DNA of 60,721 nucleotides from Bacteroidales bacterium (GCA_027858745.1 JAQICB010000104.1:1-60721); one strand, 5' to 3'; shown: positions 1 to 60,721, numbered from the stretch's first letter. Notes: a model not told the origin generated them from the letters alone. Translations and numbers: made by a program.

Positions 1-2
1 AT

Positions 3-62
3 AAAGCAACAGGCACCAAATCAATGATTAATAGAAAATCAAAATATGTAGTGTACCATTAA
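3..62 (+). CDS. Possible 3' end of a gene entering from outside the window (..KATGTKSMINRKSKYVVYH*)
   Basis: Open frame from base 3 to TAA at 60-62, convergent with the 238-1014 gene; too short to verify. Confidence 0.2.
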   Translation, partial: KATGTKSMINRKSKYVVYH

Positions 63-237
63 TTCTTTAACATACTGATTCTGAATTTAGTTTTTTATCT
101 ATTATACAAGTTGGGTTAACGAGAGACGATGATTAATTTTCCCTTCAAAAAGGTATTCTCTACACCCTTATAATTATAACAACATTTTAGTTGAATTTAA
201 CTCAGAAGTTGAATTTATTACTTTTTAATTATTAGCA

Positions 238-1014
238 TCATAATAGTTCAATCATTTTCTTCACAAAAGGTTTGGTAAAATCATTATCTTCCCAATATCT
301 TACATGAGCACCAGCATATAAGCCAGTGTTGATTTGGAAATCTTCCACCATATTGTATGATGGACTTAATTGTTTTAGTGGCCAACCGAGTACATCATCC
401 TTGTCATAGTAATTTTGCCATATAAAATTTTCATTACGTTTGTCAAAAGCAACAATTTTACTTTCAGGTAAACCAGATACGAATAGAGGAAGGTTACATC
501 CAATAGAAACAAAATAATTTAAAGAACGCAAATTATTCTTTGGAGTAGCAGGGGAGTTTTTAAAAATTCCTTTGCCGTTATCTGCATCCCAAATATATGT
601 TGAAAGTACTTGTACGCCCATAGATGCAGCAACTATTACAAGTTTTGCATTTTTATCTTGAATCATTAGATTGTGTTCTTCTTCTACTTTATCACGAATG
701 TGTCTGTGAACTTTCTTGTATGGACTATCATCAGCTTCGGGATTACGTTCAAATGTAACAGCATCGCCAAATGCTTCAACTACAAATTTTCTAAGGCTTA
801 GAATACCTCCTAGTTTATTTGAAGTATCAAGACGGTTAAATAACTCAGTTTGATGCTCATCAATTTCAGTCACATTAAAAGGTCGAGTTTCAACGATTGT
901 AAAATTGTTTTCGAGAAGAGTTCCTTTTGAAAACTTTTTAATTTCTTTCTCAAGACCTTTAGAATACCCAGCTTGTTTTGTGCCAATGCCTGGGATTGTG
1001 AGTATGTATATCAT
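238..1014 (-). CDS. Alpha/beta-hydrolase fold protein (lipase/phospholipase-like)
   Basis: N-terminal TIPGIG oxyanion-like motif, nucleophile elbow VAASMG, W-x-N-YY-D-x-DD-VLGWPL and C-terminal H-x-x-YW; no signal peptide. Confidence 0.7.
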   Translation of the reverse strand: MIYILTIPGIGTKQAGYSKGLEKEIKKFSKGTLLENNFTIVETRPFNVTEIDEHQTELFNRLDTSNKLGGILSLRKFVVEAFGDAVTFERNPEADDSPYKKVHRHIRDKVEEEHNLMIQDKNAKLVIVAASMGVQVLSTYIWDADNGKGIFKNSPATPKNNLRSLNYFVSIGCNLPLFVSGLPESKIVAFDKRNENFIWQNYYDKDDVLGWPLKQLSPSYNMVEDFQINTGLYAGAHVRYWEDNDFTKPFVKKMIELL

Positions 1015-1015
1015 G

Positions 1016-2464
1016 TTATTTTTTTAAAATGGTTACAATATTGTCTTGGTCTTTGAGAAAATATACTCCATTGGGTAAGTGCGAAATATCAATTTTCTCT
1101 TCACCATTTATTTTAGTCTGTAAGACAACCTTACCTTGATTATTATAAATTGTTATTGGCTCTTTATTTGAAGAACTAATTGTGATGTATGAATGAGCAG
1201 GATTAGGATATACTTTGGTTTTTTCAAGGTAATTATTAGTTATTGCCGTTGTAACTTTAAGTGCTTCTTGAAAAATTGTAACCTCATTGCTTGTTAAAGT
1301 CGTTATTGTAATTGAACCAATTCTTTCTTCAAGAGAGGTGTTTCCTGTAACTGTTATTGTTAATGAATCTGTACTTGTTCCAGATGAAGGAGAAACTGTT
1401 ACCCAAGGGGTACTTGAAGTAACTGTCCAATTCTCAGTTTCACTAGGTCTAATTTTGATAGTTTCAGAACTACTTGTGAAATTCACCATTTCTTTGATTA
1501 TACCAAAATCTTTCCATACTTGAGCAATACTATATGCTTCTTTAGTACCATAAGGTACAGTTAGTGTGCAGTTAGCTTGATTGCTATTTTCAAATACAGA
1601 TGAATATGGAAAATATGCAGGTATTTCTTCATAATTATATACATTGCTTAAAGTAGTATTTGCAGAGAAAACATATTGCTTACAATTAGGTACATGTTTT
1701 AGAATAATTGTTTCTAAATCAGAATCATTAAAACAACCTACACCTAAAATGTCAATAGTTGGTGGAATTGTGATACTTTGTAATTTAGTTGTTTCAAAGG
1801 CGTATCTATCCATTGCAGTAATAGATTCTGGAATTGTTAGAGATGAAATATCACTATTATCAAATGCATTTTTTTCGATAAATGTTACTGTATTAGGAAT
1901 ATTAACAGTTGCAATAGAAGTACCATAAAAAGATGTGCTGCCAATTGTTTTGACTCCATAAGGAATCGAAAATGTCCCAGTAAGTGTTCTATCTACATAG
2001 AAGATTTCTGATTTGTCTAAATTATAAACAACATTATTTTCAATAATAAAGTTTGTGTTTGTAGGTGATATTTCAAACACAATTTCTTTACCATCAAAAA
2101 CATTATTCCCAATTATTTCAAGATTACTAGGAAGAATAACGTATTTTAACTTGTTACCATATGAGAAGCAAGCTTCTGGTAATTCATTGTCAGCATACGT
2201 TCCCCATTGATCATCTATAGCTTTTAGATTTGCGTTGCTTAAATCTAAAGTATCTATATCGAAAAAATTAACCGTAAGGTTATTTAAATCTTTTGCATTA
2301 ATATCCCCTGTTATAGTAAGGTGATTTGTAGCCGAAGCATCATCAAAATCAAATAGTGTATATGCTGTTCCTGGAGTTATAACATTAAGAGTTAAATGAC
2401 CTGTAGCAGCCTTAAGTATCGTTACTGTTACAATACAAAGGAAAAAGAGTGTAATTTTTTTCAT
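1016..2464 (-). CDS. BspA-type leucine-rich repeat protein with BACON domain and T9SS type A C-terminal sorting domain
   Basis: Start moved to MKKITLFF (ATG 2464, signal peptide); repeats IPxxVTxIxxxAF; WTVTSSTPWVTVSPSSG..N...ER.G.ITI (BACON); VYPNPA...GVYFLK...KK sorting domain. Confidence 0.85.
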   Translation of the reverse strand: MKKITLFFLCIVTVTILKAATGHLTLNVITPGTAYTLFDFDDASATNHLTITGDINAKDLNNLTVNFFDIDTLDLSNANLKAIDDQWGTYADNELPEACFSYGNKLKYVILPSNLEIIGNNVFDGKEIVFEISPTNTNFIIENNVVYNLDKSEIFYVDRTLTGTFSIPYGVKTIGSTSFYGTSIATVNIPNTVTFIEKNAFDNSDISSLTIPESITAMDRYAFETTKLQSITIPPTIDILGVGCFNDSDLETIILKHVPNCKQYVFSANTTLSNVYNYEEIPAYFPYSSVFENSNQANCTLTVPYGTKEAYSIAQVWKDFGIIKEMVNFTSSSETIKIRPSETENWTVTSSTPWVTVSPSSGTSTDSLTITVTGNTSLEERIGSITITTLTSNEVTIFQEALKVTTAITNNYLEKTKVYPNPAHSYITISSSNKEPITIYNNQGKVVLQTKINGEEKIDISHLPNGVYFLKDQDNIVTILKK

Positions 2465-2480
2465 AATATTAAGTTTTAAG

Positions 2481-3104
2481 TTATTTTTTACCACCTTGTA
2501 GGTGCGTGAATTTTTCAAAAGTTTTTACAGACAGGTTATTATCCTCAATAAGATTTGCCAAATAAACTTCTTCGATATGCCACATAGCATCGAATGTAAC
2601 CTTATCAAGCTCCACATTTTTTATTTTTTCGATTGCCGAAGAAGCGTATTTTTTTGCAAATTCAGGTGAACGAAAACCTAATAGACCACTACAAGGGATT
2701 CCTATCCTTGTTGGTCTTATATTAAAATGATTACAATATAAACCATTATGCCCACCACGAATCATTTCGCAATAGACATCAGAATCTAATTTTGTTATTT
2801 TATCATATAATATAACATCAACATCAACCATTAAGTATGGTTCATTTTGCTCAAGGTGTACTTGGAATTTGCCAATATTGAAAAACCTATCGTCAATTAA
2901 TTCAAAATCAATAATTTCAATTTTTGCATTTATTTTGTTATGTATATACTCATAGCCTTCTTCATCAGTATATACCGTTACATCATAGTTTTTTGAATGC
3001 ACTTCAAGAGCATCATTCCAAAATTTAAATAAACTACGTTTTGAAGAAAAACCAGCGTTTCTCTTTTCTCCTCCAAACGTATTATATGTCTGTACAAGTC
3101 TCAT
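2481..3104 (-). CDS. DUF6734-like protein, putative GT-A glycosyltransferase
   Basis: Motifs VYTDxxG, GKF...QNEPYLMVDVDVI (DxD) and IEE near the C-terminus resemble DUF6734 proteins as I recall them. Confidence 0.6.
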   Translation of the reverse strand: MRLVQTYNTFGGEKRNAGFSSKRSLFKFWNDALEVHSKNYDVTVYTDEEGYEYIHNKINAKIEIIDFELIDDRFFNIGKFQVHLEQNEPYLMVDVDVILYDKITKLDSDVYCEMIRGGHNGLYCNHFNIRPTRIGIPCSGLLGFRSPEFAKKYASSAIEKIKNVELDKVTFDAMWHIEEVYLANLIEDNNLSVKTFEKFTHLQGGKK

Positions 3105-3105
3105 C

Positions 3106-4965
3106 TTAAACCTTCATTTTTTGTCCAGTAATAGTAAGTAGTCTCCAACCGTTTTGGTCAACCCAATCAGTCCAATCTGCATTAGACCAATTAGCATTTA
3201 GATTGTTGAAGTTAAATGTAACATCACCTTCAGATAAATCAATAAATTTTTGGTAATTAGCCCAATACTGGCCACCGCTATAACCGTTCCAATTCACATC
3301 AGACCATCCCCAGCCTCTTGTAACCCCAGTACCATTACCAAGATTTAACACAATAGGAGTTACATTATTATAGAATTTATTAATTTCCCATGACCCCTGA
3401 GCCATCCAATCTCCAGTGTCAATACATATATCTGAGAAGTACATAAATCGAATAAAAGCTTCGTCTGTTTCAAATAATGTAATATCAAAATTTGTAGATT
3501 CTGCAACTTTATATTTTAATTTAATTTCAAAAACTCCTGTTTCATATACAACCTTATCCATAATATATGTAGAAGTTTCAACTCTTGATTTTTCTATAAT
3601 ATTTGTTAATTGAATAGAATTAATTTTACGAAGATCTTCACCTTTTGCAATTAATAACTCAGAACTTGGAACATCTTCAGAAGTAATATCTTGATGATCA
3701 TTAATAAAAGCACCTACACCCCATGACATTTTTGCAATTGTTCCACCATAGACTTCAGAAACGGGGTCTACTTCTATTTGACTATTACTAGAAAAATTAA
3801 CACTACCGTCACTAAAGAAATAAATTTTATCTGAACTTGTAGTAGCTTGAATTTTAAAAGCTTTTGAAGTATTTCCAGATTGTTTATAATTATATCGATG
3901 ATTTCTAACATCAACAATCACAAAAGTGATATTATCCATATCAAGAATAAAAGGGTGATTTGTTAAGTTCGGCTCGCCACTACCATTAAAATTACCAGTG
4001 ACACTCACGAATGTACATGCATTGAATTTAATTTGCCCCATAGGAGTATCACTACCCGCATTTGCATATTTAATATTAGGAGTTGTAGCATTTATGTTTG
4101 TACCAATATAATTTGAAAAAGATATATCATTAAAAATGATATTATAAACTCGTTGAGTATTCTTATCATTAATAGTTGCTGCATTACCAAGAATCTCAAT
4201 ACCCAATGAATTTTCAGTTTTTTCAGCATTCCATGCCAGACTTTTCCAACTCATTGCTCCACGTTGAATTGTCCAATGTCCTCCTTGTATAGAAATAATA
4301 TTTTCATTCTGTAATAGAGTATAATTATTTAAATCAAGCGTAATTGCTTCAAGGTTAAAAACATGATGAGATGTTAAAATTATATCATTTTTAAATAAGA
4401 TTTTACCAGCAACATAGTTTGGGCTTGTATTTATGAGAATAATAGCATCTATTAATTCTTGTTCAGTTCCAACACTAATAATAGCAAAATTTGCCTTGTT
4501 TTTGACACTATCAGGAATTTGACTTTCAGGAACAACACCATTAACTAAGTCAGCTTTTAGGTTTAAAAGGTTTATTAAGTCTTGTTGCTCTGTTATGTCA
4601 CCAGTAATATTTCCCCATACCGCACTAACATCACTATTAGCAATTTTTAACCATCCAGTTGATGTCTTTACTGCTAAATCTCCAATATTCCATTCTGTTA
4701 TGCCTCCTAAATTAGTAGTTCCAGTTGAGGATACTCTCCATGCATTACCATTTGGTATTGGGTCATCTGTAGAGGGAAGGTTACCTGTTGATGCATCCCA
4801 ATCACCTTGAAGTTTTATTGCTCCAAAGTCAGTTCCAATTTGAGAAAACAAATCAGAAATAGATACTTTTTTTGTAACTCCTTCGCTGGTGTCTACTATT
4901 ACTACTAAGTCTTCTCCTGTTACTTCTTGAGCTTGTTCTAATTTTGAAATAGGTAAATCTGCCAT
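3106..4965 (-). CDS. Phage tail-fibre/tailspike-like protein
   Basis: N-terminal MADLPISKL..TGEDLVVIVD..TKKVSISDL; GDWDAST...GTTNLGGITEWNIGD...W.K module; WGNITGDITEQQDL..LNLKADLVNGVVPESQIP motif; then an Asn/Ile-rich beta-helix-like body. Confidence 0.65.
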   Translation of the reverse strand: MADLPISKLEQAQEVTGEDLVVIVDTSEGVTKKVSISDLFSQIGTDFGAIKLQGDWDASTGNLPSTDDPIPNGNAWRVSSTGTTNLGGITEWNIGDLAVKTSTGWLKIANSDVSAVWGNITGDITEQQDLINLLNLKADLVNGVVPESQIPDSVKNKANFAIISVGTEQELIDAIILINTSPNYVAGKILFKNDIILTSHHVFNLEAITLDLNNYTLLQNENIISIQGGHWTIQRGAMSWKSLAWNAEKTENSLGIEILGNAATINDKNTQRVYNIIFNDISFSNYIGTNINATTPNIKYANAGSDTPMGQIKFNACTFVSVTGNFNGSGEPNLTNHPFILDMDNITFVIVDVRNHRYNYKQSGNTSKAFKIQATTSSDKIYFFSDGSVNFSSNSQIEVDPVSEVYGGTIAKMSWGVGAFINDHQDITSEDVPSSELLIAKGEDLRKINSIQLTNIIEKSRVETSTYIMDKVVYETGVFEIKLKYKVAESTNFDITLFETDEAFIRFMYFSDICIDTGDWMAQGSWEINKFYNNVTPIVLNLGNGTGVTRGWGWSDVNWNGYSGGQYWANYQKFIDLSEGDVTFNFNNLNANWSNADWTDWVDQNGWRLLTITGQKMKV

Positions 4966-4990
4966 GATAGTATGTTTTAATGTTATATTT

Positions 4991-7900
4991 TTAAATAGTT
5001 ATTGTGTTGTCATTGAAATTGAATAATCCTGATGAATTTTCTACATCGACTTTAAAGCGATGGTAGATTGGTTCTCCATCTTCATCTACTTTTGAAAGTG
5101 TTTGTGTTATATCAAATGATATTTCATCATCATCGTTTTTTTTAAATGAGTGTAATAGATTCCAGTTTCCACTATCATTCATTTTGTAGACATAGTATGT
5201 CGCATTGTGAACCACTTTAGCCCATGTTAGTTTTCCACCGATTATTTCAGTTTCTGTACTGTTTACTTCATCTTTAGTAAAAGTAAGTTCTGGAGCTTCT
5301 GGATTAACAGTATCTACAATATTAGCAAGTACTGTTTTTGAACCTAATGAAGGAACATAGTCTATTACTTGAACTCCTTTTGGTGTCGCGTAATTTATCT
5401 TTCTTAGTCCAATAACTTTATAGAATAATGGATCTCCATAAGGGACGAAATTTTCAAAACTAAAATTATCTATGATTTCTATAGTTTGAGCATCCATTAA
5501 GTTTTCATTTTCTAAGTCAACTTCTTTAACCATATTCATGGTTCTAATAGTAGCTGAATTACTTGCTTGTTCAGCTCTATAAATTTGAAACTTAGTAATG
5601 CCTTGAATTTCTGGATAATTACTCACCGTAATTTTAACTGCTGTAGGTATTTCTTGAACTACGTCTTCTACTTGTGTTTTAATACTTGTTATTTTAGGAG
5701 CATTAGGAGCAGATGTATTTACTAATTGTATTGGTCCAGAAATTGGTCCTTGTTCACTGAACTGCATAAGGTCATTTATTTCTATGCCATAATAGAAGTA
5801 GAAGTTTTTAGCAGCACCATCAAGAGTGAAATCTGTAAATTGTATTATAGGTTTACTACTTGTATTCACAATCTTAGCCATTGGAGCTTGATCAAAAGCA
5901 ATATCACTTGGATCAAGCATATTTCCTGCTTGGTCACGAACCACTTGTTTCTTGTTTGTAGGAACATAATCTACTCCTGAGTTCATATATCCATATATGA
6001 GTGGTTGCTCTGTTAATGGTAAAAAAGCAGAATAGATGGCTTTTTTGTATTTCTCAATATCAGCACTTGGTTCAGATATTCCATCAAATAAATTTCTGTC
6101 ATATCTATCTTTAGCTTTATCTGGAACAGGAAAACGATAACCATCTGTTGGTGGAAAAGTTCCAATAGAGTCGTCAGCAAAAAGAGTATCAAAATCGACA
6201 AGGTTCATCCAACGAGAAGTAAAACTTTCATCTTCACCTAATGCAGCTAAATCTTCTCTAATTTGTATAACTGTTGCTGGTTCATATAATGCTTCTAAAA
6301 TCATACGTTCACTACTTCTATAGAAAGCAAGTGCATATGGTTTATGTTGACATTTGATTTTAAATGTATAAGTTGACTTATTATAGTAGTCAGGACGTGT
6401 TGCAAACAAAGCACCTTCTGGTTTATATGGAGGTAATGCTTCAATTATTTCATATGCATGTAAAGCAACAGGACGATGCATCTTTGATGTGTAGTGTTCT
6501 TGATTTTGGTCAAAGTTATTTGTGTCAACAGTTCTTGCAGATAGATATGTTGTACGTGTACTTTCATCTGTTTGAGGAAAAACATTTTCATTTGTTAAAC
6601 CAGCATTCGTATCAACATAACAATATGCTTTGTATCCTGGGTAGTAATTAACTTCAATATCTGCACCTGTTTCAATTGGTGATACTTCATATTGAGAATC
6701 AAATACTAGTAATGAGAGAGGTTCACCAACAGAACTTATAATTTGATTAACTTCTATATTTTTCTTTTGACCATACGGGTCAGCATCAAAGTTTTCGGTT
6801 GATAGAACTGTTGTTCCATCATCATCGTACTGAGTTATATCATATGCTGCTGTATGTACTCGTAAAGAACCTTTATACCAATTTACTGGATTACTATCAG
6901 AGTTTTGAGGGTGCGCACAATGTATTTTGTTATTGAGTGTAACGATGTATGCTCCAGGAATTATTTCACTTGTTCCTTCTTCTGTAGCTTGAGTGATTGT
7001 TGCTGAATCATTAATGCCTCTTATTTTTTGTATTACTTTTTCATCGAGACTAATAACTCCTGGGACACTTTTTTCAAGTGTTTCATCCCATACTTGAGGA
7101 ACAGTTGTTTCTGTTACTTCTGCATCCCACATTGGCGATGATTCGTCTAAATCTGTAAGTAGAATTTCCGTTGAAAGAGGTGTAGGAGTATTACTATCAT
7201 CTTGCCAGTTTTCTACATTTGCCATATTTTCTATTACAGTAAATGGTTCTGCAATATATGCTGTAGGGTCAGTTATCCTTAATGTACCTGCATAATTTGG
7301 AGTCCCTGTTTCTGTAATGTCACGATCATCTGATATACTACGTTCTTCAATATTTTGAACTATAAATATTGAGCCATCACCAGATTGTTCAGGAGGCAGT
7401 ACTTCAACTATTGTAAATGTTTTGTTCTTTACTGTAAGAACACCACCGACAAAACGAGAATATTCTTCAGAAGGAATAATTGCTTCTGATGTAACTAATT
7501 CTGTTGAGTTAATAATTGGAGAACTATATTTGTTTGTTACTACTTTACTTAGAACAGAACTACCATTATATGCCGATACTGTTTTTATACCTCCGTTATA
7601 GTATCTAGGTTCAGATTTTCGATAAAATAATTGCACTTTATCAGCAAAGTCATGAGTAATATCATGAGTATGCGAATAGTCAAATGTTACTCTTACAAGA
7701 GTTTTGTCTTCATTTGGATTATTAGATAAAAGTGTTTGTTCTGTATCTGTTGTGAGAACAAGGTTACTTTCTGGCTGGATTACTTGTGCTTGTAAATTAT
7801 AAGGTGGTAATAATTTATTCGGTTTAACAAATTCTGTATTATCTGTTATTTGCGTATTACTATGTATTGATGAACGAGAGAACCAGTTAATACTATATAC

Positions 7901-10192
7901 AGCATATTCATGTTCTCCTTCATTTGTTTCTTTGTGTTTAAAAATGAGACCATCTTCCGAAAGAGGAAAGGGAAGTGGTGATACTTCAAAATTATCGTCT
8001 GTATCTTTATACACTCTATCTGGAGTTATTACTTCTTTTCTCCAATAGTCTTCTCCTTTCGTTTTATACTCTAAGCCGACAAATACACCCTCACTTTCTC
8101 CTTGATAACAGAATTCTTCACTGCTTTCAAAGAAATCTCCTGTGGGTAATTGTTTCTCAATAGATTCAATATGAACATTTACGTAACGAGCTTTACCATC
8201 AAATGTATACCCGTTTTTATCTGTTAGGGCAAGAGCATCAGTAGTACCTTCATCTTTTATTATACCATATTCTAAATCTTTTAGAATAGGTGCTTGAGGT
8301 ATTTTTTCATTTAATATGTTAATTGGAGCACAAGAAAAAATGTGGTTAATCCCTGTACCTTCACTAAGTTGGGTATTACTTGTGTATTGAGCAACATAAA
8401 TATACTCGTTTTCAGAGTCATTACTAACTTCATTATCAATATGCCCTAAGCCCAGCATACGAGCAACGTGGTAATCGAAGCTTACGATTTTAAGCATATC
8501 GAAATATGATATTTTTATTTTTCCACTTCCCGTACTATTACCCGTACTACCATGAGGGTCAGGATAAGACTCTACTTCTGCTTTTGGATTTGTTCCATTG
8601 TCAGAAAGACTTATATACTGTTCAATAGCATATTTTAACCCATTGTTGATTTGATCATCCGGCCCGTCTAATGGATTCCAACGGCTTTTGTAATTATCAA
8701 TATTAACTTTTGCTCCTTTATATTTTTGCCATTTATTATGAATACTTCCTGTTTCTTTTTCTAGTCTTTGGTTAAATACCTCGTTTTGGTCGGTACTTAA
8801 CCCAAAGTTGCCAAGTTCATTCCATGTATTTTCGGTATTAATGTTGGCAATATAATTATCATATGTTTCCAATTCTAATTTTGCTGGAACTGCATCATTT
8901 ACTGTAAAACGGATGGTTTTAATATTTTCCCCTATAACTCTTCCATAATCTTGAATGTTAGCCGTAGCAAATATTAAATTATCAAGTCCAAATGCATTAC
9001 CATCTATATTTGTAGTTGTACAGAATATTTCGAGATTAATTTCAGTATTATTATCAGACTGCCACAATATTTCCATAAACTTCCATGTGTCAGTAACTTC
9101 AGGAGCTCTAAAAAATTGAGACGTAGTTTCTCCACTTTGAACTCCAGTTATTCTAATTTCTATTTCTGGAGTTATGGTTGGGTCTATAGTTTTGAGGTTG
9201 CTCAAGAACCCAGAAAAGGAATATGTTGTATTTGTGTCAACGCTTACAGCTATTTGTTTATATACAGCAAGAGCGTTATCCGTTGCCCCATTTATTGCCA
9301 TAAATGAAGTTCCTATTTTTGATACTCCAATCCATTCTGGCACTATAGTTTGTGCGTCAGAAATTATATCAAATTCTCCATTATTTGAGTCGAATGGAGA
9401 TGTATAGTCAGAGGTAAAACCAGAATTACCTTCTTCAAAATCACCATTAGTTAATAGATTATTTATGAGTATAGATTCTTCTAAATAGATTTTGTATAAG
9501 TTCTCTTGAAGTATTAAATCATTATTTTCTTGAGCAAGAAACATTGGAGATAATGTAGGAATACCAATTATTTTTTTGTCATAAACTTTTCGGCAGCTCA
9601 CAAAATCTTGAACTGGAGACGTAGAATCATTACTTGATGTAATTGACTCAATTTTTAGTTCAGGATTAGTTGCAAAATTAGTGAGATGAACATTTGCAGC
9701 AAATGATAGTTTATCTTTTACACTTACCTCTATTAAGCTACCTTCATATTCATGTAAGAAATTGAGCGTATCAGTTTGAGGGTCTATGGTAATTGAATCA
9801 TATTTAGCCACATCTACAAAACGAATATACACAGTGTCGTTTGTGTTTAGTTTATCTGATTTGTATATCCATAGTCTGTCTTCTATTTGTCGAACATGAA
9901 TACTGCCAATGGTAATAGCCTTTGCTGAATCTACAATTTGTGAAGGAGGAACTGTTAAGTCAACTTCCACAGGGTATTTTTTTATGTATTTTGAGCGGAA
10001 TAATTTTACATTATCTCCAGTAGGATTATTAGCTAAATTACCTTTGGGTATATGTGATTTACCTAACTCATTCATTAAGTCCCAACGTAAATGTACGCCT
10101 GGGAGAGAACCATCAGTCCCTGTTGAACCAGCCGATTGTAAGTAAAGATATCTTGATTGATATAGTGTATTTGAATCTATAAGTATTTGCAT
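4991..10192 (-). CDS. 1733-aa hypothetical protein with FN3/Ig-like modules and an internal CBM-like domain
   Basis: Long ORF with no signal peptide; FN3-like starts (PQAPIL, LLPPYNLQA, APNAPKI, NPEAPEL..LTW..YYVYK); NLLTNGDFEEGN...FGLDNLIF CBM4/9-like insert. Confidence 0.75.
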   Translation of the reverse strand: MQILIDSNTLYQSRYLYLQSAGSTGTDGSLPGVHLRWDLMNELGKSHIPKGNLANNPTGDNVKLFRSKYIKKYPVEVDLTVPPSQIVDSAKAITIGSIHVRQIEDRLWIYKSDKLNTNDTVYIRFVDVAKYDSITIDPQTDTLNFLHEYEGSLIEVSVKDKLSFAANVHLTNFATNPELKIESITSSNDSTSPVQDFVSCRKVYDKKIIGIPTLSPMFLAQENNDLILQENLYKIYLEESILINNLLTNGDFEEGNSGFTSDYTSPFDSNNGEFDIISDAQTIVPEWIGVSKIGTSFMAINGATDNALAVYKQIAVSVDTNTTYSFSGFLSNLKTIDPTITPEIEIRITGVQSGETTSQFFRAPEVTDTWKFMEILWQSDNNTEINLEIFCTTTNIDGNAFGLDNLIFATANIQDYGRVIGENIKTIRFTVNDAVPAKLELETYDNYIANINTENTWNELGNFGLSTDQNEVFNQRLEKETGSIHNKWQKYKGAKVNIDNYKSRWNPLDGPDDQINNGLKYAIEQYISLSDNGTNPKAEVESYPDPHGSTGNSTGSGKIKISYFDMLKIVSFDYHVARMLGLGHIDNEVSNDSENEYIYVAQYTSNTQLSEGTGINHIFSCAPINILNEKIPQAPILKDLEYGIIKDEGTTDALALTDKNGYTFDGKARYVNVHIESIEKQLPTGDFFESSEEFCYQGESEGVFVGLEYKTKGEDYWRKEVITPDRVYKDTDDNFEVSPLPFPLSEDGLIFKHKETNEGEHEYAVYSINWFSRSSIHSNTQITDNTEFVKPNKLLPPYNLQAQVIQPESNLVLTTDTEQTLLSNNPNEDKTLVRVTFDYSHTHDITHDFADKVQLFYRKSEPRYYNGGIKTVSAYNGSSVLSKVVTNKYSSPIINSTELVTSEAIIPSEEYSRFVGGVLTVKNKTFTIVEVLPPEQSGDGSIFIVQNIEERSISDDRDITETGTPNYAGTLRITDPTAYIAEPFTVIENMANVENWQDDSNTPTPLSTEILLTDLDESSPMWDAEVTETTVPQVWDETLEKSVPGVISLDEKVIQKIRGINDSATITQATEEGTSEIIPGAYIVTLNNKIHCAHPQNSDSNPVNWYKGSLRVHTAAYDITQYDDDGTTVLSTENFDADPYGQKKNIEVNQIISSVGEPLSLLVFDSQYEVSPIETGADIEVNYYPGYKAYCYVDTNAGLTNENVFPQTDESTRTTYLSARTVDTNNFDQNQEHYTSKMHRPVALHAYEIIEALPPYKPEGALFATRPDYYNKSTYTFKIKCQHKPYALAFYRSSERMILEALYEPATVIQIREDLAALGEDESFTSRWMNLVDFDTLFADDSIGTFPPTDGYRFPVPDKAKDRYDRNLFDGISEPSADIEKYKKAIYSAFLPLTEQPLIYGYMNSGVDYVPTNKKQVVRDQAGNMLDPSDIAFDQAPMAKIVNTSSKPIIQFTDFTLDGAAKNFYFYYGIEINDLMQFSEQGPISGPIQLVNTSAPNAPKITSIKTQVEDVVQEIPTAVKITVSNYPEIQGITKFQIYRAEQASNSATIRTMNMVKEVDLENENLMDAQTIEIIDNFSFENFVPYGDPLFYKVIGLRKINYATPKGVQVIDYVPSLGSKTVLANIVDTVNPEAPELTFTKDEVNSTETEIIGGKLTWAKVVHNATYYVYKMNDSGNWNLLHSFKKNDDDEISFDITQTLSKVDEDGEPIYHRFKVDVENSSGLFNFNDNTITI

Positions 10193-10198
10193 GGCTTT

Positions 10199-13100
10199 TT
10201 ATTGGTTAAGTGATAATTCATGAATTCTATAATAAACATAGTCTCCGTTTTGATCTTTTTCTCTGGAATATCTTCGTCCATTCCATTCGTAAGTATAGAA
10301 ACCAAAGCCTACTTTTTCTTTTTCGATTTCATACGTATCTTCAGGAGTGACAAAGAATTGAGAGCAGTCTTTAGAAAATAGCGTAATCGCTCTAGGTCCA
10401 CTTGAACGATATGCATAATCTATTTGATACATATTACAGAAGTGCTGTTTGTATAGATCTGGTAATTTTGGGTTAACAAATGGTTCGGGACTTCGTACAA
10501 TGATACCGAGTATCTTCTCCTGATTGGTATCGGTATTTAAGTTTCTCACAACATTGAATTCAACTGTTTCAGCAGGGGCAAGAGGACTTAAATCTAAAAC
10601 TCCCTCAATTAAACAATCAAATGGATGTGTAAATACTGAATCAAGATTTGTGTCTCCTGATTTTTGATTTTCTAAAAGATTAATAATCTTATTTTCAGTT
10701 TCTGTATTTACACTAATGTTAATATTAAATACAGCTTGGCGTGGGTTTTCTCCATTCTTATCTTTTAAGATATATGTTTCCATATGCTCTTGGAAACTCG
10801 AATAGCGAGATGTTTGGAATACATAGCGGTGTACTTGTTTTCGTACAGGAGTATTCGGATTATCTTTATTCGTATTGTAGAAAATAGCTGTATAGAGTGT
10901 GCTTGGACGTAAGAAACTAAGTGTTACTGTCGTTTGTAAAGAAGCTGGTTTTATTGGAAGACCACCATCAGCCCAACACTTCCCTTGCGCACTAATAAAG
11001 TTCGGGTGACCATACTTGTCTGGATTTCTCATTACATCCCAAGCATTAATACCATGTGGAATATTTGGTTCATCATCAGGATTCCAACCAACTACAGTTT
11101 CGGGTATGTTTTCAACTGTTACATTTGGTGGTGGTGGATTTGCTATTTCATAATCTTCAATAGGGTCTTTAACTACAACTTCAAATGTGTCGTTAATTGC
11201 AGGTAAACCACCTAGAGGTTCCCAGTTATTTAACATGTGATATACATATGGCTTTGTGTAAAATAAGTTAAGTTTGGTATCGTGATAATACAAAGGTTTC
11301 GCATTAATTATGTTACCATCGGCAAAAGGGTACGAGCGCTCATAATCAATATAATCTCTAAGTGTAGCAAGTTTATATTTTTGAAGATTGAAGTTGTCTG
11401 TTCCTGGGGCTTCAGGTTTTACATACCAGTTATCTTCGTTACTACCAACAGAAGTATTATAATCTTCGTGGAAGAAACCTACTGGGCCACCTGTTTTAAA
11501 TCCAAAATGGTATTCCCAGTGACCATTATTATTATACTTGTCATTAATAGTATAACCATCTGTTGATATTGTATCTGATACATTTAGTTTAATTCTAAAC
11601 TGAGTGTAAGGTCTCCAAATAGGTGAAAGGTTGTGTTCAATAGCACGTAAACCTTCTTGATATTCTCTTTCAACAGCTTCTTGACTTAGAATGTTTTGAT
11701 TAAAGTCATATGCTTGTTTAGACATCCATTCAATTTCATGAATAATAGTTCTATCTGGAAGTGATGCATCAATTGGTGGAATATTCAATCCTCCAGCAAC
11801 TGTATCTTTAAGGTTCTGAAGGTCCTCAATTGCTTTCCCTTTTTTCTTTTCAATACCTTCTGCTTCTTTTTTCTTCTTTTCTTTTGCATCTAAAAGAGCA
11901 TCAAGATAATCTTTTGCATCATTAGTAACATCGTCTGCATTGTTTTTGTAATTGTTCTTGCAAGTTGCAACACCAGTAGCAATAATTCCAATGCTTTCCA
12001 TATATGCATCGTATGCTTCTTGAACACGTGTAACACTTACTCCTTCAGGAACAATATCAGTTAAATTCTCAATACATATTTCAGTCTGAGTTTTTTCAGA
12101 ACTTGGGCGTATTGTTACTCCACAGTTATCGAAACGATCTTTTGCTGCATTATAAAGAGCATTAATATCTTCTATATCATCATAAATAGAATCAACCTCA
12201 GTAGTAAGGTTATCAATTGTTTGTGTAGCATTAGCAATTTGTTCATTTATTAATGTCTCATCTAGAGTGTCTCCATCATAAGAATATCCATATTCTTCTT
12301 CAAGATTCTGTTTAATAACAGCAATTTGTGCTTCTGTTGCTACTTTATCGTCTGTTTCACCTTCATAGTAAGCACGTATAAGGGCATAGAGTTCATCTAG
12401 TAACTGCTGGAAAGCTTCATGGTCAACAGTTGCAGGTTGTACCGAAACATATCTTATAGGATTTTCTGGGTCATCGTATATGATAGGAGATAAAGCTTCA
12501 TATCTTGTTTTAGTTACTTGTGATATAATTGCCCAATAGGCGCGTCCAGTTTCTTCATCTCGTCTTTTTGCATAATAGCTTATAGTTACATCTTTACTGT
12601 ATGTGAAGAGTTTTATACTTGCATATGCTGTTTCGTTAAGAAACTTGCACCAAAATTCACCTTTGCTAGTAAAAGCTAATGATTTGTCAATATTATAATT
12701 ATTAGGTTTTTCAATAATTTTACCACCAATTTTCTTAAGTCTCCAACGAATTTTTTCATGTCTGTTATGTAAACTTTCTAAAGAACCACTACTTGCATAT
12801 GCATCTGTTTCATATTTAGTAAAATTTGCATATTCGTTTTCTGGACGTATATCTGCACAGAAAATGCTTTTAGGAGTTACACCATATACTTCAGGTGTAG
12901 CCCAAGCTCGCATACCATTATCCATGTATGAAAAAGGAGATTGAGAAAGTAAACGTAAACGGTTATATTCAGCTGCGCCTTGTAATTGCCAGTGTCCTAA
13001 TTGTTGAAGATTGGCACTATTAAAATTTATAGCATCTTGTGTATTGGTTTGTAGAGGTGTAGAAACAGCTTCGTATGGATTATATGCTCTCCAGATACTT

Positions 13101-16100
13101 GAAGCGGTATCCCAATATTCTACAGAAATACCATCGATATTATATGAGTGTTTTGCTCCCACGTTTACACTTTCTGGAGGAACAGGTTCCTCATATGCTT
13201 GGAAGGTATTTCTGTTATCGCCAACACTTGCAACAGAGCCAATTCTGCTTGATACATTTGTCGGGTTAACAAATTTTCTAAACTCAATATCTATATAACT
13301 ATCGCAAGGAATGAGTTTACTAATAGTACTTCCACTAGCATTTGCTTGAATAAATTCAACATCGAATGCTTCTCCAGAAAGCATATTAATTGCTTTTACT
13401 GGGAATTCTCCAGATGGAGTATATCCAACCGGAGATACATAACTGATTACTTTACTCTTAGATTTTTCCCATTTAAACTCAACAGTAAAGTCTTTACTAA
13501 TTTTCTTGCCAAGTATTTTAAAGCCTACCGACAAATCAACATTACCCTCAATAAGTAGTGGTTTTGGTGCTTCTGCTCCAAGGTAAGTATCAAAGTATAA
13601 GTAGAAACCAAATCCACATACCGACACATCTGCATGACCACCAGTGGCAATGTATGCTCCAATTTGAAACTGTTCAAAACTAATAAAGCCCCCTGTTTCA
13701 AGATATGCGCCAACACTAGCATGTAATGAACCACCTAAATAACTGCGTTCAAATCCAAGTTCTGCTTTAGCTCCGAGTTCCATTCCAGAAGCTGAAAGCA
13801 TTAAGAATGATTCAGCTGTAATGAAATCTAATATTCTTGCGGTATTAGGTTCTTCACGAGTACCAATATTTATATACCAAGCTTTTGGGTTGTGGAAGAA
13901 AAATGCGGCTTGCATAGAAGCATATGCATCAAGCACTTTCCCTGTATCTTTAGGAACTTTAAAGCTTAGACCAAATCCTGTTTCAATTTCTTTTTTAGAA
14001 ACAGCAAGGTATGCAAAGAATGGCGGGTCTTCACTAGAAAGCCCTACACGCTCACTTAAAATTGCAGCTTGTCCTTGAAGGAAAAACACATCAGGAAGTG
14101 ACAGCATTAAGAATATTTTACTTGAAAATGCTTTACCTGAATCTGCAGCTGTAGCTAATGAAACACCAGCACCAGCAGAGAACCCGCTTAATTCTCCATC
14201 TGGACTAAACGGAGGTTTAAATTTTTGCACATGTACACCTTCTTCTGGAGCAGCTTTATAATAGTCGTACCATTCGTCTTCACTTGTTAACCCAACGGCA
14301 TCTCTTGATGCAACAAAGTGGTGTCCGAATAATCCTCTAAATCCATAAATACCCATTCCAGTTGGACCAAGTGGGATGGGAGAAGGTAGTTCTAAGCTTA
14401 AGTCTATAATAAAGGCAGGTAAATCTGGAGCAAATTTCATGTCTGCATTTGCAGCTATTTTAGCTTTTGGAAGCATTATGCCAAGTCCACCTGCATATGT
14501 TTGTACATCTATAGTTTCACCATCTCCAACATTAAAAGTTTCGCGCGAAATAGCCAACCAACCACTAATAATTATTGCTGCATCTTCGGGGCTTGCTTTG
14601 CCTGGAATTATAAGGTCGAGACTTATACTATCCATAGTTATATAACTATCGAATGGACCGCCATCTACCGTATAGCAGAATTTTATACCTGTACCGCGTG
14701 CATCTACACCACCTGGATCAACGCTTACGCCACCATCAAACCCCCAGTAGTTGTATTTGCGCATTTCGGTACCAACTTGTTTTTGTATTGAACCAAAGTG
14801 AATAGCGGTAATAAATATTTCTGCTGGGCCAAATTTTATTTTAATTCCATCTCCGAGAGGAATAGTTCCACCCTTGAGTTCTATTTTGCCATCTTGCCAA
14901 ATGCGTAGGTCTTGAATTTCGAAATTGCCACCAATAATACTTGCTACAGAAGGGTGGGTAAATGTTAAAGTACCAGACGTTTCTAAGTAATACTTATCGT
15001 CTTGTTTACCAATGGTAAGTTCTTTAAGACTGTAGTTGAAAATATCCTCGAAGCCCATAGGTACGCCAGGGTCGTTAAATGCCGAAACTTCAAAATCACC
15101 TTCAGCATCAAAGCTTGCATCTACATCGAGAACTACTGCAACTTTTTCGCCACCTTCATCTTTCTTAAATCCAGGAACAGTAAGTGTAGCACTTACATTT
15201 GTTTCGGTAAGCGCATTGCGGTCGAAGGTTAAGTCAAAAGAATTTAATCCTATAGAAACTTTTCCGAAATTAAGTGTTATAAGTGCAGGTAGGGGGTCGA
15301 TAGTAGAAACTTTTCTCATACCAACAGTTCCAGAGAAACCTCCGTTACCAATAAGTAAATTAGTACCTATAATTTGTGCATTGGCATTTGGGTCTTTACC
15401 CCAATCTTTAGGTAAGCCAATAATTGCTTCTTCTATATATACACCTTTAAAGTCATTACCATAACCAGCATCTGTTGCTTCTTGTATATTTTTATCGTCA
15501 CGTAAGTCTATTTTTGCATTTTCAAAGCCAAGAGTTAAACCAGTGTTTAGAATTTCGGAAGTTGTAAATGATATTTTAGGATCTTGGTCTAAGAAACTAA
15601 TACCTGTTTCGCTTGAAAATTCTAATGCACCTACATTAAAGCGTAATTGCGATTTTGATTCGTATTTCTCATGGTCTTTGGTATATGGAGCCCCTGTATC
15701 AATGTTTATTGGTTTAAGGTATTTTTCTGGAAATTCGAGTGCTAAATTTAATGGACCTAAAGAAGCAATTATTTGAGGCGTTAATAATTGTTTGAAAAAC
15801 TGATCAATTTTGACATTACCGATCTTAGTCTCAAATAGACTAAAAACATCTTCAATGGAACTAATGAATATACTAAGGACAATACTACTTACACTATGAT
15901 AAGGTGTAATTTGATCTATAATATCATTTAATGTTACAAATGAAGTGATTTCTGGGGCTAGTTCCCTAATTAATGGATCATTATATTTATCAACAAAGCT
16001 TTGATATGCATTTTGACTATCTTCAAATAATAAAATAGCAGTTTCTAATAAATTTTCTTCCCTAATAGATGTTATTTTTAGAAGTGTCGGAAAATAATTT

Positions 16101-16447
16101 TCAATACTCCCAGCCCAATTTGAAATGTCAAAGCCTTTTACATACTTTAGGATTGGAATTTTGTAACTTAAACTTGCTCCTATCTCAAATTTATTTCCTT
16201 CTTCCCCTGGGTTAATAAGTAAATCAACACCATCGAATATCTTAATTCTAGCTTCTTTGTATGATATAAGTGTCAGTTTATAGAATCTAGAGTCTCCTTC
16301 TAAGGAAGTCTCAATAAATAAGTCTTTATAAAAAAACTTTTCAATTATCGATTCTAATTTATTCCTAATAGGGTTTAGTAATTTTGGTAATTTGTCTACT
16401 TCTACCAAAGTAGAAAGGTTTGGGTAAAATATGGGATTTTTTGCCAT
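10199..16447 (-). CDS. 2082-aa hypothetical protein: Gly/aromatic beta-rich N-half (DUF6603-like) with an internal coiled coil
   Basis: Long ORF with no signal peptide; IPLGPTGMGIYGFRGLFG and WYINIGT..PN.A motifs recall DUF6603-type proteins; heptad-rich helical segment at about 11800-12420. Confidence 0.7.
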   Translation of the reverse strand: MAKNPIFYPNLSTLVEVDKLPKLLNPIRNKLESIIEKFFYKDLFIETSLEGDSRFYKLTLISYKEARIKIFDGVDLLINPGEEGNKFEIGASLSYKIPILKYVKGFDISNWAGSIENYFPTLLKITSIREENLLETAILLFEDSQNAYQSFVDKYNDPLIRELAPEITSFVTLNDIIDQITPYHSVSSIVLSIFISSIEDVFSLFETKIGNVKIDQFFKQLLTPQIIASLGPLNLALEFPEKYLKPINIDTGAPYTKDHEKYESKSQLRFNVGALEFSSETGISFLDQDPKISFTTSEILNTGLTLGFENAKIDLRDDKNIQEATDAGYGNDFKGVYIEEAIIGLPKDWGKDPNANAQIIGTNLLIGNGGFSGTVGMRKVSTIDPLPALITLNFGKVSIGLNSFDLTFDRNALTETNVSATLTVPGFKKDEGGEKVAVVLDVDASFDAEGDFEVSAFNDPGVPMGFEDIFNYSLKELTIGKQDDKYYLETSGTLTFTHPSVASIIGGNFEIQDLRIWQDGKIELKGGTIPLGDGIKIKFGPAEIFITAIHFGSIQKQVGTEMRKYNYWGFDGGVSVDPGGVDARGTGIKFCYTVDGGPFDSYITMDSISLDLIIPGKASPEDAAIIISGWLAISRETFNVGDGETIDVQTYAGGLGIMLPKAKIAANADMKFAPDLPAFIIDLSLELPSPIPLGPTGMGIYGFRGLFGHHFVASRDAVGLTSEDEWYDYYKAAPEEGVHVQKFKPPFSPDGELSGFSAGAGVSLATAADSGKAFSSKIFLMLSLPDVFFLQGQAAILSERVGLSSEDPPFFAYLAVSKKEIETGFGLSFKVPKDTGKVLDAYASMQAAFFFHNPKAWYINIGTREEPNTARILDFITAESFLMLSASGMELGAKAELGFERSYLGGSLHASVGAYLETGGFISFEQFQIGAYIATGGHADVSVCGFGFYLYFDTYLGAEAPKPLLIEGNVDLSVGFKILGKKISKDFTVEFKWEKSKSKVISYVSPVGYTPSGEFPVKAINMLSGEAFDVEFIQANASGSTISKLIPCDSYIDIEFRKFVNPTNVSSRIGSVASVGDNRNTFQAYEEPVPPESVNVGAKHSYNIDGISVEYWDTASSIWRAYNPYEAVSTPLQTNTQDAINFNSANLQQLGHWQLQGAAEYNRLRLLSQSPFSYMDNGMRAWATPEVYGVTPKSIFCADIRPENEYANFTKYETDAYASSGSLESLHNRHEKIRWRLKKIGGKIIEKPNNYNIDKSLAFTSKGEFWCKFLNETAYASIKLFTYSKDVTISYYAKRRDEETGRAYWAIISQVTKTRYEALSPIIYDDPENPIRYVSVQPATVDHEAFQQLLDELYALIRAYYEGETDDKVATEAQIAVIKQNLEEEYGYSYDGDTLDETLINEQIANATQTIDNLTTEVDSIYDDIEDINALYNAAKDRFDNCGVTIRPSSEKTQTEICIENLTDIVPEGVSVTRVQEAYDAYMESIGIIATGVATCKNNYKNNADDVTNDAKDYLDALLDAKEKKKKEAEGIEKKKGKAIEDLQNLKDTVAGGLNIPPIDASLPDRTIIHEIEWMSKQAYDFNQNILSQEAVEREYQEGLRAIEHNLSPIWRPYTQFRIKLNVSDTISTDGYTINDKYNNNGHWEYHFGFKTGGPVGFFHEDYNTSVGSNEDNWYVKPEAPGTDNFNLQKYKLATLRDYIDYERSYPFADGNIINAKPLYYHDTKLNLFYTKPYVYHMLNNWEPLGGLPAINDTFEVVVKDPIEDYEIANPPPPNVTVENIPETVVGWNPDDEPNIPHGINAWDVMRNPDKYGHPNFISAQGKCWADGGLPIKPASLQTTVTLSFLRPSTLYTAIFYNTNKDNPNTPVRKQVHRYVFQTSRYSSFQEHMETYILKDKNGENPRQAVFNINISVNTETENKIINLLENQKSGDTNLDSVFTHPFDCLIEGVLDLSPLAPAETVEFNVVRNLNTDTNQEKILGIIVRSPEPFVNPKLPDLYKQHFCNMYQIDYAYRSSGPRAITLFSKDCSQFFVTPEDTYEIEKEKVGFGFYTYEWNGRRYSREKDQNGDYVYYRIHELSLNQ

Positions 16448-16469
16448 AATATTTTTTTCTTATTAAGTG

Positions 16470-17864
16470 CTATTTTAAATAATTTTCTTCCCAATATTCC
16501 CAATTCATAAATGAAGGATATATATCTTCGTCAAAGGAAAAAATATACCCTAAAGACGTAGGGTTATTGTGTATTATCTTACTACTTCCAATTAAACAAT
16601 CTTGTGTTTTTCCAGGAGAATCACTATCAGAAATTACTATTGAGAATCCTAACTTACTTTTATTCTCTATTTTGAAATTCTTTTCACCAATTAACTCTGC
16701 AATGTCCCTCATATTTATAGATGCATTTACATCATAACCTTTGGGACCAGAGCTTGTATTTATCCTTGTGCTCTGTAAGGGAATCTCTTTATCTTTATTA
16801 ATCATAAGAGGTAAAAGGTCTTTATTATTTGACAATGGTATAATAATTTGGACTAACGATGAATCGCCATAATTTCTAAGAGTTTTGTATGATTGCCCAT
16901 CTTCTCTTTTCAGGGTTTGTAGTATAGAATTAAAGTCAATCCATAATTCTAAATGATCACCATTAATTATAGGTTCTGTACCATTATTGAAAAATACCAA
17001 ATCATCGGTTACTGATACATTTAGAATTAAGTTTTGTTCAGACCAAGAGACGTTAGCGCTAAAACTTATATCTGTACTGTCTTTCCAATTCTCAGGCTTA
17101 TAGAAAATATGTTTTTTCTGATTAATCAAGTTTTGATAATCATCAAGGTTGCTTTTTTCTGTTCTAGGCGCAAAAAATATCACACCTTTTCTTACGTACT
17201 TTTCTTCTGGTCTCCCAGAATCATTAGTAAATTCATTATTGGGGTTATTAGGATCTCTAAAGCAATATTTTTCAATAAATTCCGATTTTTCGAAATCAAT
17301 AAGTAATAAATATTCTTCCGCCAAAGTCATATTAAAACGGCTTATTTTATACCAATTAAGTTGAAAATTGTTACCGTTATACTTAAATTTTAACTTTCGA
17401 TTAAACCCTTTATACCTACCATATGACTCATTTGTTTCAACTTCTCCATTTTGAAACTTAATAGTACGAATATTATTATGTAATGAATTTTCTGGTGTTT
17501 TAGATGTTCTATACTTTAATATTTCTCTATAATCTGAACTGTTCTTATCATATACAACAACAAACTGTTCTAAATTAGAAGCTAAAATAACATCATTAGG
17601 TTTATTTTTTATTTCAATCCAATAATTGACAATAATGTCTTCTTTACCGTCAAATGTTAGGTCTATCTTCTTTATAAGTTCATGTTTCAAATGTATACTT
17701 GAAGCATAGTTACTTCCCAGTTGACTCTGAAAATATTCAAATATTATATGTTCAGTAGAATCATTATATGTTTCTTGCATTCCAATGTTATGTCCATTGG
17801 AGTACAGTTGTGTTAATACCACAATTAATACTAAAAATATTTTTTTATTTTTTAATAAAATCAT
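16470..17864 (-). CDS. Exported protein with C-terminal CBM9/DOMON-like domain; candidate immunity protein
   Basis: Signal peptide (KNKKIFLVLIVVL); VSWSEQNLILNVSVTDD..GDHLELWID..GFSIVISDSD CBM9-like pattern; start overlaps the upstream stop (ATGA, 17861-17864). Confidence 0.6.
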   Translation of the reverse strand: MILLKNKKIFLVLIVVLTQLYSNGHNIGMQETYNDSTEHIIFEYFQSQLGSNYASSIHLKHELIKKIDLTFDGKEDIIVNYWIEIKNKPNDVILASNLEQFVVVYDKNSSDYREILKYRTSKTPENSLHNNIRTIKFQNGEVETNESYGRYKGFNRKLKFKYNGNNFQLNWYKISRFNMTLAEEYLLLIDFEKSEFIEKYCFRDPNNPNNEFTNDSGRPEEKYVRKGVIFFAPRTEKSNLDDYQNLINQKKHIFYKPENWKDSTDISFSANVSWSEQNLILNVSVTDDLVFFNNGTEPIINGDHLELWIDFNSILQTLKREDGQSYKTLRNYGDSSLVQIIIPLSNNKDLLPLMINKDKEIPLQSTRINTSSGPKGYDVNASINMRDIAELIGEKNFKIENKSKLGFSIVISDSDSPGKTQDCLIGSSKIIHNNPTSLGYIFSFDEDIYPSFMNWEYWEENYLK

Positions 17865-20800
17865 AATTCACATTCTTGAGGTAAATTATCCCAGATATCT
17901 AAGACACTAGCAACATAATCAGTTATAGGGGGGGTCGCATCAGTTGGTCCTGCATTGTGCTTATATGCAACAGAAGCCATCCTTTGCCTATTTGTTGTTA
18001 AATTTAATTGACTAACATCATTAATGGACTTTAAAACACTGGCAACAGTAGCGTTGCGCCCCCTATTATCGGTAAGTATATTTCTTAATGCCTGACCTTG
18101 TTCTTGATTTAGTACAGCACTAGTAATGAAACTTTGACGAACCTCATTGAATAAATTTCCTGAAAATAAATTTGATAAGTTAATTTCTCTAAACATAAGT
18201 TCTTCAAAATTAGTCTGATAAGTAGGATTTGTATCGTTCAAGAAGTTATCTTTCATAGCATCATTTGTTAGGCCTGTCGATCCATTAATAACAGTTCTTA
18301 TGTTTCTGATTAGTTTGGCCGTTTTAAAAATTCTATCTATAAAATCCTCTTCTAATAGTAATACACGTGTAAATCTTTCGCGGTTTGAATAATTAGGCTG
18401 ATTAGGAAATGCTTGATTGCCTCCAAGAGTGTCATTAACCATGGCACTCTTAAAGTCTTCAACTAATTGGTCAAAATCCGCATTATTACTTTGTTCAGCA
18501 ATAGTGCTTGTCATCCCCAATGTATTATTACTGTCAGTATTATAGCTTGTAACTGTTTGTCCGGCCAACGGAAAATTTATAATATAATTATAGTATGCTC
18601 TAAATTCAGCTAACAAGTTGTTTTCAATATTGTCTAGCATATTATCATCAATTCCATATTGAAGTTCTACATCGTTATGAAATGCATTATTAAATTGTAG
18701 CGATCCTACAATATTTGCGCCAATAACTTGGCTTGCTCCAAATGAAGCCGGAATACCACTAGGTGATGTAAATGCTGCCGGAATTTCACCATCGCCAGCA
18801 AATTGCCCTGTTTCATGCTCAACAATAGCAGTGATGTTTTTACACTGTTCCTGTGTAATAACCAAATTATCCACTAAAAGTGATGAAAGGTCATTTTTAG
18901 AATTTGGGTTAATAACAGTGCTCGTTCTATATGACGGAATTTGGAATCTATACCTAGATTCCCCTAATGCACTTATTTGTTCATCAACGTATACTCCAAC
19001 TTCACTTTGAAAATTACGAATAGCCGCTCTAAATCGATATAAAGCCCCATTATCTACATTATTAACATTTGCCGGTGGATATTCATTTATATAATCTTCA
19101 ACATTATAATATCCAAGTTCTACCAACCTTTTCATGTATATAATTACATTACCTCTTAAATTATGAGTACCACTACCATTGTAATTTCCGACACTTCCAT
19201 CTTGTTCATGATTCATATCTCTTATAGGAGCAATATACGGTACTCGTAAAATTCTATGGGTTTCATCATTTGGTTTTACAATACCATTTTGTTCCATACC
19301 TCTTATGGATTTAAAATGATTGATTGCATTTATAGTTTCTTCAATAACATTATCACCTATAGTTTGGTTATTTGCTTCAACCTGCTCCTCTAAATAGTCT
19401 ACCTCACTTAAATATTGTAATTCGAATAGCCTATCTTGTATAGTTCGAACATCAGTTCCGAGATTATTTCCATCTGTGCCTACAGAATCTGTAATAGTAA
19501 ACCAATTACGATTAAACCTGAATGGGTGATTAAATCTTTTAAGTTCACGACTATCTACATCCGCGGTACCAAGAGTATTTGCATTATTATATCTGAATAT
19601 TGTTTCTTCTGCTCTAAACTGGTCAAATGTTCCACCTAACTGATTAAAATTGAAATTCTTTATTGCTGCAATAAGGTTATTTAAAGCTATTGGATTATTA
19701 GCTCTGTTTTCTTCAGTATCTTCTAAGTAACCTAAATACATTAAACGATCTCTCACAGCAGTATGATCTGCCGCGGCATTTCCACCTCCATTGACATCAC
19801 CAACATTTCCGTCAAGTTCAACATCTCCTACTTCAGAAGTTATAGTCACATTTTCTCCTAATTCTTCTCTTATTATAGCTCTTGTTGGTGCTTGATTTAA
19901 GAAACTTAATGGAACGGAATCTATACCAATTTCTGTTAGTTTTATACCCATTGCCATATGCGTAAAGTCAGCTAATGCAATAATAGTTTCTATGATATCT
20001 GTTACATTTTCAACTTGAGTATTTGATTCCGAATCTTGCAGTTCCTCTGCCGGTATAGGGAACCCTAACTGTATTAATCTATCTTGAATCGCCCTAACCT
20101 CACTTTGAATATTGCCACCTGCACCATATTCCAAGCCTACTGTTTGAGTTAAAACGATATTATCTTCAGGACTGTCTGTAGCTTCAATCGGTATATCTCC
20201 TGTTGTATGAATATTTCCTATTGAAGATAACATTAACGTAGAGTCAATTTCTTCGTAGGTCTCATTAGTTAAGCTCCATCCTCTTAGTGTTATTCTATTC
20301 CTAGTTACTTGTTCACCTTCATCTGTTTGCTCTAAGTCTTCAGTTCGTAATCCCATAAAAACATTGTAGTTAGGGGCAAAATTGGTGGTCTTCAATGTTT
20401 CTAAAGCTAAATATTGTGCCCTAGTAAAAACAACAGCATAGAAGTCATCTAGATTAGGGTCTGAAAAACTAACCTGACCACCATTGGGAGCATACTTAAA
20501 TACAGTTCTTGTTGTGGAAGTTCCTGTAATATTTAAAGTATTCTCCGTTAGTGCGTAAGATTGATATCTTTCTCCAAGAATCTCTAAAAACTGTTTGTCC
20601 GTTTTTATTACTTCATCTGAAAGGTTTAGTTTAAGGACTCCATTTTGTACACTTTCAGTCTCACCATATTTTTTCTGGTATAATGGAATAGCAAATAAAG
20701 TAACCAGTTCGTTAGTTAATGAATAGCCTATTTTACCAACAAATATTTCGTTTTTCAAGTTTCGCAAATCGACAAAAGCTTCTGCATGGTAAACAACAGT

Positions 20801-22276
20801 GCCAATACTACCTACTTCGTCCTCAAAAGGTATATCAAAACTAAATGGTAAAAATATGTTATCTAATTCCGTTTCTTCACTTATCGAAAAACCCACCTTA
20901 GGGTAAGGTTTAATACTTTTTTCTCTAAGGTATCTTAGTTTTATATGTGAAGCTAAGGTTGAAGGTGTATTGTTTAGGTCTTCTATATTCAGAATACCCA
21001 ATGAAATATTATTCCATTTTTTATTGATTTTATCTAAATCGCCTGTTTTAGGTTCTAGAAATTTTTCACCCTCAATTAATTTGTCCGGAAAACTATTAAA
21101 TGTTATCGCTTGTGAATAAAAAAGTAATGGGGATTGATCTTCATCCTCTAATGGTAGTGACAATATAATCTTATTCTTACTCGTCGTATTTGTTCCAGAA
21201 AAATCGCTTGCCTTAATACAAAAATAAGGCCAACCTGTTTCATAGAAATTTTTATCTTGTTCACCTTGTTCATTAAGGTCAACTTTAATCGAATTGTTTA
21301 GATGAGTTCCATAGTTCAAATAATAATTAAATGACAAATTATGCTCATTTCTTATATCTATATATACTTTGTTATAATTCAGAAACCTTCTAAAATCTAA
21401 ATCCTCACCATAAAGTAATTTATTATATAATTCTAAGCCTTTTAGATTGTCTGTTTTTAGTAAATCAGCATTTTTCTTTGTTTTTAATACAGTATTATAA
21501 AATGAACCAAAGTAAGCCGCAGGATCAATATAATTAAGAACTTCTTCTTTGCTATGCCAATGTTTAAATTCTTGAATAATTGTTGGATTTTCTGGTAATT
21601 TATCTACTTCAATAATATGATCTAAACTTCTTACAATCTCAAGAGTTGGTTCATATGATATGTTTTCAATAACTATTTCTAAACCAAAAGAGTTAGGATC
21701 AAATTCACCTATTTCCCATCCTCTTTTAACAACAGGTAACATGAAATTTTCATCAATTCGGTTAAAAATTTTTGACAATTTATCAGTATTATAAAGTAAA
21801 TATGGATCATCAAAATCCAAAGGAATGTCACTATCATCAATTTCTCGTAGGTGTAACCCTAAAGCTTCGATTCCAGGACTTAAATCTTTTTCATTTGTAG
21901 CGTTATAAATCTCCTGTGATTTCCATATAGTTGTTGTCAAATCATTAGTTGCTTTAGCAGCTACGATATCTCCATTTATCAATGATTCCTTTTTTACTCC
22001 TCTATAAATAAAATACTTTATAGGCATTTCAAAAGTCTCAGAGTGCTCAATAGGTTTAATAATTAAATTCAATAGGTTATCATCTACCTTTTGGGCAAAA
22101 AGAATTCCACTTGTAATCGCATAAGCTTTGGGGTTCACGTTAAGGTCTACACTTGTATGTAAGCTGCAAGCCCTAAAGAAATCTTTTGTGTCACCTGCTA
22201 GTGCAGGAATAGAGCCAAATTGCTTATCTTCTTGTTTTAATAAGTCGTAGTTTGTGAAAAAATGAAATTTTGCCAT
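17861..22276 (-). CDS. 1471-aa multidomain protein: unknown N-terminal ~700 aa, four peptidoglycan-binding repeats, C-terminal lysozyme/lytic-transglycosylase-like domain
   Basis: Four repeats of SVG..G.N...(D/E)V..IQ.RL..LGY...AI..F (about 18945-20155); SLT-like motifs AIVEHETG, SFGASQV, AYKHNAGP, DYVASVL. Confidence 0.75.
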   Translation of the reverse strand: MAKFHFFTNYDLLKQEDKQFGSIPALAGDTKDFFRACSLHTSVDLNVNPKAYAITSGILFAQKVDDNLLNLIIKPIEHSETFEMPIKYFIYRGVKKESLINGDIVAAKATNDLTTTIWKSQEIYNATNEKDLSPGIEALGLHLREIDDSDIPLDFDDPYLLYNTDKLSKIFNRIDENFMLPVVKRGWEIGEFDPNSFGLEIVIENISYEPTLEIVRSLDHIIEVDKLPENPTIIQEFKHWHSKEEVLNYIDPAAYFGSFYNTVLKTKKNADLLKTDNLKGLELYNKLLYGEDLDFRRFLNYNKVYIDIRNEHNLSFNYYLNYGTHLNNSIKVDLNEQGEQDKNFYETGWPYFCIKASDFSGTNTTSKNKIILSLPLEDEDQSPLLFYSQAITFNSFPDKLIEGEKFLEPKTGDLDKINKKWNNISLGILNIEDLNNTPSTLASHIKLRYLREKSIKPYPKVGFSISEETELDNIFLPFSFDIPFEDEVGSIGTVVYHAEAFVDLRNLKNEIFVGKIGYSLTNELVTLFAIPLYQKKYGETESVQNGVLKLNLSDEVIKTDKQFLEILGERYQSYALTENTLNITGTSTTRTVFKYAPNGGQVSFSDPNLDDFYAVVFTRAQYLALETLKTTNFAPNYNVFMGLRTEDLEQTDEGEQVTRNRITLRGWSLTNETYEEIDSTLMLSSIGNIHTTGDIPIEATDSPEDNIVLTQTVGLEYGAGGNIQSEVRAIQDRLIQLGFPIPAEELQDSESNTQVENVTDIIETIIALADFTHMAMGIKLTEIGIDSVPLSFLNQAPTRAIIREELGENVTITSEVGDVELDGNVGDVNGGGNAAADHTAVRDRLMYLGYLEDTEENRANNPIALNNLIAAIKNFNFNQLGGTFDQFRAEETIFRYNNANTLGTADVDSRELKRFNHPFRFNRNWFTITDSVGTDGNNLGTDVRTIQDRLFELQYLSEVDYLEEQVEANNQTIGDNVIEETINAINHFKSIRGMEQNGIVKPNDETHRILRVPYIAPIRDMNHEQDGSVGNYNGSGTHNLRGNVIIYMKRLVELGYYNVEDYINEYPPANVNNVDNGALYRFRAAIRNFQSEVGVYVDEQISALGESRYRFQIPSYRTSTVINPNSKNDLSSLLVDNLVITQEQCKNITAIVEHETGQFAGDGEIPAAFTSPSGIPASFGASQVIGANIVGSLQFNNAFHNDVELQYGIDDNMLDNIENNLLAEFRAYYNYIINFPLAGQTVTSYNTDSNNTLGMTSTIAEQSNNADFDQLVEDFKSAMVNDTLGGNQAFPNQPNYSNRERFTRVLLLEEDFIDRIFKTAKLIRNIRTVINGSTGLTNDAMKDNFLNDTNPTYQTNFEELMFREINLSNLFSGNLFNEVRQSFITSAVLNQEQGQALRNILTDNRGRNATVASVLKSINDVSQLNLTTNRQRMASVAYKHNAGPTDATPPITDYVASVLDIWDNLPQECEL

Positions 22277-22340
22277 CTTGTATTTGTGTTAATAGGTGTC
22301 GTGTAATTCTTTACGTATTTCTACTTGCAATTATTATACC

Positions 22341-22835
22341 TTAAATTTTATTCTGCATATCTGCAATCATTTTATGCTTGTTTGCACTGCCTTGAGAAGA
22401 CCCAAAATAGTAGCTATAAATTTGCGTTAAAATAGCACTGAGTACACCCAGTATATATAGCACAATGTCTTTTACACTTTGGTCGAAAACATCTTTTTTA
22501 AATATTACAAAATAAAATAGAGTAAAGGCAATTGCTGTTGTTGCAAGTGCAAGGATAGGAGATACGTTTTTTGCGAGTTTTGAAGCATGTTCGCTTGTTT
22601 GTACAGCTGTTCCAAGTTTGCGAGCACTATCAACATCTTGATAATACAATTGCTTTTCTTCAACCGTAAGCTTTTGCATTTCTAATTGGTAGTTTTGCTC
22701 TGATTTTTCTAACTCATTATTGAGTTGCAGTTTTTCTTCTTTAGTAGTTGTTACATTGTCTACCACTTTTCCTACAGAATCTATAAGGTCTGAAGCTTCT
22801 GAAGAAAATATTTTTGCTAGTATGTTTGCTGCCAT
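22341..22835 (-). CDS. Holin (GTA_holin_3TM-like)
   Basis: N-terminal IDSVGKVVDNVTTTKEEK, short coiled coil, DVDSAR, two hydrophobic helices and the YYFGSSQGS signature; near a muramidase gene. Confidence 0.8.
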   Translation of the reverse strand: MAANILAKIFSSEASDLIDSVGKVVDNVTTTKEEKLQLNNELEKSEQNYQLEMQKLTVEEKQLYYQDVDSARKLGTAVQTSEHASKLAKNVSPILALATTAIAFTLFYFVIFKKDVFDQSVKDIVLYILGVLSAILTQIYSYYFGSSQGSANKHKMIADMQNKI

Positions 22836-22842
22836 GGTTTTG

Positions 22843-23118
22843 TTAGTTTATGTAATTTATAATTACAGAAGCTTTAGCAAGTTGTATTGCATATTTTACT
22901 TCTGAAGCCTTACTAATTTCTTTTGCTGTTTTAAGTCTTGTCCTAAGTGTTTTTAATGCATTTTCTCGTTTGGTTTCTTCATTAAAATTGACTATCCATG
23001 CAGTTGTTAAAGAGTCAATTTTATACCAATTATGCTCTTCTAAAAAATTATAGAATTCATTTCTGATAGTATTGTTAGAATTAGGTAAGTCTAATGTTAT
23101 TAATGCTTTGTATCCCAT
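22843..23118 (-). CDS. Small protein, possible Cas2/VapD/GhoS-like ferredoxin fold
   Basis: ALITLDL-x7-RNEFYNFLEEHNW.KI.SLTTAW resembles the beta1(Asp)-helix-beta2-beta3 pattern of Cas2-like proteins; 91 aa. Confidence 0.5.
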   Translation of the reverse strand: MGYKALITLDLPNSNNTIRNEFYNFLEEHNWYKIDSLTTAWIVNFNEETKRENALKTLRTRLKTAKEISKASEVKYAIQLAKASVIINYIN

Positions 23119-23135
23119 GATTTTATTTTTTCTTG

Positions 23136-23348
23136 TTATAGCTCTATTGTTACATATTGTTTCCCGATTCTAATTATGCTTTTGACACTATCAAAATTTA
23201 AAGATTGTGCAACTATTGTTAATTGTGTCTTTTTTTGTTTTGCCAGTCTAGCAAAACTTATTAAATCATCTACACTGTAAGTGTCGTGTACTTTAATATT
23301 ACCACCTAATCTTATGAATGCCTTTATTGAATCTACTGTAAATGCCAT
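23136..23348 (-). CDS. 70-aa hypothetical protein with three internal helix-strand repeats
   Basis: FTVDSIKAFIRLG / YSVDDLISFARLA / LNFDSVKSIIRIG; fits the operon spacing. Confidence 0.7.
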   Translation of the reverse strand: MAFTVDSIKAFIRLGGNIKVHDTYSVDDLISFARLAKQKKTQLTIVAQSLNFDSVKSIIRIGKQYVTIEL

Positions 23349-23425
23349 GCTTTTTTTGTGTTAATGATGTATTCTAAGCGGAGCCGAAGTCCTGCTACCT
23401 ATTCTATTGTTATATAAATTAAGAT

Positions 23426-23956
23426 CTATTCTCCAATAGCTCTTCGTACCCACCCATAAAAGTATTTTCTACTTTTAGAACGGTTTTTAACTATATGTAT
23501 ATAGCGACTAATTTTTGCGAGAGTAAATTTTGCAATAAATAGCTCTTGGTTATACCCATTAATAGCAGCTATAGATTTTGGTCCAATAATGCCATCGGCT
23601 GTTGCTCCAACAACCATTTGAGCAAGTGAAGCACTCGTTTTTGCTCCAGCGTTAACAGCAAAGTCGAAAATAGAGGTTGCAATATCTTGGTCGGTAATGT
23701 CGTCACCTTTTACTCTATCCCAAAAATTACCTTCATAGAAAGATTTAATCATTTCTTGCAACTCAGAGTCTCCGTCCAAATTTTTGGGGAAACTAGATTT
23801 TTGTTTGAGTAAATCCACATTTGTCCAACCTTCCCATTTCGGGAAGTACTTACGAGTTACACCTTTGTAGGTCTCACCTCCTGGATCGTCGGGATCGTTT
23901 ACATAACCACCTTCATTTACAAGTACGTGATTGTATGCTAATGTATAATCAGCCAT
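23426..23956 (-). CDS. Glycoside hydrolase family 108 muramidase (endolysin; TtsA/ZliS-like) with PG_binding_3-like C-terminus
   Basis: EGGYVNDPDDPGGETYKGVT catalytic motif, FDFAVNAG, ADGIIGPKS, KYFYGWVRR; no signal peptide. Confidence 0.92.
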   Translation of the reverse strand: MADYTLAYNHVLVNEGGYVNDPDDPGGETYKGVTRKYFPKWEGWTNVDLLKQKSSFPKNLDGDSELQEMIKSFYEGNFWDRVKGDDITDQDIATSIFDFAVNAGAKTSASLAQMVVGATADGIIGPKSIAAINGYNQELFIAKFTLAKISRYIHIVKNRSKSRKYFYGWVRRAIGE

Positions 23957-24747
23957 AATAAAATAAATTTATATTGATAATTTGAAGGTTACCGTCTCTA
24001 TGCAACCTTTTGCTTCAACTGCACGTGTAGAAATGTTTTGTGGCGTCTCTACTTTTAATCTTTCGTAGAATAAAATTACAAAAAATATTTTTACAGATTG
24101 TGTTTCGTATGTTAAAAAATTAATAATAAATCAATATTAAAACTTAATGCTTTGATTTAAAGTAGAATGTGTTCCTGTTTTGCTTTACAAGAAGTGTCAT
24201 ATTCCATTTTGAGAAATTGTCAATACTATTTGTGTAATTATATACCTCATGCTTTCAATATTCTTCTTTCTTGCGTCTTGCAAGAAAAAATTCCTTCAGT
24301 GCAAAGCCATAACAAAAGCTTGATATCTCTAAATTATTATATAAATATGCTTAAAAGCCGTATTCGAGATATTATTTAGACTGCTTTTTAGAGCTTTTTT
24401 ATGCTTTAAGACATTATGAGAATATATTTAGACCATGTTTAGAGTATATTTTACTTGCTTTTTTAAGCTTTGCCATTTTTGAAGGGTATATGTAGAGTAC
24501 TTTGAGAGTGCTTCTTAATTTATGAAGACCGCTTTTTCATATTTTGCAGTAAAATGCTGATATTTTAGTGTGCTTTCAATATTGAGAATATATTATTGTT
24601 CCTCTTTCTTAAACTTTTACATTTATGAAGATAATATTTAGTTTGTTTTTGTATATAGCTACTATAGAGTAAGACAAATGACAGTATCGATACTTCAAAT
24701 ATTTTTTTAATAGATATAGAGCATTTGTGTTTTCTTTTAGAAAAATA

Positions 24748-24804
24748 TTAGTAATTATTTGAGAATACCCCCGAAATTAGGTACTTTTCTCGAAAAATTA
24801 CTAA
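24748..24804. promoter_or_regulatory. 18-bp inverted repeat, probable AbiEi autoregulatory operator
   Basis: TTAGTAATTATTTGAGAA (24748-24765) and TTCTCGAAAAATTACTAA (24787-24804) match at 16/18 positions; the repeat ends 1 nt before the abiEi ATG. Confidence 0.7.
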
Positions 24805-24805
24805 G

Positions 24806-25597
24806 ATGAGTGTTTCGGAATATATTAAACAGTTACTATCACAGGAGGTGTATTCATTTTCATTAGATGAAGTTCGCTCCGAAATAGGTAAAGCAGAACA
24901 ACCATTAAAGAAAGAATTAGAACGCATAGTAGAAAAAGGAGAAATAGTGAATCTTCGCAAGGGATTTTATTTAATAATAACCCCAAGGTACTCTTCGGTA
25001 AAGAAGCTTCCAATTCAACTGTATTGTGAAAAGCTATTTGAATATTTAGCTAGAAACTATTATATAGGTTTATTTACAGCAGCAAAGTTTCATGGAGCAA
25101 GTCACCAACAAGTACAACGAGATTATATTATTACAGAAACGCCAAAGTTTAATAATATTACAAAAAGCAATATTTATATTAAATTTTTTACTTCTAGTAA
25201 TTGGAGCGAAAAGAATATTCAGTTAAAAAAATCAGATGCAGGAATCTATAAAATTTCAAGTCCAGCTTTAACTATAGTCGATTTAATTCATTATCAAACA
25301 AAATTAGGCGGAATAAATAGAATGTTCGCAACAATAGAGGAGCTAACTGAAGAGGTGACTCTTTCTGACTTAGAAGAATTGTTAGCTTGGTATTCGAATA
25401 AAAGTACGCTACAAAGGTTTGGTTTCCTGTTGGAACAACTAGAGTTGAGAAAAGAATTACAGAATATGATCTACAATAAATTAAATACAGAAAAGTACTT
25501 TCCTGTATTACTATCTCCAAAAACAGAAAAAAAGGCAGGAGCTGTAAAAAATAAATGGAAAGTAGATGTTAATGTGAAATTAGAAAGTGATTTATGA
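24806..25597 (+). CDS. abiEi: Type IV toxin-antitoxin antitoxin, AbiEi family
   Basis: N-terminal wHTH (LRKGFYLI), YYIGLFTAAKFHGASHQ, SSPALTIVDL, QRFGFLLE; overlaps the downstream toxin by ATGA. Confidence 0.88.
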   Translation: MSVSEYIKQLLSQEVYSFSLDEVRSEIGKAEQPLKKELERIVEKGEIVNLRKGFYLIITPRYSSVKKLPIQLYCEKLFEYLARNYYIGLFTAAKFHGASHQQVQRDYIITETPKFNNITKSNIYIKFFTSSNWSEKNIQLKKSDAGIYKISSPALTIVDLIHYQTKLGGINRMFATIEELTEEVTLSDLEELLAWYSNKSTLQRFGFLLEQLELRKELQNMIYNKLNTEKYFPVLLSPKTEKKAGAVKNKWKVDVNVKLESDL

Positions 25598-26385
25598 TAC
25601 CCAAACCTTATATAGCAAAGTGGCAGAAATATGCTCCTTGGAAAGAATTTTCTCAAGTGGAACAAGATCTAATTATTTCAAGAGCACTCGTTGAAATATT
25701 TTCAGATGAATTTTTGAGGGAAAATCTAGCATTTAGAGGAGGGACGGCTTTACATAAATTATATTTGAATCCAGCTCCCCGATACTCTGAAGACATTGAT
25801 TTAGTACAAGTCAAGCCTGGTCCCATTAAACCAATAATGAAACGAATTGGTGAGGTTGTTACATTTTTTGAAGAAAAAAGAACGACACAAGTCCGTGGGC
25901 ATGGAGCAAAAGCTTTATACCGTTTTACTTCGGAGTACGAAGAAATTAGAATGCGATTGAAATTAGAAATTAACTGCAAGGAGCATTTCAATGTATTAGA
26001 TTGGGTTGATTTTCCTTTTAAAATTGAAAGTGAATGGTTTTCGGGAGAAGCTCAAATTAAGACATATAGCATTAATGAACTATTGGGAACGAAACTACGA
26101 GCATTATATCAAAGAAGTAAAGGGAGAGATTTGTTCGATTTAGATTATGCTCGATTACATTTAGATCTTGATATTGAGCAGATAATTCAGTGCTTTAAAG
26201 AATATACACAGTTTGCAACAGGAAAACGTCCGCCAAGTAAGAAGGAGTTTTTACTAAATATAGAAGAAAAAGAAAAAAGTCCAGAATTTACAGGGGATAT
26301 GGAAGCCCTTTTGCGACCAGAAATAAGGTATAACCAAAGTGAAGCCTTTGAATGGTTGAAAACAGAATTAATAGAACAGATATAA
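25594..26385 (+). CDS. abiEii: Nucleotidyltransferase toxin, AbiEii/AbiGii family
   Basis: VEQDLIIS, LAFRGGTALHKLY, RYSEDIDL, KLRALYQRSKGRDLFDL motifs. Confidence 0.92.
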   Translation: MIPKPYIAKWQKYAPWKEFSQVEQDLIISRALVEIFSDEFLRENLAFRGGTALHKLYLNPAPRYSEDIDLVQVKPGPIKPIMKRIGEVVTFFEEKRTTQVRGHGAKALYRFTSEYEEIRMRLKLEINCKEHFNVLDWVDFPFKIESEWFSGEAQIKTYSINELLGTKLRALYQRSKGRDLFDLDYARLHLDLDIEQIIQCFKEYTQFATGKRPPSKKEFLLNIEEKEKSPEFTGDMEALLRPEIRYNQSEAFEWLKTELIEQI

Positions 26386-26488
26386 GAAACAGCAAAAAAT
26401 AATTAAAAAAGACAAAATAGGAACAAAACTAAATAATTCTAAATTAAACAATCCAAACTCAATATTTCAATAGCTATAGGTTTGTTGC

Positions 26489-26677
26489 ATGAAAAATATA
26501 GGCAAGCCTAATTCACATTCTATACAAGAAGCAACTCAAAGGGCAAAGCAACGAATTCCTATTGAAACCCTGAGAGAGAAAATAAAATATAAGAATATTA
26601 CCGAACAACAGTACAACGACCTTTTTAAATATGCAGAAACCTTATCTCTTCTAATATTAGAATCTATTATTGATTGA
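26489..26677 (+). CDS. 62-aa hypothetical protein upstream of the recombinase
   Basis: ATG start, helical amphipathic sequence, co-oriented with the recombinase. Confidence 0.55.
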   Translation: MKNIGKPNSHSIQEATQRAKQRIPIETLREKIKYKNITEQQYNDLFKYAETLSLLILESIID

Positions 26678-26703
26678 TAAGTTAATAAATATAATCATTT
26701 CAT

Positions 26704-26734
26704 TTTGAGTAATATCCAGGAACTAGTATATTTG
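26704..26734 (+). promoter_or_regulatory. Bacteroidota primary-sigma promoter of the recombinase
   Basis: TTTG (26704-26707), 19-nt spacer, TATATTTG (26727-26734): matches the -33 TTTG / -7 TAnnTTTG consensus, 28 nt before the ATG. Confidence 0.7.
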
Positions 26735-26762
26735 AGCAATGTGAATCAAAAAACAGAATCCA

Positions 26763-28424
26763 ATGACTAACTTATCCTTATTTCAACAGTTTGCGCCAGA
26801 AGTTCCCAAAGAGTTTAAAGAAGGAAACAATGCCGTTATTTATACAAGAGTATCATCAGCAGACCAAGAAAATAATACAAGCCTGAGTTCACAGAAAAAG
26901 CATTGTGATATTTTTGCTGCCAAAAGAGGATTGAATATTATTGGTTATTTTGGAGGTACATACGAATCTGCAAAAACAGATGATCGAAAAGAGTTTAACA
27001 GAATGTTAACTTTTGTGAAGCGTTCAAAAAACATCAATTATGTTATCGTCTATTCCTATGAACGTTTTTCTCGATCAGGCATTAATGGGGCATCCATAGC
27101 CGATGATTTGCTTAAAAAATATGGTGTAATCACCCTAGCAATTACACAAGAACTTGACCCGACAACACCTTCTGGTTCATTTCAACAGAAAATTCTGTTT
27201 CTTTTTGGACAAATGGATAATGAGCTAAGACGAGATAAAGTAGTAACAGGAATGAAAGAACTCCTAATTAAAGGCCATTGGGTATGGGCTGCACCACGAG
27301 GATATACAGACCTGAATAAAGGAAAGGCAACAGATAGAAAATTAGTTGTTAATAAAGAGGGTAAGATATTAAAAAAAGCATTTGAATGGAAAGCGTATAA
27401 GCAAATACCAAATGCAGAAATATCAAGAAAACTAAAAACACTTGGAGTTAATATATCAGAGAAAAGATTACACAGCCTGTTTTCAAATCCTTTTTATTGT
27501 GGTTTAATAACAAGTAAAATGATACCTGGTCAGGTAATAGAGGGTAGACACGAAGCTTTAATTTCCCGAGATTTGTTTTTACAAGTAAACGATGTTCGTA
27601 AAGAGAAAAGAGTACATGGTTTTGTTCATAATAAAGATAATGAAAACCTTCCTTTAAAAGTATTTACCAAATGTGAAAAGTGTGGTAATCCAATGACTGG
27701 TTACTTGGTTAAACAGAAAGGATTGTATTACTATAAGTGTAGGACAAAAGGATGTAGGGTAAACAAAAGTGCTAAAGCAATGCATGAGATGTTTCAGAAT
27801 TTAGTATCAGTATTTCATATTGACAAAGAAGAGCAGGAGATTATCAAAGTTGTTTTATCCGAACAAATGAATGTTTTCTTTACATCTAAAATAGAAGAAG
27901 CAAAAGTACTAAAAGCACAAAGAAGTGAAAAGCAAAAGAAACTTGATGCTATTGAGGAACGGTTTGTTCTTGGAGAAATAGACAGTTCTTTATTTAATAA
28001 GTTTAAGCCTAAATTTGAGAAAGATTTACATGAAATTGAACAAGAACTAAATGCTACAGGGAATTATAGTTCGAACCTTGATAAAGCAATGAGTTTTGTA
28101 ACTAAAATGAGTTCTAATTTATTGAATATGTGGGAGTCTCTAAATATTGAAAGTAAGAAAGTATTTCAAAACTTGCTATTCCCTGAAGGAATTTACTATA
28201 ATCATGAAAATAACGAAGTTCGAACCCCTCGTGTAAATTCATTTTTCTCATTAATCCCAGAACTGTCAAGGTCTGCAGGTGGACATAAAAAAAGGGATTT
28301 TATCTATAGCGATAAAACCCCCTCTTTGGTGATCCCATCAGGATTCGAACCTGAGACCCTCTCCTTAGAAGGGAGATGCTCTATCCAGCTGAGCTATGGG
28401 ACCCCTTATTTTTTGCAAATATAG
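26763..28424 (+). CDS. Large serine recombinase (integrase)
   Basis: YTRVSS catalytic serine, VYSYERFSR, APRGY, NPFYCG..GRHEALIS recombinase domain, CEKCG..YYKC..KGC zinc ribbon, coiled coil. Confidence 0.93.
   Translation: MTNLSLFQQFAPEVPKEFKEGNNAVIYTRVSSADQENNTSLSSQKKHCDIFAAKRGLNIIGYFGGTYESAKTDDRKEFNRMLTFVKRSKNINYVIVYSYERFSRSGINGASIADDLLKKYGVITLAITQELDPTTPSGSFQQKILFLFGQMDNELRRDKVVTGMKELLIKGHWVWAAPRGYTDLNKGKATDRKLVVNKEGKILKKAFEWKAYKQIPNAEISRKLKTLGVNISEKRLHSLFSNPFYCGLITSKMIPGQVIEGRHEALISRDLFLQVNDVRKEKRVHGFVHNKDNENLPLKVFTKCEKCGNPMTGYLVKQKGLYYYKCRTKGCRVNKSAKAMHEMFQNLVSVFHIDKEEQEIIKVVLSEQMNVFFTSKIEEAKVLKAQRSEKQKKLDAIEERFVLGEIDSSLFNKFKPKFEKDLHEIEQELNATGNYSSNLDKAMSFVTKMSSNLLNMWESLNIESKKVFQNLLFPEGIYYNHENNEVRTPRVNSFFSLIPELSRSAGGHKKRDFIYSDKTPSLVIPSGFEPETLSLEGRCSIQLSYGTPYFLQI
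28287..28322 (-). terminator. Intrinsic terminator downstream of tRNA-Arg
   Basis: Minus strand GGGTTTTATC-GCTATA-GATAAAATCCC hairpin followed by a T run, starting a few nt after the tRNA CCA. Confidence 0.7.
28327..28403 (-). tRNA. tRNA-Arg(TCT)
   Basis: GGTCCCATAGCTCAGCTGGATAGAGCATCTCCCTTCTAAGGAGAGGGTCTCAGGTTCGAATCCTGATGGGATCACCA: 77 nt cloverleaf, anticodon loop CTTCTAA, GTTCGAA T-loop, encoded CCA. Confidence 0.97.
28416..28423 (-). promoter_or_regulatory. -7 promoter element of tRNA-Arg
   Basis: TATATTTG on the minus strand, 12 nt upstream of the tRNA 5' end. Confidence 0.55.
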
Positions 28425-28591
28425 TATTTTTATATTTTCTGCAGAGGCTTTCGGTAAAAAAATTACCTTGTCTTTGTAAGAAAATGCTACAAAGAGCCTC
28501 TCGAATGTTATGGTAAACTATTACTCTTGTTTTTGAAAGTCTTGCGTATAACACTTTCTTGTGAATGATTGATGAAATTTCTGACCATTCT

Positions 28592-29758
28592 TTAATATTC
28601 AAAACTACCGTGTTCCCCTGTAATGGTAACCTTTTTATCGTGTGCCGATTCACATCTGCCAATGATACGGGCATCAATATTGTATGATTTGGAAATGGAA
28701 ATAAGAGATTTTGCAATTTTTTCTGGTACGTACAATTCCATACGATGTCCCATATTAAATACTTTGTACATTTCTTGCCAATCTGTTCCCGATTGTTCTT
28801 GAATTAAAGTAAATAATGGGGGAGTGGGGAATAGATTATCTTTAATAATATGGAGGTTGTCTATAAAGTGCAAAATTTTTGTTTGTGCACCACCGGAACA
28901 ATGTATCATGCCATGAATGTCTTTTCGATATGAAGCTAACATTTCTTTAATAACCGGAGCATATGTTCGAGTAGGTGAAAGTACTAATTTTCCTGCATCA
29001 ATTCCCAGTTCGGCTATGCTGTCGGTAAGTTTGCAAGACCCACTGTAAATAAGTTCTTGTGGAATATTTGTATCGTAACTTTCAGGATATTTTTCTGCAA
29101 GGTATTTGGCAAACACATCATGTCGTGCCGATGTAAGACCGTTGCTTCCCATACCACCATTATACGAAGATTCGTAGCTTGCTTGTCCTGAAGATGAAAG
29201 TCCGACAATAACGTCTCCCGATTGAATTCGGTGATTTGAAATAATATCGCTGCGTTTCATTCGCGTTACAACCGTGCTGTCAACAATAATAGTGCGAACC
29301 AAATCGCCCACATCGGCAGTTTCGCCGCCGGTAGAGTAAATAGGAATGCCATGCCCCCGTAGTTCTTCCAATAATTCTTCAGTGCCTTGAATAATAGCAG
29401 AGATAACTTCTCCCGGAATGAGATTTTTGTTTCGTCCGATTGTTGATGATACCAAAATTGAATCGCTTGCTCCAACGCACAGTAAATCGTCGATATTCAT
29501 AATAAGTGCATCTTGTGCAATGCCTTTCCATACCGATATATCTCCGGTTTCTTTCCAGTACATATATGCCAAAGACGATTTTGTGCCGGCTCCGTCTGCG
29601 TGCATAATGGTGCAATAGTCTTTGTCGCCACTTAAATAATCAGGGATAATTTTGCAAAAAGCCTGTGGGAATAATCCTTTGTCAACATGCTTTATTGCAT
29701 TATGCACATCCTCTTTTGATGCTGAAACACCTCGTTGATTATATCTGTTATCAGTCAT
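28592..29758 (-). CDS. purM: Phosphoribosylformylglycinamidine cyclo-ligase (AIR synthase), Bacteroidota type
   Basis: RGVSASKEDVH, MHADGAGTKS, GGETADVGD, HCSGG, VFNMGHRME. Confidence 0.9.
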   Translation of the reverse strand: MTDNRYNQRGVSASKEDVHNAIKHVDKGLFPQAFCKIIPDYLSGDKDYCTIMHADGAGTKSSLAYMYWKETGDISVWKGIAQDALIMNIDDLLCVGASDSILVSSTIGRNKNLIPGEVISAIIQGTEELLEELRGHGIPIYSTGGETADVGDLVRTIIVDSTVVTRMKRSDIISNHRIQSGDVIVGLSSSGQASYESSYNGGMGSNGLTSARHDVFAKYLAEKYPESYDTNIPQELIYSGSCKLTDSIAELGIDAGKLVLSPTRTYAPVIKEMLASYRKDIHGMIHCSGGAQTKILHFIDNLHIIKDNLFPTPPLFTLIQEQSGTDWQEMYKVFNMGHRMELYVPEKIAKSLISISKSYNIDARIIGRCESAHDKKVTITGEHGSFEY

Positions 29759-29763
29759 GAATA

Positions 29764-31275
29764 TTATTGTGTATCGATTTGAATTTTATTGAGAAAATAT
29801 ACTTTTCGTTTATCTTTTGTTTCTTCGTTTTTTAATCGTTGATACCCGTATGTTATAAAATAAGTATCGTGCCAATGTGTTGTCGTCGAGTTGTATATAA
29901 ATTTAACCTCGTCCTTTGAATTTAGTGAAGATATTTCATATTCTTTTCCCGAAATTTCTTTTCCGCTTCTTGTATCATACGCAGTGTAGTAAATAGAATC
30001 AGAATTGTTGTACATAATAGAGAGTGCCTTATCCGTAAGGCTTTTTGTTATATATTGTGTTATGCGAAACGGCTTCTGTTTTATATCCAGCTTTTTTGAA
30101 TTGCTCCATAAAACATTTCCTTGAGAATCAAAAGACACAATAAAGTAATGTGTATATTGGTATCCGTCGAAAACATCTCTGCACACAGTTTTTGTGCCGG
30201 ATGGAGTCGTTTCGGTTCTGCAATCTTCTCGTTCTGTTGGATAATATGCTTCGCCAATTAATATGTATGAATCCTTCTGTTGGATAATTCGATGAGGTTC
30301 AATTATAACCGTATATTCTAGTTCCTTTCCTCGTTTTTCAACTTGTTCTTTTTTTCTTCCAATACGTTTTTGACGCCAGTCTCTCAAATGTGAGAGAAAA
30401 TTATTGATGTCGAGATAGTTGATTTTTTGGGTAAATTGGTTTTGAGAATCAACAATTTTGGAAATGTATATACCGGTACTTTTCATATTGTTCCATATTC
30501 TTGAATATGATCCGGTTAAAATATATTCGTTCTGTGAAAGTTTTGATGCTCGACCTGATTTAATAAAAAAATCATTTTTTTCTCCTTCAGTATTAATTGT
30601 TATTTTATTAATATGTTTTCCGTGTTTGTATATATATAAGTATGTTTCAATATTATCGTTTATGTCGTCACGAATAAAGAGGTACACTTCTTCCTCTTCT
30701 TTATCGTAGTCGAAAGTCATAACATTGAATATTAGTTTATTTGATGGAATAAGCTTAGCTATGTTTTCTGTTTTTTTCGAAAAGTTAATCATAAGCATAA
30801 AAGGCAAGCGATGAATATATCCAAATATGTAAATATCATCATTTATGCATATGAACTCTGAAATTCTTAGTCGTTTGTGGAATTCTCCGGTGAGAGATTC
30901 AACAGATAAATCGCGAATATCAATGCGGTGTATAATGTAATTCCCTTTTCTGTCGTATCCTAAATTGTATACATAATGTGATGTTGTATCAGATTCGTTA
31001 TGATATTGTTTTTTTTGTTTATGAATATCTACTTGTTTACCGGCGATAAGTTCGGGTGAATATTTTGTGAAGGTAAAAACGATATCTCTTTTCTTGTTTT
31101 TTTGTTTGTTTTCATCTATTGTTTTCTGAATTAGTCCCTGTTTTCCAAACAGATAATAACGGGAAATTTCCACCTCGTCTTTTGAGTCGAATTCTAAACG
31201 ATGTACTGTTTTGATTTGCGAAAATGAAACATATGTTATTAATGTTGCAAAAACGATAAGGATAATTTGCTTCAT
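29764..31275 (-). CDS. Exported hypothetical protein (beta-rich)
   Basis: Signal peptide MKQIILIVFATLITYVSFSQ; long ORF packed between purA and purM. Confidence 0.75.
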   Translation of the reverse strand: MKQIILIVFATLITYVSFSQIKTVHRLEFDSKDEVEISRYYLFGKQGLIQKTIDENKQKNKKRDIVFTFTKYSPELIAGKQVDIHKQKKQYHNESDTTSHYVYNLGYDRKGNYIIHRIDIRDLSVESLTGEFHKRLRISEFICINDDIYIFGYIHRLPFMLMINFSKKTENIAKLIPSNKLIFNVMTFDYDKEEEEVYLFIRDDINDNIETYLYIYKHGKHINKITINTEGEKNDFFIKSGRASKLSQNEYILTGSYSRIWNNMKSTGIYISKIVDSQNQFTQKINYLDINNFLSHLRDWRQKRIGRKKEQVEKRGKELEYTVIIEPHRIIQQKDSYILIGEAYYPTEREDCRTETTPSGTKTVCRDVFDGYQYTHYFIVSFDSQGNVLWSNSKKLDIKQKPFRITQYITKSLTDKALSIMYNNSDSIYYTAYDTRSGKEISGKEYEISSLNSKDEVKFIYNSTTTHWHDTYFITYGYQRLKNEETKDKRKVYFLNKIQIDTQ

Positions 31276-31287
31276 ACTCGTCAACTT

Positions 31288-32541
31288 TTATTTTACAATA
31301 GTTTTTTCTCGTTCGGGTCCCATAGAAACAATTGTGATAGGCACGCCAACTTCTTGTTCGATAAATGAAATATATTCTTTGAGTTCAATTGGTAATTCTT
31401 CAAATGTTTCTGCGAGAACTTCTTGATTCCATCCTTTAAATTCTTTGTATACCGGGCTTACATTTTCCGCATCGGTTGGGAGGTAATCAATTGTTTTGCC
31501 ACGATACGTATATTCGGTGCAAATTTTTATTGTTTCGAATGAATTGAGCACATCGCCTTTCATCATAAATAATTGGGTAACTCCGTTTATCATGACCGCA
31601 TATTTAAGTGCTGCAAGGTCGAGCCATCCGCAGCGTCTTGGCCGTCCCGTTGTTGAACCAAATTCGTTGCCAAAATCTTGCATATTTTTTCCGTCCTGGT
31701 CAAATAGTTCCGTAGGGAATGGTCCGCTTCCTACTCGTGTGCAGTATGCTTTGAAGATTCCAAAGATCTCTTCAATCTTTTTTGGTGAAATTCCCAATCC
31801 GGTGCATGCTCCGGCACTAATTGTGTTTGATGAGGTGACAAATGGGTATGAGCCAAATTCTATATCAAGTAATGTTCCTTGAGCACCTTCTGCAAGGATA
31901 GATTTGCCTTTTTCTAATTCTTTATTTAAAAAATATTCGCTATCAATAATTTTGAGAGAGGCAATAAGCTTAATGCCTTCCATCCATTTTGCTTCATATG
32001 CATCTATATCAAATGAATAATCGAAGTGAGCAAGAGTTTTAAGATGGGTTTCTTTCAATTCCCGATATTTTGCATCAAAATCGGTAATAATATCACCGAC
32101 CCGAAGTCCACAACGAGCAGTTTTATCAGTGTATGTTGGTCCAATACCTTTTTGTGTTGAACCGATTTTTTTTACTCCTTTTTCAATTTCGTAAGCTTCG
32201 TCAAGTGCTTTGTGACTTGGCAAAATGAGATGTGCACGGGACGAAATGTATAGTTTGTCCTGAATGGTAACACCCTGTGCAATTAATTTATCAATTTCTT
32301 CTTTAAAAATATAAGGATCTATTACTACGCCGTTACCGATAATGTTTAAGGCATTATCTCTAAAAATTCCTGACGGAATGGTATGTAATACATGTTTTAC
32401 ATCGTTAAAAACGAGTGTGTGTCCTGCATTTGGACCGCCTTGAAAACGAGCGATAATATCATATTTTGGTGTTAAAAAATCTACAATTTTCCCTTTTCCT
32501 TCATCTCCCCATTGCAGTCCCAGTAAAACATCAGTATTCAT
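31288..32541 (-). CDS. purA: Adenylosuccinate synthetase
   Basis: GLQWGDEGKGK, QGGPNAGHT, EGAQG, TTGRPRRCGWLD. Confidence 0.98.
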   Translation of the reverse strand: MNTDVLLGLQWGDEGKGKIVDFLTPKYDIIARFQGGPNAGHTLVFNDVKHVLHTIPSGIFRDNALNIIGNGVVIDPYIFKEEIDKLIAQGVTIQDKLYISSRAHLILPSHKALDEAYEIEKGVKKIGSTQKGIGPTYTDKTARCGLRVGDIITDFDAKYRELKETHLKTLAHFDYSFDIDAYEAKWMEGIKLIASLKIIDSEYFLNKELEKGKSILAEGAQGTLLDIEFGSYPFVTSSNTISAGACTGLGISPKKIEEIFGIFKAYCTRVGSGPFPTELFDQDGKNMQDFGNEFGSTTGRPRRCGWLDLAALKYAVMINGVTQLFMMKGDVLNSFETIKICTEYTYRGKTIDYLPTDAENVSPVYKEFKGWNQEVLAETFEELPIELKEYISFIEQEVGVPITIVSMGPEREKTIVK

Positions 32542-32640
32542 ATGTAATAATATTTAAAATTTCAATAAATCAAAAAACAGGTAAAAATAGTAAAAAACTC
32601 TAAGCTGAATGATTAAAAATGAGAACTTGTTTATAAGTTT

Positions 32641-34830
32641 TTAAATTTTATCAATGCGAAATATCTTTTTCACACCTTTAATTTTCTGTAAATTAAGCAT
32701 AAGGTTGTTTAGATGTTGTAGGTCGTGTATATATAAATCTAAATTTCCCTCAAACATTTTCTCTGTTGTTTCTATATGTACGGTTCGTATGTTTATGTTA
32801 TGTTGATACGAAGTGATTTTTGTAATGTCGTTCAGCAAGCCTATACGGTCATTTCCTTCGATTTTGATACTCACCAAAAATGCTTGTTCTTTTTTGTTTA
32901 TCCATTTAATTTTATGTGCAATATATTTTGTTTGTAGTTCAATGGCATACGGACAGATGCTTTTGTGTATTGCATATCCGTTTGGTGTTTCAAATCCTAC
33001 AATGGTATCTCCCGGAATCGGTCGGCAGCATTCGGCAATTATATAACTCGTGTTGTCATGAACAATTTTTACATCTTTATGTTCTCGTGGTTGTGTGTGT
33101 TCATCCTTTGCTTTGCGTAATTGAAGTTTCCAAAAACGAACAGCTTTGTTTTTTCGTTTTTGAGTTGCAACGCTTTCAATATCTGATAAATCTATTGAAT
33201 TATCGCCTATGCCTACGTATAAATCGTTGATAGACATAACGCCATATCCCATTATTAATTTATCGAGAAGGGATTTATTTTCTTTTAATTTGTGTGCACG
33301 AAGAGCTTCTTGTAATCTGTTCTGACCGCGTAAAATATTTTTCTTTCTCTCGTTTTTAAATATTTGTTGCAGACTATTTTTTGCTTTTGCGGTGGTAATA
33401 AATGAGAGCCATTCTTTTTGCGGCTTTTGTTTTTCAGATGTGAGAATTTCTATTTGGTCACCATTTTGAACTTCGTAATCAAGGGGTACTGTTTTGTGTC
33501 TGTTTACTTTTGCACCAATTGCGTGAAGCCCTATTTGGGTGTGTATTTCGAATGCAAAGTCCAAAACGTTTGCTTTTGACGGAAGTCTTTTTAAATCTCC
33601 TTGCGGTGTGAATGCAAAAATTTCGGTTGTGTATAAGTTGAGTTTAAAGTCATCTAAAAATGCAAGTGCATCATTATTTGGATTCTCGAGTGTTGTTCTC
33701 AGTTTTTGCAGCCATTGTTCTAATTCGGTTTTATCAAAACCTTCAACATCTTTATATTTCCAATGTGCAGCGTATCCTCGTTCAGCAATTTCATTCATTC
33801 GCTCGGTACGAATTTGTATTTCAACCCAATTTCCATCAGGTCCCATTACGGTTGTGTGCAAGCCTTCGTAACCATTTTCTTTTGGTGTGCTTACCCAGTC
33901 GCGGAGTCGTTTTGGGTTGGGAGTGTAGGTGTCGGTAATGTATGAATATACTCGCCAGCACATTGCTTTTTCTTCTTCTCTCGGCACATCTACGAGAATA
34001 ATGCGGACAGCAAATACATCATATACATTTTCGAATGATACATTTTTGGTTTGAATTTTATGCCAAATAGATGATATTGATTTTGAACGACTGGTAATAT
34101 TGTATTTTATTTCGTTTTGCTCAAAAACCATCATGAGCGGTATACAAAAGCGATTTAGATAATGAATTCGTTTTTTTTCGCTTCCCTTCAGTTTTTTATA
34201 AATATCATTATAAATAACGGGGTGCTCGTATTTTAAACACAGGTCTTCTAATTCTGTTTTAAGGTTGTAAAACCCTAGTCGGTGTGCTAGTGGCACAAAA
34301 AATGCTCGGGTTTCGGCAGAAATGCGAATTTGTTTATCGAGTGGCATTGCGTCAAGAGTTCGCATATTGTGCAGCCTGTCGGCTAATTTTATGAGAATAA
34401 CTCGTACATCATCCGAGAGGGTTAGAAGAATTTTCTTTATGTTTTCGGCTTGACTTGTTTTTGTTTTGAGAACACCTCTGATTTTTGTTAAGCCGTCAAT
34501 TATTTGTGCAATTTTGGGGTCAAACAGATTTTCAATGTCTTCTACGGTTATGTCGGTGTCTTCAACCACATCGTGCAAAAGAGCACAGGCAATAGAACGC
34601 ATTCCCAGTCCAATATCTCCGGCTACAATTTTTGCAACTTCTATGGGGTGTAAAAAATAAGGTTCGCCAGATTTTCTTCGGCAGCCATAGTGTGCTTCGT
34701 TTGCTATGTTAAAAGCTTTGCGAATAGTTTTTACGCTGTCTTCATCTTTTCTACATTTCGCAGAATGCTTGAGAATTTCATCAAATTGTGCTTCTATAAA
34801 ATCTTTTTCTTTCTGCGTAAAATCTGCCAT
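32641..34830 (-). CDS. relA: Bifunctional (p)ppGpp synthetase/hydrolase (RelA/SpoT homologue)
   Basis: RKSGEPY, LHDVVED HD motif, KLADRLHNMRTL, EIQIRT, TGS (DFAFEIHT) and ACT domains. Confidence 0.95.
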   Translation of the reverse strand: MADFTQKEKDFIEAQFDEILKHSAKCRKDEDSVKTIRKAFNIANEAHYGCRRKSGEPYFLHPIEVAKIVAGDIGLGMRSIACALLHDVVEDTDITVEDIENLFDPKIAQIIDGLTKIRGVLKTKTSQAENIKKILLTLSDDVRVILIKLADRLHNMRTLDAMPLDKQIRISAETRAFFVPLAHRLGFYNLKTELEDLCLKYEHPVIYNDIYKKLKGSEKKRIHYLNRFCIPLMMVFEQNEIKYNITSRSKSISSIWHKIQTKNVSFENVYDVFAVRIILVDVPREEEKAMCWRVYSYITDTYTPNPKRLRDWVSTPKENGYEGLHTTVMGPDGNWVEIQIRTERMNEIAERGYAAHWKYKDVEGFDKTELEQWLQKLRTTLENPNNDALAFLDDFKLNLYTTEIFAFTPQGDLKRLPSKANVLDFAFEIHTQIGLHAIGAKVNRHKTVPLDYEVQNGDQIEILTSEKQKPQKEWLSFITTAKAKNSLQQIFKNERKKNILRGQNRLQEALRAHKLKENKSLLDKLIMGYGVMSINDLYVGIGDNSIDLSDIESVATQKRKNKAVRFWKLQLRKAKDEHTQPREHKDVKIVHDNTSYIIAECCRPIPGDTIVGFETPNGYAIHKSICPYAIELQTKYIAHKIKWINKKEQAFLVSIKIEGNDRIGLLNDITKITSYQHNINIRTVHIETTEKMFEGNLDLYIHDLQHLNNLMLNLQKIKGVKKIFRIDKI

Positions 34831-34871
34831 CTGTGTTTTTTTTAAAAGACAAAAATATGAAAAATATGGGT

Positions 34872-36398
34872 CTATTCACTCTGAAAAATTAAATTAATAG
34901 CACCGTTTTTTGATATATTTTCTCCGTTTGGTAATGTAATATGGATTGCATATAAGTATGTTCCTTCGGCAGCGGCTTTATTCCGTATGGTGCCATCCCA
35001 ACCTTTATTTATATCGCTGCTTTCGAATATTTTTGAGCCGTTTCTACTGAATATTTGCATGGTGTAGGTTCCGGCTATATATGCGTATTTGGGTTTGAAA
35101 ATTCGATTTTCTTCGAAAGAACTGTGTGGGTTAAAGGTGTTGGGAACGTATACGTGACTTTCTTTGTCAACACATGCATAATGAGATTGTGTTGTGTTGG
35201 GCATACTGTCTCTTTTTTGTGTTGCAACTATATAGTAACAAATATGCGGATCAATGGCAAAATCTGTTATCTCATCTACATATGATTCTTCTGATGCCGG
35301 AAGTGTTGCAATTTTTTCTTCATGATTCATGTTTGTTACTCGATAAATTTTGCAAGAATCGTATTCTTCTTCCCACATAAGTCCTTTGTCCCACGATAAA
35401 AAATGCTCATGTTCCGAAAAGGTTTGTATGCGAACTTCTATTGGGTTTACAATTTGTGAACTTACAATGCTATTGCCACAATCGTCAACAGCAGTTATTT
35501 TGTAAAAAAAGAGAGAGTCCGAAGAGTATTTCTGAGGAATTATATACGTAAACTCTGCAGTTCCTCTCGGAATAGCTATGGTGTCGTAAGGAACAAAATT
35601 GATTCTGTTTAGGAATGAGCGTTCTATGATATGGCTCGTGAAGTCTGATTGCGCGTCTGTTTCTATGTGAAGTGTGAAATAGTTTTCGACAGAACAGCTT
35701 ATTGATGAAATGTATATATTTTCCGGATAGGTGTATGATTCTTCGGTAATATTCATCATTTGTGATGTTGTGGTGTATGCTGTTCCGTTTGTTTCTATTG
35801 TGGCTTCTATAAAAAATCTTCGATCGCTCTCTCCGTTTGGCGATATAATATAACTTGTCTGGTTCGCCGGTACTTCTGCAATAGTGGTTTCGGTGTTTAT
35901 TCCGGTAACTTCAACTATGGTATAATTAGAAACAATGGCATCATAGCCTTGGTAGGGATTCCAGCTGAGAGTTATTTCGCCGCCACATTCACCCACAGAA
36001 CTTTCAACTATCATTGTGGTGTGGTATTTATCTAAACTAATGGAGTTTTCATTTGTATTAGTGTATGCGTCGGTCGCAAATGAAAGTGGGGCTTCGTCTG
36101 CTTGTGTTGTGAAAACGCCTATTGTGTCGGTTTTGAAAATGAGGGTATCGTCTTTGTTTTCGGGAATGTCGATAATTGTAAGTGCTTTTATAATGCTTGT
36201 TTTGTCGTACACATAATGTATGCGAGTAAATTCTATGTTGGTATTGGTGCTTTGCAGCCATGCAATGCTTACTTCGTTTGTATATGGATTGATACTCACA
36301 AATTGAATATCCGGTGCGTCAACAGTCTGACCGAAACTGTGTACCACTTTTGTAAAAAAGAGGAGATAAAGAATAATATAACGCAACCTGTGTTTCAT
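34872..36398 (-). CDS. T9SS type B (gliding-motility-associated CTD) cargo protein with FN3-like modules
   Basis: Signal peptide; C-terminal VYVPNTFNP..N..FKP..IFSRNG..GWDG..GTYLY. Confidence 0.85.
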   Translation of the reverse strand: MKHRLRYIILYLLFFTKVVHSFGQTVDAPDIQFVSINPYTNEVSIAWLQSTNTNIEFTRIHYVYDKTSIIKALTIIDIPENKDDTLIFKTDTIGVFTTQADEAPLSFATDAYTNTNENSISLDKYHTTMIVESSVGECGGEITLSWNPYQGYDAIVSNYTIVEVTGINTETTIAEVPANQTSYIISPNGESDRRFFIEATIETNGTAYTTTSQMMNITEESYTYPENIYISSISCSVENYFTLHIETDAQSDFTSHIIERSFLNRINFVPYDTIAIPRGTAEFTYIIPQKYSSDSLFFYKITAVDDCGNSIVSSQIVNPIEVRIQTFSEHEHFLSWDKGLMWEEEYDSCKIYRVTNMNHEEKIATLPASEESYVDEITDFAIDPHICYYIVATQKRDSMPNTTQSHYACVDKESHVYVPNTFNPHSSFEENRIFKPKYAYIAGTYTMQIFSRNGSKIFESSDINKGWDGTIRNKAAAEGTYLYAIHITLPNGENISKNGAINLIFQSE

Positions 36399-36419
36399 AA
36401 TGATGTGAATATAGTCTAT

Positions 36420-37709
36420 TTATTTACTTCCTGCAATTATTTCATACATAGAGTCTTCGTGCAAATAAGTATTCGCCAAAGTTTTTAACTCTGCCGGTGT
36501 AATGTTTTGAATGGTTTTCCAAAATCGTGAATAATAACTGTAGGTTAAATCATATTCAAGTATCGTTTTGAAACTTTCTGATAAGGCAAAAATCCCGTCG
36601 AAATTCCGAGCTAATGTGGATTTCATGTAATTTTTAACGGTCTGTAATTCTTCTTCGGGAATGGTTTCGGTACGAAGTTTTTTGAGTTCGTAGTAAATTT
36701 CTTGTTTTGCTTGCTCGCAAACATCTTGTCCTACTTGAGTTACAATTACAAAATAACCGGCTGTTTTGTGCGAAACAATTCCAGAGCCAATACCATATGT
36801 ATAGCCTTTGTCTTCGCGAATATTTGACATAAGTCGCGAGCCGAAATAACCGCCCAAAACGGTGTTTAAAACTTGTAATGCCGGATAGTCTGGATTATAT
36901 TTATTCACAAGTAATTTCCCAATACGTATTGCCGATTGAACTGCACCGGGCTTTTCAATATGATGGTTTTTTTCGAGTGAGGGGTCTATTGCAAATTCTT
37001 GTACATGAGCTTTTTCGCCAGCTATTTTTCCGAACGGTGTGCCAAACCGACGGGAGAGGATTTCGAAATGTTCCGGTTTTATGTTGCCACTTATAATTAT
37101 TTTGCAGTTTTCGGAAGTGTAATGTGTCTTGTGAAATTTTTTAATATCTGCAATACTCAGATTATCAAAATCTTCCGGTTCGTGAGAAATACCATAGGGA
37201 TGGTTGGCACCGAACAGTATTTGTGCATATTTTTTTTGTGCAATAACTTCTACTTTTTGTTTTTCTATTGCATATTGCTGTTTTTTCTTTGCCGTATACG
37301 TTGCAAAATTGTCTTCGAGGAAAAGCGGATTTTTTATACTGTCTTCAATTATTTCTAATGTGTCGTCTATGTATTTCGAAAGGGTAAATACACTTATGCC
37401 GGTGGTATGTTTTCCGGCATTGTAGTAAACGTACGAACCCATGAAATCTAGTTTTTCGGCTATATCTTCGGCAGAAAAATTCGCACTGCCTTCTTGTAAA
37501 AGCTGAACGGTTGATGACGACACAAGGGCTTGGTCTTGATACCATTCTCCGGCATTAAAAAGTATATCAATTTTTAAAATATCTTGTTCTCCCGCATTTA
37601 TAGTATAAACGGGGATATTGTTTGCTAATTTTTTTTCTTTTGCTTTGGTAAACGAAAGTTTGGCAATTGTTTTAAATTTTGGCGGTATCGTTCGGTTAAT
37701 GTCTTTCAT
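36420..37709 (-). CDS. M16 family peptidase, non-catalytic subunit
   Basis: LANNIPV, LGGYFGSRLMSNIREDKGYTYG; lacks HxxEH; start set at MKDINR (37709). Confidence 0.85.
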   Translation of the reverse strand: MKDINRTIPPKFKTIAKLSFTKAKEKKLANNIPVYTINAGEQDILKIDILFNAGEWYQDQALVSSSTVQLLQEGSANFSAEDIAEKLDFMGSYVYYNAGKHTTGISVFTLSKYIDDTLEIIEDSIKNPLFLEDNFATYTAKKKQQYAIEKQKVEVIAQKKYAQILFGANHPYGISHEPEDFDNLSIADIKKFHKTHYTSENCKIIISGNIKPEHFEILSRRFGTPFGKIAGEKAHVQEFAIDPSLEKNHHIEKPGAVQSAIRIGKLLVNKYNPDYPALQVLNTVLGGYFGSRLMSNIREDKGYTYGIGSGIVSHKTAGYFVIVTQVGQDVCEQAKQEIYYELKKLRTETIPEEELQTVKNYMKSTLARNFDGIFALSESFKTILEYDLTYSYYSRFWKTIQNITPAELKTLANTYLHEDSMYEIIAGSK

Positions 37710-37713
37710 ATAC

Positions 37714-38958
37714 TTATGCTTGTGATGTGGATTGGTACAATAGAGTCGATTCATTTGTTTCGGAAAAAACGAATTGTGCAACTCGTTGTATATCTTCGAT
37801 GGTAACGCATGCGTATTTTTCGGTCTCGTGATTTATCAAACCGGCATCACCAAGTAATTCATATTTTGCCAAATTCATGGCCTTGTGTAAAATACTACTT
37901 TCGCTAAAAATGAGTGTTGATTCTACTTTGTTTTTTACTTTTTGTAATTCATATTCACGTATTGGTGTTTTTCGAATTGATTGTAATTCGCTTTCTATTG
38001 CCTCGTTTGCTTGTTCAATTGTAAATCCGGGCATCACCGTGCCGGTAATGATAAATAAACCGGGGTCGTCTTCACCCGTTATGAATGCCTGCAAATCGCT
38101 GAAGAGTTTTTGTTTTTGAATTAAATTATTGTACATGCGTGACGATTTTCCGTTCGATAAAATATCTGATAATAAATCAATTGCATGAAAATCGGGATGT
38201 GAGCGTTCGCACATATGATAAGCTTTGTGAATTGCATGCAAGGGCACGTCTTGTTCTAAAGTTTGGCTGCGTTTTTCTGTTTGTTGTTCTTCCTTCTCGC
38301 GTTCCATTGTCGAAATGTCTCGATGTGGAATAGAACCAAACCATTTTTGAGCTAATCGTTTTGCTTTTTTAAGGGAAATATTTCCCGAAATAGAGATTAT
38401 TGAATTGTTGGGAGCATAGTGATGAAAGAAAAAATCTTTAACATCTTGTAAAGTTGCTTCTTGTATGTGCTCAATTTTTTTCCCGATTGTTGCCCATTGG
38501 TATGGATGATTTTTGTAGGCAAGTGGTCGAAGATACAACCAAGCATCGCCATAAGGTCTATTTAAGTACCGTTGTTTAAATTCTTCAATAACCACATTTT
38601 TTTGTGTGTCGAGACTTTTTTGTGAAAAATTTAATTCTAACATACGGTCTGACTCTAACCAAAATGCTGTTTCAATATTTTCTTTTGGAACAGTTATGTA
38701 GTAATTGGTAATGTCTGAATTGGTAAATGCATTATTGTCACCACCAACTTTCTGAAGTGGTTCGTCAAATGACGGAATGTTTTTGGAACCGCCAAACATA
38801 AGATGTTCAAATAGATGGGCAAAACCTGTCTTGTCGGGTGATTCGTGTTTTGACCCAACATTATATAATGTGTTCACCACAATAAATGGGGTATGAGTAT
38901 CTGTGTTAACAATAAATCGTAATCCGTTTGCAAGTTCAAACTTTTTGAATGAAATCAT
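37714..38958 (-). CDS. M16 family zinc peptidase, catalytic subunit
   Basis: GFAHLFEHLMFGGS (HxxEH), NAFT, LESDRM. Confidence 0.92.
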   Translation of the reverse strand: MISFKKFELANGLRFIVNTDTHTPFIVVNTLYNVGSKHESPDKTGFAHLFEHLMFGGSKNIPSFDEPLQKVGGDNNAFTNSDITNYYITVPKENIETAFWLESDRMLELNFSQKSLDTQKNVVIEEFKQRYLNRPYGDAWLYLRPLAYKNHPYQWATIGKKIEHIQEATLQDVKDFFFHHYAPNNSIISISGNISLKKAKRLAQKWFGSIPHRDISTMEREKEEQQTEKRSQTLEQDVPLHAIHKAYHMCERSHPDFHAIDLLSDILSNGKSSRMYNNLIQKQKLFSDLQAFITGEDDPGLFIITGTVMPGFTIEQANEAIESELQSIRKTPIREYELQKVKNKVESTLIFSESSILHKAMNLAKYELLGDAGLINHETEKYACVTIEDIQRVAQFVFSETNESTLLYQSTSQA

Positions 38959-38972
38959 GTATTTCTGTTTAT

Positions 38973-39926
38973 TTAGATGAACGAGTTTTTTTGAATATCT
39001 TGTAGTGCTTGTGAATAATCGGTAATAAGGTCGGTAAATATTTCCGAAACAGTTTCGCTTTGTTTGAAATATGAAGAAACTTGTCCAATTTCTAAAGCAC
39101 CTTCTATAATGTCACCTTCGAATATTCCTTTTTTTGCACGTCCTTTTGCCATAAATTCCTGCAATTCTTCTTTTGTGGCACCTTCATCTTCCATTTCGGC
39201 AATCACTTCAAATACTCGATTGGTAAGCAGTCGGGTAGGAGACACTTTTTTTAAGCAGAGCATGGTATTTCCTTCACGGGAATTAAATATGGCTTGTTTG
39301 TAATTGTCGTGAGATGACGATTCGGCACTAACGGCAAAACGAGAGCCTATTTGAAACCCGTCTGCTCCAAGTATTTGTGCGGCAGCAATGTGTTTGCCCG
39401 TTGCAATTCCTCCGGCTGCAATAAGCGGGAGTGTGGTCGCTTTCCGAATTTGAGGTATGAGAGTGCTTGTCGTGGTTTCTTCGTGTCCGTTATGTCCGCC
39501 GGCCTCAAATCCTTCGGCAACAATTGCATCAACACCGGCTTCTTCACATTTTTTTGCAAAAAAACTGCTCGATACAACGTGGGCTACTTTGATGTTATAT
39601 TTTTGTAATGTCTTTGTCCATTTTTTAGGACTCCCTGCCGATGTGAAAACGATAGGTACTTTTTTACGGATCACAGTATCAATAATTGCTTCGATATCAG
39701 GATACATAAGTGGAATGTTTACGCCCCAAGGCTTATTCGTAGCTTCTTTCATTTCTTCTATATGCTGGAGCAAAACTTCGGGATACATGCTTCCGGTTCC
39801 GAGTAAACCTAAACCACCGGCATTACTTACTGCCGAAGCTAATTTCCATCCGCTACACCAAACCATACCCCCCTGAATAATGGGATATTTTATCGAAAAT
39901 AAGTCACATATGTTATTTGTTTTCAT
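38973..39926 (-). CDS. Nitronate monooxygenase / FabK-like flavin oxidoreductase
   Basis: YPIIQGGM, AVSNAGGLG, EGFEAGGHNG, IAAGGI. Confidence 0.88.
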   Translation of the reverse strand: MKTNNICDLFSIKYPIIQGGMVWCSGWKLASAVSNAGGLGLLGTGSMYPEVLLQHIEEMKEATNKPWGVNIPLMYPDIEAIIDTVIRKKVPIVFTSAGSPKKWTKTLQKYNIKVAHVVSSSFFAKKCEEAGVDAIVAEGFEAGGHNGHEETTTSTLIPQIRKATTLPLIAAGGIATGKHIAAAQILGADGFQIGSRFAVSAESSSHDNYKQAIFNSREGNTMLCLKKVSPTRLLTNRVFEVIAEMEDEGATKEELQEFMAKGRAKKGIFEGDIIEGALEIGQVSSYFKQSETVSEIFTDLITDYSQALQDIQKNSFI

Positions 39927-40012
39927 ACACTTTTTGTTTTTTATAATGAATCTACATGTATATATGTGTAATCAAAATTAATAAGCTTTCAAAAAAAAAC
40001 GTAAAAAAATTA

Positions 40013-41209
40013 TTATGATTGTAATAACGTATAGGTATCTCGTGCTATTATAATTTCTTCGTTTGTTTTTACAACCATTGCAGTTACTCGTGAAGATTTG
40101 CTAGTTATGATATCGGAATCGTGCTGTATATTTTTGTTTGCATCATAGTCTAGGTCAACACCGAGAAATGCAAGACCTTTACACACTTCCTCACGTAAAT
40201 CAATATTATTTTCTCCAATACCTCCGGTAAATGCAATAATGTCAACACCTTCCATTGCCGCTGCATACGAACCAATATATTTTTTTACTCTGTACGAGAG
40301 CATATCAAGTACCAGTTGAGCTCGTTCGTTTCCTTCTTGAGCAGCTTGTTTTATATCGCGCATATCAGATGAAAATCCGGTAATTCCCACAAAACCACTT
40401 TTTTTGTTAAGAATGATATCCATTTCATCTACCGATAATTGTTCTTTTCGCATAATAAACAATGCCGCACCCAAATCTAAATCTCCGCACCGTGTTCCCA
40501 TCATTAAGCCTTCAAGCGGTGTGAGTCCCATAGAGGTGTCAATAGATTTTCCGTTTTTGACTGCTGCAACTGAGGAGCCGTTGCCAAGATGACAAATGAT
40601 AATTTTTGATGAATTGTAGTCTTTTCCGGCTACTTCTGCTGCCATTTGAGACACATATTTATGGCTTGATCCGTGGAATCCGTATTTTCGTACTTTATAT
40701 TGTGTGTAATATTCGTAGGGAAGAGCATACATATATGCTTTTTCGGGCATTGTTTGGTGAAAAGCCGTGTCTAATGTGCCACATTGCACCGCATGAGGTA
40801 ATAAATTTTGTGCTGCAACAACACCTTTTATATTTGCCGGATTATGGAGTGGTGCTAAATCGTTGCATGATTCTAAGTCGTGGAGAATTTCTTGATTGAT
40901 AATGACACTTTTGCTGAATTTTTCGCCACCATGTACTATTCGATGACCAACACCTGCAATTTCTTCTGTATCTGATATAATGGCGTATTTCGGGTTTTGT
41001 AAAGAATCAATAATTGCCTTAACGCCTTCTTCGTGGTCACGAATAGGACGGTTATCTTCAAAAACAGCATTGTGAGATGATATTTTTATGAGACTTTTCT
41101 CTGTACCAATTCTATCAATCATACCCGATGCTATACTCGTTTCTTCAGGCATTTCCAGTAATTGAAATTTTATCGAAGAACTTCCACTATTAAGGATAAG
41201 TATTTTCAT
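40013..41209 (-). CDS. ackA: Acetate kinase
   Basis: MKILILNSGSSSIK (start 41209), GHRIVHGG, LAPLHNP, DTAFHQT, HLGNGSS, TNEE. Confidence 0.97.
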   Translation of the reverse strand: MKILILNSGSSSIKFQLLEMPEETSIASGMIDRIGTEKSLIKISSHNAVFEDNRPIRDHEEGVKAIIDSLQNPKYAIISDTEEIAGVGHRIVHGGEKFSKSVIINQEILHDLESCNDLAPLHNPANIKGVVAAQNLLPHAVQCGTLDTAFHQTMPEKAYMYALPYEYYTQYKVRKYGFHGSSHKYVSQMAAEVAGKDYNSSKIIICHLGNGSSVAAVKNGKSIDTSMGLTPLEGLMMGTRCGDLDLGAALFIMRKEQLSVDEMDIILNKKSGFVGITGFSSDMRDIKQAAQEGNERAQLVLDMLSYRVKKYIGSYAAAMEGVDIIAFTGGIGENNIDLREEVCKGLAFLGVDLDYDANKNIQHDSDIITSKSSRVTAMVVKTNEEIIIARDTYTLLQS

Positions 41210-41346
41210 AGATATTTTTTTTAATGATGCATATATTAGTTGACTTTTATGTGTCGTATTCATCTTTACGATGGGGAATAGATAATTATTTGCTCCTATT
41301 TTTGATGTGGGCTGTGTGAATTATAATTATTATTTATGACAGTTCC

Positions 41347-42384
41347 TTATATATTAGAAGCATTTTTCATTGTCTCTTTTTTCCCTTTATGAGCTTGTAT
41401 TGCCGTCATAGCTACCACATTTACAATGTCGTTTACCGAACATCCGCGTGATAAATCATTAATTGGTGCCGCCAAGCCCTGAATAATTGGTCCGTACGCA
41501 TCGGCATGAGCAAAACGTTGCACTAATTTGTATGCAATATTACCTGCTTCTAAAGATGGGAAAATAAGTACATTAGCATTACCTTTTATTCGTGCGTTTG
41601 GAGCTTTCTTTGCACAGACTTCCGGAATGATTGCCGCATCCAATTGCATTTCTCCGTCAATGAGCAAATCAGGGTAATTGTCTTGAACTGTTTTTGTTGC
41701 CGTGGCTACTTTGTCAATCATTTTGTGCTTTGCACTTCCATGAGTTGAAAAACTAAGCATTGCAATTCGTGGGGTTATTGCCAACAGGTTTTGCGCAGTT
41801 CGTGCGGTTGTAACGGCAATTTCAGCCAATTCATCTTCCGTAGGATTCGGGTTGACTGCACAGTCTGCAAACAACATAATTCCATCGTCACCAAATTCTT
41901 TATCTTTAAGAATTATGACAAAAACACTCGAAACAAGTGAAATGCCGGGAGATGTTTTTATTAATTGAAATCCCGGTCGTAACACATCACCTGTTGCATT
42001 TTCAGCACCGGCAACTTCACCGTCAGCATCTCCTGCTTTGATAATGGTCGCAGCGAGATAGAGTGGGTTTTTTAATAATTCGCGAGCGGTGTTTTCAAAC
42101 ACGCCTTTGCTTTTTCTCAGCGAAACAATTAAAGCAATATACTCATCAATTTTAGGATGATTAAGAGGATCTATAATAGTTGCTTTTGAAACAACATGAG
42201 ATAAATTTCTTTTTTTTGCAGCAGCACGAACATCATCGGGATTACCAATGAGAATAATATCGGCTATGTTATCTCGAATTATTATATCGGCAGCATCTAA
42301 TGTTCGCGGCTCGAATGATTCGGGTAAAACTATACGTTGTTTATTTTGTTTTGCAAGTTTCTGAACAAGTTTTTCAAATTCCAT
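41347..42384 (-). CDS. pta: Phosphate acetyltransferase
   Basis: IVLPES, FADCAVNPNP, MLSFSTHGS, DGEMQLDAA, GNIAYK, NDLSRGCS; adjacent to ackA. Confidence 0.96.
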   Translation of the reverse strand: MEFEKLVQKLAKQNKQRIVLPESFEPRTLDAADIIIRDNIADIILIGNPDDVRAAAKKRNLSHVVSKATIIDPLNHPKIDEYIALIVSLRKSKGVFENTARELLKNPLYLAATIIKAGDADGEVAGAENATGDVLRPGFQLIKTSPGISLVSSVFVIILKDKEFGDDGIMLFADCAVNPNPTEDELAEIAVTTARTAQNLLAITPRIAMLSFSTHGSAKHKMIDKVATATKTVQDNYPDLLIDGEMQLDAAIIPEVCAKKAPNARIKGNANVLIFPSLEAGNIAYKLVQRFAHADAYGPIIQGLAAPINDLSRGCSVNDIVNVVAMTAIQAHKGKKETMKNASNI

Positions 42385-42444
42385 AATAGTAGGTTTTGTA
42401 TGTACAAAAAAAAACACCTGTTTTTACACAGATGTTTTATTGTT

Positions 42445-44250
42445 TTAAAGTCCCAGTGATTTTTTGAGACGTTCAATTTTTTGAGCGAGAACAATTTCTG
42501 CATTGTCAAAATCGCTCTGCGAAGCAACTTTTGTTCGAACCTCAAAATAAAATTTAATTAAAGGTTCGGTTCCCGAAGGACGAACCGTAATTTTTGAATT
42601 GTCTTCGGTAATAAATTGCAATACATTTGATGATGGCAGTCCGGTTTGACTTTCTTTATTGCTTGTGAGATCTTTTTCGATTTTTGTGAAAAAATCTCGT
42701 TGAAGAATAACTTTTGAATCACCAATTTCAGTTGGCGGTTCTGCACGAAACCTATCCATAATTGCTGCAATTTCTTCTTGACCTGCTTTTCCTTCTTTTT
42801 TGAGGGTAACAAGTTCTTCTTTGAAATAACCGTATTCGAGATAGGTGTCTATTAAGACATCATATAAACTTTTGCCGTTTTCTTTTGCTACAGCCGCAGC
42901 CTCCGCAATGAGAGCGCAGGCAATAACCGCATCTTTATCACGCACAAAATCGCCGGCAGAATAGCCGAAACTTTCTTCGCCACCGCCAATATATTGTTTT
43001 GAACCTTCAAGCAATCGGATTTTTTCACCTATATATTTGAATCCGGTTAATACATTACATAATTCAACATTATATTTTGTACAGATTTCAGCAATCAGTT
43101 CGGTGGTTACAATTGTTTTTACAACAAATTCTTTTCCCTGTAATTTTTGTTGTGCATCCCATTGTTGGATTAAGTATTGTACAAATAGAGTACCGGTTTG
43201 ATTTCCGTTTAATATTTTATATTCTCCTTCAGAATTTTTCACAACAATACCCACGCGGTCACCGTCAGGGTCAGTTGCCATAATAATGTCGGCATTAATG
43301 TCTTTTCCTTTTTGAATTGCCAATTCCATTGCCGATTCCTTTTCCGGATTAGGAGAGCCTGTAATATCGTTAAGTTGACGTAACCATTCGGTTTCTGATT
43401 CAAAATCTTCTTCGCGTACAGATTTTCCTTTTTCGCGAAGCGATGGAAATTCTCCGGAAATTACTGCTTGTTCTTCAACAATATGAATATTTTCGAAACC
43501 ATATTCTTTCAGTACACGTGGCACTAATGTGATACCGGTTCCGTGTAGTGGGGAAAATACAATTGAAAGGTTTTTTTGTTTTTGTATAATTTCGGGAGAA
43601 AGGGAAAGGCCTTTGATAGCTTCAACGTATGGTTTGTCAATTTCTTCGTCCCATAATATGATGTTTTCCGGATTTCCTTCCCATTTTACATCATTAATGC
43701 TTGCTATGGCATTTACCTCTGTAATTACGTTATCGTCATGTGGTGCTATTAATTGACAGCCATCTTCCCAATATGCTTTGTAGCCGTTGTATTTTGCGGG
43801 ATTATGTGAAGCCGTAACATTTACACCGGCCTTACACCCTAAACGTCTGATTGCAAAAGATAATTCGGGCGTTGGACGAAGCTCTTTTGATAAATATACC
43901 TTAAAACCATTTGCTGCAAATATGTTTGCCACTGTTTCCGCAAACATTCGTCCGCGAATACGACAGTCGTGAATGACGGCAACAGAAATTTGTTCGTCAT
44001 CTGCATATACTTTTTTTATATAATTTGCAAAGCCTTGCGTTGCCATACCAACCGTGTATTTATTTATTTTGTTGGTGCCGACACCAATAACCCCTCGCAA
44101 ACCACCGGTGCCAAATTCAAGATTTTTGTAAAATGCATCCTCAAGTTCCGGATCTTGTTTGTCGATTAAATACTGGATTTCTTTTTTCGTTTTCTCATCA
44201 TAGTTTCCTGTCAACCAAGTCTTTGCCTTGTCTATTGTATGTGTATCCAT
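42445..44250 (-). CDS. pgm: Phosphoglucomutase/phosphomannomutase
   Basis: FGTGGLRG, TASHNP, DPDGDR, GEES, RPSGTEP. Confidence 0.95.
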   Translation of the reverse strand: MDTHTIDKAKTWLTGNYDEKTKKEIQYLIDKQDPELEDAFYKNLEFGTGGLRGVIGVGTNKINKYTVGMATQGFANYIKKVYADDEQISVAVIHDCRIRGRMFAETVANIFAANGFKVYLSKELRPTPELSFAIRRLGCKAGVNVTASHNPAKYNGYKAYWEDGCQLIAPHDDNVITEVNAIASINDVKWEGNPENIILWDEEIDKPYVEAIKGLSLSPEIIQKQKNLSIVFSPLHGTGITLVPRVLKEYGFENIHIVEEQAVISGEFPSLREKGKSVREEDFESETEWLRQLNDITGSPNPEKESAMELAIQKGKDINADIIMATDPDGDRVGIVVKNSEGEYKILNGNQTGTLFVQYLIQQWDAQQKLQGKEFVVKTIVTTELIAEICTKYNVELCNVLTGFKYIGEKIRLLEGSKQYIGGGEESFGYSAGDFVRDKDAVIACALIAEAAAVAKENGKSLYDVLIDTYLEYGYFKEELVTLKKEGKAGQEEIAAIMDRFRAEPPTEIGDSKVILQRDFFTKIEKDLTSNKESQTGLPSSNVLQFITEDNSKITVRPSGTEPLIKFYFEVRTKVASQSDFDNAEIVLAQKIERLKKSLGL

Positions 44251-44385
44251 GTATGAATTTGTTTATAAATAATTACTCCCCACAAAGATATAAAAAATGG
44301 TGTAATTAAGGATGTGACATGGTTATTTTTTTTAAATTGTAATATTTGGTGGATATGTTTTTAATACCTGTTTTATCGATGTAAT

Positions 44386-44413
44386 GTTGTGACACACCAT
44401 GGCGTGTTACTAT
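44386..44413. repeat. REP-like palindrome
   Basis: GTTGTGACACACCATGGCGTGTTACTAT, an imperfect palindrome in a divergent intergenic region, resembling GTAG-type REP sequences. Confidence 0.5.
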
Positions 44414-44465
44414 ATTTTTTTTCTTAATATCTTTTATCTATTTTTACGCAATAACTTTTTTAGAT

Positions 44466-44864
44466 ATGGAATTAACTCTTACAACTCCGGCATTGCTCTT
44501 TTCGGCAATTTCTCTTATTATGCTTGCGTATACGAATAGATTTTTATCGTATGCCTCTCTCGTTCGTACTTTACACGATAAGTATATACAAAGTAAATCG
44601 TCAATTTTGCTGTGGCAAATTCAAAATTTACGTAAGCGATTGTATTTAACACGTGCGATGCAAATTACTGGTATTTTTAGTCTTTTACTGTGTGTGCTGA
44701 CTATGTTTTTAATATATATAAATTTTAAAATTTTTGCAACTTACATTTTCGGCATTGCTTTGCTGTCGCTTATTATTTCGCTTGCTTTGTTGATTAAGGA
44801 AATTCAAATTTCGGTAAAAGCTCTTGATTTACATATAAAAGATATTGAAGGTCTCGATAGTTAA
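44466..44864 (+). CDS. DUF2721 family membrane protein
   Basis: MELTLTTPALLFSAISLIMLAYTNRF N-terminus, three hydrophobic helices, EIQIS..AL. Confidence 0.85.
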   Translation: MELTLTTPALLFSAISLIMLAYTNRFLSYASLVRTLHDKYIQSKSSILLWQIQNLRKRLYLTRAMQITGIFSLLLCVLTMFLIYINFKIFATYIFGIALLSLIISLALLIKEIQISVKALDLHIKDIEGLDS

Positions 44865-44930
44865 TTTTTGCAAGAACTGTTTGCTTATGCTGAGTTTTCT
44901 TCACATACTTAAAATACATAGAATAATCAT

Positions 44931-47060
44931 ATGAACACAATATATATATCGCTAATACAAAAAAGAACACATATTTCTGAACGGCAGATTCGTCACACAA
45001 TTTCTCTCCTTACGAAGGGGGCAACGGTGCCGTTTATTGCTCGCTATCGGAAAGAACAGACGGGGAATCTTGATGAAATGCAAATTCGTGATATTCAATC
45101 TGAATTTGAGGCGTTCGAGACTTTAGATGCTCGCAAAAAAACGGTACTCAAGTCTATTGAGGAGCAAGATGCCTTAACACCCGAAATGCGGAGGCAGATT
45201 GATGAAATTGTGCTTTTGCAGGATTTGGAGGATGTGTACTTGCCTTTTAAACCGAAACGAAAAACACGTGCGATTATTGCAAAACAAAAGGGGCTGGAAC
45301 CCCTTGCTCGATTTCTGTTTGCACTGCCAAATGGAAATGTGAATGATGAGGCACATAAATATGTTTCGAAAGAATGCTCTTCTGTTGAAGATACTTTGCA
45401 AGGTGCTCGTGATATTATTGCGGAATGGTTTCATGAAGATAAACACGTTCGTTCTTTTGTGCGTTCGGTATTTCAGCGTGATGCTGTTATTAAATCAAAA
45501 TTAGTAAAAGGAAAAGATGATGAGGCTCAGAAATATGCTCAGTATTTTGATTATACTGAATTATTAAAAAAATGTCCTTCTCACCGCTTGCTCGCAATTA
45601 TGCGAGCTTATAAGGAGGGATTATTGCGTGTTTCTATTTTAGTTGATAAAAAAGATATTGTGCCTCGGCTTGTTTCTCGTTTTGTACGCAAACAGAATCC
45701 TGCGGCAGATCAGGTAAGGCTTGCTTTGGAGGATGGATATATTCGTCTGTTGGCTCCGTCAATCGAAACGGAGTGTTATAATGAGGCAAAAAAACGTGCC
45801 GATATTTCTGCAATACGGGTGTTTGCCGAAAATTTACGACAATTATTGCTTATGCCTCCGTATGGTCAAAAACGGATTTTGGGGATTGACCCCGGTTTTC
45901 GTTCGGGTTGCAAGGTGGTATGTGTGAATGAGGTGGGGGCTCTGTTGCATAACGAAACTATTTATCCGCACCCGCCACAAAATGAGTCTAAAATGGCAAT
46001 AAAAAAAATTGCGCAATTGGTGGCTTCATATAAAATTGATGCGATTGCGATTGGTAATGGTACGGCGGGACGGGAAACAGAGCGTTTTATGCAGCGTATT
46101 GCTTTTCCGCACAAAGTGCAGGTTTTTGTGGTGAGCGAAGCGGGTGCTTCCGTGTATTCGGCATCGTCGGTAGCTCGTGAGGAGTTTCCGCAGTATGACG
46201 TAACGGTGCGCGGTGCTGTTTCTATTGCACGCCGATTGATGGATCCTTTGGCGGAGTTGGTGAAAATCGATCCGAAATCTATAGGGGTCGGACAGTATCA
46301 ACATGATGTGAATCAGACAGATTTGAAAAAAAGTTTGGATGAGGTGGTGGAAAGTTGTGTGAATATGGTGGGGGTTGAACTGAATACGGCGAGTAAACAT
46401 TTGTTGGCATATGTGGCCGGTGTCGGTCCCACATTGGCACAATCTATTGTTGATATTCGTGACCAAGAGGGGGCTTTTGCTTCACGTTCCGATTTGTTGA
46501 ATGTGCCGAAAATGGGAAAGAAAACATTTGAACAATGTGCGGGCTTTTTGCGAATTGCTCAGGCGAAATATGTGCTCGACCGTACAGCTGTGCACCCCGA
46601 ACGATATGCCTTGGTGGAGAAAATGGCTCGTGATGTCGGAACGACAGTTGTGGGCTTAATTGCTCACAAAGAACTTCGTGAAAAAATATCTATTCAATCT
46701 TATATTTCTGATGAAATTGGTGAACCGACGCTTCGTGATATATTGGCGGAACTTGAAAAGCCGGGCCGAGATCCACGTGATAAGGTTACGATTTTTTCTT
46801 TTAATGAGTCCCTGAAAACTATAGCTGATGTGAAGGAGGGAGCTGTGTTGCCGGGGATAATTACGAATGTGACAAATTTTGGTGCGTTTGTCGATATTGG
46901 TATCAAGCAAAACGGATTAGTTCATATTTCTCATATTACCCAAGAGTTTATTTCTAATCCTGTTGAGGTGGTCTCGGTTAACCAACAGGTGCAGGTTAAA
47001 GTGCTTTCGGTAGATGCTGAAAAAAATAGAATTCAACTTTCGATGAAAGATGTGCAGTAA
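44931..47060 (+). CDS. tex: Tex family RNA-binding transcriptional accessory protein
   Basis: GATVPFIARYRKE, GIDPGFRSGCK, IGVGQYQHDV, HhH motifs and C-terminal S1 domain. Confidence 0.96.
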   Translation: MNTIYISLIQKRTHISERQIRHTISLLTKGATVPFIARYRKEQTGNLDEMQIRDIQSEFEAFETLDARKKTVLKSIEEQDALTPEMRRQIDEIVLLQDLEDVYLPFKPKRKTRAIIAKQKGLEPLARFLFALPNGNVNDEAHKYVSKECSSVEDTLQGARDIIAEWFHEDKHVRSFVRSVFQRDAVIKSKLVKGKDDEAQKYAQYFDYTELLKKCPSHRLLAIMRAYKEGLLRVSILVDKKDIVPRLVSRFVRKQNPAADQVRLALEDGYIRLLAPSIETECYNEAKKRADISAIRVFAENLRQLLLMPPYGQKRILGIDPGFRSGCKVVCVNEVGALLHNETIYPHPPQNESKMAIKKIAQLVASYKIDAIAIGNGTAGRETERFMQRIAFPHKVQVFVVSEAGASVYSASSVAREEFPQYDVTVRGAVSIARRLMDPLAELVKIDPKSIGVGQYQHDVNQTDLKKSLDEVVESCVNMVGVELNTASKHLLAYVAGVGPTLAQSIVDIRDQEGAFASRSDLLNVPKMGKKTFEQCAGFLRIAQAKYVLDRTAVHPERYALVEKMARDVGTTVVGLIAHKELREKISIQSYISDEIGEPTLRDILAELEKPGRDPRDKVTIFSFNESLKTIADVKEGAVLPGIITNVTNFGAFVDIGIKQNGLVHISHITQEFISNPVEVVSVNQQVQVKVLSVDAEKNRIQLSMKDVQ

Positions 47061-47724
47061 GTTTGTTAATTTTCATACCCATCAAATGTCTCTCAATGAT
47101 GATTGTATTGATATTCTTCAATTATCGATAGAGGAGGTGCTTCGTGGAAAAGGGACAAAAGGGGTATATTTCTCTTCCGGCATTCATCCTTGGGATAGCG
47201 CACAGCCGAATGCGAAGCAGGTGATAAATGATTTGGAGCAACTTGCCAATTCGGATACATTTTTTTGTATAGGTGAATGTGGTATCGATAGAGCATGTGA
47301 TGTGCCGCTTGAGATACAATTTCCGGTTTTCGAACAACAGGTTCAAATTGCGCAAAAAACGGGAAAACCACTCATTATTCATGCTGTCCGCTCGTATTCT
47401 GATATTCTTTCTGTCTTGAAAAAATATGCAGTGACTATTCCGATTATTTTTCATGATTTTCGAGGAAATGAGGTGCAAATAACTCAAATGCTTCATTATA
47501 ATGCATATTTTTCTTTTGGTTTTTCCGGGATTTCTCAGGCAAAAATGCACAAAAATATTCACCTTATTCCTCGTGAACGTCTGTGCTTGGAAACAGATGA
47601 TGATAATAGACAGGTCTCTGATATGTATGGAATTGCATCTGATATTCTAGATATTTCCGTCTCTGAATTATGCGGATATTTAGTCCAAAATTTTAAAAGA
47701 ATTATGCAGAAAGATATTTTATGA
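47050..47724 (+). CDS. TatD family hydrolase
   Basis: HTH at the N-terminus, GIHPW, IGECGID, IIH, LETD. Confidence 0.9.
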   Translation: MCSKFVNFHTHQMSLNDDCIDILQLSIEEVLRGKGTKGVYFSSGIHPWDSAQPNAKQVINDLEQLANSDTFFCIGECGIDRACDVPLEIQFPVFEQQVQIAQKTGKPLIIHAVRSYSDILSVLKKYAVTIPIIFHDFRGNEVQITQMLHYNAYFSFGFSGISQAKMHKNIHLIPRERLCLETDDDNRQVSDMYGIASDILDISVSELCGYLVQNFKRIMQKDIL

Positions 47725-47793
47725 TATTTTTTTGCTATATTGCAAAACTTAAATTTAGGCAGCGAATATTTCGATGCAAAATCAGACTATTAC

Positions 47794-48180
47794 ATGGAAA
47801 AAGAACAGATTAATTTAGAATTTAGTTTTAAATCGTCTCCCAAGATTTTATATAATCGTTTGTCGTCTCCTTCGGGATTGGCTGAGTGGTTTGCTGATGA
47901 TGTAAACTTTGAGAATCAATACAAAACCTACATTTTTATTTGGGACGGTTATGAAACCCGTGCTGAAGTTCTTGGGAAAAAGGAGTTTTCTTATATTCGG
48001 TTTCGGTGGGAAGAAGATGAAGGTGAAGATTATTATTTTGAATTTCGTATTAATATTGATGATTTGACCGGAGATGTTGCTCTTGTTATTACAGATTTTG
48101 CGGAACCCGACGAAAAAGAAGATGCAATTCAGCTGTGGGAAACGCAAATTGAACAGTTAAAACTTGTTTTAGGTTCGTGA
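47794..48180 (+). CDS. START-like domain protein
   Basis: SPSGLAEWFADDV, FIWDG, ITDFAE..LWE.QI; start set at MEKEQ. Confidence 0.85.
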   Translation: MEKEQINLEFSFKSSPKILYNRLSSPSGLAEWFADDVNFENQYKTYIFIWDGYETRAEVLGKKEFSYIRFRWEEDEGEDYYFEFRINIDDLTGDVALVITDFAEPDEKEDAIQLWETQIEQLKLVLGS

Positions 48181-48190
48181 TTTTCACTTC

Positions 48191-49639
48191 GTGCATATGC
48201 TCGGTATTAAAAAATTAGATTGGCTCGTTGTTCGGTCATATCTCACCCCTTTTATTATTACTTTTTTTGTGACCACATTTATTTTGCTCATGCAATTTTT
48301 GTGGAAATATATCGATGACCTTGTTGGAAAAGGACTCGAATGGTCTGTTGTTGCCGAATTGATGTTTTATGCTTCAATGGGATTATTCGAAATGTCGCTT
48401 CCCTTGGCTATTTTGTGTGCTTCTATATTTGTGTATGGAAATTTGGGGGAAAACAATGAGTTAATTGCCATTAAATCTGCGGGTATTTCTCTTGTTCGAA
48501 TTATGAAACCCCTCGTGATTGTAAATCTTTTAATTGCATCTCTTGCTTTTGTGTATTCAAATAATGTGTTGCCGTACAGTAATTTGCGACTGTGGTCTCT
48601 TATGTTTGATGTGCGTCATCAACGACCGGCATTGAATATTCAGGAAGGGGTGTTTTTCGACGGGCTCGATAATATCCGCATTAAAATTGAGTCGAAAAAC
48701 ATAAATACAAATATGATGTATAATGTGTTGATATACGATCATAGAAAAGAAGACGGTAATACTAATGTGATTTTGGCTGATTCAGCAATGATGCAGGTTA
48801 CACCCAATGAGCAATATTTAATCTTTTCACTTTTTAATGGAAGACGATACGAAGAATTACTCGATGCTCGTAATCCACGGCAAACACGCATAAAACGTCC
48901 CTTTCAGGAACAAAAATTTACCAAACAAGAGGTTTTGTTTGAATTGGATCCGACCGAGTTTGACCGAACAAATATGGAGTTGTTTCGGCATAATGCGAAA
49001 ATGCAGAATTTAATGCAGCTTCAATATACAATAGATTCTCTCAAAGCATATAAGAAAAAGTTGAATGACCGAAGTTTTAAGCATTTTTTTATGTATAAAA
49101 TTTTTAAAGGAATTTCGGTCAAAGAGGAACCCCCGCTTGTTGTGCCGGTCGATTCTCTGTTTTATGCAATGAATGAAATTTATAAAAAACAATCGGTTTC
49201 GCGTGCTTTAGATTTTGCTCGAATGGCAGAATCATATCTTACGACAAATATTGATAATGAACATGAACAAAATTTGGTATTTAACAGGCATCGTATCGAA
49301 TTACATAAAAAATTCACACTGGCAATAGCTTGTTTTATTATGTTTTTTGTTGGGGCTCCTTTTGGTGCAATTGTCCGAAAAGGTGGATTGGGTATTCCCG
49401 TTATTTTTTCGTTCATTTTCTTTTTGGTATACTATATTATAAGTATGATTGGTGAAAAAGGAGTGAAATCTGGAGAAATGAATGCAGTTTGGGGAATGTG
49501 GTTTGCTACACTTATTGTATTCGTAATTGGTATGATCTTTACCTATATGGCAACGCACGATAAGGTTATTGCACGTCCAAAAATTCTTATTCAAAACTTG
49601 ATAGGCATTTTAAAATTGAAAAAACAAAAGAATATATGA
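48191..49639 (+). CDS. LptF/LptG family LPS export permease
   Basis: MQFLWKYIDDLVGKGL, ENNELIAIKSAGISL, GAPFGAIVRKGGLG; 3+3 TM layout. Confidence 0.92.
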   Translation: MHMLGIKKLDWLVVRSYLTPFIITFFVTTFILLMQFLWKYIDDLVGKGLEWSVVAELMFYASMGLFEMSLPLAILCASIFVYGNLGENNELIAIKSAGISLVRIMKPLVIVNLLIASLAFVYSNNVLPYSNLRLWSLMFDVRHQRPALNIQEGVFFDGLDNIRIKIESKNINTNMMYNVLIYDHRKEDGNTNVILADSAMMQVTPNEQYLIFSLFNGRRYEELLDARNPRQTRIKRPFQEQKFTKQEVLFELDPTEFDRTNMELFRHNAKMQNLMQLQYTIDSLKAYKKKLNDRSFKHFFMYKIFKGISVKEEPPLVVPVDSLFYAMNEIYKKQSVSRALDFARMAESYLTTNIDNEHEQNLVFNRHRIELHKKFTLAIACFIMFFVGAPFGAIVRKGGLGIPVIFSFIFFLVYYIISMIGEKGVKSGEMNAVWGMWFATLIVFVIGMIFTYMATHDKVIARPKILIQNLIGILKLKKQKNI

Positions 49640-50844
49640 ACATATTACAGATTTGTAATAAATTTCCGTATCCGCTTAAGGATGGTGGTGTAATTGCGGC
49701 GTTTAGTATGCTTAAAGGGTTTTATGTAACCGGGCATGATGTTACAGTTTTGGCTATTAATACATCAAAACATTATACTGATGTTGATGATATTCCTTTT
49801 GAAATAACTCAAATGGCTAATTTTCATCAGGTTTACAAAAACACTCATATTACCTTTTTTGGTGCTTTGTGGAATTTGTGTTTTTCGCAAATTCCATATA
49901 CTGCAAGTCGGTTTTTATTTCCGAAATTTAAAAATAAATTGAAACAAGTGCTCTCTCAAAATAAGTTTGAGATAATTCAAATTGAGGGCTTATATATGTG
50001 TGCGTATATTCCGTTTATTCGTCAATTTTCGGATGCACAAATAGTATATCGTGCACATAATGTGGAGTGTGAGATATGGGATAGATTGTGGCGAGAAACG
50101 AAAAATCCTGTTAAAAAGTGCTATATTAAAACGGTCGCAAAGCGGGTTGAACGTTTCGAACGAAAATATATAAATATGTACGATTTATTGGTGTCTATAA
50201 CACAACGTGATGCTGATAAATACTACGAAATGGGTAATGTGAAACCTTATTTTGTTGCTCCAACAGGAGTGTTTGTAGAAGAAATGAACGTGGTACAAAA
50301 AGATGAGGTTTCGTCTTTGTTTCATATTGGTGGATTGGATTGGGCTCCAAATCAACAAGGACTCGTGTGGTTCTTGCGTGAATGTTGGCCGAAAATTCAT
50401 GAAAAATATCCTCAATTGCGGTGTTCTCTTGCAGGTAGAAATGCTCCAGGATGGTTTGTGGAAGAGATGAATGTGTCTGGTGTAGAGTTTGTTGGCGAAG
50501 TTTCTAATGCAAAAGATTATATGATGGCACAAGATATTATGGTTGTGCCGCTTATGGCAGGTAGTGGTATGAGAATTAAGATTATAGAGGGAATGGCGTA
50601 CGGAAAAACAATTGTATCTACAAGTATTGGTGCAGAAGGAATTCCGGCGAAGCCTGATGCGGAAATTGTGATTGCAAACAATGTAGATGAGTTTGTTGAC
50701 AAAATATCTGATTTGGTGGATAATCCCGTCAAAGTTTATGATATAGCAAAAAATGCACGTACCTTTGTGCGTCAAAAATTTGATAATTATTCAATAATTC
50801 AAGAGCTTGTAGATTTTTACTTTCGATATGTATTTCGCAATTGA
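49636..50844 (+). CDS. Glycosyltransferase family 4
   Basis: PYPLKDGG, HNVE, VPLMAGSGMRIKIIEGMAYG..VSTSIGAEG. Confidence 0.9.
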   Translation: MNILQICNKFPYPLKDGGVIAAFSMLKGFYVTGHDVTVLAINTSKHYTDVDDIPFEITQMANFHQVYKNTHITFFGALWNLCFSQIPYTASRFLFPKFKNKLKQVLSQNKFEIIQIEGLYMCAYIPFIRQFSDAQIVYRAHNVECEIWDRLWRETKNPVKKCYIKTVAKRVERFERKYINMYDLLVSITQRDADKYYEMGNVKPYFVAPTGVFVEEMNVVQKDEVSSLFHIGGLDWAPNQQGLVWFLRECWPKIHEKYPQLRCSLAGRNAPGWFVEEMNVSGVEFVGEVSNAKDYMMAQDIMVVPLMAGSGMRIKIIEGMAYGKTIVSTSIGAEGIPAKPDAEIVIANNVDEFVDKISDLVDNPVKVYDIAKNARTFVRQKFDNYSIIQELVDFYFRYVFRN

Positions 50845-52006
50845 GGTTTTTTTTTGGTGTTGTGTTGCGGGTATTTTTCATACCTATATAATGTATCCGT
50901 TTTTGTTGAAAATACTTACGGTACACAAAAAGCAAAATCAACACGTATTTTCTTTGCATGATGATGATTTGCCGCATGTTTCTATTATTATAGCAGCACA
51001 TAACGAAGAGGAAGTGATTGAAAAAAAAATCAATAGTACCTTCGATACATCATACCCCACGGATTTGTTTGATGTGCATATTGGTTCTGATAATTCATCG
51101 GATAGAACAAACGAAATTATAACATCATACTCGCAACATTACCCACAGTTACACCTCCATGATTTTTCGTCTCGACACGGTAAGGCGGCTATTATAAATA
51201 CACTTGTTGCTGAAGCCTCGTCCGATATTATTATTCTTACCGATGCCAATGTGTTTTTCGAAGCACACACACTGTATGAATTGGTGAAGCATTACAAAAA
51301 TCCTGATATTGCTTTGGTTGGAGGGTATATTATTAATACAAATATTAAAAAAACAGGAATATCTCTTCAAGAAAAAACATATTTATCGCATGAAAATCTG
51401 ATAAAATATCGAGAGGGAATTTTGTGGGGATCGATGATTGGTGCTTTTGGTGGAGTGTATTCCATACGGAGAGAATATTACACACCGGTCCCGACAAATT
51501 ATTTTATGGATGATTTTTTTATTACCATGTCGGTTATTCAGCAGGGGAAAAAAACAATTGCGGAATTGAATGCGGTGTGTTATGAAGATATTTCAAATAT
51601 TATTCACGAAGAGTTTCGCCGAAAAGTACGTATTTCTATTGGTAATTTTCAGAATCTTTCGAGTTTCGGGCATATTGCATCTCGCGTTTTTACCGGAGCC
51701 GGATTTAGTTTTTTTTCGCATAAGGTTTTACGGTGGATGACACCGTTTTTATTGATTGATTGTCTTATTGCTTCGGCCATACTTTTTTCTCAAGATATTT
51801 TATATTCTTATGCGTTCTTTGCTCAAATTACCGTACTTTTGTTGCCCGTAATAGACATAATATTGAAGCGAGTGAATATACATATTTCAGTATTACGGTT
51901 TATTACCCATTTTTATAGTATGAATGTGGCCTTGTTTATAGGTTTTTTTAAGTTTTTGAAAGGAGTAGATTCAAATGTGTGGCAACCAACAAAACGAAAT
52001 CAATAA
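50828..52006 (+). CDS. Glycosyltransferase family 2 (membrane-associated)
   Basis: [33 protein letters not shown]; flanking TM helices. Confidence 0.9.
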
Positions 52007-53222
52007 TACATTGTTTAATACAATAGAAGAAGCTGTTGAGGATATTAAGAACGGTAAGGTAATTATTGTTGTTGATAGTGAAGATAGGGAAAATGAGGGG
52101 GATTTTGTCTGTGCAGCAGAAAGCATAAGTCCTGAAATTATTAATTTTATGGCAACTCATGGCAGAGGACTTATTTGTGCTCCGCTAACTGAAGATCGAT
52201 GCGAGGAATTGGAACTCGATTTGATGGTGGGGAAAAATACGGCTATGCACGAAACACCGTTTACGGTGTCTGTGGATTTAATAGGGCAGGGATGTACTAC
52301 CGGTATTTCTGCTTTTGATCGTGCCAAAACAGTACAAGCTTTGGTAGACCCGAATACTATACCTGAAGATTTAGGACGACCCGGACATATTTTTCCGCTG
52401 AAAGCTAAAAATCGCGGGGTTCTTCGTCGCTCCGGGCATACCGAAGCAGCGGTAGATTTAAGTGTTATGGCAGGTCTTCAACCGGGTGGGGTTTTAGTCG
52501 AAATTATGAACGAAGATGGTTCCATGGCTCGCTTACCGGAATTAATGGATATAAGCAAAAAATTCGACCTCAAAATTATTTCTATTGAGGATTTAATTGC
52601 ATATAAACTCGATAAAGATAGCCTGGTTGAAATGGGCGATATGGTGAAAATGCCGACTGATTTTGGTGATTTCAATTTGGTTCCGTTTCGACAACTTTCG
52701 AACGGCTTAGAGCATGTGGCTCTTATAAAAGGGGAGTGGACTCCGAGCGAAGCGGTATTGGTGCGAGTGCATTCTTCCTGTTTGACCGGCGATGTTTTTC
52801 ACAGTCAACGATGCGATTGCGGTCACCAACTCGAAGAGGCTCTCAGACGGGTCAATACGGAAGGGAAAGGTGTTGTCTTATATATGAATCAAGAGGGACG
52901 GGGTATAGGTTTGTTTAATAAAATAAAAACCTATAAATTGCAAGAAGAAGGACTCGACACGGTTGAGGCAAATATTGAACTTGGCTTCAAAGATGATGAA
53001 CGAGACTATGGCGTAGGTGCTGAAATTTTACGAAAATTAGGCGTAAAAAAAATGCGTTTGCTTACCAATAATCCTACAAAACGTGCAGGTTTAGAGGGAC
53101 ATGGGCTTGAGATAGTGGAAAATGTAACAATTGAAGTGCAGATGAATCCGCATAATGAATTTTATATGCAAACTAAAAAAAATAAAATGGGGCATACCCT
53201 TCATTTTTGTATGCGACATTAA
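51975..53222 (+). CDS. ribBA: Bifunctional DHBP synthase / GTP cyclohydrolase II (start uncertain)
   Basis: [48 protein letters not shown]. Confidence 0.96.
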
Positions 53223-53234
53223 AAACCGGTGATT

Positions 53235-54221
53235 ATGGCACAATTGTATCCCATAAAATGTAAACCAATATACAAACAAACTGTTTGGGGCGGTTCCAAT
53301 ATCGCTTCTGTATTCGGACGTGCCGATGTGCCAGAAAAATGTGGAGAGTCTTGGGAAATTTCTGCCGTGCAAGATTCAATTTCTGTTATTGAAAATGGCT
53401 TTCTTGCCGGAAATACGCTCCAAGAAGCTATTGAGATTTATATGGACGAATTGGTTGGTTCTGCTGTGTATGATGCTTTTGGTGTTGAGTTTCCGCTTTT
53501 ATGTAAATTTATTGATTCCCACGATTTTCTTTCGGTGCAAGTGCACCCCAATAACGAATTGGCTAAAGAACGGCATAATTCGTACGGAAAAACAGAAATG
53601 TGGTATATTGTTGAAGCAGATGAGGATGCACAAATTATTTTAGGATTCGACCGCGAGATGTCTCGTGATGAATTTTTAGCTTTAGTACAAGACTCAAAAG
53701 AATTAGTAAACTCTCTCTCATATCGTGCCGTGAAAAAAGGCGAGGTGTTTTTCGTTCCTGCCGGTTTGGTTCACGCTATCGGTCAAGGAGTGCTTTTGGC
53801 AGAAATTCAACAAACCTCCGACGTTACCTACCGCATTTACGATTGGGACAGGAAAGATGCAGAAGGTAATGAGCGGGAATTGCATCTCGATTTAGCATTA
53901 GATGCTATAGATTACTCTCTCCCCAAACAAGTTTCGGTATTATATGAACCATATAGAATTGGCGAACAAAAACTGCTTGAATGTGAATTCTTTGTGTGCT
54001 CTTTATTGCACATAGAAACTGATTTCACTAAAGATTACTACCCTATAGATTCCGGTGTTGTGTATATGTGTGTGGAAGGAGCCGGTACCATTATCTATGG
54101 TGAAGGTGAAGCCGAAACCATATCACAAGGAGAAACCATATTATTACCCGCATCATTATGTGAAATCACCATCCAATCCAGCGAACCACTAGGCATATTG
54201 GAAGTGTATGTCCCGTCGTAA
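53235..54221 (+). CDS. manA: Mannose-6-phosphate isomerase, class I
   Basis: VWGG, GESWE, FPLL.K.ID, LSVQVHP, KTEMWY, HAIG, EIQQTSD.TYR.YDW. Confidence 0.92.
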   Translation: MAQLYPIKCKPIYKQTVWGGSNIASVFGRADVPEKCGESWEISAVQDSISVIENGFLAGNTLQEAIEIYMDELVGSAVYDAFGVEFPLLCKFIDSHDFLSVQVHPNNELAKERHNSYGKTEMWYIVEADEDAQIILGFDREMSRDEFLALVQDSKELVNSLSYRAVKKGEVFFVPAGLVHAIGQGVLLAEIQQTSDVTYRIYDWDRKDAEGNERELHLDLALDAIDYSLPKQVSVLYEPYRIGEQKLLECEFFVCSLLHIETDFTKDYYPIDSGVVYMCVEGAGTIIYGEGEAETISQGETILLPASLCEITIQSSEPLGILEVYVPS

Positions 54222-54416
54222 ATGAAATTCGTCATTGTAGATAATATATGTTTTAAATATATATTGTTAATAAAAAACACCCTTTTTTAAGTAACTAATA
54301 GTCATATAATTTGCGTATATACATATAGATGTGTATTTTTACGTATATTTTAATAAAAAGAGAGAGGATATACAGGAAAATACCCCCGTGTATTGTTATT
54401 ATATAAAAAGGGAGCT

Positions 54417-57400
54417 ATGAATAATTTATTTACATATCGTTTTGCGTTTCTGCATAAATGCTTGTCGTTTGTGGTGGTTTTTTTGTTTGTTGTAGGGGGG
54501 AGTTTTGCGGCAACATTTACAAGTTCACAATCAGGCGATTGGAATAATTCAGCAACATGGGGTGGTGCTGGAGTCCCTGGCGCAGGTGATGATGTCGTGA
54601 TAGGTGGTAATTGGTGGCATGATATTACTGTTGATTTAAGTGAGGTAGAATGTAATAATCTTACATTACAAAATGGTGGAGAATTGATTGTAAATTCTAA
54701 TACTGTTATTGTAAATGGAAATTTAGTTTGTTCACAATGGGATTATTCAATAACTTTTACTTCAGGCGGTGTTTTGAAGGTTGCGGGAAATATAGATTTA
54801 CAAGGAGTTAACGATGTTGGTACAATACAAGGATTTCATAATTCTTCTTTAGGAACTCTTGAGTTGATAGGTTCAAGTGTGCAAACTATAAATATCGTTA
54901 CTTCTGGACATGTAATAGGTGCTTTAAAGCAGAGTGCTTCTTCTTCTAATAACTTTTCAATAAATGGTAGTGGAACTTTGACTTGTTATACATATGATCA
55001 AAATTGTAATAGTGTTAATTTGGTGAATGGAGATTCTCAAATTATTGTAGGTGCTGGTGGTACTATAAATACTGCTTGCTATATTCCCACAATCACCACC
55101 TCCGAAACAACATTATCAGGATTTGGATATTGTGAGGGAGCAGCTTCGTCAACTTCTACTTCTGACTTATTTACTATTAGTGGTGAAAATTTAGTTGGCA
55201 CTGGGAATATTACCGTTACAGGAAGCACCAATTTTGAGGTGTCTACAGATAATAGTACGTTTTCTGCCTCTGTAACATATGCATATGCTAGTGGAGTAAT
55301 TACCGCTCAACCAAAAACTGTGTATGTGCGTTTAAAATCATCAGCAAGTACAGGTTCATATAATGAAAATATTACGGTAAGTGGTGGTGATGCTGATTCA
55401 AAAACCGTTGCATGTAGCGGTTCAGTTGATGCTCAACCTGTTGGTGGTTCAGTGTCAGGTGGAACAACTATTTGTTCTGGTAATACGAGTGAAACCCTTA
55501 CATTAGCTTCTCATACAGGAACAATTTCGAAATGGCAGTATTCTAATGATAATTTCTCATCCGATGTACATGATATTGCTCATACTAGTACGACATATAC
55601 TTCCGGAGCTCTTACAGAAACAACCTATTTTCGTGCAATTATTTCTAATGGTATATGCTCAGATGCTCAATCTTCAAGTACAACAGTTACGGTATTATCA
55701 GTACCAACAGGTGGAACTGTATCCGGCGGTTCTACTATTTGTGAAGGAGAGACAAGTGGTGAACTTTCATTGTCGGGACACAGCGGAAGTGTTGTGAAAT
55801 GGCAATCATCTACTGACGGCGGTTCAACGTGGTCGGATATTGTGAATACCAATACTACGTATACATCAGGTGCCCTTACACAAAATACTGATTTTCATGC
55901 GGTGCTTACAAATGGAACGTGTACCTCAAATTCTGCTTCAGCAACAGTTTCGGTTGATTCAGAACCTGTTGGAGGTTCTATATCTCCTGCTTCTAATACT
56001 ATTTGTGAAAGTGAATCAACCGGCACGTTAACATTGAGTGGTCAATCAGGTACAATTGCTGAATGGCAAAAATCAACTGATGGTGGTTCAACCTGGCCTT
56101 CGATTGTTAATACGTCGACAACACATAGTGAGTCTTTAACTGAATCAACTGATTTTCGTGTTGTTATCTCTAATGGTGTTTGTGCCGATGTATATTCATC
56201 CTTATCAGAGATAACAGTTGTTGCTGCACCTACCGGTGGTACTGTGTCAGGTGATGCTGAAAAATGTGAAGGTGAAACGGTTACAGTAACCTTGTCCGGT
56301 CATTCTGATGATGTTCAAAAATGGCAATCATCGACTGACGGGGGATCTACCTGGTCTGATATTGTGAATGCCACTACGACATACACTTCGGATGCACTTT
56401 CGCAAACAACAGTTTACAGAGCTGTTTTAACAAATGGAACCTGTACTACAAATTCAGCAACTCATACGGTAACCGTAAATGCACTTCCTGCGATATCTGT
56501 GCATCCTTCAACAGCACAACAAGATGAATGTAAGAATGTTGCTGCAGCTGCATTGTCTGTTACTGCTTCAGGAGCAGGATTAACCTATCAGTGGTATAAA
56601 AATACTTCGGAATCGAATAGTGGCGGCACGCTAATTTCGGGAGCAGCTTCTTCAAGTTATACGCCTGTAACTACAACAGCCGGTACGTTATATTATTATT
56701 GTGTTGTTTCAGGAACTTGTTCACCTGCAGCCACGAGTGATGTCTCAGGTGCTGTTATTACCAGAGAAATTCCTACGGCAACAGCGAGTGCAAATACACC
56801 TTTATACGAAAATGCAATATTAGAATTGTATGGTGGGCCGTCCGGTATGGCTACATATTCATGGAGCGGACCAAATAGTTTTTCGAGTAATGAACGTAAT
56901 CCAACGGATATGTCAATTTCTTCTGCTGATGCCGGAGACTATACTTTAACTGTTATGAGTTTGTATGGCTGTTCAGATGATGCAACAGTAAATGTTTCAA
57001 TAAGCGAGGCTACTGATTTTTATTACGATGGAAGCGGAAGTATTGCTACTCTTTCAAATTGGGGAACAAATACCGATGGAAGCGGAACAAATCCTACTGA
57101 TTTCACCTCTGATGGACAAACCTTTAATATTATACACAACAGTACAACAACACCTACATTGGGTGCTGCCTGGTCAGTTTCGGGGAATGGATCTAAAGTT
57201 GTAGTTGGAGATGGAACCAATGCAACTAATTTTACTATACCTGCTGCATATTCATTAACAACAGGAGGTACTGTGGATGTCGATGTGAAGAATAATGCAA
57301 CACTTACCATTACAAATGCAAGTTCTCCAAGTTTAGGATATCTTGCAAGTGGTAGTACCGTAGTGTATAATGGTAGTGGAACACAAACAGTGAAAGGAGC

Positions 57401-60400
57401 AAATTATTATAACCTATCTTTAGATAATACAAGAGGTGGGGTAACAGTTACTTTAGAAAGTGGAACAATTTCAGTATCGAATACTTTTACCGTAAGTGGT
57501 CTCGGAACCTTGGATTCTGATTATGTTATTTCTGCCACTGATAATACATTTATTTTTGATGGTACCGGAGATCAAGATATTCCGGCATTTCAATTTAATA
57601 ATTTGCATACTGAGTTAGGTGGAACAAAAACAGTGACCGGTAATATTATAATTAATAACAATTTGAAAATAGGTGCTATTTCTACCTTAAATGGTGGTGT
57701 TGATAAAACGATTGAACTTGCAGGTTCAAGTAGTGTCGTTACTATTATAGGTAGGTTTACTCCGGGAACAGGAACTGTTGAGTATACTAGTGCGAGTGAT
57801 GTAACAGTTGGGGCAATGAATTATAATAATTTGAATTTGTCAGGAGGAGATAGAACATTACAATCTTCAAATATTATAGGTGTTGCAGGTACATTTACTC
57901 CTGGAGCGGGTTCAAATACAATTGATGGAAGTTCTATATCATTTAATGGTTCTTCTGCTCAAGATGTGCCGGCTTTTACTTTCAATAATCTTATTATTAA
58001 TAATACATCTACCGGTGTTACGATGCTAGGAAATGTCTCAGTTGCCGGTATGTTAACGATGACAGAAGGAGTGTTAGATGTCAATTCAAATATACTTACT
58101 ATTACGAATACCGATGCAAATGCCGTATCTGATGGCTCGAAAAGTTCATATATTAATGGTACACTTTCAAGAAATATTGCTGCTAATTTGAGTTCTGCAT
58201 CAGGAACGTATAAGTTTCCTCTTGGAGTAAGTGCAGAATATTATGGTTTTTCCATAAATACTCTCACAACCGGTGCTTCTGCTCCGGTAGTGTCAGTTGA
58301 TGTGACTGTTGCAAATCCATCAGGAACAACTGATGTTTTACTTACCGGAATTAGTAATGCAGAATATTGGGATGTTTCGTATACCGGTGATTTAACAAGT
58401 GCAAAAGTTACTTTAACAGACTCTGCCGGTTTAGGTTCACATAATGCAATAGGGCATGCTGTATCTTCAGGTGGTGAGTATACCTCTATTTTTGGCTCTG
58501 TTTCCGGAAACTCTATTATTAATTCAGAAGTTACGACGTTTAGTTCATTTCAATTAGCTACACGATCAATATCTACAGTTACATATGTGTATGACTGTAC
58601 TGGTGATTTAGATGATAATACCAGCTGGATTCAAGATGAAAATGCGAATGAGACAATTGATGGCGGAGAAGTAAGCAATCCTGCTAATTTTTCCATTGAT
58701 GATGCTACGTGGATAATTGATTGTAATGTAACGTTGAGTTCAGATTTGAATATTAGTGGTTTTAATACAACATTGCAGATTAATGCGAGTAATACTCTGA
58801 CAGTTAATGATAATGTTTCATTAACCCTAAATGGTGATTTAGATCTTCATGGAAATATTGTTACTAATGAAGGTTCGTCTATAGAGCTTTATGGTTCTAG
58901 TAGTCTAGCAATGGGGTCTTCAATTGATAATACCGGAGCTTTATCTTTTTATGAAGATGTTATTATTTCAAAAGCATCTATTGTCAATAGAACTCTCGGA
59001 ACAATAAATGTAGATAATGCTGATTTTACTTTTTCAGCAGTTGCCGAATATTCTCCAGTAACGGAAACACAATTTGTAAATTATGGATATCTTGAAGTAG
59101 TTAATGGTAATTTTTCGGTGTTAAATGCTGTTGGTGATGAATTTAATTCAAAAATATTTGTTGATTTCACTAATGCGTCGGGAGGTTATATTTTGGTTGA
59201 TAACACATTGGCACCAACTAAAGAGGTTAATTTTACAAATTTAGTTTTAGATGTAGATGCTGTTTCTTTAGAAGCAGGAAGTACTTTTAAAGTAAAACAT
59301 TCAGATGTAGACATGGCTTTATTAGCAAGTTTATCTCCAAATTTATCAGGTCATATAATTGTTGAAGATGGAGATTTGTCAGTTCATGAAAGTGGTGGAG
59401 GAACAAATTTTACTGTTGACTTAGTTGAAGGAGGTATTTTTCTTTCTGATACTGACGATTCCGGTGATGGTATTTTGAATCTTGGCGAATCGGGTGGCGC
59501 TATGACTTTTAATGTTGAAGGAACTGTGTATGCCGAAGGAATTGCTGTTGATGATGTTTTAGGTGGAGGAAATTCAATAAATGTAAAAGATGGAGGGGCA
59601 ATGTTTGTTGGGAATATTGGAGCATCTTTGCCTGATAGCTATACGTACAATTTAACTGTAGAAGATGGAGGTACTTTAAATTATTGTGGTAATAAAACAG
59701 CGTCCGGTGATGATGTTGGTACGGTTGATGTTGGAGGAACACTTAATTATGCAGAATCATATTACACAACGCAAACGCCTGACTCTCAGTCTGATTTTGA
59801 TGTGAGTGGTAGCGAAATTGCATTGTATAATTCTGCGGAAGAATGTTTGGCGGCATTTGATGCCGGTGTTTCCGGAGATAATCTTCTCCCCATAACTCTA
59901 ACCATGCTTTATGCTGAATGTGGAAATGGTGGTGTTATTATTCATTGGCAAACAGTTTCCGAGGAAAATAATAGTCATTTCACCCTGTATCGTTCGTTTG
60001 ATGGTATCAATTTCGAGGAAATTGCGGTTGTGTTAGGTGCCGGTATTTCCAATGAAATTATTAATTATGAGTATACAGATAATCCTGAACGTGATGGCTT
60101 GGTTTATTATATATTAGAACAAACGGATTTTGATGGAACAACTACTCAGTCAAAAATTATTATGATTCATACCTGTCAGGATAAGAATGAAAACATATTC
60201 CGTATTTCTCCTGATGAAATTGTGGTTGATTTTGTGAATCCCTATGAGGTGAATTATGTTGTGATAACATCTGTTGACGGTAAAATTGTTTACACCCGTC
60301 AATATGCCGGAAAAAAACAGGCAGTTATTCCTAACCGTTTTACAAGCGGTATATATGTAATTACCAATTATACACAATCGTTTATTACCAGTCAAAAATT

Positions 60401-60413
60401 CATTAAAAAATAG
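54417..60413 (+). CDS. ~2000-aa T9SS type A cargo surface protein / adhesin with Ig-like repeats and beta-helix-like regions
   Basis: Signal peptide ending SFA-AT; SGDW..TW module; Ig-like repeats; LPITL..W.T.SE.N...F...RS.DG..F domain; C-terminal DGKIV..SGIYVI..QKFIKK. Confidence 0.85.
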   Translation: MNNLFTYRFAFLHKCLSFVVVFLFVVGGSFAATFTSSQSGDWNNSATWGGAGVPGAGDDVVIGGNWWHDITVDLSEVECNNLTLQNGGELIVNSNTVIVNGNLVCSQWDYSITFTSGGVLKVAGNIDLQGVNDVGTIQGFHNSSLGTLELIGSSVQTINIVTSGHVIGALKQSASSSNNFSINGSGTLTCYTYDQNCNSVNLVNGDSQIIVGAGGTINTACYIPTITTSETTLSGFGYCEGAASSTSTSDLFTISGENLVGTGNITVTGSTNFEVSTDNSTFSASVTYAYASGVITAQPKTVYVRLKSSASTGSYNENITVSGGDADSKTVACSGSVDAQPVGGSVSGGTTICSGNTSETLTLASHTGTISKWQYSNDNFSSDVHDIAHTSTTYTSGALTETTYFRAIISNGICSDAQSSSTTVTVLSVPTGGTVSGGSTICEGETSGELSLSGHSGSVVKWQSSTDGGSTWSDIVNTNTTYTSGALTQNTDFHAVLTNGTCTSNSASATVSVDSEPVGGSISPASNTICESESTGTLTLSGQSGTIAEWQKSTDGGSTWPSIVNTSTTHSESLTESTDFRVVISNGVCADVYSSLSEITVVAAPTGGTVSGDAEKCEGETVTVTLSGHSDDVQKWQSSTDGGSTWSDIVNATTTYTSDALSQTTVYRAVLTNGTCTTNSATHTVTVNALPAISVHPSTAQQDECKNVAAAALSVTASGAGLTYQWYKNTSESNSGGTLISGAASSSYTPVTTTAGTLYYYCVVSGTCSPAATSDVSGAVITREIPTATASANTPLYENAILELYGGPSGMATYSWSGPNSFSSNERNPTDMSISSADAGDYTLTVMSLYGCSDDATVNVSISEATDFYYDGSGSIATLSNWGTNTDGSGTNPTDFTSDGQTFNIIHNSTTTPTLGAAWSVSGNGSKVVVGDGTNATNFTIPAAYSLTTGGTVDVDVKNNATLTITNASSPSLGYLASGSTVVYNGSGTQTVKGANYYNLSLDNTRGGVTVTLESGTISVSNTFTVSGLGTLDSDYVISATDNTFIFDGTGDQDIPAFQFNNLHTELGGTKTVTGNIIINNNLKIGAISTLNGGVDKTIELAGSSSVVTIIGRFTPGTGTVEYTSASDVTVGAMNYNNLNLSGGDRTLQSSNIIGVAGTFTPGAGSNTIDGSSISFNGSSAQDVPAFTFNNLIINNTSTGVTMLGNVSVAGMLTMTEGVLDVNSNILTITNTDANAVSDGSKSSYINGTLSRNIAANLSSASGTYKFPLGVSAEYYGFSINTLTTGASAPVVSVDVTVANPSGTTDVLLTGISNAEYWDVSYTGDLTSAKVTLTDSAGLGSHNAIGHAVSSGGEYTSIFGSVSGNSIINSEVTTFSSFQLATRSISTVTYVYDCTGDLDDNTSWIQDENANETIDGGEVSNPANFSIDDATWIIDCNVTLSSDLNISGFNTTLQINASNTLTVNDNVSLTLNGDLDLHGNIVTNEGSSIELYGSSSLAMGSSIDNTGALSFYEDVIISKASIVNRTLGTINVDNADFTFSAVAEYSPVTETQFVNYGYLEVVNGNFSVLNAVGDEFNSKIFVDFTNASGGYILVDNTLAPTKEVNFTNLVLDVDAVSLEAGSTFKVKHSDVDMALLASLSPNLSGHIIVEDGDLSVHESGGGTNFTVDLVEGGIFLSDTDDSGDGILNLGESGGAMTFNVEGTVYAEGIAVDDVLGGGNSINVKDGGAMFVGNIGASLPDSYTYNLTVEDGGTLNYCGNKTASGDDVGTVDVGGTLNYAESYYTTQTPDSQSDFDVSGSEIALYNSAEECLAAFDAGVSGDNLLPITLTMLYAECGNGGVIIHWQTVSEENNSHFTLYRSFDGINFEEIAVVLGAGISNEIINYEYTDNPERDGLVYYILEQTDFDGTTTQSKIIMIHTCQDKNENIFRISPDEIVVDFVNPYEVNYVVITSVDGKIVYTRQYAGKKQAVIPNRFTSGIYVITNYTQSFITSQKFIKK
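55435..56480 (+). repeat. Four intragenic ~87-aa Ig-like repeats
   Basis: P(V/T)GG(S/T)(V/I)S....C......L.L..H(S/T)G....WQ.S.D..S.W..I.NT.......LT..T.FR....NG.C repeated four times; boundaries approximate. Confidence 0.8.
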
Positions 60414-60425
60414 GTTTTAATTATT

Positions 60426-60721
60426 AACCTGAGTTCGACGTAATTTTTCGAGTTCAGATTAGCTCCGCTGAGCTCGTCCTTTGTCCTCGGTTGATATAAA
60501 AAGTTGTTTATCAAGGCAAATTATTGAATAATAGCGAGCTATTGTGAAATAATTTAACGCAGAAAAACTGTTTTTTATGCAAAGCATACTTTTTACGCTT
60601 ATAAACAGCAATCTTCAGCTCAAAAATAATTTAAAATAAGCCGTTATTATTTCATTATTTTTGATTGAACCTCACTATTTATAAGCGTTCTGAACCTAAA
60701 AAATTATATCGAACTCAGGTT
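60426..60721. mobile_element. 296-bp MITE-like non-autonomous element with 33-bp imperfect terminal inverted repeats
   Basis: Left end AACCTGAGTTCGAcgTAATTTTTcgaGTTCAGA; reverse complement of right end AACCTGAGTTCGAtaTAATTTTTtagGTTCAGA; no ORF inside. Confidence 0.75.

Follow-up and report, generated by a model that had tools for sequence, protein, structure and literature searches.

Several described systems bear on the locus analysed here. Evolved T6SS spike effectors, of which VgrG-3 of V. cholerae is an example, combine peptidoglycan binding with a lysozyme-like C-terminus and are matched by a periplasmic immunity protein, TsiV3 in this case. Pesticin and colicin M are colicin-type bacteriocins that attack the cell wall. 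In polymorphic toxin systems, in the outline given by Zhang et al. (2012; PMC3482391), a conserved N-terminus is joined to recombining C-terminal domains, and a linked downstream gene changes alongside them. Type 10 secretion provides a precedent for large toxins that carry no signal, according to the abstracts of PMC10847048 and PMC13284979.

The locus lies in a 60,721-nucleotide stretch of a Bacteroidales bacterium genome (GCA_027858745.1; JAQICB010000104.1:1-60721), referred to in full as the window. A sequence-only reading of this DNA had proposed a wall-degrading toxin coupled to an exported partner, and both open reading frames are real. P0001 (17861..22276, minus strand; ORF call) encodes 1471 residues that comprise a conserved module, repeats and an orphan C-terminal domain. 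P0002 (16470..17864, minus strand) encodes 464 residues, and its start overlaps the stop of P0001 as ATGA, as had been read; it is listed as an exported candidate partner and immunity candidate from this overlap, its hydrophobic N-terminus and its GC content (0.281, the minimum of the island). We consider it somewhat probable that P0001 belongs to an undescribed family of polymorphic, cell-envelope-directed effectors, a reading that includes a cognate partner and lysis-dependent release.

The cassette sits within a tRNA-Arg island, directly after the genes for a GH108 muramidase and a holin-like protein. The island border is marked by a serine recombinase (26763..28424, plus strand; Pfam Resolvase and Recombinase) at a tRNA-Arg(TCT) gene (28327..28403, minus strand; ARAGORN), the likely integration site. 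The muramidase gene (23426..23956, minus strand) encodes GH108 and PG_binding_3 domains (Pfam, 8e-24 and 2.7e-11; PHROG endolysin, 8.7e-37) and opens a co-directional array of 12 genes that extends through a 258-aa gene and in which neighbouring genes are -38 to 77 nt apart. The holin-like protein (22341..22835, minus strand; 164 aa; phrog_1544, 2.7e-16; phrog_3427 holin, 6.9e-8) has two C-terminal hydrophobic helices (segments 91-113 and 121-139), and its gene lies 64 nt upstream of P0001. A terminator and promoter scan gave a result at chance level. The first 119 nt of the contig form a repeat common to three further contig starts; the remainder of the island was looked for beyond the contig start and not located, and plasmid records returned no match.

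This setting also suggests a prophage remnant, in which P0001 would be a virion-associated wall hydrolase (a tail lysin or ejection protein), the giant proteins downstream of it would be further virion proteins, and the genes next to them a phage lysis cassette. Consistent with that reading are the endolysin and holin-like genes directly upstream of P0001, the recombinase at the tRNA gene, a 619-aa protein with weak PHROG matches (phrog_29238, 2.2e-11; minor tail protein, 0.005) and, in a related locus, L012, the presence of DUF3164 and phage-fibre repeats. However, no PHROG family matches P0001, P0002, the 2082-aa protein or the 1733-aa protein, tblastn against 50,697 phage records gave no match, IMG/VR yielded no relative to a single query, and BFVD gave no whole-module fold match (TM <=0.15). 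Many loci of the family are, moreover, flanked by housekeeping genes (RsmB, RecX, GlgE, GNAT) and carry no phage genes. We regard a prophage origin as unlikely.

The N-terminal part of P0001, in which some 700 residues without a recognisable enzyme motif had been noted, is in fact a conserved, multi-domain module (residues 1-690; 20207..22276, minus strand) delimited by phmmer, an hmmsearch envelope of 1-689 and an AF2 model of high quality (pLDDT 89, pTM 0.92). Within it an M23/LytM-like domain comes first and beta-sandwich domains after it, and it has no Sec signal. The first ~300 residues (21377..22276, minus strand), which contain a large insertion, align by VIA-align with LysTt72 (8s3m; Z 10.8, rmsd 4.0, 191 residues aligned) and with 9gy1 and 3tuf (Z 9.0 each), and ranks 1-26 are nearly all M23/LytM proteins as judged by title. 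The same comparison returned the tail enzyme gp13 of phi29 (Z 8.2) and a pre-ejectosome protein of cyanophage A4 (Z 7.8), both of which favour the prophage reading. Residues 301-451 (20924..21376, minus strand) form an Ig/CnaB-like beta-sandwich on weak VIA-align matches to pilin, CnaB and CBM domains (Z 4-4.9). Foldseek against the PDB found nothing for the module at E<=0.001, its profile found nothing among PDB sequences, and it matches no Pfam (M23 included), NCBIfam or PHROG family. Judged from the sequences, the canonical M23/LytM zinc ligands are not conserved at two of three positions, in a register set by motif order: H40 is retained in 52 of 59 members, the Asp of HxxxD is present in only 2 of the 59 (S, G or A stands in most), and F-G-[FIL]-E takes the place of HxH. 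Among ESM Atlas features, taken as a lead only, residues 1-700 matched clusters without a name and, at 0.89, a single M23 cluster.

An exhaustive phmmer search with residues 1-700, which the sequence-only reading had proposed, revealed a large family (826 clusters counted at 50% identity, E<=0.001). Across it, the module occurs by itself or joined to interchangeable enzyme domains at its C-terminus: among 158 members examined, 91 consist of the module alone, 52 carry a C-terminal extension and 20 an N-terminal S8 subtilase. The 52 extended members fall into 18 unrelated extension clusters by BLAST, the extension of P0001 being a singleton. Pfam labels, drawn from 60 family proteins and the loci, include phospholipase-C-like Phosphoesterase (P0003, 1.8e-70; P0022, 4.3e-68), M23 (P0101, P0128), DUF6402 (P0131, L009) and, weakly, M74 and lipase-like domains. 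Wall-binding modules also occur in a second extension type (P0025, P0039), labelled PG_binding_1 by Pfam; SH3b- and LysM-like strings were read in the same two extensions by eye. Mapping the extension labels onto a tree of 151 modules takes 28 changes, where 18 would be the minimum; several of the types come out as polyphyletic, and the five modules nearest to that of P0001 are all stand-alone.

In the 13 extended loci, the tightly coupled next gene (from overlapping to 9 nt away) switches along with the extension. Extension cluster A pairs with downstream family c4 in 4/4 loci, all four partners having lipoprotein-type N-termini, and cluster B with c3 in 3/3; since loci that share an extension cluster are related, and two of them belong to a single genome, these counts do not represent independent events. 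The five singleton extensions, P0001 included, pair with five singleton partners. Four of these five have signal-like or multi-TM N-termini, the partner in L061 only from an internal start; of the four c3 partners, three show no signal-like N-terminus with their starts as called. Downstream of fused forms there is usually a gene for a lipoprotein or for an exported or membrane protein. Together, the size of the family, its 18 extensions and the co-varying downstream gene establish at the family level what had been proposed for this locus, a conserved N-terminus followed by an exchangeable C-terminus and partner gene. The co-variation of extension and exported partner also argues against the prophage reading. 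The proposal that the N-terminus serves for loading or delivery fares less evenly: its conservation stands, whereas a mere loading tag does not fit a module that has its own LytM-like domain and no detected delivery machine, and the 91 members without an extension imply an independent role for the module.

In P0001 the exchangeable part would be formed by four PG-binding-like repeats and a unique helical domain acting on the cell wall. The repeats, each of ~100 residues (residues 712-1115; 18932..20143, minus strand), begin near residues 727, 840, 943 and 1044 and share eight invariant columns. That there are four of them agrees with the earlier description, but their identity as PG-binding domains is marginal: PG_binding_1 (PF01471) scores 26.5 bits (E 7.4e-6; cut-off 23) when residues 701-1099 are scanned alone, 19.1 bits with whole P0001 as the query and 12.7-12.8 bits for individual repeats in a whole-genome scan, and a search of the PDB with a four-repeat profile yielded no PG-binding domain.

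The last 356 residues (1116-1471; 17864..18931, minus strand) form an orphan region with SLT-like motif strings. The order reported earlier is correct (EHET at 1153, GASQ at 1180, HNAG at 1440, YVASV at 1454), and the strings resemble the E-S, GLMQ and AYNxG motifs of SLT/GH23 enzymes; unlike in these, 260 residues separate motifs two and three, and the set fails at canonical SLT spacing. In shuffled sequences, with the pattern chosen post hoc, the ordered set recurred in 3/5000 cases for a medium pattern and 320/5000 for a loose one. No SLT domain (PF01464) was found by Pfam in residues 1100-1471 even at E<=10, and hhalign against 25 SLT domains gave a probability of 0.35% (E 0.17); a six-frame search of the genome itself with PF01464 located three genes, none inside the window. 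Homologues are absent from 400 Bacteroidota genomes and, at E<=10, from 157 family proteins, and a word-index search with the C-terminal 372 residues found none at near lengths and P0001 alone at longer ones. One PDB sequence match (E 0.72) was judged to be due to chance. The AF2 model of this region, from a single sequence without an alignment, reached a pLDDT of 34.6. The divergent lytic transglycosylase that had been read here is consequently reduced to short motifs, all profile tests having failed and the fold not being predictable. A lysozyme- or SLT-like domain is a possibility that we hold tentatively, and any toxic or enzymatic activity of these 356 residues stays putative, as they match no homologue or profile. 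ESM Atlas features for residues 1100-1471 included PG_binding_1, muramidase and SLT clusters (0.83-0.90), which are leads only.

P0002 begins, as had been stated, in the manner of a signal peptide, with a basic stretch followed by a single hydrophobic segment (residues 2-20, by eye and hydropathy). Residues 252-427 (16584..17111, minus strand) resemble CBM9 (Pfam CBM9_1, E 6.4e-6, 26.6 bits, cut-off 23.4). The protein weakly matches exported proteins of ~450 aa in 10 of 400 genomes, and no relative adjoins another module gene. A predicted complex of P0001 residues 1125-1471 with P0002 residues 24-464 scored 0.00 in a run without controls and carries no weight either way. The assignment of P0002 as the immunity protein is not borne out beyond its position: it is an orphan, and 464 residues with a weak CBM9-like domain are atypical for such a protein. 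We infer from the gene order that it is a candidate, and a candidate only, for the cognate protective partner of the P0001 tail.

The CBM9-like domain could also indicate a carbohydrate-binding accessory protein. P0002 would then belong to an ordinary secreted or surface set for processing walls or polysaccharides (for nutrition, predation or wall remodelling) and have no part in immunity. T9SS cargo does flank several loci (the 500-aa protein of the window; L009, L060, L062 and L066), and fusion to an S8 protease is frequent in the family. An ordinary set is nevertheless difficult to reconcile with a patchy, island-borne cassette, found in 19 of 400 genomes of the class and in none of three genomes of the same genus, with the co-variation of extension and partner gene, or with the SUKH and MORN immunity-type genes of stand-alone loci. 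We consider it unlikely.

The conserved neighbour of the module is a giant protein. P0160 (10199..16447, minus strand), of 2082 aa, is a long-form relative of the DUF6603 giants: it matches the 2033-aa protein of L010 by phmmer at 6.9e-177, jackhmmer links it with nine further loci, and shorter members of the giant family match Pfam DUF6603 at 1e-100 to 1e-128. The DUF6603 model itself finds neither the 2082-aa protein nor any other in this genome. A DUF6603/c1 giant, here the 2082-aa protein, follows the module gene in 10 of 13 extended loci and is absent within 20 kb in the other three, and DUF6603 proteins occur in four genomes in which the module was not found. Neither the 1733-aa nor the 619-aa protein could be tied to a protein of another locus. 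Full-text searches for DUF6603, DUF6402, PF27118, PF20248, PF19940, DUF7379 and LysTt72 found no paper.

Giants of another composition, with CHAT, TPR-S and lipase domains, adjoin the module gene in L009 and L061, and AbiEi/AbiEii genes lie 850 nt off in the same island as P0001. These neighbours would fit an intracellular conflict or anti-phage system, with the module as sensor or scaffold, the C-terminal domain as a suicide effector and the giants as accessories. A constant core carrying exchangeable effector domains is typical of defence systems, and the family would match this plan; its proteins also lack a secretion signal. The core proteins, however, have no PADLOC match. The labelled effector domains target peptidoglycan or lipids and are accompanied by wall-binding modules, so that they have to reach their substrates beyond the cytoplasm; the partners are lipoproteins or exported proteins, and the fold of the module is LytM-like. 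An anti-phage role is therefore improbable.

How an effector of this envelope-directed family would leave the cell is suggested by its neighbours. P0001 has no hydrophobic segment, and among 158 module members one has a hydrophobic N-terminus, with no Sec-like signal otherwise. The contractile-injection markers PF04965 (gp25) and PF05943 (TssC), the two families searched, are absent from all five module-bearing genomes, G000 included, and no secretion route or delivery machinery was found for the module family. Because neither a secretion signal nor an injection machine was found, the GH108 muramidase and holin-like genes, which lie immediately upstream in the same orientation, would be the most likely means of release here, comparable to type 10 secretion or to the lysis genes of colicins. 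In 4 of 21 loci a lysin gene precedes the module gene at a distance of up to three genes; the four belong to unrelated families (GH108 here, Amidase_2 in L011, CHAP in L012, M15_4 in L061). A role in the exit of the toxin from the producer, or in its passage across the target wall, may fall to the module together with P0160, the 2082-aa relative of the DUF6603 giants.

A broader proposal, which we put forward with more reserve than the lysozyme-like assignment, is that the LytM-like module and the DUF6603 giant might form the core of an undescribed route of toxin export or delivery outside known secretion systems. Such a route would exist in Bacteroidota and probably in further phyla; the module would bear exchangeable domains that attack the envelope (lipase, phospholipase, M23, wall-binding or lysozyme-like), each paired with an exported immunity gene, and in some islands a captured muramidase-holin pair would trigger release. 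The family is large and entirely unannotated, bears the genetic signature of interbacterial toxins and falls outside every known delivery system. If the reading as an effector family is right, the catalogue of bacterial warfare systems would gain a trafficking module with a conserved partner, DUF6603, and many uncharacterised envelope-targeting domains with matching immunity proteins, as well as a testable case for the exit of very large signal-less proteins from Bacteroidota cells.

With M23/LytM proteins, among them the degenerate EnvC, NlpD and SpoIIQ as well as phi29 gp13, P0001 has in common the fold of residues 1-~300, but the module departs from them in its zinc ligands. VgrG-3 and TsiV3 find a parallel in the often free-standing N-terminal part of ~650-700 aa, the optional wall-degrading extension and the adjoining exported partner; in contrast to VgrG-3, the P0001 family has no Pfam match to VgrG, gp27 or gp5, and gp25-like and TssC genes were absent from five of five module-bearing genomes. 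Wall-attacking colicins and type 10 secretion (the latter as in the abstracts of PMC10847048 and PMC13284979) are paralleled by a toxin that lacks a signal, a candidate for exported immunity and co-directional muramidase and holin-like genes, whereas no sequence relation exists, giant accessory proteins are present and a nearby lysin is confined to a minority of loci. Polymorphic toxin systems differ in that the module matches no known trafficking domain in Pfam, NCBIfam or PHROGs, most of its members are devoid of a toxin domain, no secretion system was found in linkage with it and its conserved neighbour is the DUF6603 giant. The likeness to these systems, as outlined in PMC3482391, lies in the architecture itself: a conserved N-terminus, diverse and recombining C-terminal domains, and a closely linked gene downstream whose identity follows that of the C-terminus.

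The sequence-only reading had proposed that the 1471-aa protein P0001 (17861-22276, minus strand) joins a conserved loading N-terminus to an exchangeable lytic transglycosylase toxin, and that the adjacent 464-aa protein P0002 (16470-17864, minus strand) is its periplasmic immunity partner. As observation this is in part confirmed, and as interpretation in part supported: the logic of a conserved module, an exchangeable C-terminus and a partner holds at the family level. The window (60,721 nt) comprises one complete contig of a Bacteroidota genome. Both ORFs exist and share the reported ATGA overlap. They belong to an array of 12 co-directional minus-strand genes spaced by -38 to 77 nt, which opens with a GH108 muramidase carrying PG_binding_3 (23426-23956), followed by proteins of 70 and 91 aa and, 64 nt upstream of P0001, a holin-like protein of 164 aa with two C-terminal hydrophobic helices. 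After P0001 and P0002 come a 2082-aa relative of DUF6603 proteins, a 1733-aa protein (4991-10192), a 619-aa protein (3106-4965), a DUF6734 protein of 207 aa, a 500-aa protein with BspA-type LRR, BACON and T9SS sorting domains (1016-2518) and, last, a 258-aa protein. Nothing in Pfam, PHROGs, NCBIfam, PADLOC, PDB sequences or the fetched loci matches the 1733-aa protein. The N-terminus of the 619-aa protein is possibly of the tail-fibre type, given its weak PHROG matches (phrog_29238, 2.2e-11; minor tail protein, 0.005). At another locus (L060, 8762-9442), a T9SS-sorted protein related to the 500-aa protein is encoded immediately upstream of a module gene.

The conserved module corresponds to residues 1-690 of P0001. 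An exhaustive search with residues 1-700 returned 826 clusters at E<=0.001, 232 of them at E<=1e-30; the ten members looked up are annotated as 'hypothetical' or DUF6402, with no functional name among them, and the module has no match in Pfam, NCBIfam, PHROGs or PADLOC. It was modelled by AlphaFold2 from an alignment of 59 members (pLDDT 89, pTM 0.92). When the model was compared with 48,161 chains using VIA-align, ranks 1-26 were M23/LytM domains (at least 23 of the 26 by title), the best being 8s3m (Z 10.8, rmsd 4.0, 191 aligned); these matches, which include SpoIIQ, EnvC, PrgK and phi29 gp13, all fall on residues 1 to ~300. Residues 301-451 resemble an Ig/CnaB sandwich in VIA-align (Z 4-5), and Foldseek found no match to the whole-module fold in PDB or BFVD. 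With the zinc-ligand register set by motif order, not by superposition, H40 is kept in 52 of the 59 members, the Asp of HxxxD is found in 2 of 59 and F-G-x-E takes the place of HxH, so the canonical M23 zinc site is probably absent.

The family sample comprised 158 proteins (150 from the exhaustive module search and 8 from a separate search): the module stands alone in 91, is partial in 8 and carries a C-terminal extension in 52, while a related N-terminal S8-subtilase region occurs in 20 members, of which 13 are C-terminally extended as well. BLAST sorts the 52 extensions into 18 clusters, that of P0001 being a singleton. Mapped onto a FastTree phylogeny of 151 modules, the extension labels take 28 changes, where the smallest possible number would be 18. 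The unrelated clusters, together with several types that are polyphyletic on this tree, bear out the exchangeable C-terminus; the closest modules to that of P0001 are all stand-alone. Pfam, run on 60 family proteins, labelled phospholipase-C-type Phosphoesterase, M23 and PG_binding_1 (two each), DUF6402 (one), a C15-like domain and a weak M74, the majority of extensions being unlabelled. In two members, P0025 and P0039, a ~1000-aa extension with PG_binding_1 also shows SH3b-like and LysM-like strings and a glycine-rich beta region when read by eye.

For P0001 itself, four ~100-residue repeats are present as described, but their identity as PG_binding_1 is marginal: 26.5 bits for the repeat region alone against a Pfam cut-off of 23, 19.1 bits with the entire protein and ~12.7 bits per single repeat. 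A profile of the repeats retrieved no PG-binding structure. The SLT-like motif strings do occur, at residues 1153, 1180, 1440 and 1454, but every SLT profile test was negative; the ordered set is uncommon among shuffled sequences, for a pattern picked post hoc. The C-terminal region has no homologue in any searched set (sequence databases, family proteins, PDB sequences, Bacteroidota genomes), and its predicted structure reaches a pLDDT of only 34.6.

The module was found in 5 of 400 sampled phylum genomes and 19 of 400 class genomes, the latter including G565, which is flagged unpublished and contributed no further data. The neighbourhood set consisted of 20 loci from 17 genomes; with the window, 13 loci hold an extended member, and in these a tightly coupled gene comes next, whose identity goes with the type of extension. 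Extensions of type A are paired with cluster c4 in 4/4 loci (all four with lipoprotein-like N-termini), weakly lipase-like type B extensions with cluster c3 in 3/3, and five unique extensions with five unique partners of 122-507 aa, so that the downstream gene changes with the C-terminal domain as anticipated, the loci being partly kin and these counts therefore overstating independence. Four of the five unique partners have signal-like or multi-TM N-termini; in the fifth (L061) one appears only if an internal start is used. Downstream of stand-alone modules lie proteins of 677-1272 aa whose ends vary, and then small immunity-type genes: SUKH (L013), MORN (L011, L058) or LRR (L059). P0002 has the signal-like N-terminus attributed to it and, judged by this, is exported. 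Its C-terminal half is weakly CBM9-like in Pfam, and its relatives, domain-level only, are ~450-aa exported proteins in 10/400 genomes, none of the ten a module carrier. Gene position and the family-wide pattern make P0002 a candidate immunity protein.

A giant of the DUF6603-type cluster c1 follows in 10 of the 13 extended loci. Shorter c1 members match Pfam DUF6603 at 1e-100 to 1e-128; the 2082-aa protein, to which the Pfam model has no direct match, joins them via phmmer (6.9e-177 to L010) and jackhmmer. Housekeeping genes flank many module cassettes, which counts against a phage-structural role. DUF6603 giants also occur beside other conserved giants in four genomes without the module; the module may thus count among several partners in a larger system. 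In module-free genomes (L071, L074), the DUF6603 protein is followed by members of two further giant families, one of ~1000-1090 aa that is also present in L066 and one of 1635-1799 aa to which the 2469-aa protein of L014 is related, an arrangement that hints at a larger multi-giant system. In two genomes, ~1750-aa giants with DUF7379, LCAT-type lipase, CHAT protease and TPR-S domains adjoin the module gene (L009, 3946-9297, minus strand; L061, 3994-9243, plus strand). Literature searches by the relevant family names found no paper on them, and within that scope the module-DUF6603 cassette is regarded as undescribed.

The array is part of an integrated island, as indicated by its recombinase/tRNA-Arg edge, a GC step (0.326 in the left 28.4 kb of the window vs 0.368 in the remainder) and the lack of the module family in all three same-genus genomes searched (85-96% complete). 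To the right of the array, a complete type IV toxin-antitoxin pair, AbiEi/AbiEii (24806-26385, plus strand; PADLOC 2.7e-99 and 3.7e-118), lies between the lysis-type genes and a large serine recombinase (26763-28424, plus strand), whose 3′ end overlaps tRNA-Arg(TCT) (28327-28403, minus strand); housekeeping genes follow. This overlap is likely the attachment site of an island of at least 28 kb. Its left border is missing, as the contig terminates in a multi-copy repeat: three other contigs of this assembly (C160, C162 and C165) begin with the very sequence found at positions 1-119. At 54393-60413 (plus strand), a 2006-aa protein contains Ig_7 (CHU_C-associated) and G8 domains; it is probably a T9SS-type surface protein and is unrelated to the cassette.

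The family is without a Sec-type N-terminus, a crude scan finding a hydrophobic start in 1 of 158 members, and neither gp25-like nor TssC genes were found in five module-bearing genomes. In 4 of 21 loci, including the window, a lysin gene precedes the module gene by no more than three genes, and the four lysins belong to four unrelated families. Here, P0001 could be released through the GH108 muramidase/holin-like pair, which would be the most economical guess. Such a route would be akin to the export of large signal-less toxins by type 10 secretion (PMC10847048, PMC13284979).
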